DNA of 41,266 bases, from the IMG/VR virus record IMGVR_UViG_3300029746_000018; one strand, 5' to 3'. The DNA is from a virus. A model generated the notes under the pieces. That model made no database searches, was not told the origin of the DNA, and saw only the letters and a list, made by a program, of their open reading frames with translations. Position 1 is the stretch's first letter. Each line of letters begins with the position of its first letter. This document shows positions 1 to 41,266 of the stretch, piece by piece. Both the position numbers and the translations under genes were made by a program.

Positions 1-99
1 ACGGGATGCAATATCATCTGCGATGCTGTCAAGCCCAAGAGTTATCAATAAATCGACTAATGCATTGTGCTTATCCATATTCAGCTGCGGAAATTTATC
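1..99. repeat. terminal direct repeat identical to 41168..41266 (assembly overlap closing a circular map)
   Basis: Compared both ends base by base: 1..99 equals 41168..41266 with no mismatch. The repeat lies inside a coding region. Confidence 0.9.
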
Positions 100-210
100 G
101 AAAGCGTCTTTGTTCTGCTCTACGGTTCCGTTTAATCTTCGCCCCGGATTGGACTTGACATATGCCGCGTTCCGCTCGCTTTGAAGTATTTTTACGTCAG
201 ATAGTGCCAT
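1..210 (-). CDS. tail fibre protein, 5' end (first 70 codons) of the gene whose body is 39992..41266
   Basis: ATG at 210 lies 3 nt after the stop of the 692-aa gene, with a GGGGG RBS 8-9 nt upstream. It reads MALSDVKILQSERNAAYVKSNPGRRLNGTVEQNKDAFDKFPQLN and continues in frame into MDKHNALV, which is the start of track ORF 39992..41245. Confidence 0.7.
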   Translation of the reverse strand, partial: MALSDVKILQSERNAAYVKSNPGRRLNGTVEQNKDAFDKFPQLNMDKHNALVDLLITLGLDSIADDIASR

Positions 211-213
211 GCT

Positions 214-2292
214 CTACCCCCTGTTCTTACTAAAATTGCCTACTGTGTAGGTCTTTGTTATCTTTAGAATCCCAAACGGTTCATAAATCGTATTGTTTTC
301 AACCACAATTTGAAGCCGCTTGTACTTCTTTACTTTCTTATTGAAAAAATCGTCCTGCGCTGTTTCATTGCTGCTGAATGTGAATCGTTCAAAATCAACT
401 GGATCCCATGAGAAAATATCAGCATAGAATATTCCAAGCTTGCTTTCTCTTTCTCCATCAGCAATCAGCGTGACTTCGGCTGATGTTCTATCATATGGCA
501 ACAATGTGAGCATAGTTCCTTTTTTATTTAGTGTCTTGAAATACTGCGGCATACCATCATCGTCTAGCGTAGTAGCCCATCTGCATGGGATCGCGACACC
601 GTCTGTGAGTATCTTTTCTCCCAACGTTGTTGTGCTCAATACCCCGTCGTCACAATACGCGGTCTTATCTTGGATGTCTGTATTGAATTTACAAAGAACA
701 CCGTCTGCGGTACCAAACCACAACTCGTTCTCGTAAACATGGAAACAAGTCGCGGGTATGTTATCCCAGTAATAGCACTCATACGAGTAATTTGTTGTAT
801 TGTTTGTATCATTTGCCCTTTGCCGCCCATCTAGCACATACGCGTGATTATTGACAGCCAAAATGTAATACCGTTTCCACACAATAGCACAAGCTTGCTC
901 CAGGTTCTTCTCCGCTATCAACTGTTTGTCAATGTAGTATGAGCGGTTTCTTAGTACGTTGTCAGTCGTTGCAAACACGTTTGTGATCGCAAAGATTCCG
1001 TTCCGCGTGAGAAACAGCGGGTCGTCACCCAATGATGCAAATGTCTTTGGCGCGATACCGCCCTCTCCACCCATTGTCGGCTTGACAGCGAAAAACGTCT
1101 CTCCGTTTAACGTCTGTCCATATGCCAAATATACCGTTGTCTCTGTGTTGGCATCACCTTTTACAACAGCTAGGTACGATGAGTATGTGTGAAGACCTAC
1201 AATATCATTGCCATCTTGACCGGCTACAAAGTAATTGTTGTCTGGCCAATAAGTAGGGTCCTTGATGCCTGTGTAGTAAACCCTGTTTTTATTCACGCCG
1301 CCTACAGCAAAAATTCTATCTGTTGTAGAATATCCGTAGGCTTTTGTGATAAAGGTCTTTAATAGGTCAACTCTTGCTTCTTTGTACTGCCCTTTATGTA
1401 TGACTGTCTCAACTCCGTTGACAGTCTCTTTGTGGTCTTCTTTTGCGTCAAAATTCTCAAATGTGATCTTGACGTTGTCTTGTCCTACAATAACCGGTGC
1501 ATGCACAGCCTTAAACGTGATTTTAGGCGCGCATACAGTAAAGTCCACAGTGTTTCCGAGTACGTCTCTGCCCTTTAATACTTTTGTCTCACCGATAGTG
1601 TAGTCTGTGTCTTTCGCTTTGACCTCAAATTCTCCGTCAGCGTTCATAACCTCGACTTTGATAGAATCGGCTACGATGTACTTGTAAAAGTCGCTGTCAG
1701 CCAATTTTTGAGGCACAAGGGAATAATCTTTTGCTGAACTATTTCCTAAAAACGAGAATGTTCGTTTCGGCGTCAAAAGATTGACGCCCTCAAGAGCCAC
1801 ACCGCCTGTTCCGTCCGGATTTCTTGATATGGACGCATCCGGAATCTTTGCTGTGCCTGCGGCTATAACGTCCTCTGCCGCTAGGTCTTTGAATTTATAC
1901 AGCTTCGCATTACAGAACGAATATACGGTATCATCAAAAAGAAACAGGTCAGCGCGATCTAATTTATCGTACGAAACTAACGTAACAATCGTTTCAACAC
2001 CATTCTTATCATAAATCGCATAGATGCCCTTGGCTGCAATTACATACTTCACAGAGCCGACTTTTTCTTTGTGCAGCATAATCTTTTCGATTTTCCCTGC
2101 GTTCGGAATTGTCGTGACTTTTCTCCATCCGGTACGTTTAATCGGATTCCCGCCGTTATCGGATATTAGATTTACCATATCCGGACTTCTGCGCCTGTTT
2201 ACTTCTGTACGGTCTCTCGAAAAATCCGCGCCTCTTAGATTTTCATAATATGTATGCTTGTAAGCCGGCTGTGCAGGTATTTTTAGCTTCAT
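214..2292 (-). CDS. virion structural protein, probable tail tube/nozzle-type protein (692 aa)
   Basis: Track ORF 214..2337 trimmed to ATG 2292, which overlaps the upstream stop as ATGA. Beta-rich sequence. Sits between the adaptor-like gene and the tail fibre. Role assigned by position only. Confidence 0.4.
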   Translation of the reverse strand: MKLKIPAQPAYKHTYYENLRGADFSRDRTEVNRRRSPDMVNLISDNGGNPIKRTGWRKVTTIPNAGKIEKIMLHKEKVGSVKYVIAAKGIYAIYDKNGVETIVTLVSYDKLDRADLFLFDDTVYSFCNAKLYKFKDLAAEDVIAAGTAKIPDASISRNPDGTGGVALEGVNLLTPKRTFSFLGNSSAKDYSLVPQKLADSDFYKYIVADSIKVEVMNADGEFEVKAKDTDYTIGETKVLKGRDVLGNTVDFTVCAPKITFKAVHAPVIVGQDNVKITFENFDAKEDHKETVNGVETVIHKGQYKEARVDLLKTFITKAYGYSTTDRIFAVGGVNKNRVYYTGIKDPTYWPDNNYFVAGQDGNDIVGLHTYSSYLAVVKGDANTETTVYLAYGQTLNGETFFAVKPTMGGEGGIAPKTFASLGDDPLFLTRNGIFAITNVFATTDNVLRNRSYYIDKQLIAEKNLEQACAIVWKRYYILAVNNHAYVLDGRQRANDTNNTTNYSYECYYWDNIPATCFHVYENELWFGTADGVLCKFNTDIQDKTAYCDDGVLSTTTLGEKILTDGVAIPCRWATTLDDDGMPQYFKTLNKKGTMLTLLPYDRTSAEVTLIADGERESKLGIFYADIFSWDPVDFERFTFSSNETAQDDFFNKKVKKYKRLQIVVENNTIYEPFGILKITKTYTVGNFSKNRG

Positions 2293-2708
2293 AATCTCAA
2301 CCCCTGTCCGATGGTGATTCTCCTTGTCGAATAACATGATTGCTTGATCTGATTCATCAAATCGTCATATCCATTGTAGTATAACGTCGCTTTCGACAAA
2401 TCGTCGTCAAGCCACACATAATGCGCTGCCAGAAGTTTGATTAAAGGCTGAACAATAATCGGCAGCTGAATCTCGAAATCATCTTCTGTATCTTCCGTAA
2501 TATCTGTTATCACTGGAAGCGTCCATTCTTCCTCATCGGTCGATAATTCTGCCTTGAAATATGCCTTTAATGGCATGACTACCGTCGTATTGATTACATG
2601 GATTGCATGGTTCGTAGCGTTTCTCACAATAGACGCATACTCTTCCATTGCAGAATCGTCCTCAAAGCCAAGGTCTCGAATCTGTTTTTTTATTTCGCCC
2701 CACGTCAT
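2289..2708 (-). CDS. head-tail connector/adaptor-like protein
   Basis: 139 aa, acidic, with an AGGAG RBS. The C-terminal pattern LLAAHYVWLDDD..YYNGYDD resembles gp6-type connector proteins. Position is after the capsid genes. Confidence 0.45.
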   Translation of the reverse strand: MTWGEIKKQIRDLGFEDDSAMEEYASIVRNATNHAIHVINTTVVMPLKAYFKAELSTDEEEWTLPVITDITEDTEDDFEIQLPIIVQPLIKLLAAHYVWLDDDLSKATLYYNGYDDLMNQIKQSCYSTRRITIGQGLRL

Positions 2709-2719
2709 AGCTTTCTCCT

Positions 2720-2747
2720 AAAAAACAAAGGGGGCATTTCTGCCCCC
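2720..2747 (-). terminator. intrinsic terminator after the capsid/117-aa genes
   Basis: On the minus strand: GGGGGCA-GAAA-TGCCCCC followed by TTTGTTTTTT. Confidence 0.7.
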
Positions 2748-2753
2748 ACTAAG

Positions 2754-3107
2754 TTACGGCAACTCAATAACGGACATAGACGCCTTTGTCGAGGACGGAA
2801 CAATCAAGATGTAGTCCTTGTCCTCGCCGGATACGTTCTTGTATCTGCCATCGTCCAGTCTGATTGCCGCTGTCTTTCCTGCAGCAACCGAAAATGCGTC
2901 AAGGTCTTTTACGCCCTGAATGCCGTTTCCCTGTTTAACAGTAACAGTAACGGCAGCAGAAGCGTCCGTATTCTGCACTAAAACGACTCTTTTCCAGTCA
3001 CCGTTTACTGCCGGCACTTGAAAACCATCGGTCGTACCGGCTGTAAAGGTTAAAGTTCCCCATTCGTTAAGGGTTAATTTGTCAGATGTGATTTTTACTT
3101 TTGCCAT
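2754..3107 (-). CDS. small beta-rich virion protein (capsid decoration or similar)
   Basis: 117 aa, Thr/Val/Gly-rich. Lies directly after the capsid gene and before a terminator. Role assigned by position only. Confidence 0.35.
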   Translation of the reverse strand: MAKVKITSDKLTLNEWGTLTFTAGTTDGFQVPAVNGDWKRVVLVQNTDASAAVTVTVKQGNGIQGVKDLDAFSVAAGKTAAIRLDDGRYKNVSGEDKDYILIVPSSTKASMSVIELP

Positions 3108-3119
3108 TTTCTATACCTC

Positions 3120-3947
3120 CTATACCCACTTGCCTACGATCAGTTCTTTCGGTCTTGCGATGATTCCATCATACAAAATGAATCCCTTGACCGCGTCGAT
3201 AAACCCGTTTTCCGGTCTGTAAGGCTCGATGTGCGTCATCGGATTTACAAACGCAATCGCTCTGTTGGTCTTCAGCTGTACCATGTAGTTTCCGGAAGAA
3301 TCTTTCGCGCAGTTGTTGGATTCCTTGATCGTGATACCATTGTACTTGCCCACAACGCCGTTTTTCATCATAACAGAGTTGTCGGTATCAAGGTGCACAT
3401 ACGCCTGTTTCAAAAGCATAACGTGTTTCGGAGGAAGCGTCAGCGTGATGTTGGACGTTCTCTTTACATCGTTTTCAAGTAATTTAACAAGCATGTTGTC
3501 GATTGTTTCAAGGATGTTGTCCTTTGTGATGGTGGTTGCCGCAGAATTGAAAACAACCGCCTGTTTGTTTAATGACATATTCGCAACAAACCTATCCATC
3601 TCGTCCGCCAAGGCTTCGGAAGTTTCCTTTGCAAGGGCTTCCATTAAGCCGCCGACCGCCTGTCTTTTATCAATATCGCCTACTCCGTAATCAAAGTATG
3701 CTGCATGATTGATGTTAAGAGTGATAGACTGATCTGCGACCTCTTCTGGTCCGGTCAAAACAATCTTCTTACCTATCTGCGTCTTGATTGTTGGTTTACC
3801 TACGCCGAGAATTCTTACCGAATCGCCTTTCTGCTTAACTTCTCCTTCATACTGACGATTGGTGTCAGCCACGAATACATGATCTCTCTCGATGTCTCTG
3901 TTGATTGCTTCCGCCCATACTGTTGGAATAAAATTCTGATATGACAT
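3120..3947 (-). CDS. major capsid protein (small HK97-fold type)
   Basis: 275 aa, directly after the scaffold gene. The N-terminal FIPTVWAEAI segment and the size fit small capsid proteins. Supported by gene order. Confidence 0.6.
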   Translation of the reverse strand: MSYQNFIPTVWAEAINRDIERDHVFVADTNRQYEGEVKQKGDSVRILGVGKPTIKTQIGKKIVLTGPEEVADQSITLNINHAAYFDYGVGDIDKRQAVGGLMEALAKETSEALADEMDRFVANMSLNKQAVVFNSAATTITKDNILETIDNMLVKLLENDVKRTSNITLTLPPKHVMLLKQAYVHLDTDNSVMMKNGVVGKYNGITIKESNNCAKDSSGNYMVQLKTNRAIAFVNPMTHIEPYRPENGFIDAVKGFILYDGIIARPKELIVGKWV

Positions 3948-3961
3948 TTGTTATTTCTCCT

Positions 3962-4669
3962 TTACCATTTGCTCATTGATTCGCGGATTTTGTCATAATT
4001 CGCTTTCACTTCCGCAGGAGACATCGCTTCAACTTCCTCACGCGTGTAATAATCGCTTTGAGGCTTGTCGGCTGTTGAGACGTTCCCGATGATGGGAGGT
4101 TTCTTGGGCGTTGTGTTGCCCTTGTATGCCATCATCATTTGAAATGCCTGCTCTGCGCCCATCTCGCCCATTGGATTGAATCGGAACGCTAAATATTCCG
4201 GTCCTAACTCGTCAATGGACTTGACTTCTGGGTGTGATTTCTGAATCTCTGCTAAATCCGCATCCATTTGTGCTTGAGCCTGCTGCTCTAATAGCTGCTG
4301 CTCTAAATTTGCGTTTCTGTTTTGGAGTTCAGCAAGCTGCTCATGCATCTGCTGCTCTGCTCGGACTTCTTCAAGCGGTCTTTGCGTTGCGTAAGCCTGC
4401 GCCTGCAGCGACTTATCCTCACCATCAAAAAACAGCCCTAAAGCATCCTCATACTCTTTGGACTGTCTCTGTGCTTCGGCTAATTGCCGCGCAAGCTCTT
4501 CGTTGTGTCTGCGCATCTGTGCAAACGCTGCATCCTGCTCTGTTCTGACCGGTTCGGCGACTTCCGGCTCTTCTTCGCCTAAAGTTTCCACTTCGTTGTC
4601 CGGTTCGGCGACTTCCGGCTCTTCTGCGCCTAATCCCTCTTCTTGAGAGACTAAAGTTTCAAATTCCAT
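3962..4669 (-). CDS. scaffolding protein
   Basis: 235 aa, very acidic, Gln/Glu/Ala-rich and coiled-coil-like. Lies between the portal and capsid genes. Confidence 0.6.
   Translation of the reverse strand: MEFETLVSQEEGLGAEEPEVAEPDNEVETLGEEEPEVAEPVRTEQDAAFAQMRRHNEELARQLAEAQRQSKEYEDALGLFFDGEDKSLQAQAYATQRPLEEVRAEQQMHEQLAELQNRNANLEQQLLEQQAQAQMDADLAEIQKSHPEVKSIDELGPEYLAFRFNPMGEMGAEQAFQMMMAYKGNTTPKKPPIIGNVSTADKPQSDYYTREEVEAMSPAEVKANYDKIRESMSKW
4549..4633. repeat. 51-bp-period tandem duplication inside the scaffold gene
   Basis: ccggttcggcgacttccggctcttct(t/g)cgcctaa occurs at 4549 and again at 4600. It encodes the duplicated EEPEVAEP segment. Confidence 0.8.
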
Positions 4670-4690
4670 ACTATTTCTCCTTTTTGAATA

Positions 4691-6361
4691 TTAAAAAACA
4701 GCCTGTTGGGCTGCTTCTTGACTGAATAATTGTTGTTGTACGAGTGCGATCGCGTCCTCTTGCGGAATTCCTTGAGACATTAAGTCAAGCACTTGTCTTG
4801 CGAAGTTTTCTCCGCTTTGTGCTTGCTGTTTCTGCATCATCGCTTCTCGCTTTGCAAGCATTGACCTTAATTGCCCTTTAGGGACCGGGCCATTGTCCGG
4901 CGCGAGGTCTGCATATTCCTCTAAGGATAACTGCTGACGGTCAAACATGTTGTCAAGCCACTGCTGATTAGAAAGCTTCGTCCACTGGTTATCCTGTGAA
5001 ACGTCAATCCTAACCGTAGGCTTCAGATCTTGCAACTGCTGTTGGTCGATTAAAGTCTGCACTTCTTCGCCCATATCGTTTGTAGAAGTTACTTGGATTC
5101 CCTCCGGATGGTAGGCAACCCACATATCAAACCATAAGAGCGCCACATCTTCAACAAACTGCTTATACCTAGCGACATTTTCGTTTAATGTTACCTGTGC
5201 GCTGTCTCTGACTGCGATAATCGCTTGCCCTGATGCCTGTTCCGGATTGACATTACCCATAGCGTAATCACTGGCACCGGCAAGATCTTTTGTGATTTGC
5301 AATAAATCGTTTTGCAGACTATTCGCATCGCTTGATATGTTTGTTGCGTTGAGGTAGGAAACTTGTTGTGAAACAGACTGTGCACCGCCGCCGCTTACCT
5401 CAATCGGCTTTCCGACTGTGTCTAGGTCCTCCGGATTCTGAACGGTTGAAGAATCATAAGCAATTCTAGGGAACGCACAAAGCTTGACTGTGATTGCGCG
5501 TCTTGCAGCTGTCTTATTTAACTCTAGTTGGTTTGGAATCAGTTGAGCGACTTCCGAAACGCCTCTAGCGTCATAAGGAATCGGTCTCCAGATCATTGAA
5601 CAAATCGGGTACGAATGCAGTCCGGTAACGTCTCCTTGGATTGCATGCATCGGTTCGTAAATGCACTGTGCAGTAGAACGTGCGACTTTTACAATCCCGT
5701 TCTCTTTTGTCATGTAAAGAAGCGATGTAACCTTATTGGAAACCTCATAGTTATTCAATATGACACCATCGTTTGCATTTGAATTGTCGTCTCCTACAAT
5801 CAGTTCGATGTCTTTTTTCGAAATACCGTTATCCTTTGCAATTTTTCTGACCGCCTCAACCTCTAATCTCTCTCGAATGATGATAAACGGCTGTTCTTGA
5901 AGATCTGTTATATTCTCATCTCCAAGCAAGATCGATGTGTTCGGCAGAATCTTCGGCGGCATATCGGTTCTGTCACTTCCCCAATACGCATAGGCGTCTC
6001 CTTGGATTGCTGCTGCATTGATTAAATCCCACGTTTTGGAATCCATTTTGGATTTTTCCCAGTTCTTCGCGAAGTTTTGGTTCAGAAGTTCGTATATCGG
6101 CTGTAAATCGCCTCTGTTCTCAATATCAGAGTATTTAGCTGTCATGGAGTTTTGCGAAACGACAGAAACCTTGTACTGAACAATCGGCAGGATAAAATTG
6201 AAAATCGGAAGCTCTTCGCCTCCGGTGTTACATCCGACCCACTGATTGCCAATATAGAAGTTCCAGTTTCGCTCTGTTTTCTTGACAAGCCCTTTTTTAT
6301 CAAGATAATCTTTGCATTTTTGGTACTTTTGCCATATTTTGGTGTAAACTTTATCTTGCAT
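4691..6361 (-). CDS. portal protein
   Basis: 556 aa, downstream of terL. An NFYIGNQW motif near the N-terminus matches SPP1-Gp6-type portals. Supported by gene order. Confidence 0.65.
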   Translation of the reverse strand: MQDKVYTKIWQKYQKCKDYLDKKGLVKKTERNWNFYIGNQWVGCNTGGEELPIFNFILPIVQYKVSVVSQNSMTAKYSDIENRGDLQPIYELLNQNFAKNWEKSKMDSKTWDLINAAAIQGDAYAYWGSDRTDMPPKILPNTSILLGDENITDLQEQPFIIIRERLEVEAVRKIAKDNGISKKDIELIVGDDNSNANDGVILNNYEVSNKVTSLLYMTKENGIVKVARSTAQCIYEPMHAIQGDVTGLHSYPICSMIWRPIPYDARGVSEVAQLIPNQLELNKTAARRAITVKLCAFPRIAYDSSTVQNPEDLDTVGKPIEVSGGGAQSVSQQVSYLNATNISSDANSLQNDLLQITKDLAGASDYAMGNVNPEQASGQAIIAVRDSAQVTLNENVARYKQFVEDVALLWFDMWVAYHPEGIQVTSTNDMGEEVQTLIDQQQLQDLKPTVRIDVSQDNQWTKLSNQQWLDNMFDRQQLSLEEYADLAPDNGPVPKGQLRSMLAKREAMMQKQQAQSGENFARQVLDLMSQGIPQEDAIALVQQQLFSQEAAQQAVF

Positions 6362-6613
6362 TTATAACTCCTTTTGCCCTTTGGAGGAACCGTCATAGTT
6401 TTCGATGTTCTCAAGTAATGTGTTGAGTCGACTCCGTTTTTCTGCGGCTTTTTTGTTTTCCTTGGCTCTTTCAATCTTCTGCATCGGCGTTTCCAGCTTG
6501 ATTTCCGGCTTGTTTGTCTCTCTTGCACCGATGTTATAGCCCTTTATAAAGCAAAAGACGCTCAAAATCGGCGTCAGTACGGCTAAAACCATAATTGTAA
6601 TGTCAGATAACAT
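6362..6613 (-). CDS. small membrane protein, unknown function
   Basis: 83 aa with one N-terminal TM helix and a Lys/Glu-rich tail. Wedged between terL and the portal gene. Confidence 0.4.
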   Translation of the reverse strand: MLSDITIMVLAVLTPILSVFCFIKGYNIGARETNKPEIKLETPMQKIERAKENKKAAEKRSRLNTLLENIENYDGSSKGQKEL

Positions 6614-8060
6614 GAATTTTGTCTCCTTTGTCGAATCTTTTCCCTTTTTTACGCTTTAGACCAGGGAAATTTCGCTCTAAAAACGATTCTTCTTTAATTT
6701 TTATCACTTTTGCGTCAGAATAAATGAATTTATTTAGAATCTGCGACATGCAGTCTACTTGGTCGTCGTGCTTTCCGTTCGGAAACGCCGCGCATTCCTC
6801 GACAAAGTCTCCGGTAAACGGTTTATTCTTCGGCAAAAAGCAGTTTCCGCTCTCAATCGTACCGATTACGGCATTGACACGAGAAACTTTTCCGCCGTCC
6901 GGATTGACTGCGATTATCCCGCCCATATGCGTCCTCAAGTACTTCACAATCGCAGAACCATTTGCCTTGTCCTCGATGTAGGTTGTCTTGCACATAGGAT
7001 ACATGCCCCTCAACCTTGTAATCTCTCGTATCGTGGACGGCATATCAAGGTGTTTTTTCACTGCGTCAATCAAGTAAAGGTTAGCATTTGTCTTTCCCCA
7101 CACTTGAATTGCCACAAAGTCGTTGTCGTCTCCGTCTTTGAACGCAGCATCAACGCTCATCGCCATTTTTTCAATATGGGGTAAAGTCTCGTAATACTGC
7201 CACCACTCACGTTTGATTATGTTGCCCTCAAGCCCTGTTGGATGCCCTTGGAATAATGCGTTCCATGCTCTTGAACCACTCAAGCTAGTGTAGGACTTCT
7301 TGAAGTCGGCAAGCCAAACATTGTCCTTGCCGATCTCCGGACACAAAGCATCTCCAACTTTTCTGCCTAAAATATCATCCGGCTCTGCCTCAAGCGGGAT
7401 ATTGACAACCTTGACATTCTGTTCTGTCTCAATCAGTCTTCCGGCTAAATCGTCCTCATGCCAGCGCGTCATAATCACAATGATTTTGGCACCGGCATAA
7501 AGTCTTGTCTTATACGACGAAAGCCATTCATCAAATACTCGATTACGATAACTTTCGGAATCCGCCTCTTGCTGTGTCTTTACTGGGTCATCGATAATCA
7601 TGAGGTCGCATCGACGACCAGTTACACCGGACAAAAGTCCTCTGCTTACCATGCCGCCCCTATGACCTTCAAGTTCAAACTCTGTCGCATTGGCAGGTGA
7701 ACCGATTTTCACTCCAAAAACATCACCGCAGAATTCTTTTATCTTCTGCAAATTGCGTCTGCCGAATTTCTGCGCGAAATCTTCAGAGTAGGAAATCTCG
7801 ATCACTGATTTTTCCGGGTTTCTACCAAGATACCAACTTGGAAGCGTCTCCGTCACTGTAACAGACTTACCATGCTGCGGGGGTGTAGACAAAATTAAGA
7901 TGTCATACGCATGCCCGGTGTTCTCTTCCAAAAAATCTTGCACCGTATCGCACAAAAACCGGTGGAATTTACTCACTTTATAGCCGTTATTGGTGTGTTT
8001 TACATACGCGCAGTAATCCGTCCTTAAAACGTCTCTATAGAGCCTCAAAACATCATTCAT
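6603..8060 (-). CDS. terL: terminase large subunit
   Basis: 485 aa. ATPase motifs present (PPQHGKS Walker-A-like, LMIIDDP Walker B), followed by a nuclease-type C-terminal half. Overlaps the upstream gene by 8 nt. Confidence 0.85.
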   Translation of the reverse strand: MNDVLRLYRDVLRTDYCAYVKHTNNGYKVSKFHRFLCDTVQDFLEENTGHAYDILILSTPPQHGKSVTVTETLPSWYLGRNPEKSVIEISYSEDFAQKFGRRNLQKIKEFCGDVFGVKIGSPANATEFELEGHRGGMVSRGLLSGVTGRRCDLMIIDDPVKTQQEADSESYRNRVFDEWLSSYKTRLYAGAKIIVIMTRWHEDDLAGRLIETEQNVKVVNIPLEAEPDDILGRKVGDALCPEIGKDNVWLADFKKSYTSLSGSRAWNALFQGHPTGLEGNIIKREWWQYYETLPHIEKMAMSVDAAFKDGDDNDFVAIQVWGKTNANLYLIDAVKKHLDMPSTIREITRLRGMYPMCKTTYIEDKANGSAIVKYLRTHMGGIIAVNPDGGKVSRVNAVIGTIESGNCFLPKNKPFTGDFVEECAAFPNGKHDDQVDCMSQILNKFIYSDAKVIKIKEESFLERNFPGLKRKKGKRFDKGDKIHVI

Positions 8061-8763
8061 TTTTTGCCTCTAATAGTCTTGGTCTTGAATATCCGAGTTC
8101 CTCAAGGTTCTTCTTCGCTTCATCAACACTGGATGTGTCCTCAACCTTTACCACTCTGTCTTCTCGCTTATCCGCCCAATCGCATAAATTCTTTAAGGTG
8201 AATATCGCACTGGATGTGTTATAGGCGCCTACTAGAGCCCCGTCACTTAACAGATCTCCCAGCATCGATTTATATTCGCTCTCCTGCGATGGGCTCATAT
8301 TCGCTAGGTGGTCACGCATGGACCTCCTAGAAATGCCTAGCCACATAGCTAGGTTTGTAACGTTCGGCACAATCGGCATTACGCCTGTTTCTCCGTCCGG
8401 TCTCTTAAACTCTTTCACGAAATTGTGCTTTCGGATATATGCACAAAATCCCTCAAACGCAGTCAATATCTCGTCGCAGCTTTCAAATATCTTTTTTTGA
8501 AGCGGTTCTAAATTATCCCTCATAGAGTAAATATAGCCCCACATCGCTTTCGCTTCTTTCGTGAGGTCTTTATCCTCTAGGTTTAATGGGTTCGGTCTAG
8601 CTTGATCATACTGCTTATAAAGCTGGTCTGCTCTACGAATCGCTTTCTTCGCATACGCTGCCTTGTTCTTCTCTTTGATCTGCGGTCTTACATGCGGAAC
8701 AAACGGTTGAACAACCAGTTCATCATTCCTTGGTCTGCCCCTCTTTCTCTTTTCTTCTTCCAT
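8053..8763 (-). CDS. terS: terminase small subunit (putative)
   Basis: 236 aa with a basic N-terminus (KRKRGRPRND). Immediately upstream of terL and overlapping it. AGAGG RBS. Confidence 0.5.
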   Translation of the reverse strand: MEEEKRKRGRPRNDELVVQPFVPHVRPQIKEKNKAAYAKKAIRRADQLYKQYDQARPNPLNLEDKDLTKEAKAMWGYIYSMRDNLEPLQKKIFESCDEILTAFEGFCAYIRKHNFVKEFKRPDGETGVMPIVPNVTNLAMWLGISRRSMRDHLANMSPSQESEYKSMLGDLLSDGALVGAYNTSSAIFTLKNLCDWADKREDRVVKVEDTSSVDEAKKNLEELGYSRPRLLEAKNE

Positions 8764-8926
8764 TTCGTACCTCTTTTCAGTCTATTTACAGTTATTTTTT
8801 TACTTTTTCAGTGGTTTTGCTCATTTTCTCGGTATCCCGCCCGTGAGCAAAGTTGCCTTTTTACAATTTCTGTATTAAAAACGCTAACATTTTTTTCTAA
8901 TTTTGGAATCAGGGCTTCTTTCGCCT

Positions 8927-9026
8927 AGTGGGGTGTTTACGATTCGCTTGCGAGGTGTAAGTACTCTGTATAGGGGGCATCCTCGCGCGAGTGGGGTCAT
9001 TTACGATCCACCCCATCGGGCATCCT
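8927..9026. repeat. direct repeats upstream of terS (AGTGGGGT-n-TTTACGAT x2, GGGCATCCT x2)
   Basis: Copies at 8927..8945 and 8990..9009, and at 8975..8983 and 9018..9026. The 10-bp palindrome CTCGCGCGAG at 8982..8991 lies between them. Confidence 0.5.
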
Positions 9027-9320
9027 GCCGCACCCTCTGCCCTACTATATGTAGTGGTCGAGGGACAAAACAAGCGGCGGGAAAGAATAAGGGTATTTCT
9101 TCCACCGCCTACGATTATTGAAATTCCAACGTTCGCAAGGATAATGTAAAACTTTGTAACTATTCCGATAACTATGATTTAGGGAATAGTTGAGAAGAAA
9201 CGAAGATGTGCCAGTGATGCATGGAAAGCGTGTGCCAGTCGGCTTTTTGGGCGGGAAGCATCTATACGAGCCCAACCCATCCTCGTATTCAACCGAGATT
9301 GCCCTACATTTATACGCACG

Positions 9321-9347
9321 AAAAAAGACAGCCTGTATAGAGCTGTC
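9321..9347 (-). terminator. intrinsic terminator downstream of tRNA-Tyr
   Basis: On the minus strand: GACAGC-TCTATACAG-GCTGTC followed by TTTTTT. Confidence 0.65.
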
Positions 9348-9444
9348 TGTGTAAATATAGTTTTGGTTTACTGTTAAGGGGTGTTCCTGTATGGTTTCCC
9401 CCGACTGCGGAGCCTGCCTGTCCTGTGTTCCTATATATGCCCTG

Positions 9445-9530
9445 TGGTCGGGAATGCAGGATTCGAACCTGCTAAGCTATAAGCGTCAGATTTACAGTCT
9501 GATGTGCATCTCCCGCTGCACTGATTCCCG
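9445..9530 (-). tRNA. tRNA-Tyr (anticodon GTA), class II with long variable arm, CCA encoded
   Basis: Cloverleaf folded by hand. Acceptor stem CGGGAAT/ATTCCCG, D stem GTGC/GCAC, anticodon stem TCAGA/TCTGA with loop CTGTAAA. 13-nt variable arm. T arm GCAGG-TTCGAAT-CCTGC. Discriminator A followed by CCA. Confidence 0.85.
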
Positions 9531-9756
9531 ATATGTGCGCGCGGTTGTGTTCATTTATCCGCGCGATAGTGTCGTTCCCCGTCTGCGTGGTAACGCGTCC
9601 TGCGCTCCGGGGTTGTTTGTTGCAGCCGTCATTCCCCCGATCGGTGACGCTGCGCTGTTCTATGTTATCCGCCCGCCTAGGGGTCGGCAATAACCGTTGC
9701 CCCCATTGCGGGGGCGTTGAAAGGAGGTCAAAAAACAATGAAAAACCTGTTTACCC
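9531..9756 (-). ncRNA. G+C-rich, highly structured RNA segment upstream of and probably co-transcribed with tRNA-Tyr (candidate ncRNA or leader)
   Basis: Several hand-paired stems, for example 9538..9565 (CGCGCGG/CCGCGCG) and 9699..9715 (GCCCCC/GGGGGC). No credible ORF. Bracketed by an extended -10 and the 9321..9347 terminator. Confidence 0.3.
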
Positions 9757-9762
9757 ACTACT

Positions 9763-9771
9763 ATTGTACCA
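9763..9771 (-). promoter_or_regulatory. extended -10 element TGgTACAAT (candidate promoter of the tRNA/ncRNA unit)
   Basis: Reverse complement of 9763..9771. The -35 is poor (ACGAAA). Confidence 0.25.
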
Positions 9772-9865
9772 CATTTCTATAGATTTTTCGTCCGCGGAAC
9801 GTCCGCATTTTTCAAGGGTTTGCGGGTTTTGCCGAAAAAAGTTTGAAAAAAATTTAAAAAATGGG

Positions 9866-9894
9866 TTGACATACACCGATTGCAGTGCTATGAT
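9866..9894 (+). promoter_or_regulatory. near-consensus sigma-70/SigA-type promoter
   Basis: TTGACA (9866..9871), a 17-nt spacer, then TGc-TATGAT (9889..9894). An A-rich UP-like tract lies upstream. Confidence 0.7.
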
Positions 9895-9947
9895 GTGGAT
9901 ACAACGAAAGAGCGGAACGCCACAAGGGCGATTGAAAGGAGAAAAAA

Positions 9948-9980
9948 ATGAAGAATTTTAAAGAGGGGGATTTTAGATAA
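9948..9980 (+). CDS. 10-codon upstream ORF (MKNFKEGDFR) coupled to the next gene
   Basis: AAAGGAG RBS 7 nt upstream. Its TAA overlaps the ATG of the next gene as TAATG. Confidence 0.3.
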   Translation: MKNFKEGDFR

Positions 9981-10558
9981 TGGGCAGAGCATCGCATGGT
10001 CAATCCGGAACAAGATTGTATTCTATATGGTCGAAAATGAGATCTAGATGCAACCGAAAAAAAGATCCTGCTTTTAGGTTCTACGGAGCGAAAGGAATCA
10101 AAGTCTGTGAAGAATGGGAGAATGACTTCCTTTCGTTCAAAGAATGGGCTGAACTCAATGGCTACACCGATAAACTAACAATAAACAGAATCGACAGCAA
10201 GAAAGGGTATTCGCCAGATAATTGCAGATGGCTAACACCAAGTGAAAACTCTGCGAGAGTGAAGTTTTCTAGGGATTCCGAAGCGTTTAGAAACGCCATT
10301 GAAAAAGGCTTAAACAACTGGTTCACTGAATACAGCGATCAAGCAGGCGTCAGCAAAAGAGTAGAACTAATAAACAAAATCATTTCAGAACTTCCGAATC
10401 TCGGAACCGGACAACTTGAATTAGTTTACACTCATATCGAATGGATAAAAGCACAAGCGGAAAGCACTAAAAGAAAGCGAGAAGCAGACAAAACAATCAA
10501 AACATATCAGGAGTATAAAAATGGCACAGAAATATACGGAAGCAAAGAAAATTGCTAA
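9980..10558 (+). CDS. AP2-like DNA-binding domain protein (putative regulator)
   Basis: The pattern TRLYSIWSKMRSRC..FYGAKGIKVCEEW..INRIDSKKGYSPDNCRWLT is the one I associate with phage AP2/HNH-associated DNA-binding domains. GGGGGA RBS. Confidence 0.4.
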   Translation: MGRASHGQSGTRLYSIWSKMRSRCNRKKDPAFRFYGAKGIKVCEEWENDFLSFKEWAELNGYTDKLTINRIDSKKGYSPDNCRWLTPSENSARVKFSRDSEAFRNAIEKGLNNWFTEYSDQAGVSKRVELINKIISELPNLGTGQLELVYTHIEWIKAQAESTKRKREADKTIKTYQEYKNGTEIYGSKENC

Positions 10559-10706
10559 CCGCAAATGGGATGCCGAAAACCTAACAGCAATAACAATCCG
10601 ACTGCCAAAAAAAATGGCGGTGGATTTCAAAACAAAATGTAAAAACGATGGCATATCACAAGCGGGCATTATAAAAGAGTATATCGAAGATTTTTTAGGG
10701 AGATAA
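10521..10706 (+). CDS. ribbon-helix-helix (Arc/CopG-like) protein
   Basis: 61 aa. The segment ITIRLPKKMAVDFKTKCKNDGISQAGIIKEYIEDFL fits a beta-strand plus two helices. AGGAG RBS. Confidence 0.45.
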   Translation: MAQKYTEAKKIANRKWDAENLTAITIRLPKKMAVDFKTKCKNDGISQAGIIKEYIEDFLGR

Positions 10707-10768
10707 CAATCCCTAAAAAATATATACACCGCTTGTAGTGTATGCCAACCAAGAAAGGAAGTACAACA

Positions 10769-11263
10769 ATGAGATTTTTTCAGAACATCAACACCATCGA
10801 AGAGTTAAAAAAACAGTATTTCGCATTAGCGAAGAAATACCACAGCGACATTACCGGCGGCAGTGATGACATCATGAAGCAGATTAACGCAGAATATGCG
10901 GACCTGCACAAGAAATATAAGGACATCCACACAAGCCACAAGCCGGAGCAGGAAACCTACACCGCGGCAGAATCTACAAGCGAATGCCCGGAGGACTTCA
11001 TCAACATCGTTTCCGCCCTGTTAAAAATGGGCTTGAACGTCGAGTTATGCGGTCGTTGGTTATGGATCAGCGGAGACACAAAGCCGCGTAAAGACGAACT
11101 GAAAGCCATCGGCTGCAAGTGGTCAGCTAAAAAATGTATGTGGTCATGGCACTATCCGGAGGACGGCAAGAGATACCACAAGAGAACGTCAAGCATGGAA
11201 GAGATCAGAGAAACATACGGAAGCGTCAGCTTCCAGTTTCAGCAGCAGATGCAATTAGCTTAA
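10769..11263 (+). CDS. J-domain-like protein with HSD in place of HPD
   Basis: IEELKKQYFALAKKYHSD..IMKQINAEYADL has J-domain helix II/III spacing. The start was moved to ATG 10769, which sits behind an AAAGGAAG RBS. Confidence 0.45.
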   Translation: MRFFQNINTIEELKKQYFALAKKYHSDITGGSDDIMKQINAEYADLHKKYKDIHTSHKPEQETYTAAESTSECPEDFINIVSALLKMGLNVELCGRWLWISGDTKPRKDELKAIGCKWSAKKCMWSWHYPEDGKRYHKRTSSMEEIRETYGSVSFQFQQQMQLA

Positions 11264-11327
11264 TAAACAGCCCCGCCGGGCGGGCAAAAGCCCGGCACTG
11301 ATGAGCAAGAGCGAAACGGAGGGAAAA

Positions 11328-11537
11328 ATGAAAAAGGTATTAAGCGCGATTACAGTAATTCTGATGGTTTTTACCATCGCATTAGTAAGCCATGTATGGA
11401 CGATGCACCATCTAAGCATCGAAACCGACGGCGACGGTGACAGCGCATTTATCACCTGCGCCGGTCTAACATGGTTCTATGGTATCAACGGCTATGCCAT
11501 AGATGCAGGCGGCGAAACTGTTGATTTCGTCAAATAA
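11328..11537 (+). CDS. small membrane protein
   Basis: 69 aa from ATG 11328, behind a GGAGGG RBS. One N-terminal TM helix (VLSAITVILMVFTIALV). Confidence 0.4.
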   Translation: MKKVLSAITVILMVFTIALVSHVWTMHHLSIETDGDGDSAFITCAGLTWFYGINGYAIDAGGETVDFVK

Positions 11538-11565
11538 AAAGCAAGGCATAACACCTTGCTTTTTT
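11537..11565. terminator. bidirectional intrinsic terminator between convergent operons
   Basis: AAAA-GCAAGG-CATAACA-CCTTGC-TTTTTT, placed between the stop at 11537 (+) and the stop at 11567 (-). Confidence 0.75.
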
Positions 11566-11566
11566 C

Positions 11567-11854
11567 TTATAACTCGTTTTTCAGTTCCTCAAGCCTTGCG
11601 ATCAGCCGGTCAATTTCTTCTGTGGTTTCAATCTTTACGCTTTTTCTCCCGTCCGCAAAGCCTGCTTCATACTGCTGCCGATCGTACTCCAACGCCTTTA
11701 TCAGTTCGTCTTTTTCGACATAGATGCCATATTTTCTGACAAATGAATAGACATCGTTTTCGATCTGTTCTTTTTGCTTGTCTATTCCGTCATAAATGAT
11801 TCTAATTGGTGACTCATAGCCTAGTTTTTTGAACACTTCTCCTATTCTGTCCAT
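11567..11854 (-). CDS. hypothetical protein
   Basis: 95 aa. Last gene of the early operon. No motif recognised. Confidence 0.5.
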   Translation of the reverse strand: MDRIGEVFKKLGYESPIRIIYDGIDKQKEQIENDVYSFVRKYGIYVEKDELIKALEYDRQQYEAGFADGRKSVKIETTEEIDRLIARLEELKNEL

Positions 11855-11855
11855 T

Positions 11856-12284
11856 TTATCCCCTTTCTATGCCCTTGTAATCGGCGATTTTACGGAGTTT
11901 TTTTCTAAGCTTGCTCAATCGGTCATAGGTTGCAGTTCTGTCGTATCCTAAGGCGCTTTTGAGGTCTTCGAAGTTCTTCGCTCCCTTCTGCTGCGCGATG
12001 TACTGGATCATCAACAGTTCGTCTGCATCTAAAGCAGATGTCAGATTTTTATATGCGTTCAGATATTCTTGGTATTCCCTTATTTCCCAGTCGATTTTTT
12101 CCCTGCGCTGCGCTTTTTGCACTGTCGGGTCCGATATTCCGCTTCCGCGAACATGGGAATAGTCCATGCCGCCGGAATCGGCTGCAGCTTCTTTTTCTGC
12201 GATCAGTTCCGCCAGTATTCTGACGTTTTTGTCATAGTCTGATAGGAACCGGTCAACGTCGAAGTTATAGTATTTTTCTACCAT
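11856..12284 (-). CDS. ArpU/RinA/DUF1492-type sigma-region-4-like late-gene activator (putative)
   Basis: SGISDPT..(coil)..LDADELLMIQY..LKSALGYDRTATYDRLSKLRKKL matches the pattern of phage late activators. Start moved to ATG 12284, which sits behind an AGGAG RBS. Confidence 0.5.
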   Translation of the reverse strand: MVEKYYNFDVDRFLSDYDKNVRILAELIAEKEAAADSGGMDYSHVRGSGISDPTVQKAQRREKIDWEIREYQEYLNAYKNLTSALDADELLMIQYIAQQKGAKNFEDLKSALGYDRTATYDRLSKLRKKLRKIADYKGIERG

Positions 12285-12564
12285 GATTTTTCTCCTCATA
12301 TTGCGCTTCAAACATATGCATCATATCACAAAATCCTTGTGTGATGTCTGCTATGTCGTATTCGTAATATACGAGTTTTTTCGGATATGAAAGCGTAACA
12401 GCAGCTCCATCTTTTTTGATTACTAAAAATATTAAATGTGCGTGTTCATCATCGACAAAACGTGTTTCTATTTCCTTTTTTTTGCAATCTGATATAAAGT
12501 CATTTATCGCATTGTAGAACCGTTTTTCCGTTTTGTCACATTTTTTGCGATATTTTCTACCCAT
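12265..12564 (-). CDS. hypothetical protein
   Basis: 99-aa ORF packed stop-to-start with its neighbours. Confidence 0.5.
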   Translation of the reverse strand: MGRKYRKKCDKTEKRFYNAINDFISDCKKKEIETRFVDDEHAHLIFLVIKKDGAAVTLSYPKKLVYYEYDIADITQGFCDMMHMFEAQYEEKNHGRKIL

Positions 12565-12565
12565 A

Positions 12566-12754
12566 TCAATCCTTTCTACCGGATAATCGGTGATATCGTT
12601 CGCGGCTGTAAGCAGTAGCTAGACCACGTGCTATGTTTGCCTTATATTCAGCCTCTTTTTTGCGTTCTTTTTCTACTGTGAAAATCATGTAATCATCGCA
12701 GGACGAATGGCAGCCTATTTCCCTGCGTTCGCATCCGTAGCATGGTACATTCAT
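12566..12754 (-). CDS. small Cys-rich protein
   Basis: 62 aa from ATG 12754 (ATGA overlap, GGTGA RBS). Contains the CYGCERREIGCHSSC cluster. Confidence 0.5.
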   Translation of the reverse strand: MNVPCYGCERREIGCHSSCDDYMIFTVEKERKKEAEYKANIARGLATAYSRERYHRLSGRKD

Positions 12755-13044
12755 TTCATCACCGCCTTGTCGCACATAGCCGCCACTTGAATAGCTTCGG
12801 CAGCAGCATGCAGTGCATGATATTTAATTGTGGTCATGGTAGATTCTATTTCATCGTTATATCTGATTTTTTCCCACATCTTGGCAATCCACAAAGACAT
12901 GCCGGACACTTCCTCGGAACATTCCTCGAATTCCTCCAAAATCACCGCATAGGCTTCGTGGTATGAATGAAACAGTGGATTTTTCTCATTTGCTTCTTTC
13001 AGTTCTTCGTCTGCTAACGCTTGGATTTTTGATAATTCAGTCAT
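12751..13044 (-). CDS. MazG-like all-alpha NTP pyrophosphohydrolase-like protein
   Basis: FHSYHEAYAVILEEFEEC..EAIQVAAMCDK resembles the MazG-type EEXXE helix pattern. Start at ATG 13044, behind an AAGGA RBS. Confidence 0.4.
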   Translation of the reverse strand: MTELSKIQALADEELKEANEKNPLFHSYHEAYAVILEEFEECSEEVSGMSLWIAKMWEKIRYNDEIESTMTTIKYHALHAAAEAIQVAAMCDKAVMK

Positions 13045-13444
13045 CGATTTTCCTTTCAACTAGTTCCATAATGCAATAATTCGCAAGGTCTAACAATGTA
13101 TCGTCAATGGATTCATCAACGTGCTGTTTACCTCCGTTCATTAATGTCTCTAGGCGGTTTAATTTGTCGTTCAAGCGGATTAAAATTGCGTTTGGATATT
13201 TCCCTCGTACCAGTGCAAAACTATCGCCGTAATCAGCATTTTTTGCTTTGTAGGTTTCATGTAGCATCTGACAAATGTCGGCATGGATATCTTCCTTGAT
13301 CGGATCCGACCCAAGCGTTTTTGCATACTCTGAAAACTCTTCTTCGTCCATCGCGTTGATTCTCTTTATTTCTTCATTCAATTCTTCCTCATTCAGCACG
13401 GATCCCAAAAGTTCCCGGACCCAAATTCTTGCAATAAAGCTCAT
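13037..13444 (-). CDS. DUF1599-like (nucleotide-modification-associated, MazG-fold) protein
   Basis: YKAKNADYGDSFALVRGKYPNAILIRLNDKLNRLETL matches the KN.DYGDSF...IRL.DK..RL signature as I remember it. Confidence 0.45.
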   Translation of the reverse strand: MSFIARIWVRELLGSVLNEEELNEEIKRINAMDEEEFSEYAKTLGSDPIKEDIHADICQMLHETYKAKNADYGDSFALVRGKYPNAILIRLNDKLNRLETLMNGGKQHVDESIDDTLLDLANYCIMELVERKIDD

Positions 13445-13743
13445 TATTCCTCACTCCAATCTATAGCCTGCCCGCAGTTTGGGCAGTATTTATGCGTGTC
13501 TGTTCCCACCTCGTAGTCTGTATCGCAGTTCGGACAAATCCATGTGTCGTAAACTAATTCCCCTCTCCAATATCCATCGCCCTCGAATAGCGGTTTCTTC
13601 GGAATTTGCTTTTCCAGCGCTTCTAGTGCCATTTGCACAGCACATGGTTTTTCGTCCGTATGTTTACAAATGCCATCCATGCACCCTAATATGTTATAGC
13701 AAATATTGCTACTAATGATTTCTATTGCTTCCTCATAAGTCAT
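13444..13743 (-). CDS. small Cys-rich zinc-ribbon protein
   Basis: 99 aa. The C-terminal CPNCDTDYEV..YCPNCGQ has two CxxC pairs. ATGA overlap with the upstream gene. Confidence 0.55.
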   Translation of the reverse strand: MTYEEAIEIISSNICYNILGCMDGICKHTDEKPCAVQMALEALEKQIPKKPLFEGDGYWRGELVYDTWICPNCDTDYEVGTDTHKYCPNCGQAIDWSEE

Positions 13744-14018
13744 TCCTGCTCACCTGCCTTTACAAAAAACGGGCAATGATGCCAGCAGACGCATTTATTG
13801 TCATCGTATATTTCCACCAGAACATTTGGAAATAACTTTATATTGAATCTGGCACATTCCATCCCATCCTCTATCGGGCATCCACCGTTTTCAAGCAATT
13901 CTGGGAATCCATCGTTTTTTCGCTCAATATGATGGATGCATCCGTTATCACAATAGCTATACCTAAATATTTCATACTCTGTTCCGTTGCTGAATGGCTT
14001 TGCTCTTTTATACGTCAT
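13740..14018 (-). CDS. small Cys/His-rich protein
   Basis: 92 aa with 8 Cys. Starts within the conserved junction motif. Confidence 0.5.
   Translation of the reverse strand: MTYKRAKPFSNGTEYEIFRYSYCDNGCIHHIERKNDGFPELLENGGCPIEDGMECARFNIKLFPNVLVEIYDDNKCVCWHHCPFFVKAGEQE
13741..13755 (-). repeat. conserved gene-junction motif AGGTGAGCAGGAATG (copy 1 of 4)
   Basis: cattcctgctcacct on the plus strand. It contains the ATG of the 99-aa gene. Confidence 0.8.
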
Positions 14019-14377
14019 TCCTGCTCACCTTCTTTCTCAAAATAAAAGCATACCTTGTGCGGTTTCGGTTCAATTAACTCATAATCCAGTGCCACCCTGT
14101 AGATATAGATGTCACGTTCCAGTTTCTCTGGTATTTGTTCAATCATCTTTCGCCAGCCTTCAAGACTATTTGCTCGCTTATAATGATTGCATCTGCGGCA
14201 GGCGGGCATCAGATTATCAAAATCATTCGTACCCTTTTCGCGATAGCCCTCTAACGGTATCAAGTGGTCTACTTGCATGTCCTTGTAAGCAATCTTCTTA
14301 CCACAGTAGGCGCAGCGTCCGTGATATTTCAAGTGGACTTGTTCTCGTTCAGATTTTTTAATGGTTTTACGGTTCAT
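14015..14377 (-). CDS. HNH endonuclease
   Basis: CAYCGKK..VDHLIPLE..DNLMPACRRCNHYK is a canonical HNH/zinc-finger layout. Confidence 0.8.
   Translation of the reverse strand: MNRKTIKKSEREQVHLKYHGRCAYCGKKIAYKDMQVDHLIPLEGYREKGTNDFDNLMPACRRCNHYKRANSLEGWRKMIEQIPEKLERDIYIYRVALDYELIEPKPHKVCFYFEKEGEQE
14016..14030 (-). repeat. conserved gene-junction motif (copy 2 of 4)
   Basis: cattcctgctcacct, containing the ATG of the 92-aa gene. Confidence 0.8.
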
Positions 14378-14787
14378 TCCTGCGCACCTTTCTTCTTGAA
14401 AACTATGTCATTGAACTTGTTTATGTTCAATCGAAAACAATCGTCCTCTTCAAATCCGCTGCATTCATTTTCATAGCCGTCAAAGCCATGATCGCAGTCC
14501 TCTATGCACATACCACATACAGAATCGTCAACGTGTTCTTCTCTTATCTGTTTACACGTTTCTTCATACAGATCCCTGCAATTTCCGATAACATCTAATA
14601 GCCGCAGCCTTGAATTGTTATTATCGTCTGCCAGTTTTATTTGAAATTCTAACTGGCTTCGCAGTTCTTTGATTTCAGCTGCCGCTTCTAACATCAGTTT
14701 ACTTTCTGTGCTTCCTCGCGGTATGCCGCCTTTTTCAAGAAGGCGTACATAATCTTCCAGCAGTTCCGTTATGTCAATCGTTTTCAT
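14374..14787 (-). CDS. hypothetical acidic Cys-containing protein
   Basis: 137 aa. ATGA overlaps at both ends. Confidence 0.5.
   Translation of the reverse strand: MKTIDITELLEDYVRLLEKGGIPRGSTESKLMLEAAAEIKELRSQLEFQIKLADDNNNSRLRLLDVIGNCRDLYEETCKQIREEHVDDSVCGMCIEDCDHGFDGYENECSGFEEDDCFRLNINKFNDIVFKKKGAQE
14375..14389 (-). repeat. conserved gene-junction motif (copy 3 of 4, one mismatch)
   Basis: cattcctgcgcacct, containing the ATG of the HNH gene. Confidence 0.75.
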
Positions 14788-15020
14788 ACATCTACCTCGT
14801 TATTGAGCCATTCTTCTTTGCAGGCATAGCAAGTATCTCTGCCAATGTCGTGATTTTTACAATGACATCTTTTATCACCTTCATAATAAGGGCAAGCGAT
14901 ATTGTAATATACCATTGCTTCATATGATGCACCGTCGTCATCACTACTTACGCGCTTGGAATCTGCTTCGTTTCCCAATCCGTCCAGCAGTAGATAGATT
15001 ATGTATGCTCTGTTCGTCAT
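14784..15020 (-). CDS. small Cys-rich protein
   Basis: 78 aa. Contains the CPYYEGDKRCHCKNH..CYAC cluster. Confidence 0.5.
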   Translation of the reverse strand: MTNRAYIIYLLLDGLGNEADSKRVSSDDDGASYEAMVYYNIACPYYEGDKRCHCKNHDIGRDTCYACKEEWLNNEVDV

Positions 15021-15032
15021 TCCTGCTCACCT
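15018..15032 (-). repeat. conserved gene-junction motif (copy 4 of 4, here intergenic)
   Basis: cattcctgctcacct, containing the ATG of the 78-aa gene. Unlike copies 1-3, it lies outside the upstream ORF. Confidence 0.8.
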
Positions 15033-15040
15033 ACCAATCA

Positions 15041-15448
15041 TTATACATCTGCTAGTTTTGCATATTTCCAAATTTCTTTATTACTCACAAGATAAGCACC
15101 ATCATAATTAATGCTCCAACTCGTACGACCACCTCGCCATGTCCAAACTTGATTATCGTTGTTGTCATATTTAGCAAAATAACTGCGATACCAACGTTCA
15201 TTATCGTCTGATACCAAAATTGGTGTGTCAACAGCCACTTTCGACCAGTCAACTTCTGGTTCGATGTATTCAGCGTCAGCCCATGCCATAGATTTTTTTG
15301 TACAACTGTCATAAGTGCCAAATAAACATCCACCACACACGATATCGGCGCAAGGAATGATTTCATTCGTGTCTTTTTTGACCGCCACTTTTTGTCCAAT
15401 TCTTGTGAATTTTTCAATTTGTTTCTTGTAGTGTTCATAATTCGTCAT
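15041..15448 (-). CDS. hypothetical protein with CxxxxCGGC cluster
   Basis: 135 aa with a GGAGGTGA RBS. The alternative-frame track ORF 15085..15438 was rejected. Confidence 0.5.
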   Translation of the reverse strand: MTNYEHYKKQIEKFTRIGQKVAVKKDTNEIIPCADIVCGGCLFGTYDSCTKKSMAWADAEYIEPEVDWSKVAVDTPILVSDDNERWYRSYFAKYDNNDNQVWTWRGGRTSWSINYDGAYLVSNKEIWKYAKLADV

Positions 15449-15587
15449 CTGCCATCACCTCCAAAGGACCCTCGTCATGTAATCTTTTGCACCGCTCGCA
15501 TTCCTCGTAGCTGTTCCCTCTTTTGCAGAATTCGCACTGCGGCGGATCGTACTCATCGAATTTCTCTTTATCACTCCACCAACTCAT
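15435..15587 (-). CDS. 50-aa zinc-ribbon-like protein (below the ORF-track cutoff)
   Basis: My translation is MSWWSDKEKFDEYDPPQCEFCKRGNSYEECERCKRLHDEGPLEVMADDEL. It fills an otherwise empty gap and has two CxxC pairs. Confidence 0.4.
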   Translation of the reverse strand: MSWWSDKEKFDEYDPPQCEFCKRGNSYEECERCKRLHDEGPLEVMADDEL

Positions 15588-15588
15588 T

Positions 15589-15858
15589 TCATACTCCTTT
15601 CATTTTCTTGTAAATCATGGCTTTGTACTGTCCGTAACTCATGCCCATATCACGCGCTTTTTGGACGGTTTCAGCGAGGGTTTCTTTTACTTCTGTTATC
15701 TCGGCTGCTATCTCGGCTTCTGCCTTTTTTCGTCTATACCGTTCCGCCTCTTCTTTGCTCTTTATGATGTTCCGGCACTCCGTAGAACAGAAACGACCGT
15801 TTTTTCTGTCTGATATATATTCCTTTCCGCAGCATGCGCATGTTTTGTTATACTTCAT
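15589..15858 (-). CDS. small zinc-finger protein with basic coiled C-terminus
   Basis: Track ORF trimmed to MKYNKTCACCGKEY..CSTEC (ATG 15858, AGAGG RBS). Confidence 0.5.
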   Translation of the reverse strand: MKYNKTCACCGKEYISDRKNGRFCSTECRNIIKSKEEAERYRRKKAEAEIAAEITEVKETLAETVQKARDMGMSYGQYKAMIYKKMKGV

Positions 15859-16147
15859 TGTTTCTAAACCTCTGCCCGCAGAGCGGGCAAAACACAAAAT
15901 CTTCTGCCACCATCTCCGACCGGAAAGCCTGCCCGCATCTTGCACATTCAAAATAGTGTCCGTCCTCGTCTATGTTTACAGGCTCCATCGGCACTTGGTA
16001 CTGCATCAACTTATCAGCGTACTTGAACATGTACTGAATCTCGTACTTTGTAGCCGTATCCCCGCCTCGCTTGAGGCTTATCTTTCTGATTTCATCAAAC
16101 CATTTCATTGCCTTTTGCGGTGTCAAATCATTCTTTTTCGGTGTCAT
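15848..16147 (-). CDS. small zinc-ribbon protein
   Basis: 99 aa. Contains CARCGQ..(16 aa)..CPLCGQ. Confidence 0.5.
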   Translation of the reverse strand: MTPKKNDLTPQKAMKWFDEIRKISLKRGGDTATKYEIQYMFKYADKLMQYQVPMEPVNIDEDGHYFECARCGQAFRSEMVAEDFVFCPLCGQRFRNNEV

Positions 16148-17012
16148 TGTTTACCTCAATACCTGTAATTTCTTTGAATATCTTTGCATCAAAATTCGGA
16201 ATCTCTTGTATAATTTTTTTATCCTTTTCTGACGTTTTTCCCCACCAATTCGCCCATGCTTCTTTCATAGTGTATTCTTTCAGATAACCACCAATCATTT
16301 CTTTTTCTGGGTCAGCTTTCTTTTCTTCTTCGGTGTATGGAATCCATTCTGTCAGCATGAACGGAGCACTGCATAATGCTTCATAGTATCTGCTTCTGTA
16401 GAAATCTCGCAGGCTCATTCCGGACGGTCGATTGAATATTCTAATATTCATATCCGGCTCGGTACAAAACACACCGTTAGAACCGTCGCATGTGTTCCCG
16501 TATCCTGTGTTCCCGTATCCTGTGTTCCAGTCGCCTGTGTTCCTGTCGCCTGTGTTCCTGTATCCTGTGTTCCCGTATCCTGTGTTCCCGTATCCTGTGT
16601 TCCTGTTGCCTGTGTTCCTGTCGCCTGTGTTCCAGTCGCCTGTGTTCCTGTATCCTGTGTTCCTGTCGCCTGTGTTCCTGTTGCCTGTGTTGAATAGTCC
16701 AGTATTTCCGTTTACCATGCCTTTCATAGCAGCTAATTCATTGCCCGTAATCTCACGGACAATCTTAATATGGTCACTTCCGCATTTCTCTCCGTCTGTC
16801 ACTTCTTCTCCTAAAACATCGATTTCAAAAAATCTGTTCAGTTCCTTGCAAGAATAGTGTTCGTGTACTTGTTGTAGACTGTCGCAATAGTGGAAAACCG
16901 TATCGCTGCACAATTCCAACGGCTTTCCGTCATGTTCTATTTTGTACTCTTTGCCGATTTCAAACTGAAAGCCTCGGCATTTCATATCTTTATCCATTCC
17001 TTTAATTTTCAT
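16128..17012 (-). CDS. NTGxx pentad-repeat (beta-solenoid-like) protein
   Basis: 294 aa with 15 consecutive xxNTG pentads (residues about 103-177), flanked by Cys-containing N- and C-terminal domains. Confidence 0.6.
   Translation of the reverse strand: MKIKGMDKDMKCRGFQFEIGKEYKIEHDGKPLELCSDTVFHYCDSLQQVHEHYSCKELNRFFEIDVLGEEVTDGEKCGSDHIKIVREITGNELAAMKGMVNGNTGLFNTGNRNTGDRNTGYRNTGDWNTGDRNTGNRNTGYGNTGYGNTGYRNTGDRNTGDWNTGYGNTGYGNTCDGSNGVFCTEPDMNIRIFNRPSGMSLRDFYRSRYYEALCSAPFMLTEWIPYTEEEKKADPEKEMIGGYLKEYTMKEAWANWWGKTSEKDKKIIQEIPNFDAKIFKEITGIEVNNDTEKE
16491..16691. repeat. 15-bp-period tandem repeat (coding, encodes the NTGxx pentads)
   Basis: Units of tgtgttcc(c/t)g(t/c)..cc repeat about 13 times, in frame within the 294-aa ORF. 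Confidence 0.9.
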
Positions 17013-17293
17013 TGTTTACCTCCGTAATTGACCTGCATCCTGTTTAGGTCTTTGATATCTTCGTAAATCGCCAATATCTCGTCTCTGATTTCCCGAAACG
17101 GTATCTTTGCGGCAATCTTCGGCGTTTCTTCAATCTTCCATCTAGCCCCGTCTTTATGCCGTAGTATTGCAAACTCTTCACCGTCCATTATGTAAATAGT
17201 CTGACTGTCTGCAATGCTTTGTACGGCGTAAAAATCGAAGTTGGTTAAGTATGTGTTCCAGTCCCGCCGGCACTTGAATTTATAACGTTTCAT
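17009..17293 (-). CDS. hypothetical protein
   Basis: 94 aa. ATGA overlap with the downstream gene. Confidence 0.5.
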   Translation of the reverse strand: MKRYKFKCRRDWNTYLTNFDFYAVQSIADSQTIYIMDGEEFAILRHKDGARWKIEETPKIAAKIPFREIRDEILAIYEDIKDLNRMQVNYGGKQ

Positions 17294-17435
17294 TCTCCCA
17301 CCATTTACAAACTATACAAGCATCATGCGGAAAATCTCCTACCATCGGACAATCTCCGTTACAACAAACCTCGTCTTCCAACCATTTGCATTTTGGGTCT
17401 TCCGGCTTTTCTGCGCCTGTTTCTCTTCTGCTCAT
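17280..17435 (-). CDS. 51-aa Cys-rich protein (below the ORF-track cutoff)
   Basis: My translation is MSRRETGAEKPEDPKCKWLEDEVCCNGDCPMVGDFPHDACIVCKWWENETL. It fills the gap between the methyltransferase gene and the 94-aa gene. Confidence 0.4.
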   Translation of the reverse strand: MSRRETGAEKPEDPKCKWLEDEVCCNGDCPMVGDFPHDACIVCKWWENETL

Positions 17436-17438
17436 TGT

Positions 17439-18269
17439 TTACATCTCCATTTCAATCTGCGGGTCTTCCGGAAGCACAAGCATTCTGTTTTTCGCTTCGT
17501 TGTAAAAATTTCTGTCGATTTCAAATCCGTATGCGCTTCTTCCGAGTTCCATTGCTGCCCTTAGCGTAGATCCGCTGCCGCAACATGGATCTATGACTAC
17601 ATCTCCTGGATCAGTGAATGTCTCTATTAGTTTTTTTAGAATCTTCACCGGCTTTTGCGCTGGGTGAATCTTTGGAATTTCTTTTCCGTCTTTCTCCCAC
17701 GTGAACCAGTTAAACACCATTTTTCCAGTTCCTCTGATGTTCTTTCCGTTTTCGTCAACCTGTAATCCGTTTCTGAATTTCGGCAGCTTATCTCTGTATA
17801 AAAGCAATGCGTATTCCGTTGCTCCAACCACGCGCATATTCGCCTTTAACACCTGCGGAGAATAATTCTTAATAAACACAAGCGGAATGTAGTTTTTGAA
17901 TCCGTGTTTCTTTGCCGCGTCTATCAGCGTTGCTTGTTGCTCAAACGAACAAAACACGATCATGCAAGGACTGTTGCTGCTCCTGCCTCTGCTCTGTTTT
18001 CCTGTGTCGTCTTTCCTCATCATTTTGTGGCAAAAGTGGAAATATTCATACAGGTTGAAGTTAAAGTCTGAATTGAACGCAGACTTTCCGGCAAGCTTGC
18101 TTTCGCCGTTTTTGTTATCACCACCCTTGTACCACATCGGGTTACTTCCGTAAAAGTTATTGCCTACGTTATACGGCACGTCTGCAATAATCAGTTGTGC
18201 CGGTGGTATTGAATATTTCTTGTAATTTTGCATTGAATCTCTATAAATCTCGCACTTAACCTTTTTCAC
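17439..18269 (-). CDS. DNA methyltransferase (beta-class N6A/N4C type), no cognate nuclease nearby
   Basis: Motif IV-like IIADVPYN lies upstream of motif I VIDPCCGSGSTLRAA. Confidence 0.75.
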   Translation of the reverse strand: MKKVKCEIYRDSMQNYKKYSIPPAQLIIADVPYNVGNNFYGSNPMWYKGGDNKNGESKLAGKSAFNSDFNFNLYEYFHFCHKMMRKDDTGKQSRGRSSNSPCMIVFCSFEQQATLIDAAKKHGFKNYIPLVFIKNYSPQVLKANMRVVGATEYALLLYRDKLPKFRNGLQVDENGKNIRGTGKMVFNWFTWEKDGKEIPKIHPAQKPVKILKKLIETFTDPGDVVIDPCCGSGSTLRAAMELGRSAYGFEIDRNFYNEAKNRMLVLPEDPQIEMEM

Positions 18270-18999
18270 ATTTCAACATCCTTTCCATCTCCGTAAAATC
18301 GTCTTTGATTTTTTTTCGACGCATAGATACGCCGCTGACCTCTACCGGGTGGCATCGTTCCAATATTCTGTCATAAATTCTTCCGGATCCAATGTTGTCC
18401 GGCTTTTTCAGTTCGCTTGATGTCAGATTCGTTGTGACAATCATCGGCAGTCCGGACAAGTACCTTGAATCTATGATGTTGAATACTTGCTCTTGCATAT
18501 ACTCTGTGTTTCTCTCCGCTCCAAGGTCGTCCAGCATCAGAAGCGCATACCTGTTTAGGCTGTCTATGTACTCTTTTCGTCCGTCAAACGACGCTTGAAG
18601 CTGATTGATGATTGTTGCAAAATTTGTCATCAGGACTTTATAACCTTGGTCTATTAGCTTATTTGCAATACAAGCTGCCAAATGGCTTTTTCCGGTCCCT
18701 ACGTTTCCATAAAGCAGCAATCCTTTACCCATTTTCGCAAGGTCACGAAAATGATCTGCATAGTTTCTGGCAATTTGCATGTACCTGGAATCGTCGGAAT
18801 TTTCAAACGTGCAGTTTTTTAGGCTTGAACCGTTGAAGCATATCATTCTGTTTCGTTCGCGTTCTGCTTTTGCTTCGCGTTCTTCTCTCTCTTGGAGTTC
18901 CTTTTTCCTGCAAGAGCAAATGCAGCTTATTTTCTGCCTAGCCCCCAAAACCGTAATCTCGTACTCTAGCGGCTCTCCGCATTTTTCGCATTTTTTCAC
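18256..18999 (-). CDS. DnaC/IstB-like AAA+ helicase loader
   Basis: Walker A LYGNVGTGKSHL and Walker B LLMLDDLGAE, plus an N-terminal Cys-rich zinc module. Confidence 0.75.
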   Translation of the reverse strand: MKKCEKCGEPLEYEITVLGARQKISCICSCRKKELQEREEREAKAERERNRMICFNGSSLKNCTFENSDDSRYMQIARNYADHFRDLAKMGKGLLLYGNVGTGKSHLAACIANKLIDQGYKVLMTNFATIINQLQASFDGRKEYIDSLNRYALLMLDDLGAERNTEYMQEQVFNIIDSRYLSGLPMIVTTNLTSSELKKPDNIGSGRIYDRILERCHPVEVSGVSMRRKKIKDDFTEMERMLKCEKG

Positions 19000-19008
19000 G
19001 CCGTCCTC

Positions 19009-19716
19009 CTAGAACAAGTCGTCTAAGTCATCAGTAACAGGTGTTTCGCAGAAACCTCTCTGCGTTCTTGTAGGGTGGCGAACATTCTCAGCCGTTCCCT
19101 GTCTCTCCCACGTTCTGACCGCCGCTTGCCAGTTTTTCATTTTGTTCCGTCCTACCATCCAACCGTTCGCTGTGTAATAATCAACAAACCGCTGTGCATC
19201 TACGTTGTTGTTTCGTTCTGCGCAATAGGCTTGCACCTCTTCTAGGGTAGGTGCAACAAATCCCTCACGCGCGCGCGCGTTTTTGTTATTATTATTATTA
19301 AATAACTTGTTATCATTGTTGTTTGTGTCCGCAGACTGTCCTTTTGCTGTCCTTTCAATGTCCTTTTGCTGTCCTTTTTCAGACGCTATATCGTTGTATA
19401 ATGCGTAATTTTCAAGCACTATGACTGTCCTGTTTGCTGTCCTTTTACTGGTCAACATACTGTCCCGTTTTAGTAGGTCTATGAAATCTCGGACTTTGTG
19501 TCTGCTCCACCCCCAACGTTCCGCCAATGCAGTTATGCTTGTTGTGACTGTCCCCCTTTCATAGGTTACAATTTCGTTATTTACTGGTGCTTTTGTTTCT
19601 TCGTGATTAGCTAGCAGAATTAAATCAATCCACGCCCTGGCTTTATCAAATGGTCTATCTTTCCATAGCCAATGATCTTGAATCTGCCGGCTAATCGGAA
19701 CCCATCCCTTGCTCAT
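19009..19716 (-). CDS. DnaD-like replisome organiser / replication initiation protein
   Basis: N-terminal wHTH-like segment (WVPISRQIQDHWLWKD..AWIDLILLANH). C-terminal segment EEVQAYCAERNNNVDAQRFVDYYTANGW is typical of phage DnaD-domain proteins. Lies upstream of the loader gene. Confidence 0.6.
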   Translation of the reverse strand: MSKGWVPISRQIQDHWLWKDRPFDKARAWIDLILLANHEETKAPVNNEIVTYERGTVTTSITALAERWGWSRHKVRDFIDLLKRDSMLTSKRTANRTVIVLENYALYNDIASEKGQQKDIERTAKGQSADTNNNDNKLFNNNNNKNARAREGFVAPTLEEVQAYCAERNNNVDAQRFVDYYTANGWMVGRNKMKNWQAAVRTWERQGTAENVRHPTRTQRGFCETPVTDDLDDLF

Positions 19717-20119
19717 TTATATCTACCTCGATTCTCGGATTCCTCGCATCAACGAAGAATTCATCAGTGAAGCCGATTACGCATCGCCAACCATCAGCCT
19801 CGATCGTTCCGGAAGATACTAGAGCATCCAAAATGAATTTTTTCGCAAAGCAGATGTTGTCTAAATCTCTTTTGCGGTTCGGCTCGTACCACCGAAAGTT
19901 TAACTTCACTTTCCCGCGGAAACGTCCGATTTTCTGCTTGCCGATATATGTCAGAATCAACGTTTCCGTTTTATTTTTCATCTGCGCTCCGACGAATTTA
20001 TTCGTTCTGCAAGCCTTTGTGTAATCGTTCAGCCCTGCCAGTTTTCCGTAGATGATTAGCGTTCTTTTCCTCGGATCTCTTACTGTATGATATTCTTCCT
20101 CGCTGTGTCCTACGTTCAT
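19691..20119 (-). CDS. RusA-like Holliday-junction resolvase (putative)
   Basis: RDLDNICFAKKFILDALVSSGTIEADGW resembles the RusA D-D-N..K..D core. Sits in the recombination/replication module. Confidence 0.4.
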   Translation of the reverse strand: MNVGHSEEEYHTVRDPRKRTLIIYGKLAGLNDYTKACRTNKFVGAQMKNKTETLILTYIGKQKIGRFRGKVKLNFRWYEPNRKRDLDNICFAKKFILDALVSSGTIEADGWRCVIGFTDEFFVDARNPRIEVDINEQGMGSD

Positions 20120-20128
20120 GTCTCTCCT

Positions 20129-20527
20129 CTAAAATGGTACATCCTCGTCCAGTGCCTCAAAGCCTTCCGGAACAGTCTCTGAACGGCTCTCTTTTGCGTT
20201 CTCGCCGTTTTTTTCGCCCCATTCGAGGAATTCAACGTTATCCGCAATTACGTCTGTGGTATAGTGCTTTACACCGTCCTTTTCGTAGCTTCCTGTTTGC
20301 AGTCTGCCTTGCACTGCGACCTTTCTTCCCTTGGCAAGGAATTTTTCGCAGTTCTCGGCAGTCTTGCCGAAGCAGATAATGTTCGGAAAATCTGTTTTCT
20401 TTTCCTCGCCCTGCTTCACTCTGCGGTCGATTGCCAAGGTGAAGCGGCATACTGCCATCTGCGAGCCGGATGTGTATCTCAACTCCGGTTCTCTAACAAG
20501 CCTGCCAATCAGAATTACGTTATTCAT
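20129..20527 (-). CDS. ssb: single-stranded DNA-binding protein
   Basis: OB-fold N-terminus MNNVILIGRLVREPELRYT and an acidic tail ending DEDVPF. Confidence 0.9.
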   Translation of the reverse strand: MNNVILIGRLVREPELRYTSGSQMAVCRFTLAIDRRVKQGEEKKTDFPNIICFGKTAENCEKFLAKGRKVAVQGRLQTGSYEKDGVKHYTTDVIADNVEFLEWGEKNGENAKESRSETVPEGFEALDEDVPF

Positions 20528-20802
20528 AGATAGTTCCTCCCGAAAATTCTAATAAAATCTTCTCTTGTGTGTGTTTCTTCAAATTTAGCCTGCGCCATTT
20601 CTTTTAGCTTCAGATCTAAGCCCTTGTCAAAGTGTGCGCCCCGATCTCCTGTGTGATGCCGGAGGCAAAGCCATACAGTTAAGCCGTACTTATCAGCCTG
20701 TCTTCGGTTTGATGTTCCGTATAACACATGATGCAGCTGTAAATCTTGTGTAGTCCGGCACACAAAGCATTCTTTTGTGTCTTGCAAAATTGATTTAGCC
20801 AT
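20524..20802 (-). CDS. HNH-like zinc-finger nuclease-family protein (putative)
   Basis: Track ORF trimmed to MAKSILQ (GGGGG RBS). Contains CFVC..LHHVLYG..NRRQADKYGL..LCLRHH. Confidence 0.4.
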   Translation of the reverse strand: MAKSILQDTKECFVCRTTQDLQLHHVLYGTSNRRQADKYGLTVWLCLRHHTGDRGAHFDKGLDLKLKEMAQAKFEETHTREDFIRIFGRNYL

Positions 20803-21118
20803 TTGAGTGCCCCCATTCTCTTGAAATCTGACCGTCAATAATTCTGATTTGCAACTTGATCGAATTGATCGCCTCTTGGTTTGCCTTATAGGTGGCTTCT
20901 GCAATATCTCGCTTAAATCTTGCTTCTGCTACCGCAGGAATACCATAAGCGGTCTTGTCAATCATTCCGATTGCCATGCCATCATCGCGAAGTTTCAGGC
21001 ACTCTTGCCGAAGCAAAACCTTATAGTCTCGCTCCGCTTCTGCATATGCCGTACCTGTCTTTCGAAGCATTTTGATTGACGTGTCAAGCTGCTGTGTTTT
21101 GGTTTGAAGTTCGTTCAT
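20795..21118 (-). CDS. coiled-coil hypothetical protein
   Basis: Track ORF (TTG start inside the upstream gene) trimmed to ATG 21118, MNELQTKTQQ. Confidence 0.4.
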   Translation of the reverse strand: MNELQTKTQQLDTSIKMLRKTGTAYAEAERDYKVLLRQECLKLRDDGMAIGMIDKTAYGIPAVAEARFKRDIAEATYKANQEAINSIKLQIRIIDGQISREWGHSNG

Positions 21119-21132
21119 TAAATCGAATCCGT

Positions 21133-22032
21133 TCACTTTTTCCCTGCGGTGATTCTCACATATCCCGCCTTGCCTTTCTTGGTTACTTCCTCGCAATACT
21201 TTTCGTAAAGTTTAGGGTGTTCTTCTTTGAATTGCTTTTCGTTGAATTTTTTCTCTGTGGTCTGTTCTCCGTCCGGAACAAGCGTTATCTTTGTTCCGCT
21301 TGGTCTCGTCCACGTCTTGATGTTGTACTTTTCCATGCCTGCCTTAAGGCTTTCCTTTGCGTCCTTGTACTCTTTTTCGATTGCCTTATAGATTTCAATT
21401 TGCGATTCTAAAATGAATACTTTATCCGCAATCTCAACAATCTCTTTCGGTTGGAATTCTTCTTCTGTCGTGAATGGATTTTCCATCAGTCTCATCCAGT
21501 CTGACCGGAAGCGTTCAACCTCTTCTTTGATGTGTTCTATGTATGCGGAATAGTCAGATTTTTTAATGTCGTAAAGCGTAAGCCTATTTGAATCGAATTC
21601 TTCGTCGAAGTCTTTCGGTCTCTCATACACCGCCAAAATTCCGTTTTCATATCCGTACATTTCAATTCCCATAAGCAGTTGGCAAAGGTAATAGTCGTAA
21701 TCTTTGACATCCTCATGGATTCTGGAAGTGGTCTTTATTTCAAGAACCATTCCCTTGTCATAGTCCACGCCATCAGCGTGGTATCTAAGATAGCCATTTA
21801 TGATTTTTCCCTCAACGAAATTCGTCGAACATTGATCGTTAATATAGGCTCGGATTTTAGGCTCGAGTTCATTTCCGTATTCCGTATAGACGTTTCCGGT
21901 AAAAGACGGTTCCTCAACTCCGGCTTTTTCTTTCAGAGGCTGCCAACGGGTCTTGAATTTAGAGATATTCAGAATCGCCGCGATGTCGCTGCCGCCGATG
22001 TATTTATCTCTATCCTTTGTTACGTCCTGCAT
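21133..22032 (-). CDS. YqaJ/lambda-Exo-type recombination exonuclease
   Basis: The N-terminal KYIGGSDIAAILNISKFKTRW signature is present. Paired with an SSAP gene. Confidence 0.7.
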   Translation of the reverse strand: MQDVTKDRDKYIGGSDIAAILNISKFKTRWQPLKEKAGVEEPSFTGNVYTEYGNELEPKIRAYINDQCSTNFVEGKIINGYLRYHADGVDYDKGMVLEIKTTSRIHEDVKDYDYYLCQLLMGIEMYGYENGILAVYERPKDFDEEFDSNRLTLYDIKKSDYSAYIEHIKEEVERFRSDWMRLMENPFTTEEEFQPKEIVEIADKVFILESQIEIYKAIEKEYKDAKESLKAGMEKYNIKTWTRPSGTKITLVPDGEQTTEKKFNEKQFKEEHPKLYEKYCEEVTKKGKAGYVRITAGKK

Positions 22033-22646
22033 TATTTACCCTCCAAATCTTTCAGAACCTCCGCGAAACGTTCTTCTGTTGTTGATCCGTTCAAGCCGTA
22101 ATCTTTTGCCACTTCGGCAAATGATAAACCGCTTTCCTTTAAGTAGATAATCAGTTTTTCGCGATAAGTTAATGTTTTTGCTTTTAATGTAGCTTCTTGA
22201 TTCTCTTTTTTGCTGTCATTGTATTTTGTGTTGTCTTTGTTCCAGTAGACATCCGCACCGATTCCGAGGGATTTGCAAGCGACGGAGATAGCGTCCGTCA
22301 GAGCCATTTTGTAGCATTCATCGTTCACATACAGCCCATTCTTTTCATTCGCTACAAGCATTGAGCCGCCGATTCCCACAATCGGTTTGCTCCATTCGTC
22401 GCCTTGCTTAACATAAAGGTTTATTTTTACATTCGCTGTAATCTCGTCTTTCGCCATTGCCGTCTCAAGCCACTGGTCTACAATTTCGTAATACCATCCG
22501 AAGCCGCAGACCCCAAATGCTTCGGTGAGTGTTTTGATTCGCCACATTGGATTGATGTCAGTCATTCCTTTAAGTCTGCCGCCGCCGATGTTTTTCTTTG
22601 CTGTTTCCGGCACCTTGCGGAACTTTTCGTATAATTCAAGATTCAT
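22032..22646 (-). CDS. Rad52/Sak-like single-strand annealing protein (putative)
   Basis: GGGRLKGMTDINPMWRIKTLTEAFGVCGFGWYYEI resembles Rad52-type SSAPs. Located immediately upstream of the exonuclease gene. Confidence 0.5.
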   Translation of the reverse strand: MNLELYEKFRKVPETAKKNIGGGRLKGMTDINPMWRIKTLTEAFGVCGFGWYYEIVDQWLETAMAKDEITANVKINLYVKQGDEWSKPIVGIGGSMLVANEKNGLYVNDECYKMALTDAISVACKSLGIGADVYWNKDNTKYNDSKKENQEATLKAKTLTYREKLIIYLKESGLSFAEVAKDYGLNGSTTEERFAEVLKDLEGK

Positions 22647-22720
22647 CGTATATATCCATCCTTTCCTTGTTGCTGTCTAAGCAATCTTGGCAAATTAGAT
22701 TCTTGCCAAACCAGTATCCG
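22643..22720 (-). pseudogene. degenerate duplicate of the 3' end of the zinc-ribbon gene 23027..23227
   Basis: 78 nt align with 23031..23108 with 7 mismatches (offset 388). The frame reads ..GYWFGKNLICQDCLDSNKERMDIYDES. It has no start codon, and stops lie upstream. Confidence 0.7.
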
Positions 22721-22836
22721 AATTCACTTTGGGGCTTTCAGTTCCTTTTGAATTTTTATTAGTTTATTCATGTTCGTTCTCCTCGACAAAGTTTTTAATT
22801 ATTATTTGAAGTAACTTTTCTGCGTTCCTTACGAAG

Positions 22837-23034
22837 TTATTTCAATTTTTTTATGAGCTGTTCGTCTGTATTTTTTGAGTAATCGCAGATCGTTTGCAAC
22901 ATGGCATCAAAGATTTCCTCCGTTACCTCTTCCTTAAGTTCACATCTGAGCGCTCTAGTTATGAGTTCTAACTCGCAGAACAGATCGATTGCGTTTCCTC
23001 TAAGTTTAACGATTTCGTTTTTAGCTTTAATCAT
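22837..23034 (-). CDS. hypothetical protein (between the two repeat copies)
   Basis: 65 aa, helical and acidic. Confidence 0.45.
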   Translation of the reverse strand: MIKAKNEIVKLRGNAIDLFCELELITRALRCELKEEVTEEIFDAMLQTICDYSKNTDEQLIKKLK

Positions 23035-23227
23035 CGTATGTATCCATCCTTTCCTTGTTGCTGTCTAGGCAGTCTTGGCAGATTAGCTTCTTTCCGAACC
23101 AGTATCCGTAATCGCTACGGATATGTTCGCCGCATTCAGAGCAGATTGGTCTGTTATCGTATGCGTGGGCTTTTTCGTATTCCCATCGCTCTGCATCGGA
23201 AGCGGGGCTATCTGATCTCCATATCAT
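23027..23227 (-). CDS. small zinc-ribbon protein
   Basis: 66 aa. Contains CSECGEH..(17 aa)..CQDC. Confidence 0.55.
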   Translation of the reverse strand: MIWRSDSPASDAERWEYEKAHAYDNRPICSECGEHIRSDYGYWFGKKLICQDCLDSNKERMDTYDD

Positions 23228-23568
23228 TTTCTGTCACCGTCCATTTTCTGCAGCATGTGGTTCATGTTACGAATTCTAGCAGTAATGCTGTCGCGCCATC
23301 TGCGGTACTGTTTTTCGTTCTCTGCGTAGAAATAGCCGCCCTTTTCATGTGCGATGATACGTTCGCCGTTGTGTCTAAGAACCTCAATCACAAGCCTTGC
23401 TGTCCTGTCGTCAACATCTAAGTGCCTTGCCAGTTTTTTACGCGTCACTGGATTCTGCTCGTTAGCAGACTTAATCAGTGTCATAGCTTGACTTTCTAGT
23501 GATTGTCTGTTATAGTTTTCTTGGTTATTTTGGAATTGCCCCTCGTTGGCGTTCCTTTTTTTATTCAT
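23224..23568 (-). CDS. winged-helix DNA-binding protein
   Basis: VTRKKLARHLDVDDRTARLVIEVLRHNGERII is a DeoR/wHTH-like segment. Confidence 0.45.
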   Translation of the reverse strand: MNKKRNANEGQFQNNQENYNRQSLESQAMTLIKSANEQNPVTRKKLARHLDVDDRTARLVIEVLRHNGERIIAHEKGGYFYAENEKQYRRWRDSITARIRNMNHMLQKMDGDRK

Positions 23569-24088
23569 TTCTCACCTCTACTTCTAAGCGTTTGGCACCA
23601 TGTTTTACAGCATCTTCGTGACTGTCAAAGTAAATGTCTATGACGTTTCCCTTGACTGCTGAACCAGTGTCTTGTGCTGTATAAACAGTGTCTCCGATTC
23701 TGACCTCTGTACCGAATGGGATAACCGAAGTATCAACAGCGATTGTCTTGCCCGCTTCGGCTACTTCGCCGGATGCTGTATAGACGATGCCGTTCGGTCT
23801 GTTATCAGCCCATACTCCGCAGCACTTCCGGCAGCTACAATATGCTGTTACCTTGAACTCTCCAAGAGTTTTCCATTCTTGTTTAGGTTCTTGTTTTAAC
23901 TCACGTTTTAACTCACGTTTTAACTCGACTTGGTGAGTTACATGTGATTTAGACTGTGCTTCCTCTAGGTCATCATGTCCGGCAAAGCCAAGCATCGTTA
24001 TGATTGCAGCCGTTGCCAAGATACCGCCTAAAGGCTTTTTGATTTTGTCTATGGCGCCTAAGATGCCGCCGCCTGTTTTTCTGTACAT
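23561..24088 (-). CDS. membrane-anchored 3D-domain (MltA/RlpA-like) cell-wall hydrolase
   Basis: N-terminal TM helix, an ELKR repeat linker, then KVTAYCSCRKCCG..TIAVD..YTAQDTGSAVKGNVIDIYF, which is typical of 3D domains. Confidence 0.65.
   Translation of the reverse strand: MYRKTGGGILGAIDKIKKPLGGILATAAIITMLGFAGHDDLEEAQSKSHVTHQVELKRELKRELKQEPKQEWKTLGEFKVTAYCSCRKCCGVWADNRPNGIVYTASGEVAEAGKTIAVDTSVIPFGTEVRIGDTVYTAQDTGSAVKGNVIDIYFDSHEDAVKHGAKRLEVEVRNE
23893..23928. repeat. 12-bp x3 tandem repeat (coding, ELKR linker)
   Basis: gttttaactcac occurs twice, followed by gttttaactcga. Confidence 0.85.
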
Positions 24089-24170
24089 TTTGCCTCCAGC
24101 TGCAGAATCACTTCTGCAATCGCTTTTTCTAGTTTTGGGGTTCTCTTGATTTCCCCATGAATAACTACCA

Positions 24171-24371
24171 TTACTCTTTCCTTTCCCGAAGCAGCGTGTT
24201 AACTGTTACGCCTAAAACGTCAGCGACCTTTTGCAGGGTTGAAATAGTCGGTTCGCTTTTTGATTCCCATTTTCCAATATGACCTCTTGCAAGACCTGAT
24301 TGACGTTCCAACTCCGAAATCGAAATGCCGCGCTTTTTGGCGTAGTACCTAATGTTTTCGTAAATCATCAT
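24171..24371 (-). CDS. Cro-like XRE-family HTH regulator
   Basis: 66 aa. The HTH segment is ISISELERQSGLARGHIGKWE. AGGAG RBS. Confidence 0.7.
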   Translation of the reverse strand: MMIYENIRYYAKKRGISISELERQSGLARGHIGKWESKSEPTISTLQKVADVLGVTVNTLLRERKE

Positions 24372-24390
24372 TTCTCCTTTCGTAATTTTT

Positions 24391-24399
24391 TGCTATAAT
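24391..24399 (+). promoter_or_regulatory. extended -10 promoter TGcTATAAT for the 103-aa gene
   Basis: Perfect TATAAT with an upstream TG, placed in the 45-bp gap between the divergent starts. Confidence 0.5.
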
Positions 24400-24416
24400 G
24401 CTTTTGAGGTGATAAC

Positions 24417-24728
24417 ATGAAACATTATTCAAAAGAACAAATTTCAATATTGAAAACTATTGCAGATGGATCCGTAGATTTAAGCGGTCATGAAAACGAT
24501 TTATCCTATATGAAGCAATATCGATTTTTATACCAAGAGGGCTTGATTTCGATTGGATACCATACAAGAATTGTAGGAAAACCATATCTTGCAGAGATAA
24601 CAGCTAAAGGTGAATCGTTTTTATCAGAAAAGCGTAAAGACGACTTTCGATTTTGGTTCCCCACAAGCATATCGGTTATTGCTATCATAGTTTCCATCAT
24701 TTCTCTTACGATCAGCGTAGCGCTATAA
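24417..24728 (+). CDS. tail-anchored membrane protein with wHTH-like N-terminal domain
   Basis: 103 aa with a GAGGTGA RBS and a C-terminal TM helix (ISVIAIIVSIISLTISVAL). It lies antisense within the early leftward transcription unit. Confidence 0.5.
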   Translation: MKHYSKEQISILKTIADGSVDLSGHENDLSYMKQYRFLYQEGLISIGYHTRIVGKPYLAEITAKGESFLSEKRKDDFRFWFPTSISVIAIIVSIISLTISVAL

Positions 24729-24903
24729 TCAGCGCTGTTACTGATATCGCAAGGCTTGACAACGAAAGCGTATATCTGATTATCGCTCTTCGCCGTTCAA
24801 ATGCTTTTTGAGCAGCTTCTTGTTCTTCTTGGGCTGTTTTCAACATGCTTTTCATGGTGTTATTGTTCTCCTTTCTTATCGCAACAGAATCTTCAATAAA
24901 CAT
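24712..24903 (-). CDS. small tail-anchored membrane protein (start uncertain; ATG 24855 has the better RBS)
   Basis: C-terminal TM helix (LSLSSLAISVTALIIAL). Its 3' end overlaps the convergent 103-aa gene by 17 nt. Confidence 0.35.
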   Translation of the reverse strand: MFIEDSVAIRKENNNTMKSMLKTAQEEQEAAQKAFERRRAIIRYTLSLSSLAISVTALIIALR

Positions 24904-25073
24904 ATTCCGAGCACTGTTCCGCTAATCCCTGTAAATACTCCGAGAAAAAAAGCGGGTTTCGCTATTTGCCTTGCGGAAAGTAATATATATTCCTGTGCCA
25001 AAGGATTTTCCCAGAACTGCATGCCAAATTTTATTAAATCTATGGCATGCTCTTCTTTTGTTTTCTTTTCCAT
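24876..25073 (-). CDS. small tail-anchored membrane protein
   Basis: 65 aa with a GAGGTGAGG RBS and a C-terminal TM helix. First gene after the leftward promoter. Confidence 0.5.
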   Translation of the reverse strand: MEKKTKEEHAIDLIKFGMQFWENPLAQEYILLSARQIAKPAFFLGVFTGISGTVLGICLLKILLR

Positions 25074-25117
25074 ACCTCACCTCTGCATTATTTTGCGTAA
25101 AACTTTACGAAAAAGCA

Positions 25118-25146
25118 TTGACAACTTACGTAATTTATTCTATTAT
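25118..25146 (+). promoter_or_regulatory. rightward promoter (candidate lysogeny/CI promoter)
   Basis: TTGACA, a 17-nt spacer, then TATTAT. Confidence 0.55.
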
Positions 25147-25226
25147 TCAAGTAACCACACTAAATAATCAAGAATGTATTGCGTATATCTTTTTTGTTTT
25201 CAGTAAAGTTTTGCGTCTATATCTTT

Positions 25227-25254
25227 ATTATACACAAAATTTTGCGTATGTCAA
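25227..25254 (-). promoter_or_regulatory. leftward promoter (candidate early lytic promoter)
   Basis: On the minus strand: TTGACA (25249..25254), a 16-nt spacer, then TATAAT (25227..25232). Confidence 0.6.
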
Positions 25255-25270
25255 CACTTTATACGCAAAA
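25240..25270. promoter_or_regulatory. operator-like inverted repeat TTTTGCGTAT-N11-ATACGCAAAA
   Basis: Perfect 10-bp arms that overlap the -35 and spacer of the leftward promoter. Further TTGCGT(A/C) half-sites occur at 25093, 25179 and 25211. Confidence 0.55.
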
Positions 25271-25294
25271 GTTTATGTATGATTGGAGAAAAAA

Positions 25295-25645
25295 ATGGAC
25301 GTATATGAAAGATTGAAATTATTATGCAAGGGCAAGGGAACTACGATTCAGCAAATGGAAATAGACAACAATATGACAAAAGGGCATGCATATAAATGGA
25401 AGAAAAGCACTCCGACATATGAAAACTTGTTGAAACTATCGGAATACTTCGGAGTATCTACCGATTACATTCTTACTGGTGTAGATAGCGGTACATCTAA
25501 AGATAGCTATTATGACGATGAGACAGAACAGATCGCAAGAGAACTTCAAAAGAACAAAGAACTGCGGGCAATCTTTGACGTGGCAAAGGGAATGTCTAAA
25601 GAGCGCTTGGACGCTTTTTATAACTTATTGAAAGACTTGAAATGA
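25295..25645 (+). CDS. CI-like XRE-family repressor
   Basis: The track TTG start was replaced by ATG 25295, which sits behind a GGAGA RBS. N-terminal HTH (MDVYERLKLLCKGKGTTIQQMEI..) plus a C-terminal helical domain. Confidence 0.7.
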   Translation: MDVYERLKLLCKGKGTTIQQMEIDNNMTKGHAYKWKKSTPTYENLLKLSEYFGVSTDYILTGVDSGTSKDSYYDDETEQIARELQKNKELRAIFDVAKGMSKERLDAFYNLLKDLK

Positions 25646-25654
25646 GGTGATGTA

Positions 25655-25885
25655 TTGGAGGAAAATGTGAAAATCGTATTTAGACCATTCGACTGCGATT
25701 TTCGCGGTGCTGTTCTTTGCAGGTACGAGGATGGCGAAAATTATTACACTATTGTAATAAACGAGAATCTATCGGAAGATGCTCAAATACGTACAATCAG
25801 ACACGAGATCGCACATATTGCTCATAACGACTTCGACAGCGACATGCCAATCGGAGAGATTGAAGCAATTAGACATTTGATTTAG
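25655..25885 (+). CDS. short ImmA/IrrE-like metalloprotease-motif protein
   Basis: 76 aa, TTG start behind a GAGGTGA RBS. HEXXH motif in IRHEIAHIAHNDF. Lies directly after the repressor gene. Confidence 0.5.
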   Translation: MEENVKIVFRPFDCDFRGAVLCRYEDGENYYTIVINENLSEDAQIRTIRHEIAHIAHNDFDSDMPIGEIEAIRHLI

Positions 25886-25895
25886 GAGGGACACT

Positions 25896-26495
25896 ATGAA
25901 ATGGAAAAAAGCCTTAACGTGGGCTATGACTGTTTTTATATCATTCTCTGTTGGATACATGACAGCATATCCAGAAACAGATGCAACAAGCCAGATTGAT
26001 GATAAAGTTGTTGAATCTGAAGCTATAAAACTAAACCGTCCGAAGATAAAAAACATATCTAGTGATGCTTGGGGAATTACACTAAATTGGAATAGTATAA
26101 AAAACGCGGATCACTACTCAATATATAGGGGGACAGAAAAAGACTCTTGCGTATGGGAACATGATACATACGATGATAGTTATAAAGATACGGATGTAGA
26201 AGTTGGTCAAAGATATTACTATAAGGTTCAAGCAGTCAGTCGTGATGAGAGTTTTGAGAGCAGCAGACTAAGCAAATGGAGATCTGCTAAAATTGAGTGT
26301 GAACCTATACCACAATATAATGTTTGGAACGAAGAAGATAGCTACAGCGACTATGCCGAAGAAACTGTGTATGTAACAAATACTGGTTCTAAGTATCATA
26401 GGTACGGGTGTCAATATTTAAGCCAAAGCTGCATTGCAATAGATCTAAGTGACGCAGAAGCGCAAGGATATACTGCCTGTTCAAGGTGTTGGTAA
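25896..26495 (+). CDS. exported/membrane-anchored FN3-like protein with C-terminal His/Cys zinc-ribbon-like motif
   Basis: N-terminal hydrophobic anchor (ALTWAMTVFISFSVGYM). FN3-like segment (ITLNWNSIKNADHYSIYRG..YYYKVQAV). The C-terminus is GSKYHRYGCQYL..GYTACSRCW. Confidence 0.45.
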   Translation: MKWKKALTWAMTVFISFSVGYMTAYPETDATSQIDDKVVESEAIKLNRPKIKNISSDAWGITLNWNSIKNADHYSIYRGTEKDSCVWEHDTYDDSYKDTDVEVGQRYYYKVQAVSRDESFESSRLSKWRSAKIECEPIPQYNVWNEEDSYSDYAEETVYVTNTGSKYHRYGCQYLSQSCIAIDLSDAEAQGYTACSRCW

Positions 26496-26507
26496 GAGGA
26501 AAATAAC

Positions 26508-28028
26508 ATGGTACTGATGTATTTACGGAAGTCTCGTTCAGATAACCCATACGAGACTGTGGAAGAAGTGCTATCAAGGCATGAGACAATGCTTCAAGAA
26601 TACGCAGAAAAAGCATATGGTTATCGAATTCCGGAAAGTCAAATTTATCGTGAGGTCGTATCCGGAGAAAAGATTCACACACGACCGGAAATGCAGATAC
26701 TATTGAAACGAATTGAATCGTCTGACGTAAAATCTGTGTTGGTCGTTGACCCGCAGCGTCTTTCTAGGGGCGATTTAATGGACTGCGGTCGTTTGATGCA
26801 GGCGTTCAAATACAGCCGCACAACGATCGTTACACCAATGAAAATATTTGACTTATGGGATAAGTTTGACGAAAAGATGTTTCAAGACGAACTGCTACGC
26901 GGGCGTGATTACCTTGAATACGCGAAAGAAGTCATGGCGCGCGGGCGAAAACTGTCTGCATCAGAGGGTTGGTACCTTGGAAGCGTTCCGCCGTTTGGAT
27001 ATGACATTGATTACGTTATGGACGGCAAGCGTCGCAGAAAAACGCTGAAGCCTAACCAAATAGAAGCACCAATAGTTGATAAAATCTTCTCTTGGTTCGT
27101 GGACTTAAAAATGTCCTTGTATGGAATTGCAGCTAAATTAAACAACATGGGAATAAAACCAAGAAAAGCAGAACATTTCTCAACAGATGCAGTCAGACAC
27201 ATTCTTTCGAATCCTATTTATATAGGTAAAATTTCAGTTGGACGACGTCCGATGGTTGAAAAACTGGTTGACGGGAAAGTGGTTGTATCACGTCATAGGA
27301 CTGCCCCACAAAGAATTTTTGATGGAAAACAGCCTGCGATCACCCAAGAAGAAAGATTTTATGCTGCGCAAGAACGCCTCGGAAATCTTCCTAAAACAAA
27401 GATGGGCAAAGGGGTGACAAATCCTTTGGTAGGAATTCTAAAATGCAGCTGCGGTCGTGCTATGATATATCACCCAGGACGCGGTGAGGCAAGATTGATG
27501 TGCGCAAATCGAAGATACTGCGGATCACGTTCTGTTCCGTTTGAGGAAATATACAATGCTATCATAGATGCACTAAAAGAAAATGCAAGAGACTTTCAGA
27601 TTAAAATTGATTCCGGGATTGACATCGCACTACAGAGATACAACGAAGAAGTTTCGGAAATAAAAGGAAATCTTCAAGAACTCGATGTGCAGCAAGAAAG
27701 ATTGTTTTCGTTCCTAGAATCCGGAACGTACGACGAAATGACATTCCGGAAACGTAATTCTATTTTGATGGAAAAACAAGAGAAACTAAAAAAACAGTAT
27801 GAAGAGATATTGGCTAACGAGCCGGAAACAATCGACTACAAAGAGAAAATCGGAACACTGTATCAAGCAATAGACGCAATGAAATCAGAGGAACTAACAG
27901 CAAAACAGAAGAACGATTTTCTAAAAAATATAATAGGCAGTATCGTCTATACTCAATTAGAAATATTAGACAATGGAACAAGGTGGGGGAAGAACCAGTA
28001 CAGACTGGATATTTTTTTGAAAAATTGA
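26508..28028 (+). CDS. large serine recombinase (integrase)
   Basis: 506 aa. Resolvase-type N-terminus (YLRKSRSD..), then a recombinase domain, a Cys-rich zinc-ribbon (CSCGRAM..CANRRYCGS) and a C-terminal coiled coil. Confidence 0.85.
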   Translation: MVLMYLRKSRSDNPYETVEEVLSRHETMLQEYAEKAYGYRIPESQIYREVVSGEKIHTRPEMQILLKRIESSDVKSVLVVDPQRLSRGDLMDCGRLMQAFKYSRTTIVTPMKIFDLWDKFDEKMFQDELLRGRDYLEYAKEVMARGRKLSASEGWYLGSVPPFGYDIDYVMDGKRRRKTLKPNQIEAPIVDKIFSWFVDLKMSLYGIAAKLNNMGIKPRKAEHFSTDAVRHILSNPIYIGKISVGRRPMVEKLVDGKVVVSRHRTAPQRIFDGKQPAITQEERFYAAQERLGNLPKTKMGKGVTNPLVGILKCSCGRAMIYHPGRGEARLMCANRRYCGSRSVPFEEIYNAIIDALKENARDFQIKIDSGIDIALQRYNEEVSEIKGNLQELDVQQERLFSFLESGTYDEMTFRKRNSILMEKQEKLKKQYEEILANEPETIDYKEKIGTLYQAIDAMKSEELTAKQKNDFLKNIIGSIVYTQLEILDNGTRWGKNQYRLDIFLKN

Positions 28029-28030
28029 TT

Positions 28031-28072
28031 ACCATGATATCGGAACATACGAATCTGTTCCATGATGATAGT
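28031..28072. other. candidate attP core (imperfect dyad)
   Basis: The 17-bp arms accatgatatcggaaca and tgttccatgatgatagt match at 12 of 17 positions as an inverted repeat around tacgaatc. The site starts 3 nt after the integrase stop. Confidence 0.3.
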
Positions 28073-28091
28073 TATATATTGACTTCAACAG

Positions 28092-28119
28092 AAAAACCAC
28101 CGGCAAGCGGTGGTTTTTT
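28092..28119. terminator. bidirectional intrinsic terminator
   Basis: AAAAA-CCACCG-GCAAG-CGGTGG-TTTTTT, between the convergent integrase operon and the five-gene cassette. Confidence 0.75.
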
Positions 28120-28188
28120 CTGTGAAGTGTGTGTGTATACTCGTACGAAAGATAGGATTTCTACATTATTATTATACCTCTGATGTTT

Positions 28189-28629
28189 TTATGCGTCAAG
28201 AAAATACTTTGCTACTTTGTATTTCTTTCCATCAACGTCATTGATGAAGTTATCCGACATGCTGTAATAGAATTCTGTGTCTTCAGACATACCCACCATA
28301 GCCGCTGTGTCGTGATAATCGTTGTAGCACATATTCATCACCATGTACCATGAAACGCAATCAAAATCGCTTCTTTTTGCGCTTATAAATGAAACGATTG
28401 TTTCCATCGACCATTTCTCGCCATACGGACGCATGCTTCTGACGATCTCTTTTGCCTTTTCATCGCAAATATGGTATGCCACTGCGCCAATTTCGTCCAT
28501 GATACTTTCATAGCACGCAGGGTCGTATCTTTTCAATCGTTCCATTCCGTTATTGATTGCATGGTGAACCCTATCCCATTTCGGCTCTTCCTTGCGCGAA
28601 ATAAGACTAATCAATTCCATGTATTCCAT
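28189..28629 (-). CDS. cassette gene 5, hypothetical (146 aa)
   Basis: TAATG-coupled to gene 4. Rich in aromatic and Cys residues. No motif recognised. Confidence 0.5.
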   Translation of the reverse strand: MEYMELISLISRKEEPKWDRVHHAINNGMERLKRYDPACYESIMDEIGAVAYHICDEKAKEIVRSMRPYGEKWSMETIVSFISAKRSDFDCVSWYMVMNMCYNDYHDTAAMVGMSEDTEFYYSMSDNFINDVDGKKYKVAKYFLDA

Positions 28630-29021
28630 TACTGAATCCTTTCTACCGTCACGATTGCGTTATTGACTGTGGCTGATGCAGACAGTCTGAACGACAATGC
28701 AGCTTCCGTTCCGATGTTGTTTCTTACAGCCCGCACAATATCCGTAACGTTGAGCGTGATAAGGTCTGTTGCAGCTGCCGATGTCGCCCCTGCTGCCGCA
28801 TCTGGGATAGCAACGCCGTTGTTATACATCTGCAAAGTAATGTTTCCGGCAGCTACACCTGTAATATTAAACATCGCGTCAATATCATACGCGCCGCATT
28901 TGTTTAAGTTGATGCGGTTATTCGTCATTGCTGTGTTGCAATTCGTATTGAAGATGAGATTCAGCGGAATATCCGTTCCGGCTGTTACTGCTGTCGCAGT
29001 TGTGATGTTTGCTTTTAACAT
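28629..29021 (-). CDS. cassette gene 4, BclA-C-terminal-domain-like (C1q/TNF jelly-roll-like) protein
   Basis: TDIPLNLIFN..GAYDIDAMFNITG..ITLQMYNNGVAIPDA..AIVTVERI parallels the BclA C-terminal domain pattern as I recall it. Start set to ATG 29021, 6 nt after an AAGGA RBS. The track start is TTG 29042. Confidence 0.45.
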   Translation of the reverse strand: MLKANITTATAVTAGTDIPLNLIFNTNCNTAMTNNRINLNKCGAYDIDAMFNITGVAAGNITLQMYNNGVAIPDAAAGATSAAATDLITLNVTDIVRAVRNNIGTEAALSFRLSASATVNNAIVTVERIQ

Positions 29022-29042
29022 TTTCATTCCTTTCCAAGACAA

Positions 29043-29061
29043 CGGCGGGGAAACCCCGCCG
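29043..29061 (-). promoter_or_regulatory. GC hairpin between cassette genes 3 and 4 (no U tract)
   Basis: CGGCGGGG-TTT-CCCCGCCG on the minus strand. It could be an attenuator, a processing site or a stability element. Confidence 0.35.
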
Positions 29062-29077
29062 ATTCTTTAACCTATCG

Positions 29078-29671
29078 TTATACTAAAGTCGTCCCTGTCA
29101 TTCCATTGCACCCATAGGCGATCGGTGCCATGTAATAACCATACGGATTCGTTTTCGGAATGCCGCATAATGCAGTCTGAAGCTGAAGCTGATTGATTTG
29201 ATTCTGCATATCTGCCATTCTGTTTCCGGTGATGGCATCTAAGATTTTCTGTGTCTGTTCTGTCGTGTTTGCATTGATTGCCGCGGTATTGATTGCACCA
29301 TTGTAGTTTACGCCGTCAATCGCTCTCTGCGTCTCGCAGCAACACTGCGAAATCTGATTTTGTGTCGTGCCGAAGTTACGAAGCGTTTCGTATCCAAGAT
29401 TGGAAAGTCCGTTCTGAAGACCCATGTAATCAGCCTGCAAGCTGTCATTCAATCTACCGACTGCGTTGTCAAGGTTGTTGAAGTTCATAGCATTGCAAAG
29501 CCCTGCTTCTGTGACCGGAGAACCTTTTGCCCCACCGAAACCAAACCCGCCGCCACCGATGAGCAGAAGAATCAGCAAAGCGAAGATCCACAATCCGGAA
29601 CCGCCGCCACCGAGTACGCTTGTATCCTTGCCGGTAACTGCGCTGATGTCAGCTAAAGAATAATTTTCCAT
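29078..29671 (-). CDS. cassette gene 3, glycine-zipper membrane-anchored Cys/Gln/Asn-rich protein
   Basis: 197 aa with an AAGGAG RBS. The anchor is GGGGSGLWIFALLILLLIGGGGFGFGG. The ectodomain has a CCC triplet and a Q/N-rich helix. Confidence 0.5.
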   Translation of the reverse strand: MENYSLADISAVTGKDTSVLGGGGSGLWIFALLILLLIGGGGFGFGGAKGSPVTEAGLCNAMNFNNLDNAVGRLNDSLQADYMGLQNGLSNLGYETLRNFGTTQNQISQCCCETQRAIDGVNYNGAINTAAINANTTEQTQKILDAITGNRMADMQNQINQLQLQTALCGIPKTNPYGYYMAPIAYGCNGMTGTTLV

Positions 29672-29709
29672 GATAATACTCCTTTTCTTTTATTTATAAA
29701 ATTGCAATT

Positions 29710-29934
29710 TTATCGAAGCATGCCAAGAATCATATCGGGGTTTATGCCCATTTCGTTGCATTTCTGATAAAAAACCTCTTGTGGATTTTTACCGTTTACC
29801 ATATCCATAACCTCTTTGATTCTTGGGTCGTTCATTTGACTAAGCGCGGACATCGGGTCTTTTGCAGTCTGCATGATTTGTTTTATTTGACCGATTGCTG
29901 GTGCGATCTGTGTCATTTGTAGAATAGGATTCAT
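29710..29934 (-). CDS. cassette gene 2, small helical hypothetical protein
   Basis: 74 aa. TAATG-coupled to gene 1. Confidence 0.45.
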   Translation of the reverse strand: MNPILQMTQIAPAIGQIKQIMQTAKDPMSALSQMNDPRIKEVMDMVNGKNPQEVFYQKCNEMGINPDMILGMLR

Positions 29935-30221
29935 TACTCTACCCCCTTATCTGCGAGCGACTTTTTGATTGTTTCGGATAATTCCATGATCTGCGCCTTT
30001 AATTCGTCTAATTCCGCATGATTTACAATATCAGCTTTCGGTTCTTGCACTTCCACAAAATCAAAAGCCTTTACCGTAGAGAATCCGGAAGCGTCGGACG
30101 TTTTCAAATAGAATCTAGGTCTTGTAGAATCCATCAGTATGACTTGTTGGTTCGGGAAAATTCTATAAGCGTTTGCGCTCTCTATTCCATTGACATATTG
30201 AATGCCCTGTGTGTTGAACAT
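29934..30221 (-). CDS. cassette gene 1, hypothetical (95 aa)
   Basis: The track TTG start was replaced by ATG 30221, 6 nt after an AAGGAG RBS. Reads MFNTQGIQYVNGIESANAY... Confidence 0.5.
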   Translation of the reverse strand: MFNTQGIQYVNGIESANAYRIFPNQQVILMDSTRPRFYLKTSDASGFSTVKAFDFVEVQEPKADIVNHAELDELKAQIMELSETIKKSLADKGVE

Positions 30222-30296
30222 GATTTTCTCCTTTTTTCTTTTATTCTGACACGCATACGCCAATGAGACAATTTACGAAAAAGGTACAAAAAAGGC

Positions 30297-30328
30297 ATAA
30301 AAAAAGAAGGGGTCAGAATCGACCCCTT
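30297..30328 (-). terminator. intrinsic terminator ending the late operon
   Basis: On the minus strand: AAGGGGTC-GATTCT-GACCCCTT, then C and TTTTTTT. It overlaps the stop codon of the sigma-like gene. Confidence 0.75.
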
Positions 30329-30527
30329 ACAATACTTTCCCTATTTTCCTGTTTACACGTTGAGAATATTTCCTTGCTGTGTCTGCTGATATGTTGAGTG
30401 CTTCGGCGATTGCTTCTAAGGGAATCCCTCTTGACCGCATCTCAAATACTTCAATCTCTAAATTGACAAAATTGCAATTTTCACGAAAGAAGTCGAGTTC
30501 CGGCTTGGTGAAGCCACATACCCGCAT
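30327..30527 (-). CDS. sigma-70 region-4-only HTH mini-protein
   Basis: 66 aa. LEIEVFEMRSRGIPLEAIAEALNISADTARKYSQRVNRKI has a region 4.2-type HTH layout. Confidence 0.55.
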   Translation of the reverse strand: MRVCGFTKPELDFFRENCNFVNLEIEVFEMRSRGIPLEAIAEALNISADTARKYSQRVNRKIGKVL

Positions 30528-30535
30528 GTTTTCTC

Positions 30536-30859
30536 CTATTCTTTTATCTCTTTCTTTACCTGTTCGTAGACAGCTTCAATAATTTTGTCTAATTCGTCGG
30601 CAGAGACATTGATTCTCAGCTCTTGCAGCTTATTGGAAACAAACTGCAAAACCTCTGCCTTTTTCTTTTCGCCTGTTTCAGACTGCATCCACTGTTTCGC
30701 CCATCTGACTGAAACTTCCGTCCAGTACATGATTGTTTCCTGCTTTTCTTTGCTCATTTCAGCCTTTGCAGTCTTCCATTTTGCCGTCACAAGCGGGACT
30801 AAAACGCCTGTGATAATCAGTGTGCATAAGCTAATAATTACTTCCGTCCAGTTGATCAT
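30536..30859 (-). CDS. LL-H-type holin-family protein
   Basis: 107 aa. A single N-terminal TM helix is followed by W..EVSVRWAKQW..GEKKKAEVLQFV..LDKIIEAVY, as in Holin_LLH proteins. Confidence 0.55.
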   Translation of the reverse strand: MINWTEVIISLCTLIITGVLVPLVTAKWKTAKAEMSKEKQETIMYWTEVSVRWAKQWMQSETGEKKKAEVLQFVSNKLQELRINVSADELDKIIEAVYEQVKKEIKE

Positions 30860-30928
30860 AATGATACTCCTTTTCTCTTTTTGTTTCGGTATGGTTTGCG
30901 GTACACTTTTTCTAACGCCTCTTTTCTG

Positions 30929-31114
30929 CTATTCGTCCTTGCTTTTCAGTTTGATGCCACATAACATTCCGAGTTCGGATACCCATGCGCCAAACCATGC
31001 AACGGTCAGCGCATCCGGCACCGTCTTGTCTTTATAAGACAGCACCAAAACAACGACGGTGTACCAAATGATATTGACCATCGCAGCTATAACAAACTTA
31101 GTTCTTTTCTTCAT
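30929..31114 (-). CDS. two-TM holin-like protein
   Basis: 61 aa with two hydrophobic helices and a charged C-terminus. Lies in the lysis cassette. Confidence 0.45.
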   Translation of the reverse strand: MKKRTKFVIAAMVNIIWYTVVVLVLSYKDKTVPDALTVAWFGAWVSELGMLCGIKLKSKDE

Positions 31115-31421
31115 GGCTCACTCCGTTCTTTAACTCCATGTGATAGATACGTTTTTCATGGTTTTCAATTTTTCTATCCTGTTCATCGTTGTGATCCCAT
31201 AAGCGCTTACGGGACAGACTGGCATGCTCTGTCTCTTCCTTGAGGTCGTCCTTGATCTTCTGCATATCGTCTTTCAGTCCCTTTACTGATTCGTTTAATG
31301 ATGTGATGCTTTTTGTCAATTCCGTCACGCCACTTATTAACGGGCGCGCCAACGCCCAAAAAAACCCGAACAAACTGCCCAATGCGACAACCAACATGCC
31401 AAGAAAATGTGCTGTATCCAT
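31098..31421 (-). CDS. membrane-anchored coiled-coil protein of the lysis cassette
   Basis: 107 aa with an N-terminal TM helix followed by a Lys/Asp/Glu coiled coil. Lies directly after the endolysin gene. Confidence 0.4.
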   Translation of the reverse strand: MDTAHFLGMLVVALGSLFGFFWALARPLISGVTELTKSITSLNESVKGLKDDMQKIKDDLKEETEHASLSRKRLWDHNDEQDRKIENHEKRIYHMELKNGVSHEEKN

Positions 31422-31423
31422 AA

Positions 31424-32032
31424 CTAAATCTCCTTTATATACTCTCTGATTCCCTTGATTCTTGCGTAGCCCTTATCGGTTTTTAGCCACGTCCCTTGCG
31501 GAATTCCGGTCACATACTCGCCCTTTTTCAGCTTTCCCGCTGTGGGTGCTGTAAGCGATGCCTTTTGTCTGATATTGACCGTAGAAAGCACTCTATAGGT
31601 CTTTTCTACGACTTTCGGACAATAAATGAATCCTTGCAGCTTGTATCCGGTAAAGTACGTGTACGGCGGTTTTAAGGTCATTGTGCGGAACCGAAACTTC
31701 TTGTAACCGCTCTCGCCAATTACAATGGAACCGTCAGACTTGATATCCTCGACAATAGCAACATGCCCTTTGCCCTGCGCCTCACCTTTCGACCAACAAA
31801 TAACGGCTCCAAGTCGTGGCGTATCGCCGCGATCGTAGCCGTCCTTGATGTTCTTATACCAGTTTCCCGCATTGCCAAGAGAAAGCTTCGGTGTTTTGCC
31901 GATAATTTCATACCATCTGCCCCAAGCATACGCTGTGCAGTTTGGCAGTCCGTACCCTGCGCTATGGAACGGATTTTTCCTCGTCCACAACGCGTTATTC
32001 GGTGCGGGTGCTTTTAACCTTGGTTTGTACAT
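31424..32032 (-). CDS. CHAP-domain endolysin with C-terminal SH3b-like wall-binding domain
   Basis: Catalytic Cys in NCTAYAWGRWYE and catalytic His in GHVAIVEDI. The C-terminal segment YRVLSTVNIRQKAS..GTWLKTDKGYARI is SH3-like. Confidence 0.8.
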   Translation of the reverse strand: MYKPRLKAPAPNNALWTRKNPFHSAGYGLPNCTAYAWGRWYEIIGKTPKLSLGNAGNWYKNIKDGYDRGDTPRLGAVICWSKGEAQGKGHVAIVEDIKSDGSIVIGESGYKKFRFRTMTLKPPYTYFTGYKLQGFIYCPKVVEKTYRVLSTVNIRQKASLTAPTAGKLKKGEYVTGIPQGTWLKTDKGYARIKGIREYIKEI

Positions 32033-32044
32033 ATCTTCTCCTTT

Positions 32045-35000
32045 CTAGTACGGACTGTGTTTCGCCGTACTAAGCGCCAAAAATATTGCCTTCTTCTGCG
32101 CAGTGCTGAATCCGCTGTTCTGATTGAAAAAGGACACAATTTCGTCTTTACTGTAGCTTCCGTTTCCGTTTGCGTCTATGAATTCTGCCACTTGGTCTAA
32201 TTGATCAGGTGTAACGCCCGATTGCTTTAGCCAAGTTGCACGCTGAACGGCTCGTTCTGATGTCATAACTGATGCCACATCCACAGATTGACCATTATCG
32301 AGTAAAGCATATGCTTGACCGATAGACTTCTTGTACCCACTGTCCTTTACGATGGTTTTTGCAGTGTTTACATCGTCCAATGTAACACCGCGTTTCTTTA
32401 ATTCTGTTGCATCATCAATCGCGCTTTGAGATGTCATAGCCTTTGCTAATTCCGGAGATTTTCCGTTTTCCAATAGTGCATACGCCTTGGCAACGTTGCT
32501 GTCGAAGCCTTGCACAATGCTCTTTGCCTCTGCATAATCCTCTTTGCTGATGCCAAGTTTCTTGAATTTCTTTTCATAGCTTTGCTTCTGCTGTGTATTC
32601 ATTTGCGTTTCATATTCCGGATTATCTTGATACGCAGAAACAGCCGATTGCACCCTTTGGCTTGCGCTGCGGGCTATCTCATTCTTCTGTTCTCTGATTG
32701 CTTTAATTTGACGATCCTTTTCTGCTTTCGATAGACCGCTAGACAAAATCTCACGTTCTTGCTTAGACAAGTCGGATAATTCCTGTTGAATAGCGTTGTA
32801 TGTCTTATTCTCTACATACGCTTGACCTTTGCCGCCAGTCAAGATTTTTTCGTCATTCGCGGCACGTTCCGCATTTTCCTTGTTATCGTAGAAATCGGAA
32901 ACAACGCCCGATGAGAATCTAGGGTCTGCGGTGAACCTGTTGACAAATGGGTCTATTGTAGCACCTTTGATTCTTTCTCCTATACCCTGCAGCTGCGGGT
33001 CAGTTACCGCTTGACCTACTTGCCCTAGATACCCGCCGAAACTGTCAAGCAGATAATCGACTTTCATCGGACTTTTTAAGGTGTCGGATGGTATTCTAAG
33101 GTTATTTGCCACATTGGAAATCCCCTTTGCTAGTCCGCTTGTCGAGTAGTCATATTGCAGCTGCGGCGAAACATTTTCGAGATTCTTCGGAACGATAGAA
33201 CGCCCCGCAAAGTCCTTGTTTTGCGGCAAGTTTAAGGCAAGCGGAGAAAGAACATTGTCTGTAAGCGGATTCGGAGGAAGAAAGTTTGTTTTTAATGTTT
33301 CCGCGTATCCGTTCCAAGGGTTGGCTTCTCCGCTCAAATACCCTGCGATAACGTCCATTGAAGAAGCAAATATTGACCCGTATTCTCTATTGAGCGGTAT
33401 TTTGATAAATGTCTTTGCGTTTCCGCTCTCATCAATCTCCCCTGCAAGGTTTGGAATACAGAAGTAGTTCTGTTTGGTTCTGTCGTTAAGGTCTTGATAA
33501 TGCGGGTTTGACCAGTTATTTACCATTAAAAGCGCATACGGAACTCCAACGACTTCAAGGCTCCTAGCCGCTGTTCTGACTGGATGTGCCTTGGCTGTTC
33601 TAACAAACTTGTCAATACCTTGTACTGCCGCATTGAGGTAAAGCGTCCATGCGTCAAGGAATTTTGTGACCTCTCCCGCTCTCGAGAAGTTTACCGTCAC
33701 TTCCGCTGATTCCGTCAATGCCCTTGCTGCATCTCCATGCGCTTCCATAGAGGACATAAACTCTGCAAATCTAGGTATGGATTCTGTTGCTTCACCGACG
33801 GAGCCAAGGACTGTTTTCATGCCCTCCCATATATTCCTAATAGGATTTTTGCTCAAAGATAAATTCTTTTCAAAACCCTTATTCGCCTTGATATATCCGG
33901 AAGACTTACCGCCCAAAGCAAGGTATCTTTGCCACATATCGCCGTTTGTAGCAATTTCCTTGATGCCTCTGAACATATTCTTTGTCGTTTTGAGCATTCC
34001 ATATTCAGATTGAATCAATGCGGTAGGGATATCTCTTGCTGCATTCGATATAGCGAATAATGGGTTGTATCCAGTGATTCCCGCTTTTAATGGGTTCGTA
34101 ATGGACTTTCCAATGTTTGCAAACATCTGCATCTGCGGCGAACCGATAAGATTATCCAGTTTTCCAAAAGCCTCCGCTAGGTCCTTGTTGATGTAGGCTG
34201 TGACTTTTTGACCGTTTTCCATTGCGGATATGGTGTATACTTTGGAGTTTACTTCTTTCAACGCTTCTTGGTCCGCTAATGACAAAAACTCATCAATGTC
34301 CGTTCCGCTGATTGGTGAAGTTTCGCTCTTAACGATACCAAATCTTTTGAGATTTTCGGGGTCTTTCCGCAGTGTGTCAATAACGCTAAGATACATGTCG
34401 TTCTTTCGTGTTGACTTGACAAGCTGCTGAACCTGTTCCATCATTGCATCTTCAATCGGCACTCTGTCAAGCGTTGTGCCAGCTTTGGCACCCTTTGTAC
34501 CGGCATCAACGGCAAACTTGCTTCCGCCTACTCTAACGCCCTTGTCTTTCATAAAAGCGGGAACATAGTTTGGATACATGTCGTTCATTGCTTTCCATGC
34601 CTGTTCGTTCATTCTTCCTGTATCAACAAGCCAAGCATGGGTGAATTTCTGCCAATAGTCGTTGATATCTTGCGTCATTTTCGCAAATTCCGGATGCTCT
34701 TTCAGAATTTCGTTTACGATTCTTTGCGATTCTTCCGCAGAAACGCTTCGATCAAGCGGCTTATCCTGTGCCCATCTCGCGATGTTATTTAGATTCTGCG
34801 CATAGACGTTGAATTCCTTAGAATTCTTGGAAACTGGCATAAAAACGTCCTTGAATGAGCGATTATCTATGATGTCGCCGTTTGGATTGACAAGTTTATT
34901 CGTGAAGATATATTCAGATGTTCCGCTTGCGCTTCTTGTCGCTTGAACCGCATCCGCCGCGCGTCTGTCTCCGGCAGCCTTTGAAAGCCTGTCAATCTCA

Positions 35001-36988
35001 TGCTGTTGGTTTACAGTCGCTTTGTAGAATTTATCAAACTTTCCGCTTGCATTTTCCATCGCCTCTTGAACAGTCTTAACGTCCGGATTGACAATTCCAA
35101 GGTTTTGTTTTCCTACAACATCAAAACCACCGACCTTTGTCTCTTTGCCGGAAGGTGTTATTTTGACTTCTTCGGCAGCCTGTTTAATGGGCGGAGCAAT
35201 TTCAGCGTCCTTAAACGCTTGGTTCGGTCTAGCTACATCTGCGCCAAGGTCTTTTAGCTTGACATTATTTTGGGAATTTGATATACTTTGATTAAGAGTT
35301 GATTCTAAATCGACTGCGGTAGGTTGTGGACCTACGTCGGCAGCCGATTTTGGGATCAGCTCTATTTTTTCGACATTGTGCGTCTTATAGTTATTGACAT
35401 TTGGGAATGCTTCTACATCAATGCGAGCGATGTAATCTTCACCATTTATTCTCACATCAGATTCAAAATAATCAAATCTTACAGTGTTTTTAGTCTTTGA
35501 ACCATGAGGAACATATGAACCGCTTCCAACATAGTCGGCATTTTTTAACGCATCATCGACAACGCTTAGGAACGCAATGTTATTCTCTTTTGTTCCATCG
35601 GAAACAATTTTTCCAACCGATTTCTTGTTTAAGCTTACCTTATAAGGCTCTCCATTAAACGAAAGACCATTTACTGTAACAGTTCTCGGTGACCCGAAAC
35701 GTTCTTTCAATTCTCGCTTCAAGTCGCTCTTTCTCGGAGAATGTTCGACAATATATTTTACATCGTCCATTGTACTCCCAGATATCTCAACTGAATTTTT
35801 AACGCTATTAGCTGTTTTTTTAGGTACTTCACCGCTATAAGGATTCTTTATATACGTTGCTTTTCCTGCTTTTTTCCCATTAGCTGTTGGAAGTTCCATT
35901 TTAGGCTCGATTTTGACGTTTTCAGCCTGTTCTGAGATGGTTTTAGGCAATTCTATCTTTGGTGTAACTTCGTCCTTTACAGCCTGTTTTACGACTTTTG
36001 GAAGTTCTTTCTTGACAGCTTTCTTTGAGCCTTTTAAGGCTTTTACCACTGGAATTGCTTCCATGACACCGCCAGTAACCGCATTGATTCCGGCATTGAC
36101 CGCCATGTCCTTGGCAAGTTCTTTGCCTTTTTTGCCCTCGCCTCTTGCCAAGCCTAAATCCATCGCAGTACCAACAGTAGCATCTGCGATCGCGTTCTTG
36201 GTAGCACTCTTTAGGACCTGTTTTGTCGCTTCCTCGCCGATTTTCTTGCCGACCTTGCTCGCAACGGCTTTTTCGGTTGCTTTTTTGCCTGCTTTAGTAG
36301 CAAGTACTTTTCCTGCAGCCTTTGTGGTCGCTTTTTCAGCTGCGCCATATCCAGTAGCATAGCCAAGCATTTCGCCTGCGATGTTGCCTATTTTCCTAGA
36401 CTTCGCTGCGTTCTTTGTCGGTTCTACTTCAAGCGGGTTGAAACTCGCGATTTTTTTGCTTGTTTCTTTCTGTGTTTTGTTTTTTCTGTTAGGAACATAT
36501 GCTTGCGTAGCCGCATTTTTTATTTTTTTAGGTTTGTATTTGCCTTTTGGCGGCTTAGTCATTACGTCGCTTTCAGACAGTTTTTTGCCAGTTGCGATGC
36601 TGTATGCTGTGCCCGGAAGCGAGGAATTTATAAATCCCTCGCCCAAGCCAGTATAGAATTGACCGACTTTATCGTTCTTAAATCCGCCTTTTCTGTTGTA
36701 CTCTGCTTTCTTCTCTTTGGCAATCTGATCTTGCACCTTTTGGCGTTCTGCGGTCGGTAAAAAGTCAGATTTAATGTCGCGCCAAAGCCAGTCGGCTTGC
36801 TGTTTGACCTTTTCCTTTAAGGTTTTGGGGGGTAGAGAAGTTGAAGTTTCCTTTCTCTTTGCATCTTTTCTTGCCCTATCCATATCAGATTGTGTTGGAA
36901 GCTTTGACGTTCTTCTCGTCTGCGCCTTTTTCTTTTCTCTGTCTAGGTCTGCTTGTGTAGGAAGTTTTGACGTTCTCCTTGTTGCCAT
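32045..36988 (-). CDS. giant virion-associated protein (1647 aa; ejection/internal or tape-measure-like)
   Basis: Single uninterrupted ORF. Lys/Ala-rich N-terminal third with a duplicated TRRTSKLPTQxDxDR. Gly/Ala hydrophobic stretch. C-terminal repeats of about 45 aa, and an EF-hand-like loop DANGNGSYSKDE (32141..32176). Confidence 0.5.
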   Translation of the reverse strand: MATRRTSKLPTQADLDREKKKAQTRRTSKLPTQSDMDRARKDAKRKETSTSLPPKTLKEKVKQQADWLWRDIKSDFLPTAERQKVQDQIAKEKKAEYNRKGGFKNDKVGQFYTGLGEGFINSSLPGTAYSIATGKKLSESDVMTKPPKGKYKPKKIKNAATQAYVPNRKNKTQKETSKKIASFNPLEVEPTKNAAKSRKIGNIAGEMLGYATGYGAAEKATTKAAGKVLATKAGKKATEKAVASKVGKKIGEEATKQVLKSATKNAIADATVGTAMDLGLARGEGKKGKELAKDMAVNAGINAVTGGVMEAIPVVKALKGSKKAVKKELPKVVKQAVKDEVTPKIELPKTISEQAENVKIEPKMELPTANGKKAGKATYIKNPYSGEVPKKTANSVKNSVEISGSTMDDVKYIVEHSPRKSDLKRELKERFGSPRTVTVNGLSFNGEPYKVSLNKKSVGKIVSDGTKENNIAFLSVVDDALKNADYVGSGSYVPHGSKTKNTVRFDYFESDVRINGEDYIARIDVEAFPNVNNYKTHNVEKIELIPKSAADVGPQPTAVDLESTLNQSISNSQNNVKLKDLGADVARPNQAFKDAEIAPPIKQAAEEVKITPSGKETKVGGFDVVGKQNLGIVNPDVKTVQEAMENASGKFDKFYKATVNQQHEIDRLSKAAGDRRAADAVQATRSASGTSEYIFTNKLVNPNGDIIDNRSFKDVFMPVSKNSKEFNVYAQNLNNIARWAQDKPLDRSVSAEESQRIVNEILKEHPEFAKMTQDINDYWQKFTHAWLVDTGRMNEQAWKAMNDMYPNYVPAFMKDKGVRVGGSKFAVDAGTKGAKAGTTLDRVPIEDAMMEQVQQLVKSTRKNDMYLSVIDTLRKDPENLKRFGIVKSETSPISGTDIDEFLSLADQEALKEVNSKVYTISAMENGQKVTAYINKDLAEAFGKLDNLIGSPQMQMFANIGKSITNPLKAGITGYNPLFAISNAARDIPTALIQSEYGMLKTTKNMFRGIKEIATNGDMWQRYLALGGKSSGYIKANKGFEKNLSLSKNPIRNIWEGMKTVLGSVGEATESIPRFAEFMSSMEAHGDAARALTESAEVTVNFSRAGEVTKFLDAWTLYLNAAVQGIDKFVRTAKAHPVRTAARSLEVVGVPYALLMVNNWSNPHYQDLNDRTKQNYFCIPNLAGEIDESGNAKTFIKIPLNREYGSIFASSMDVIAGYLSGEANPWNGYAETLKTNFLPPNPLTDNVLSPLALNLPQNKDFAGRSIVPKNLENVSPQLQYDYSTSGLAKGISNVANNLRIPSDTLKSPMKVDYLLDSFGGYLGQVGQAVTDPQLQGIGERIKGATIDPFVNRFTADPRFSSGVVSDFYDNKENAERAANDEKILTGGKGQAYVENKTYNAIQQELSDLSKQEREILSSGLSKAEKDRQIKAIREQKNEIARSASQRVQSAVSAYQDNPEYETQMNTQQKQSYEKKFKKLGISKEDYAEAKSIVQGFDSNVAKAYALLENGKSPELAKAMTSQSAIDDATELKKRGVTLDDVNTAKTIVKDSGYKKSIGQAYALLDNGQSVDVASVMTSERAVQRATWLKQSGVTPDQLDQVAEFIDANGNGSYSKDEIVSFFNQNSGFSTAQKKAIFLALSTAKHSPY

Positions 36989-36989
36989 A

Positions 36990-38216
36990 TCAAACTCCTT
37001 TGTAGCTCTTGTACTTCTTCATCGACTTATAACCGCTGCTTGTTGTATTTGATTTGTTGGCGTTTCCCCATACGGAACTATAATCTAATGAATTATTTTT
37101 CTTCGATGTAGAGTAAGACTTACTTTTCTTATTGCTGGAAGAATTATTCTTGTTCTTATTCTTTCTATTATCCGCAACAGTGTACCCCATTGCCTTTGCC
37201 GCCGCAGCCGCCGCAGAAGAGTTATTGTAGTGAAGCCGTCCGTCAGAATCCGTCCATACATAGTTCGGATTCCTCGCTTGAATGTTCGATGATACTCTAT
37301 TATTCCACGCGTTTACCTTGTTCTGTTGCTGTTGCTGCAAATAGGTCTGTAGTGCAGATAACTCGTTGTTAAGCAACTGCTCACGTTGATTTTTCAAGTC
37401 TTCCATCTGCATTTGACCATACCGCTCATCAATAGAAGATTGTCTGGCTTGGAGTTGAGACATAAGGTCCGCTAGGTTTCCTTGGTACTGACTTCCAAGC
37501 TTCGCCAATGCCTCTTGCAATGCCGCATCATTGCTCGCCAATCCGGACGAATAGGCATTTAAGATACTATTCAATGCTGTTTCACTTGCCCCGCCTGTGA
37601 TTCCTCCGGAAGACAACTGTTCAGCGAGTTTGTTTTTATTCTGCCGATATGCAATGTACTGCTGTCTTGCCGCATCACTAGCCGCTTGATTCGCTTGGTT
37701 CACCCCTTGGTTATATACGTTGCTAAGCTGACCCATGCTCGTATCGTAGGAACGCTGAATTCCATTCAAAGCCGCATCCCATTGGTCTTGTATGCTTTGA
37801 TCTGGTTTCAAACTATCATAACCAATAGGATTGATTCTTCCGCTTGATAATGCGTTATAATATCCTTGAATTACATTGTTTTTATTATTGACCAAGCCAC
37901 CAACCAAATTACCGACAATTCCTAATCCAAATCCACCCGAAGACGTTCCTCTTGATGGAGAACCACCCGAAGGTGTTCCACCCGAGCTTCCTGTTTTATA
38001 CAGCTTTCTAAAAGTTTCGTTTCCGACAGTATTTCCGTAAGAGTTTGAGCCTCCAGTCGCTTTTTTATAAGCCGAAAGTGCCGCAGATGTGTTTTTACCC
38101 CATATGCCGTCAGCACCGCTCTTACCGACATTGTATCCGGAGTTTATCAGTGCATTTTGCATTTTTCTGACTTCCGACCTACTCATGTTATTTTTGTTGT
38201 AAATTTTAGATGCCAT
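36990..38216 (-). CDS. virion-associated protein with N-terminal peptidoglycan-binding (PG_binding_1-like) domain
   Basis: The track GTG start was trimmed to ATG 38216 (MASKIY). VRKMQNALINSGYNVGKSGADGIWGKNTSAALSAYKK fits PG_binding_1. The remainder is a Q/N-rich coil with a K/N/S low-complexity tail. Confidence 0.5.
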   Translation of the reverse strand: MASKIYNKNNMSRSEVRKMQNALINSGYNVGKSGADGIWGKNTSAALSAYKKATGGSNSYGNTVGNETFRKLYKTGSSGGTPSGGSPSRGTSSGGFGLGIVGNLVGGLVNNKNNVIQGYYNALSSGRINPIGYDSLKPDQSIQDQWDAALNGIQRSYDTSMGQLSNVYNQGVNQANQAASDAARQQYIAYRQNKNKLAEQLSSGGITGGASETALNSILNAYSSGLASNDAALQEALAKLGSQYQGNLADLMSQLQARQSSIDERYGQMQMEDLKNQREQLLNNELSALQTYLQQQQQNKVNAWNNRVSSNIQARNPNYVWTDSDGRLHYNNSSAAAAAAKAMGYTVADNRKNKNKNNSSSNKKSKSYSTSKKNNSLDYSSVWGNANKSNTTSSGYKSMKKYKSYKGV

Positions 38217-38238
38217 CTTATATCCCTTTCTAAAATTT

Positions 38239-38267
38239 TTTATAATCGTGTCAGCCTTTGATGCCAA
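38239..38267 (-). promoter_or_regulatory. candidate internal promoter TTGGCA-17-TATAAA
   Basis: Reverse complement of 38262..38267 and of 38239..38244. Lies between the long hairpin and the 408-aa gene. Confidence 0.3.
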
Positions 38268-38285
38268 AAAACGTGTTATGTATAG

Positions 38286-38388
38286 ATAACCCCGAAACAC
38301 AAAGATTTTGATGCATCTGAATCTGATGTGATAGATTAGTTCATCACATATCGTCAGAAGATTTACCTAATTGTGTTTTCGGGGTTAT
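38286..38388 (-). promoter_or_regulatory. about 100-nt nested imperfect hairpin in an intergenic gap
   Basis: Outer arms ataaccccgaaacacaa (38286..38302) and ttgtgttttcggggttat (38371..38388). The inner stem is atgtgat/atcacat. It starts immediately after the stop at 38390. Confidence 0.5.
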
Positions 38389-38389
38389 T

Positions 38390-38746
38390 CTAAAATTGAG
38401 TAAAGTACTCGCCATCTGCCAGTTCCGGTGGCATGCCTGCCTTGATGCAAACATATCTCTTGGTGCCGTCTGTGTAGTAATAGTTCTCGTATACTTCCAT
38501 ACCAACTTTGAACCTAATCGGCTTATCTGCCGTTCCCTCTGCGTTAGGGTCAGCTTCTTCAACCCACGTTATGGCTCCACCAGCTTTTGCTTGATGCGGA
38601 GTCCATTTATATCCGGGTCTTGGTGTGACGATAGACGGCTTTTCCTCAATAGTGATGCCTACCTGTTCGACAATGTTTAATGTTGTCTTACCAGCTCTAA
38701 TAGCCTCTTTGATTGCTTCGAATCTCTCTGTCTGTCTGCTATCCAT
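38390..38746 (-). CDS. hypothetical tail-module protein
   Basis: 118 aa. No motif recognised. Confidence 0.45.
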   Translation of the reverse strand: MDSRQTERFEAIKEAIRAGKTTLNIVEQVGITIEEKPSIVTPRPGYKWTPHQAKAGGAITWVEEADPNAEGTADKPIRFKVGMEVYENYYYTDGTKRYVCIKAGMPPELADGEYFTQF

Positions 38747-38963
38747 TGATTCCCACCTCTTTCTCTAAATCGTCCAAAATAACGTCAACATCACCAACTG
38801 GCGGTTTCATAAAATCTTCGATTTGTGCCTTTGCGTTTTCCTCATAAGAAATGTTTTTATTAGGAATAAACGGCTCGTATTGGTGAACATGAAACAGTGA
38901 ATCGTTTCTGTCGTAAATGTGGTATCCGTTGTCCTCGATTACATAATATAAATCTTTTTCCAT
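38739..38963 (-). CDS. hypothetical small tail-module protein
   Basis: Trimmed to ATG 38963, behind a GGAGGG RBS. 74 aa. Confidence 0.45.
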   Translation of the reverse strand: MEKDLYYVIEDNGYHIYDRNDSLFHVHQYEPFIPNKNISYEENAKAQIEDFMKPPVGDVDVILDDLEKEVGING

Positions 38964-38965
38964 TT

Positions 38966-39991
38966 TTAACCCTCCAAACATAATATTTTTTCTCTGACAA
39001 AAAAGTTGCTATAGATACCATTTCCTCCCTCCTGTATTCTTGAATACCCAGATAAAAGAGTGAGTTTTCCTTTGTACATTAAAAGGACTCCAGAGCATGA
39101 ATAGTATGGTGCAATTATACTATTATCAAACGTGTTTTCTGATTTTATCTCTACAAATTGTGCACTGGATCTTTGAAGATACATAAAGTGGTTATCATCT
39201 ATTAAAAAAGGAATATTTTGTAATTCATCAGAATACAATGGGAGTTTGTTATCAATATTCGTAGAATAATCGCTCCAAGACGTTCCATTAAATCGTTTAA
39301 AGAACCGCGTTTCTCCTGATTGTAAAATATTTGGGCAATACAGCGCATATAAGTAGCCTTCTCTAACACCATACAAAGTATTGATGCTGATAAAAGGGGA
39401 ACTGCTTGTTACAAGCGTAATTGAGGTGCCACTAAATTTGTAGTGATGGAAACTGCTGCTAGTTATGTCTGCTCCAGAGGTGCGAATAAAAAAGTGCAAA
39501 TAACCAGCATATTCTATCGCCCCATAGACATCATATGCTATAATTGGGATAGTTGCTACTTTTGTAAATGACTTTGTATCTGGATTAAATTTCCAAATTT
39601 CTCCAGTTGGAATTGACGGACTTGTATTGTTATATCTATAAATTGCATACAAACTACCTTTGTATTTGCAAAGATAATTCATAAGCCCGCCGGCATAAGG
39701 CATATCACATAAAACTTCATATCCTTTTTCATCAAATTTTATAAGCGATGTTTTAGATGTACTTGATGAACCGTACCGTATAAATCCGTACAAATACCCT
39801 TCAAATTCAACAGGTTTTCCATAGTATTTGTTTTTTGCATTGAATACAGGATCATACTTAGGTACAGTTGGAACTTCTCCAACATTCAACCAAGATTCCT
39901 TGATTGTACATTTCATGTCCTTTAATACTGAACCGTCTATTGTTATATTTTGACCGCCTCCGCCGCCGCTTGCGTTGAACCATGTATCCAT
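38966..39991 (-). CDS. Kelch-like beta-propeller protein (candidate receptor-binding/accessory tail protein)
   Basis: 341 aa with recurring blade-like G(Y/S)LY motifs (EGYLYGF, KGSLYAIY, AGYLHFF, EGYLYALY, KGKLTLL). Lies directly after the tail-fibre gene. Confidence 0.45.
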   Translation of the reverse strand: MDTWFNASGGGGGQNITIDGSVLKDMKCTIKESWLNVGEVPTVPKYDPVFNAKNKYYGKPVEFEGYLYGFIRYGSSSTSKTSLIKFDEKGYEVLCDMPYAGGLMNYLCKYKGSLYAIYRYNNTSPSIPTGEIWKFNPDTKSFTKVATIPIIAYDVYGAIEYAGYLHFFIRTSGADITSSSFHHYKFSGTSITLVTSSSPFISINTLYGVREGYLYALYCPNILQSGETRFFKRFNGTSWSDYSTNIDNKLPLYSDELQNIPFLIDDNHFMYLQRSSAQFVEIKSENTFDNSIIAPYYSCSGVLLMYKGKLTLLSGYSRIQEGGNGIYSNFFVREKILCLEG

Positions 39992-41266
39992 CTATCTCAC
40001 CTCAATCTTTACTTTTAATACTTCTTCTAATGGGGCAAACGTCATTGATACTTCTCCGTTCGTTACAGAAACAGTTTCCGGTGCAACCTTATACTTATTC
40101 GTATAAATATCAATGGTTGAATTTTCTGTGATTGCTGTATTCTGAAACGCAATACTTGTACCGCCGACTGGAATCGTTCCAATATTGACACTCGGAACCC
40201 TTGCTTTTTTATTCAATTCTGCCGTTGTGTCGTTCGGAAGTTTTGAAACTTTGTTCTTGTCTGTGTCTGTATAGTCATTCTTGGATAGATTTTTGCCTGC
40301 AACTTTGTCGACCTTGTTTCTCAGGGCGTCTGTGGTGTTGGCAGGCAGATTATCTACTTTTCCTTTGTCCGCATTGTTATAATTATTCGCAGACAATCCC
40401 ATTCCATCGACTTTGTCTACCTTTGTATCAAGACCGGCTTTCAGTTGAGAAGTCGTTGCATAATCTCCGCCAGATGCCTCTCTTGCCTGTTCCATGTAAT
40501 ACTTGGCGTTGTCAACATCTTCACCCTCTCTTGTTCCTGTGCCGCCTTTTGTATAGGACTGCGCCAAAATAGCGGAATTGTTTGCCGCGTTTGCTCTTTG
40601 ATTTGCTATCGTTGCGGCGTTCCCTGCGCTTGTTGCGCTTTCCGAAGCCGCATCTTTCGAAGCCGCAGCGGATTCTGAATATCCCTTAGCGGACTGCTCA
40701 AATGTGCTCGCGTTGTTTGCGCTTGCCTCTGCCGCTGTCGCGCTTCCCGCCGCTGAATTTGCGCTTCCTGCCGCCGCAGAAACATATCCCTCTAAGGTTG
40801 ATACTGCCGCAAGCGACAAATAGTCTAGTGTGATAGAGTTCGGTTTCACACTGATGCTTACAGAATATTTCGGGTCTTCCGTAACGGCAATCGTATCGGA
40901 GTTATTAAAGGTGTATACGTTCAGTAATGATGTGACATCGGTTTGCGTATAGGTCCCGTCTTGGTTCGTGATTCTTAAATATGTCTTTCCGTCAATTTCC
41001 ATCAACTCAAAGCTTGCAGGGATTTTTTCAAGGTCGGTATCAATTTCGGTTACAGTTCCGCTCTTTGTTGTGATTTTGAATTTTCCGTCTCCCTTTGTGA
41101 AGCTGATGCTCTCAACTAAATCATTTGTTTCTTCGGATATCTTCGCATCAGTCTCTGCCTTTGTGTAACGGGATGCAATATCATCTGCGATGCTGTCAAG
41201 CCCAAGAGTTATCAATAAATCGACTAATGCATTGTGCTTATCCATATTCAGCTGCGGAAATTTATC
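39992..41266 (-). CDS. tail fibre protein, body (true start at 210 across the circular junction; 461 aa in total)
   Basis: Contains an Ala/Ser-rich coiled segment. Also has repeated K.DKV.GKxLSxNDYT-type motifs typical of phage fibres. The ORF stays open to the window end and continues from 210..1. Confidence 0.7.
   Translation of the reverse strand, partial: DKFPQLNMDKHNALVDLLITLGLDSIADDIASRYTKAETDAKISEETNDLVESISFTKGDGKFKITTKSGTVTEIDTDLEKIPASFELMEIDGKTYLRITNQDGTYTQTDVTSLLNVYTFNNSDTIAVTEDPKYSVSISVKPNSITLDYLSLAAVSTLEGYVSAAAGSANSAAGSATAAEASANNASTFEQSAKGYSESAAASKDAASESATSAGNAATIANQRANAANNSAILAQSYTKGGTGTREGEDVDNAKYYMEQAREASGGDYATTSQLKAGLDTKVDKVDGMGLSANNYNNADKGKVDNLPANTTDALRNKVDKVAGKNLSKNDYTDTDKNKVSKLPNDTTAELNKKARVPSVNIGTIPVGGTSIAFQNTAITENSTIDIYTNKYKVAPETVSVTNGEVSMTFAPLEEVLKVKIEVR
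41168..41266. repeat. terminal direct repeat identical to 1..99
   Basis: See the feature at 1..99. Confidence 0.9.

Follow-up and report, generated by a model that had tools for sequence, protein, structure and literature searches.

A gene-free island upstream of terS in an uncultivated gut phage: candidate late-operon leader and insertion slot for an optional tRNA-Tyr

The stretch of viral DNA analyzed here (IMG/VR record IMGVR_UViG_3300029746_000018, 41,266 nucleotides; hereafter the window) contains an island at positions 8764–9979 that is without a credible gene. The island is flanked by terS on the minus strand and, on the other side, by a divergent cargo operon (9980–11263) with HNH-like, Arc-like RHH, and DnaJ-like genes. 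With moderate confidence, it is explained as a leader region without ORFs that controls the packaging (late) operon and, at the same time, offers a slot into which an accessory tRNA cassette can insert. As part of this explanation, the phage would be an uncultivated human-gut siphovirus of the Firmicutes type. In this clade, the first ~440 nt from the minus-strand extended −10 element are noncoding: two 5′ hairpins and the GC-rich filler precede tRNA-Tyr(GUA), which is followed by a trailer hairpin and the terminator (Table 1). Downstream of the terminator, the island features invariant motifs without a second copy in the genome. These are direct repeats on either side of a 22-mer, a palindrome, and an inverted repeat whose spacer length is fixed. 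The best reading is an island that is ordinary in kind, with some motifs left without explanation.

Table 1. Positions of features of the island and its flank in the window; promoters and terminator are predicted from the sequence
Feature	Position	Strand	Remarks
terS (small terminase)	8053..8763	-	gene 1 of the packaging operon; then terL at 6603-8060
Block A, direct repeats ATCGTAAA-N-CCCCAC	8928..9007	-	repeats at 8991-9007 and 8928-8943; flank CTCGCGCGAG (8982-8991) and the 22-mer
Palindrome (G/A)TTGRAATTTCAAC, block B	9117..9130		conserved
Inverted repeat AACTATTCC-N16-GGAATAGTT, block B	9158..9191		10-bp inverted repeat, fixed 16-bp spacer
Intrinsic terminator	9321..9348	-	8-bp stem and T6/U6 run
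Trailer	9349..9444	-	CAUAUAUAGGAAC (9427-9439), CGGGGGAA, hairpin H3 (9378-9403), A-rich tract
tRNA-Tyr, anticodon GUA	9445..9530	-	class II, long variable arm, CCA encoded, C1-G72, C8
GC-rich variable filler	9531..9663	-	local hairpins 9622-9653, 9577-9612, 9538-9565
Leader hairpin P2, GUUAU..CCGACC / GGGCGG..AUAAC	9664..9694	-	from RNAalifold
Leader hairpin P1, GCCCCC-GCAAU-GGGGGC	9699..9715	-	GNRA loops in relatives
SD GAAAGGAGG (9719-9727) and ATG-AAA mini-ORF (9738-9782, 14 aa)	9719..9782	+	SD perfect
Extended -10 promoter TGGTACAAT	9763..9771	-	faces terS
Inverted repeat GCGGAACGTCCGC	9794..9806		upstream of the minus-strand -10; operator-like; weak terminator if read on the plus strand
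Promoter of divergent cargo operon, TTGACA-17-TG-TATGAT	9866..9894	+	strong sigma-70-type; 11/12 consensus and TG extension

Almost all features that an earlier sequence-only reading had listed for the island were found where it had placed them. Its claim that the stretch holds no credible ORF is borne out: the equivalent site—a gap of 846–2029 nt—is empty in the gene calls of 11 relatives' contigs. All relatives, whose TerS identity ranges from 100% to 50%, have this gene-free island ahead of terS. The ORFs of the island measure 30–142 aa and overlap each other as well as the tRNA. The longest ones vary in strand and length between relatives, and coding potential was rejected, with no ORF conserved across them. 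A 196-aa ORF in the T-poor filler of relative L024 is rich in Arg, Pro, and Glu and was judged to be junk. The range of 0–170 nt given for the other gaps of the genome is nearly right; in a comparison based on a greedy set of ORFs of at least 55 aa, the single other internal gap above 150 nt has a length of 190 nt (22647–22836). The G+C-rich part is present as described, with a GC content of 0.55–0.59 over 9400–9700 versus 0.36–0.47 in the flanks. The stems at 9538–9565, 9699–9715, 9622–9653, 9160–9189, and 8992–9015, the palindrome CTCGCGCGAG, and three pairs of direct repeats were likewise all found. The folding-energy excess of the island parts is only modest: compared with shuffles, z scores are −2.15 (minus strand) and −0.78 (plus strand) for the 230-nt leader, −3.4 for the 440-nt unit with its tRNA, and −2.46 for the left 557 nt of the island.

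The island has no match among cultured phages in a blastn comparison with 50,697 phage records, and scanning of genome contigs by a TerS profile and by the block-A DNA pattern yielded no true relative. A match in a Roseburia MAG (L037) comes with no TerS match and is probably due to chance. Two 16-mer matches to CCCCTATACAGAGTAC outside the lineage (L013 and L017) were judged to be chance because they lie inside coding sequence and share no similar context. A DGR-type template or internal repeat was rejected, the window containing no second copy of the island; the sole exception to this result is a set of 11–12-mers that the island shares with a pentapeptide-repeat gene in the window.

The tRNA-Tyr is among the established parts of the island. 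It is matched by the Rfam model RF00005 at 9448–9530 on the minus strand with 49.7 bits against a gathering threshold of 29, which confirms the earlier assignment. In the alignment, it features the anticodon loop CUGUAAA and a variable arm of 13–14 nt, and annotated phage tRNA-Tyr genes are ~80% identical to it. ARAGORN calls no tRNA in the window; it does detect a tRNA-Tyr in L047 and, at a difference of a single base, in L001. The diverged copy of L047 keeps the cloverleaf through compensatory changes—C-G to U-A in the T stem, GCU/AGC to ACA/UGU in the variable-arm stem, and U-A to G.U in the anticodon stem—and the tRNA is, hence, real and under selection. At the same time, it is an optional component of the island, being found in 9 of 22 islands. 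In L047, the tRNA directly follows P1, unlike its position in the window; in L002 and L061, it is cut down to the 13-nt remnant ATCGGTGCAGCGG; and L033 carries other tRNAs (Ile, Gln) in a different slot. A "tRNA graveyard," in which the filler would consist of decayed tRNA fragments, was rejected as a general explanation: among filler fragments, tRNA-likeness stands out only for the orthologous remnant of L002 and L061 (25.7 bits, equal to the best of 100 shuffles). It is not significant for the CGGGGGAA modules, and no further tRNA-like covariance-model match was found at E ≤ 10.

The extended −10 element and the terminator bracket one unit of ~440 nt, as had been proposed, and the minus-strand order of promoter, leader, tRNA-Tyr, and terminator is supported by relatives: none of the 14 close ones has lost the promoter or the terminator. 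In these, the unit measures 254–477 nt, and six of them lack the tRNA, so the unit may have a role besides tRNA production. The −10 element is still recognizable in L030 (TGGTAAAAT) and L028 (TGCTATAAT). The island has no other sigma-A-like promoter on its minus strand, and the stretch from the terminator to terS is free of them. Together with the promoter of the variable cargo operon, the −10 element forms a back-to-back pair at the right end of the island, and the block around the cargo promoter is shared by all relatives with a TerS identity of 68% or more. Twelve of the 14 close relatives keep the inverted repeat upstream of the −10 element, with changes in the loop; L007 has the palindrome GTTGAAATTTCAA in its place. 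Substitutions in the terminator keep the pairing on the minus strand only (C-G to U.G and U.G to C-G). The distant relatives L024, L028, and L030 feature no terS-sense terminator in the island; since relatives without the cassette are also without the terminator, the latter belongs to the inserted unit. The unit as a whole is missing from relatives at ≤82% TerS identity and was found in one phage lineage only. A plus-strand promoter, TTGAAA-16-GATAAT (9118–9145), which had been described as antisense to the tRNA unit, is present, and its −35 is one half of a conserved palindrome, but its −10 is lost in L007, L047, L060, and L044.

Conservation within the island is lowest in the GC-rich core. 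Of 12 relatives with 76–92% identity in terminase DNA, six show 0% coverage of it, yet coverage reaches 58% in the more distant L007; the core is missing from all distant relatives. The filler can be aligned in only 5–9 of the 14 close relatives and in none of six distant ones. Segment swaps are visible in it among close relatives, and filler and tRNA are gained and lost by recombination among otherwise near-identical phages. The motif CGGGG(G)AA occurs in the filler at 9639 and 9581. With definitions set after inspection of the data, ATAYAGR has five copies on the minus strand versus none on the opposite one, and CGGGG+A[AC] has three in the island versus one elsewhere in the window. Such short oriented motifs recur in the filler, including that of the L024 clade, which cannot be aligned, and a reading of this part as mere filler leaves them without account. 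In the leader, P1 reads CCCCG-GNRA-CGGGG in relatives, with loops GCAA, GAGA, or GAAA, and P2 shows one compensatory pair (G-C to C-G) in addition to U.G changes that pair on the minus strand only. The SD/ATG element of the plus strand is the complement of a conserved CAU-N5-9-CCUCCUUUC in the minus-strand leader. Its SD, ATG, and AAA are kept across all relatives; the peptide is variable (4–39 aa), and the mini-ORF was rejected as a conserved peptide because neither sequence nor length is conserved.

Blocks A, B, and C are the sole parts of the island that distant relatives have in common. Short invariant DNA elements, including the back-to-back promoters, are kept down to 50–68% TerS identity. 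The repeats and core of block A lie ~180–245 nt upstream of terS and enclose the invariant 22-mer CCCCCTATACAGAGTACTTACA at 8956–8977. The block is nearly base-for-base identical down to 68% TerS identity, recognizable at 50%, and co-conserved with the invariant N-terminus of TerS. The inverted repeat of block B is unique in the window, with a chance expectation of 0.01; in 20 relatives, its arms are invariant, its spacer is always 16 bp, and covariation is nil. An extra copy of the (G/A)TTGRAATTTCAAC palindrome stands beside the promoter block in L007, L024, and L030. No second copies of block A or B motifs were found elsewhere in the genome as operators, and blocks A and B yielded no RNA structure besides the invariant inverted repeat, with no consensus structure for A. 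That distant relatives share only short invariant DNA motifs supports what the sequence-only reading had offered as its fallback, namely late-regulatory or pac-type sites. Blocks A and B are candidates for a pac site or a late operator of an uncultivated phage clade.

In the preferred explanation of a late-operon leader with a tRNA slot, the unit would be transcribed as a pre-tRNA, from which host RNase P and 3′ trimming would release the tRNA-Tyr. The phage tRNA may supplement or replace host tRNA-Tyr in late gene expression. The GC-rich flanks would be fast-evolving leader and trailer that form local hairpins only rather than a single folded RNA. terS and the late genes may be expressed by read-through of the terminator or from an activator-dependent start in blocks A/B, and these blocks may be bound by phage proteins—the conserved RHH regulator of the divergent operon (~60 aa, 10521–10706), TerS at a pac-like site, or both. 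In Pfam and PHROG scans of 29 ORFs, with the neighboring early genes among them, neither a late activator nor an antiterminator or a sigma factor was recognized, which counts against this explanation. Also counted against it are the folding excess of the leader over shuffles, which is confined to the minus strand, the GNRA-type loops of P1, the P2 signal, the persistence of the unit in six close relatives without the tRNA, the recurrent oriented motifs of the filler, and the conserved CCUCCUUUC/SD-ATG element, which it leaves unexplained.

Some phages carry accessory tRNA genes behind a strong promoter of their own. An example is T5 with a single, strongly expressed tRNA-Tyr that has a role in defense evasion and counters retron-Eco7 PtuAB (PMC11555353; see also PMC10264068). 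Like T5-type accessory tRNAs, the single tRNA-Tyr(GUA) of the island lies between a good promoter and a terminator in a variable accessory locus and is present in some close relatives and missing in others. Unlike the tRNA-Tyr of T5, it features C1-G72 and C8 and is located in a late-operon leader instead of a tRNA-rich region.

The minus-strand −10 element could also be a late promoter of the lambda PR′ type, followed by a 6S-like terminated leader that carries the tRNA, with a phage antiterminator—a protein or a cis-acting RNA such as P1/P2—enabling read-through into terS. The late leader system of lambda consists of PR′, 6S RNA, and tR′, and Stx phages have tRNA genes immediately downstream of PR′. 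The island resembles both by its late-gene-facing promoter—the only sigma-A-like one directed at terS—by a predicted short noncoding transcript that would end at a good intrinsic terminator ~440 nt downstream, and by a tRNA within the late leader; in addition, two conserved hairpins lie just past the start. Unlike lambda, however, no Q homologue, other antiterminator, or qut-like site was identified here (29 ORFs scanned for Q-like and other antiterminators), and 550 nt of conserved DNA motifs separate the terminator from the first late gene. The covariation of P1/P2 is minimal. Since distant relatives are without the leader terminator, the ancestral island cannot have relied on antitermination. 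The PR′-type reading is regarded as unlikely.

Similarly doubtful is a new modular phage ncRNA with a 5′ domain (CCUCC, P1, and P2), a hypervariable linker with or without the tRNA, and a 3′ domain (H3, the A-rich tract, and the terminator). The variable linker of GOLLD RNA sometimes contains tRNAs (PMC12286853), and a modular RNA would be consistent with the persistence of the unit in close relatives that lack the tRNA, with a folding excess specific to the minus strand, with the GNRA loops of P1 and wobble changes valid on this strand only, and with the recurrent oriented motifs. Against it stand the lack of an Rfam match, the confinement to a single lineage, and the simple-hairpin nature of the conserved 5′ and 3′ parts. 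RNAalifold on the relatives gives one compensatory pair among 69 predicted ones and a covariation term of +1.6. The same low probability applies to the wider proposal that the unit 9321–9771(−) is a lineage-specific modular ncRNA or an antisense switch on the late genes with the convergent plus-strand promoter. As an ncRNA gene, it would expose CCUCCUUUC in its 5′ domain and mirror the layout of GOLLD on a small scale. If either were true, AUAYAGR and CGGGGGAA would function as RNA elements or as binding sites for proteins and not be debris. The immI region of P22 comprises arc, mnt, and ant together with the sar antisense RNA. The island resembles it by an Arc-like RHH gene, a divergent-promoter block adjoining late genes, and possible convergent or antisense transcription from the plus-strand promoter toward the minus-strand one; unlike immI, it has no ant homologue, and its antisense promoter is conserved in the closest relatives only.

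Less probable still is a main role of the whole island in the initiation of packaging (pac or cos), with the repeats as TerS sites and the GC-rich part as spacer. In the SPP1 pacL-pacC-pacR array and the R-sites of lambda cosB, repeated short sites surround a unique core just upstream of terS. The island has the same arrangement of genome-unique direct repeats around an invariant core, co-conserved with the TerS N-terminus, and an enrichment of short oriented motifs; its likeness is one of repeat architecture alone, there being no sequence similarity. The contig ends of relatives show no pile-up at one site, and TerS matches P22 gp3 weakly; the pac site of P22 lies within the terS gene. A packaging region also leaves promoter, tRNA, and terminator unaccounted for.

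The lead of the sequence-only reading, a large ornate conserved RNA such as GOLLD (RF01998) or ROOL (RF03087), did not hold. Covariance-model searches with Rfam, including both families, matched only tRNA, be it at gathering in the window and 24 relatives' loci or at E ≤ 10 over 8600–10100, and in six relatives, the GOLLD and ROOL models had no match at E ≤ 5. The RNAalifold consensus of relatives contained no more than the cloverleaf, the terminator, and some local hairpins; there was no conserved multi-helix core and essentially no covariation. No other segment of the island is as dispensable or as rearranged as the GC-rich, supposedly structured one, which counts against a large RNA. GOLLD is often >800 nt long and multi-domain, with a universally conserved 3′ region that covaries, and ROOL is a pseudoknotted fold of about 580 nt; the island unit has half their size or less, and its core is dispensable. 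With nothing in its favor except phage origin, noncoding nature, and tRNA association, which do not discriminate, membership in either family is considered extremely improbable.

The island calls for caution: GC-rich, hairpin-rich DNA beside a phage tRNA is insufficient for the call of a GOLLD- or ROOL-like RNA. The gain, move, and loss of tRNA-Tyr among near-identical phages fit the view of single phage tRNAs as anti-defense cargo. If the explanation as a late-operon leader with a tRNA slot is true, the island would be a well-resolved case of temperate gut phages taking up accessory tRNAs and other cargo in the untranslated late-operon leader, which would act as their landing pad.

The phage genome of approximately 41 kb carries the majority of its genes on the minus strand. 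The packaging genes run leftward from the gene-free island and a cargo operon runs rightward, beyond which minus-strand early/replication genes follow again, including SSB, RusA, a DnaC-like loader, and a methylase. This layout marks 8764–9979 as the divergent region heading the packaging/late operon. The closest cultured TerL proteins, those of the Bacillus phages Pascal and Page and of Staphylococcus epidermidis siphoviruses, are only approximately 47% identical. Approximately 25 distinct island versions, spanning 100% down to 50% TerS identity, were collected from human-gut and other metagenome assemblies by three routes: TerS-based look-ups in IMG/VR; a TerS protein search with subsequent retrieval of contigs; and a metagenome DNA-pattern scan with the block-A motif. 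L numbers below denote relatives. In every version, 846–2029 nt between terS and the divergent operon are gene-free. The cargo operon DNA is common to only 1 of 14 close relatives. Among the relatives checked, an RHH protein of approximately 60 aa and the DnaJ-like protein are found again (both in L001; RHH also in L007 and L030), and the operon's HNH-like gene is an extra insertion. The TerS N-terminus features an AT-hook-like MEEEKRKRGRPRN (KRGRPRN), invariant across relatives; one homologue (P0024) bears a Pfam AT_hook annotation.

Coordinates of the island elements and of neighboring genes
Feature	Position	Strand	Details
Portal	4691–6361	minus	leftward from island
terL	6603–8060	minus	leftward from island
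terS	8053–8763	minus	leftward from island
Block A direct repeats	8991–9007 and 8928–8943		ATCGTAAA-N-CCCCAC
Block A between repeats	8956–8977		invariant CCCCCTATACAGAGTACTTACA; CTCGCGCGAG also lies between the repeats, at 8982–8991
Block B palindrome	9117–9130		GTTGRAATTTCAA
Block B inverted repeat	9158–9191		AACTATTCC-N16-GGAATAGTT
Terminator	9348–9321	minus	
tRNA-Tyr	9445–9530	minus	anticodon GUA; long variable arm; CCA encoded
Shine–Dalgarno and mini-ORF	9719–9782	plus	perfect Shine–Dalgarno GAAAGGAGG and ATG-AAA; 14 aa, MKNLFTHYYCTTFL
Extended -10	9771–9763	minus	TGGTACAAT
Block C	~9800–9950	plus	promoter TTGACA-17-TGnTATGAT and A/T tracts
Cargo operon	9980–11263	plus	right of island; HNH/AP2-like 192 aa, Arc-like RHH 61 aa, DnaJ-like 173 aa
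Serine recombinase	26508–28028		

The features that the sequence-only reading had listed for the island were recovered at their positions. The GC content reaches 0.55–0.59 over 9400–9700, and a credible ORF is indeed lacking: the ORFs are short, mutually overlapping, and unconserved, and gene callers leave the place empty in all relatives. The tRNA-Tyr is matched by Rfam at 9448–9530 (minus strand; 49.7 bits), the sole family found. A folding excess is present, though modest, with z = −2.15 for the 230-nt leader on the minus strand versus −0.78 on the plus strand; z is −3.4 for the 440-nt unit with the tRNA and −2.46 for the left 557 nt of the island.

The proposed large ncRNA of the GOLLD or ROOL kind did not withstand comparison. 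Covariance-model searches gave no Rfam family besides tRNA, either in the window (at gathering or E ≤ 10) or in six relatives (E ≤ 5). For the 5′ leader (12 sequences), RNAalifold returned hairpin P1, with GCAA, GAGA, or GAAA loops, and hairpin P2, which is bulged and has a single compensatory pair; for the 3′ module, it returned the terminator plus a GGGG/CCCC hairpin, all changes in these being one-sided. Over the whole unit (seven sequences), one of 69 predicted pairs is compensatory, and the covariation term of +1.6 kcal/mol is a penalty. The core is dispensable: 9550–9700 is alignable in only 5–9 of 14 close and 0 of 6 distant relatives, and of 12 relatives whose terS–terL DNA aligns fully at 76–92% identity, six show 0% coverage of 9531–9700. 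The missing Rfam match, the near absence of covariation, and the dispensable core together exclude a GOLLD/ROOL-like conserved architecture.

The core is partly kept in L007 (terminase identity 77%), and its distribution is thus mosaic. ATAYAGR occurs in this filler five times, all on the minus strand; CGGGG+A[AC] occurs three times in the island versus once elsewhere, both strands counted; both motifs were defined post hoc. The L024 clade (69% TerS identity) carries a filler of approximately 600 nt (L024 3030–3610), unalignable to the window and T-poor on the terS-sense strand, with repeated CATATAWRG and GGGGGAGAAAG resembling the window's motifs. Rearrangement end-points often lie at such motifs, which may therefore simply be recombination hot spots. 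Their reading as decayed tRNA halves found no statistical support.

The extended -10 is the only sigma-A-like promoter on the island's minus strand, is kept in all close relatives, and is recognizable in L030 and L028. Upstream of it lies an inverted repeat (9794–9806), or the block-B palindrome in L007, an arrangement that would be expected if the promoter is regulated. The unit measures 254–477 nt in relatives. Its terminator is kept in the close clade, where C-G to U·G and U·G to C-G changes retain pairing on the minus strand only. In distant relatives without the cassette, no terminator in terS sense is present in the island, which indicates that the terminator travels with the inserted unit and that the promoter is older. 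At 9295–9365 (minus strand), CUAUAUUUA, which precedes the terminator, can base-pair with UAAAUGUAG beyond it and so enclose the terminator hairpin; a similar helix occurs in L030 without a terminator and is not formed in L007. An invariant CCUCCUUUC occurs in the minus-strand leader, with CAU 5–9 nt ahead of it; read on the plus strand, the two are the Shine–Dalgarno and the ATG-AAA that opens the mini-ORF. The mini-ORF lies opposite to the leader and overlaps the leader's -10; the Shine–Dalgarno, ATG, and AAA are retained in all relatives, with a peptide of 4–39 aa and no conserved sequence. This element resembles the hairpin and RBS in the 5′ UTR of the plus-strand operon (repeat D5) and is followed by a weak terminator-like hairpin (plus strand, 9794–9812).

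The tRNA-Tyr is real yet optional, being present in 9 of 22 distinct islands. ARAGORN overlooks it in the window, although it does call a one-base variant in L001 and a diverged copy in L047, so a score threshold probably accounts for the miss. Every copy seen here has C1-G72 and C8; the usual bacterial tRNA-Tyr has G1-C72 with U8. The L047 copy sits at another position, immediately behind P1, and compensatory changes in the T, variable-arm, and anticodon stems keep its cloverleaf. In L002 and L061, just ATCGGTGCAGCGG is left at the orthologous site, a deletion remnant. L033 (50% TerS identity; gene-free island of 2 kb) carries instead tRNA-Ile(TAT) and tRNA-Gln(TTG), 113 nt upstream of terS, and a truncated tRNA-like mini-element of acceptor and T arm only (weak tmRNA match, E = 0.015); these lie within L033 3522–3584 and 3653–3888. 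L045 has a classic HNH endonuclease gene (4890–5369, minus strand, 159 aa) between block A and terS in terS orientation; HNH genes beside the terminase are typical of cos phages. This gain, shift, and loss, together with the L033 tRNAs and the L045 HNH gene, identify the late-operon leader as a recurrent insertion slot.

Judged by alignment of close relatives and local alignment to distant ones, blocks A, B, and C are common to all, and their motifs have no second copies elsewhere in the genome. The arms of the block-B inverted repeat are unvarying, and the 16-bp spacer between them never changes in length (20 relatives); in the block A/B half of the island, RNAalifold yields no further consensus structure. 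Such a pattern marks DNA sites bound by proteins rather than an RNA fold. In the minus-strand gene at 16128–17012, which encodes approximately 14 tandem pentapeptide repeats (NTG[DY][RGW]) behind a DUF7666 domain, the repeat DNA AGGAACACAGG and the motif ATAGGAACACAGG of the island have 11–12-mers in common, a probable chance match.

The unit would yield a pre-tRNA processed by host enzymes to tRNA-Tyr, which would serve late-gene translation or evasion of tRNA-targeting defence, for which the T5 tRNA-Tyr acting against retron-Eco7 is the precedent (PMC11555353). terS would then be reached by read-through or activator-dependent transcription, and blocks A and B are putative binding sites for the conserved RHH regulator, TerS, or both. 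A lambda-PR′-like antitermination leader is a rival explanation of the unit. A new modular ncRNA is another: conserved ends around a variable middle are not absurd per se, since GOLLD linkers can hold tRNAs (PMC12286853), but here those ends consist of simple hairpins, and the unit was found in one phage lineage only. A pure pac region is a third rival.

The observation of a structured, tRNA-bearing island is thus confirmed and its headline interpretation is not: the island belongs to known kinds, combining the late-operon control region of a phage with an accessory tRNA gene, and the few conserved motifs that stay outside this reading retain a modest interest.

Follow-up and report, generated by a model that had tools for sequence, protein, structure and literature searches.

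Relatives or analogues of parts of the locus described here are known from both spores and phages. The jelly-roll fold of BxpB, ExsFA and the C-terminal domain of BclA is also that predicted for the product of one cassette gene (G4), which has weak full-length sequence similarity to them and, like BxpB/ExsFA, is a stand-alone domain of ~130–170 aa. G4 differs from BxpB/BclA in having neither a collagen-like region nor an exosporium-targeting N-terminus (identity 13–16%), in being encoded by phages, as part of a fixed operon that also specifies a membrane protein, and in occurring also on contigs binned to non-sporulating taxa. Morons, like the cassette in the window (the whole 41,266-nt stretch of viral DNA that was analysed), are self-contained and dispensable, have their own terminators and lie between the lysis genes and attP/integrase. 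The cassette, in contrast, has several genes in a fixed order and its own regulator, is found in phage groups that span phyla, occurs also without an integrase and at other positions, and has the GC content of the rest of the genome, with no compositional anomaly.

The superinfection-exclusion proteins Sie2009 (lactococcal), Ltp (S. thermophilus) and Imm/Sp of T4 are likewise membrane-associated phage accessories with temperate and virulent carriers, and such proteins are often promoter-proximal or separately transcribed, as the cassette appears to be. They share no sequence or profile similarity with it, however, and act as single proteins, whereas the cassette comprises five to six genes with a predicted C1q-like trimer, and its G3 protein is far more conserved than is usual for Sie proteins. 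A further analogue is p16.7 of phi29, a non-essential accessory that resembles G3 in its N-terminal membrane anchor, coiled coil and further domain; G3 is not homologous to it, has no DNA-binding motif and comes with partner proteins. Anti-CRISPR loci with Aca genes also link a small conserved HTH gene to a variable operon of small proteins, and carry repeat operators at the operon promoter, comparable to the candidate repeats of the cassette. Unlike those loci, the HTH gene here lies upstream in a separate late unit, the operon includes a highly conserved membrane protein, and there is no sign of anti-defence in the cassette.

The most important finding is the conserved order of the five cassette genes and the HTH gene upstream, which appear to form one autonomous accessory module, exchanged among phages of gut anaerobes. 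That HTH–G1–G2–G3–G4(–DUF7841) is an undescribed, self-regulated and horizontally spreading membrane-anchored system with an exchangeable C1q-like head is possible, at a little less than an even chance. The genes, G1 to G5, are tightly packed on one strand, with the sizes given in the initial annotation, and all features noted there are present at the coordinates stated (Table 1). The TAATG stop/start overlaps and AAGGAG-type ribosome-binding sites noted at that stage were located at G1/G2 and G4/G5, and upstream of G1 and of G3, respectively.

Table 1. Coordinates of the genes and regulatory features at the cassette locus (positions in the window).
Feature	Position	Strand	Description
Serine integrase gene	26508-28028	(+)	Convergent with the cassette
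Closing bidirectional terminator	28089..28119	(.)	A-run/hairpin/T-run, opposite the convergent serine integrase
G5	28189-28629	(-)	146 aa
G4	28629-29021	(-)	130 aa counted from ATG
G3-G4 spacer hairpin	29043..29061	(-)	8-bp, all GC
G3	29078-29671	(-)	197 aa
G2	29710-29934	(-)	74 aa
G1	29934-30221	(-)	95 aa counted from ATG
Weak promoter-like site	30243..30271	(-)	TTGTCT-17-CAGAAT, TG ahead of the -10 box
Phased repeats	30266..30298	(-)	Three 11-nt units, ATGCCTTTTTT / GTACCTTTTTC / GTAAATTGTCT
HTH-stop terminator	30299..30328	(-)	Hairpin AAGGGGTCGATTCTGACCCCTT and T-run, overlaps the TAA of the 66-aa HTH gene
HTH gene	30327..30527	(-)	66 aa, GerE/LuxR (sigma-70 region-4-like), last gene of the lysis/late operon
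Holin gene	30536-30859		Matches Phage_holin_6_1 (1.6e-18)

Judged by its flanking terminators and a putative weak promoter, the cassette appears to be an independent transcription unit. The late-operon terminator over the stop codon of the sigma-region-4 (HTH) gene, the GC hairpin between G3 and G4 and the bidirectional terminator that closes the block had all been described beforehand, and each was found again in the sequence. The promoter-like site is present too and is indeed weak, since it matches at 8 of 12 positions and falls under the scan threshold; its equivalent in the 50–57 kb lineages, TTGTGA-17-TACAAT, is embedded in the terminator. A hairpin with T-run was present after the HTH stop codon in 59 of the 63 unique related regions, compared with 50 of 300 control windows, and its position is conserved while the stem sequences are unrelated between regions. 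In 40 of 49 such regions a hairpin and T-run lie in the G3-G4 spacer; this element is a candidate partial terminator or processing/stability element. This arrangement of terminators and hairpins exceeds chance. Between terminator and promoter lie three 11-nt phased units, the final one overlapping the -35 box, which constitute a candidate operator array. In the related loci fetched with the HTH protein, the density of the motif T[AG]C[AC][TC]T is 1.6 copies per 100 nt in the repeat region versus 0.15 elsewhere; of 47 pairs of copies, 34 are spaced by 11 nt and seven by 22 nt. A search of the cassette against Rfam gave no match.

The HTH gene, which abuts the holin gene in the window, encodes a protein with a marginal pass to Pfam GerE (E 2.4e-5; 24.3 bits, cut-off 23.5) and weaker matches to Sigma70_r4_2 and to sigma-factor PHROGs; it is 54–69% identical across lineages. 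The initial annotation had regarded this gene simply as the end of the late operon. The terminator boundary stands; the supposed separateness does not, for in the reverse test G1 and G3 lie directly downstream in 49 of 50 loci found via the HTH protein. The HTH gene is thus a constant member of the module, though across a terminator.

The gene order HTH–G1–G2–G3–G4(–G5) is shared by about 150 loci fetched from podo-, sipho- and larger phages, by MAG contigs whose bins represent many gut taxa and by two C. perfringens phage isolates, so that the expectation of a co-oriented, terminator-bounded block recurring elsewhere was borne out. The sample includes 80 IMG/VR loci found via G3 (tblastn and gene clustering) and 22 loci on genome contigs from many gut taxa (HMM scan), with G3 identity down to 22–40%. 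The full module is present on contigs binned to non-sporulating taxa, an assignment subject to the usual caveat on binning. Homologues of G1, G2 and G3 are carried by the C. perfringens phages CPD1 and XP41-N3, of which the latter lacks an annotated integrase and has its annotated genes on a single strand, with one exception; a DNA-level search of isolated phages returned two short fragments and nothing more. G3 homologues were also detected in crAss-like, Bacteroides and Methanomassiliicoccales viruses. Since hhalign found no similarity of G1 to gp024 of the crAss-like phage cr116_1, nor of G4 to the same-position proteins of CPD1 and cr116_1, for the Bacteroides/crAss group we claim G3 alone, with DUF7841 in one phage. 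The crAss-type G3 match is limited to 35 phage records and absent from all others; crAss001 is presumably not among the 35.

The cassette is dispensable among related phages and its location varies: it may follow the lysis genes or the replication genes, sit at the prophage edge or lie in an early region. Holins and endolysins are its commonest upstream neighbours. In the window and its close relatives it is the final unit ahead of attP/integrase, and in one integrated copy it sits at the prophage edge with a host SASP gene adjoining, which indicates that this host is a spore former. The candidate attP proposed beside the closing terminator was mapped only in relatives with a different integrase, where it lies ~80 nt beyond their terminator. 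In the 50–57 kb phages the cassette is placed between lysis genes and SNF2-helicase replication genes, and in CPD1/XP41-N3, C3_41T2LP and Dulem virus 39 it lies at least 3.5 kb from the lysis genes or elsewhere (in Dulem virus 39, far from them). The small proteins encoded downstream (74–76 aa, a ferritin-like one of 99–193 aa and one of 111 aa), considered as possible further members, have no significant Pfam or PHROG family; a BhlA-like identity of the 74-aa protein was considered and dropped.

The first two proteins of the cassette, like G5, had been said to match nothing that could be named, which needs correction for G1 and G5. In G1 a small beta-rich domain precedes a coiled-coil-like helix at the C-terminus, and relatives carry an extra N-terminal tail rich in Q, N, P, M and Y. 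G1 matches phrog_21718 (E 1e-14), a family whose function is not annotated; its profile finds 2,085 clusters, none named or with a Pfam domain, and has no match in PDB. G2, translationally coupled to G1 through TAATG, has an N-terminal half rich in Met and Gln and, in its C-terminal part, the conserved motif GKNPxxVFYQKCxxMGIxPD; its match to the Pfam STI1/HOP DP domain is weak (E 0.0013) and under the cut-off. About 79 of the 80 IMG/VR loci have a small ORF at the G2 position, flanked by G1 and G3. Judged by eye, none of the module proteins other than G3 has an N-terminal segment resembling a signal peptide.

G3 is the best conserved of the module proteins, with 63–70% identity where G1, G2 and G4 have 30–45%; together with the HTH protein it is far more conserved than these three. 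It is predicted to be a single-pass membrane protein, with one hydrophobic span (residues ~22–47) flanked on both sides by Gly runs, followed by an N/Q-rich helical C-terminal region with an invariant CCC (110–112) and a Cys near the C-terminus. The Gly-flanked anchor and the Cys triplet thus agree with the initial annotation; its C-terminal 'ectodomain' does not, as the flanking charges are ambiguous and lean slightly towards C-in. G3 matches phrog_16490, whose function is not annotated, and in public data its members fall into 5,706 clusters at 90% identity, or 1,145 at 50%; none of the listed cluster members has a functional name or a Pfam domain. An AF2 model from 45 homologues was unusable (pLDDT 42). 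No DNA-binding signature was found, and a weak match to apolipophorin-III among PDB sequences (E 0.03) was rejected as a compositional hint and not homology.

The AF2 model of G4 (pLDDT 90.7) and its Foldseek comparison confirmed the prediction of a stand-alone BclA-C/BxpB/C1q/TNF-like jelly roll, the fold proposed for this gene at the outset. The top matches in PDB are BxpB (8d02), BclA (3tyj/1wck), F-BclA (9h38) and ExsFA (7r1m), with E 3.5e-7 to 1e-5 and TM 0.65–0.79, and the monomer model also matches TNF and C1q members (TM 0.6–0.75). At the sequence level, G4 of the window scores 20.6 bits against Pfam BclA_C (cut-off 38), which is matched by eight of 17 G4 family members (best E 1.8e-7); the G4 profile finds BclA among PDB sequences at E 0.003. 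The 130-aa protein is jelly roll from end to end, without GXX repeats, without a signal peptide and, in the model, without an N-terminal extension ahead of the first strand. G5, translationally coupled to G4, is a member of Pfam DUF7841 (E 2.7e-9; 37.7 bits, cut-off 25.2); its profile gave only a weak EF-hand-like stretch in PDB (E 0.02). It follows G4 in six of the 22 genome loci, and in Bacteroides phage C3_41T2LP a DUF7841 gene lies three genes past the G3 homologue (E 5.3e-16). G5 thus often, but not always, ends the module.

We propose that the operon would be transcribed on its own schedule, with the HTH protein controlling the promoter through the 11-nt phased repeats, and that its products may come together as a complex at the cytoplasmic membrane of the host. 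G3 would be the conserved anchor or effector of this complex and the putatively trimeric, C1q-like G4 an exchangeable recognition head, possibly swapped in the C. perfringens and Bacteroides phages for proteins without detectable sequence similarity; G1 (beta domain and coiled coil) and G2 (Met-rich, chaperone-like) could be assembly partners, and the DUF7841 protein an optional add-on. A regulated membrane-anchored complex serving phage–phage exclusion or host-envelope manipulation is put forward tentatively, with well under an even chance of being right. Its most likely purpose would be to manipulate the membrane of the infected or lysogenic cell against competing phages, in the manner of superinfection exclusion; the cassette is probably neither a part of the virion nor a lysogeny- or spore-specific conversion function.

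Homology lends no support to the defence role suggested earlier. No module protein matches a known exclusion or defence family in PADLOC or NCBIfam: in PADLOC, G1 alone has a weak and likely chance match to PDC-M03A (E 0.0027, 14.8 bits) and the other five proteins have none, and nothing in NCBIfam is significant for the module proteins (G3 against ZorA, E 0.1). The strong conservation of G3 is unusual for a conflict gene and also counts against exclusion. The HTH gene shares its transcript with the holin gene, and if its product is an activator the cassette would be expressed very late, which would better fit a role in egress or in the virion. Further observations at odds with exclusion are the location of a G3 homologue in the head-gene block of cr116_1, the predominance of fibre knobs among G4-like folds in viral libraries, a tape-measure/G3 fusion (P0203, see below), and the ambiguous charges and poor model of G3.

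The suspicion that the system had not been described before is consistent with our searches: a functional description appeared in none of the libraries used, and no functional study was found in the literature on DUF7841, the PHROG families, BclA together with prophages, or the C. perfringens phages. Six genes in fixed order, a regulator, conserved cis-elements and a G3 core that reaches Bacteroides phages and viruses of a methanogen order together suggest a function worth its cost to many gut phages. Once identified, it would annotate a large share of the dark matter of the gut virome and could reveal a new mode of phage–phage or phage–membrane interaction; if the proposal is true, the module would be a new kind of phage membrane machine, without counterpart among catalogued defence, lysis and virion modules, that serves the exclusion of rival phages or other manipulation of the host membrane. 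The isolated phages CPD1 and XP41-N3, which carry G1–G3, open the question to standard genetics.

It is unlikely that the cassette is a very late accessory module whose products end on or in the virion, or are released at lysis. Such a module might be turned on by the HTH protein shortly ahead of lysis, itself an unlikely schedule, with which agree the place of the HTH gene at the end of the lysis operon, the repeats upstream of or over the -35 box, as in activator sites, the weak core promoter in the window and the position of the cassette mostly downstream of the lysis genes; the conserved strong terminator, which stops late read-through, would be odd for genes needed late. G3 (hydrophobic segment and coiled coil) could, with low probability, form a stalk with G1, and G4 its trimeric knob. 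The PDB and BFVD neighbours of G4 include tail-fibre tips and knobs of collagen-like fibres, and the G3 homologue, which in cr116_1 lies among the head genes, has been annotated by others as 'spike protein/glycoprotein' or 'outer capsid protein/viral fiber'. In database protein P0203 a tape-measure fragment is fused to the C-terminal half of G3; this lone record, unplaced on any contig, may be an assembly chimera and was dropped as evidence. The structure formed might be an optional fibre/adhesin or an envelope-penetration complex whose hydrophobic segment is kept soluble by the weakly STI1/DP-like, Met-rich G2, an equally doubtful picture. The movement of the module among podo-, sipho-, myo- and crAss-type phages, with the crAss-type G3 in 35 records only, is hard to square with docking on a specific virion, and its early or replication-region location in XP41-N3, C3_41T2LP and Dulem virus 39 also speaks against one. 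Quite improbable is the origin as a lysogenic-conversion moron expressed from the prophage, in which a BclA-like protein would alter the surface of the spore or cell together with a Cys-rich membrane protein, although the position ahead of attP/integrase and by the SASP gene, the cassette's own terminators and promoter-like site, the exosporium proteins among the best structural matches of G4 and a GerE-sized, GerE-type regulator are all in its favour; Cys-rich proteins, moreover, are typical of spore coats and exosporia. The position had been called the textbook one for a moron, but the cassette is not confined to it, as the SNF2-adjacent and other non-att loci, XP41-N3 and the crAss-like G3 show. 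A role limited to lysogeny, or one at the spore surface, is unlikely given that phages with no integrase carry the cassette as well and that it also lies at sites far from att, and remodelling of the spore or exosporium as a general role is further opposed by the Bacteroides and crAss-like G3 homologues, by the contigs binned (with the caveat above) to non-sporulating taxa, by the missing collagen-like region, targeting segment and signal peptide of G4, and by a regulator within the late operon, silent in lysogens.

The neighbourhood of holins and endolysins, the HTH gene abutting a holin gene and the small bitopic G3 would also suit an accessory of lysis control or egress, with G3 as an antiholin- or holin-partner-like protein tuning lysis timing with the adjacent holins. 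We consider this very improbable: G1–G5 match no holin, antiholin or spanin in Pfam, PHROG or NCBIfam, the conserved terminator separates the cassette from the lysis genes, several phages carry it at a distance from them, and a set of four to six proteins with a predicted C1q-like trimer is unprecedented in lysis control. By analogy with p16.7, the module might instead tether phage DNA to the membrane for replication or assembly, to which we give scarcely any probability. The N-terminal anchor of G3 followed by helical regions and the slight C-in lean would fit such a tether, as would the replication/recombination genes that adjoin the cassette in the 50–57 kb phages, CPD1/XP41-N3, C3_41T2LP and Dulem virus 39. 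Against it stand the missing DNA-binding signature, the lack of homology to p16.7, the large distance between cassette and replication genes in the window, and transcriptional insulation from the replication operon: in a 57.5-kb phage the unit is enclosed by two terminators, while a separate consensus promoter serves the replication operon.

The five minus-strand genes that follow the lysis block (G1 to G5, of 95, 74, 197, 130 and 146 aa), together with a small HTH gene upstream of them, form a real, autonomous and mobile cassette that is far broader in its distribution than the initial annotation could see. All five genes are present in the window, with the two TAATG overlaps and AAGGAG-type ribosome binding sites ascribed to them, and the two terminators, the hairpin and the promoter-like sequence described around them were also found. 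The 99-nt exact terminal overlap (direct repeat 1-99 and 41168-41266) shows the window to be a complete, circular phage genome. Its late operon, on the minus strand, crosses the window ends and extends up to a 1647-aa protein and the lysis block, which also encodes two small membrane or coiled-coil proteins. Pfam LPD38, present in the counterpart of the 1647-aa protein in a relative, marks it as being of the polyvalent-protein type. In GC content the cassette (43.4%) matches the genome as a whole (42.9%).

Coordinates of the cassette, its cis-elements and surrounding genes in the window
Feature	Position	Strand	Remark
Major head protein	3120-3947	-	late operon
Portal	4691-6361	-	late operon
Large terminase	6603-8060	-	late operon
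Serine integrase	26508-28028	+	converges on cassette
Inverted repeat GGAACA-N8-TGTTCC	28042-28061		place equivalent to the phage/host junction of relatives
Bidirectional terminator	28119-28089		
Promoter-like TTGACG-17-TATAAT	28171-28199	-	near-consensus (11/12), at G5 stop codon
All-GC hairpin, 8 bp	29043-29061		
Promoter-like TTGTCT-17-CAGAAT	30271-30243		weak
Three 11-nt repeat units	30298-30266	-	between terminator and weak promoter
Terminator hairpin and T-run	30328-30299		overlaps HTH stop codon
66-aa GerE/sigma-r4-type HTH gene	30327-30527	-	abuts holin
Holin_LLH holin	30536-30859	-	lysis block
CHAP endolysin	31424-32032	-	lysis block
1647-aa protein	32045-36988	-	between tail genes and endolysin

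Recurrence of the block in other genomes was confirmed. IMG/VR contains 298 relatives of G3, and the best 80 of its loci (contigs of 4-58 kb) show the order HTH-G1-G2-G3-G4, with identities of 63-70% for G3, 54-69% for the HTH protein and 30-45% for G1, G2 and G4. The order is also kept, as judged by HMM, in 22 genome-contig loci, where G3 identity falls to 22-40% and a G5-type gene (Pfam DUF7841) follows G4 in six. These contigs were binned with Mogibacterium, Acutalibacteraceae, Oscillibacter, Lachnospira, Ruminococcus, Christensenellales, Alistipes, Bacteroidaceae, Eggerthellaceae, Phascolarctobacterium and others, and the host taxa of the 22 loci rest on this MAG binning, which is uncertain for phage contigs. 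The HTH gene had been placed outside the cassette, yet in a reverse search from this gene 49 of the 50 loci with sufficient downstream sequence carried G1 and G3, and it is therefore a constant member.

The isolated Clostridium perfringens phages CPD1 and XP41-N3 carry G1-, G2- and G3-like genes in cassette order, followed by an unrelated Cys-rich protein of 125 aa. In CPD1 a 207-aa Cys-rich gene (CPD1_038, L091 5182-5805), which by eye resembles an HNH/homing endonuclease, is inserted between G2 and G3; XP41-N3 has no counterpart at this position. Some crAss-like phages, the Bacteroides phage C3_41T2LP and viruses assigned to Methanomassiliicoccales have G3 homologues (about 300 aa) that share the anchor, the CCC triplet and the Cys-rich tail; in C3_41T2LP a DUF7841 gene lies nearby (E 5.3e-16). 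The comparisons run showed no homology of the G3 neighbours in the crAss-like/Bacteroides group to G1 or G4. Even in crAss-like phages the G3 gene appears to be accessory, because the crAss-type protein matches only 35 phage records, which we take not to include crAss001.

The genomic position of the cassette varies among carriers. On the upstream side holins and endolysins predominate; the genes on the downstream side are integrases (tyrosine or serine), SNF2-helicase replication genes or genes of the host. One close relative was found as an integrated copy, in which no further phage unit separates the cassette from a host SASP gene and the phage/host junction falls within an inverted repeat, about 80 nt beyond the terminator of the cassette (L116/L117 ~11560-11620). 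The relatives with that junction carry a 434-aa serine recombinase, whereas the integrase of the window has 506 aa. XP41-N3 has no annotated integrase, its annotated genes share one strand with a single exception, and its cassette sits in the early region. A 57.5-kb phage (L120 9064-12330) keeps the cassette as its own, longer unit between two terminators, composed of two tiny ORFs, G1 to G4 and genes of 74, 193 and 112 aa. This unit ends at a terminator with a 15-bp stem, after which the SNF2 helicase/replication operon has a separate consensus promoter (TTGACA-17-TACAAT). At the place equivalent to the 193-aa gene, other lineages have a 99-aa gene with a weak rubrerythrin/ferritin-like match. 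In Dulem virus 39 (L181 16886-21185) the cassette comes after replication genes, not after lysis genes, and an integrase-annotated gene separates the HTH gene from a tiny ORF, a G1-like gene, G2, G3, a 76-aa gene and G4.

The best-conserved protein is G3, which forms 5,706 clusters at 90% identity; at 50% there are 1,145 representatives. Nearly all are of 170-240 aa. It has a hydrophobic span flanked by Gly and is otherwise N/Q-rich; its CCC triplet (residues 110-112) and C-terminal Cys are invariant in the alignment from Firmicutes-phage to crAss-type homologues. Its only family match was phrog_16490, of unknown function, and its profile retrieved only apolipophorin-III, weakly, from the PDB. 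The AF2 model failed (pLDDT 42), and flanking charges in 91 representatives did not settle the topology (46 ties, 34 leaning C-in, 11 leaning N-in). In one database protein, P0203 (387 aa), the C-terminal half of a G3 homologue is joined to part of a tape-measure protein (phrog_1272, E 1e-32); for this single record, a genuine fusion and a chimeric assembly are both possible.

The proposed BclA-C-like fold of G4 is upheld by both family and structure matches. G4 itself matches Pfam BclA_C over its full length but weakly (E 4e-4, below the cut-off), while 8 of 17 members of its family alignment match it (best E 1.8e-7) and the family profile retrieves BclA first among PDB sequences (E 0.003). 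The AF2 model (pLDDT 90.7) is closest to BxpB, BclA, F-BclA and ExsFA, followed by TNF and C1q domains (E 3.5e-7 to 1e-5, TM 0.65-0.79). Like BxpB and ExsFA, G4 is a jelly roll alone, and unlike BclA it lacks the collagen region. In the viral structure library its nearest neighbours are stand-alone proteins of 130-150 aa from uncultured podo-, sipho- and myo-type gut phages (TM up to 0.98), with fibre knobs ranked next. G1 matches phrog_21718; the N-terminal tail of its relatives, variable and Q/N/P/M/Y-rich, is missing from the window G1. G2 is Met/Gln-rich, measures 67-87 aa and has a motif conserved at its C-terminus. G5 belongs to Pfam DUF7841. Searches of the cassette proteins in NCBIfam and PADLOC gave nothing significant, and the family libraries and literature searched contain no earlier description of the cassette; apart from the fold of G4, it is linked to catalogued families only through the labels DUF7841 and PHROGs, neither of which carries a function.

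These data are best fitted by a separately regulated, membrane-anchored complex with an exchangeable recognition head, because the cassette is insulated from late transcription, has a dedicated regulator and a conserved membrane protein, and its C1q-like partner is variable and replaceable, the partners having by eye no signal-peptide-like N-terminus. The operon products would assemble at the host membrane around G3, with G4 as the head. As our favoured but tentative reading, such a complex may serve phage-phage exclusion or host-membrane manipulation. The main rival, somewhat less likely, is that the late-operon HTH protein turns the module on very late and its products become part of the virion or take part in egress; the G3 homologue in the head-gene block of crAss-like phages, the fibre knobs among the G4 relatives and the P0203 record point to it. 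Lysis control and a replication tether are weaker alternatives, as is spore or cell-surface conversion: the lysogenic-conversion role first proposed, if confined to lysogeny or the spore surface, is made less likely by carriers without integrase, by the shifting position and by G3 in phages of non-sporulating hosts.

The cis-elements are conserved as well. Past the HTH stop codon, 59 of the 63 unique regions have a hairpin with T-run, against 50 of 300 control windows, with stem sequences unrelated between lineages, and the G3-G4 spacer has one in 40 of 49 unique regions. The 100 nt that follow the HTH stop show an enrichment of about 11-fold for units resembling GTACATTTTT, which are spaced by 11 nt in 34 of 47 pairs and by 22 nt in 7; in the window genome the motif has a single exact copy, which lies in the array there. 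The repeats extend into the terminator in the 50-57 kb lineages, and a TTGTGA-17-TACAAT promoter there takes its -35 box and spacer from the loop and 3' arm of that terminator. We infer from the sequence that the co-conserved HTH protein would bind these repeats, as either an activator or a repressor.

From the promoter-like site that lies at the stop codon of G5, a short RNA could be made between the cassette and the putative attP. The bidirectional terminator is ~60-75 nt beyond this site. This stretch gave no match in Rfam and is 93-95% identical in relatives with a different terminator and integrase.
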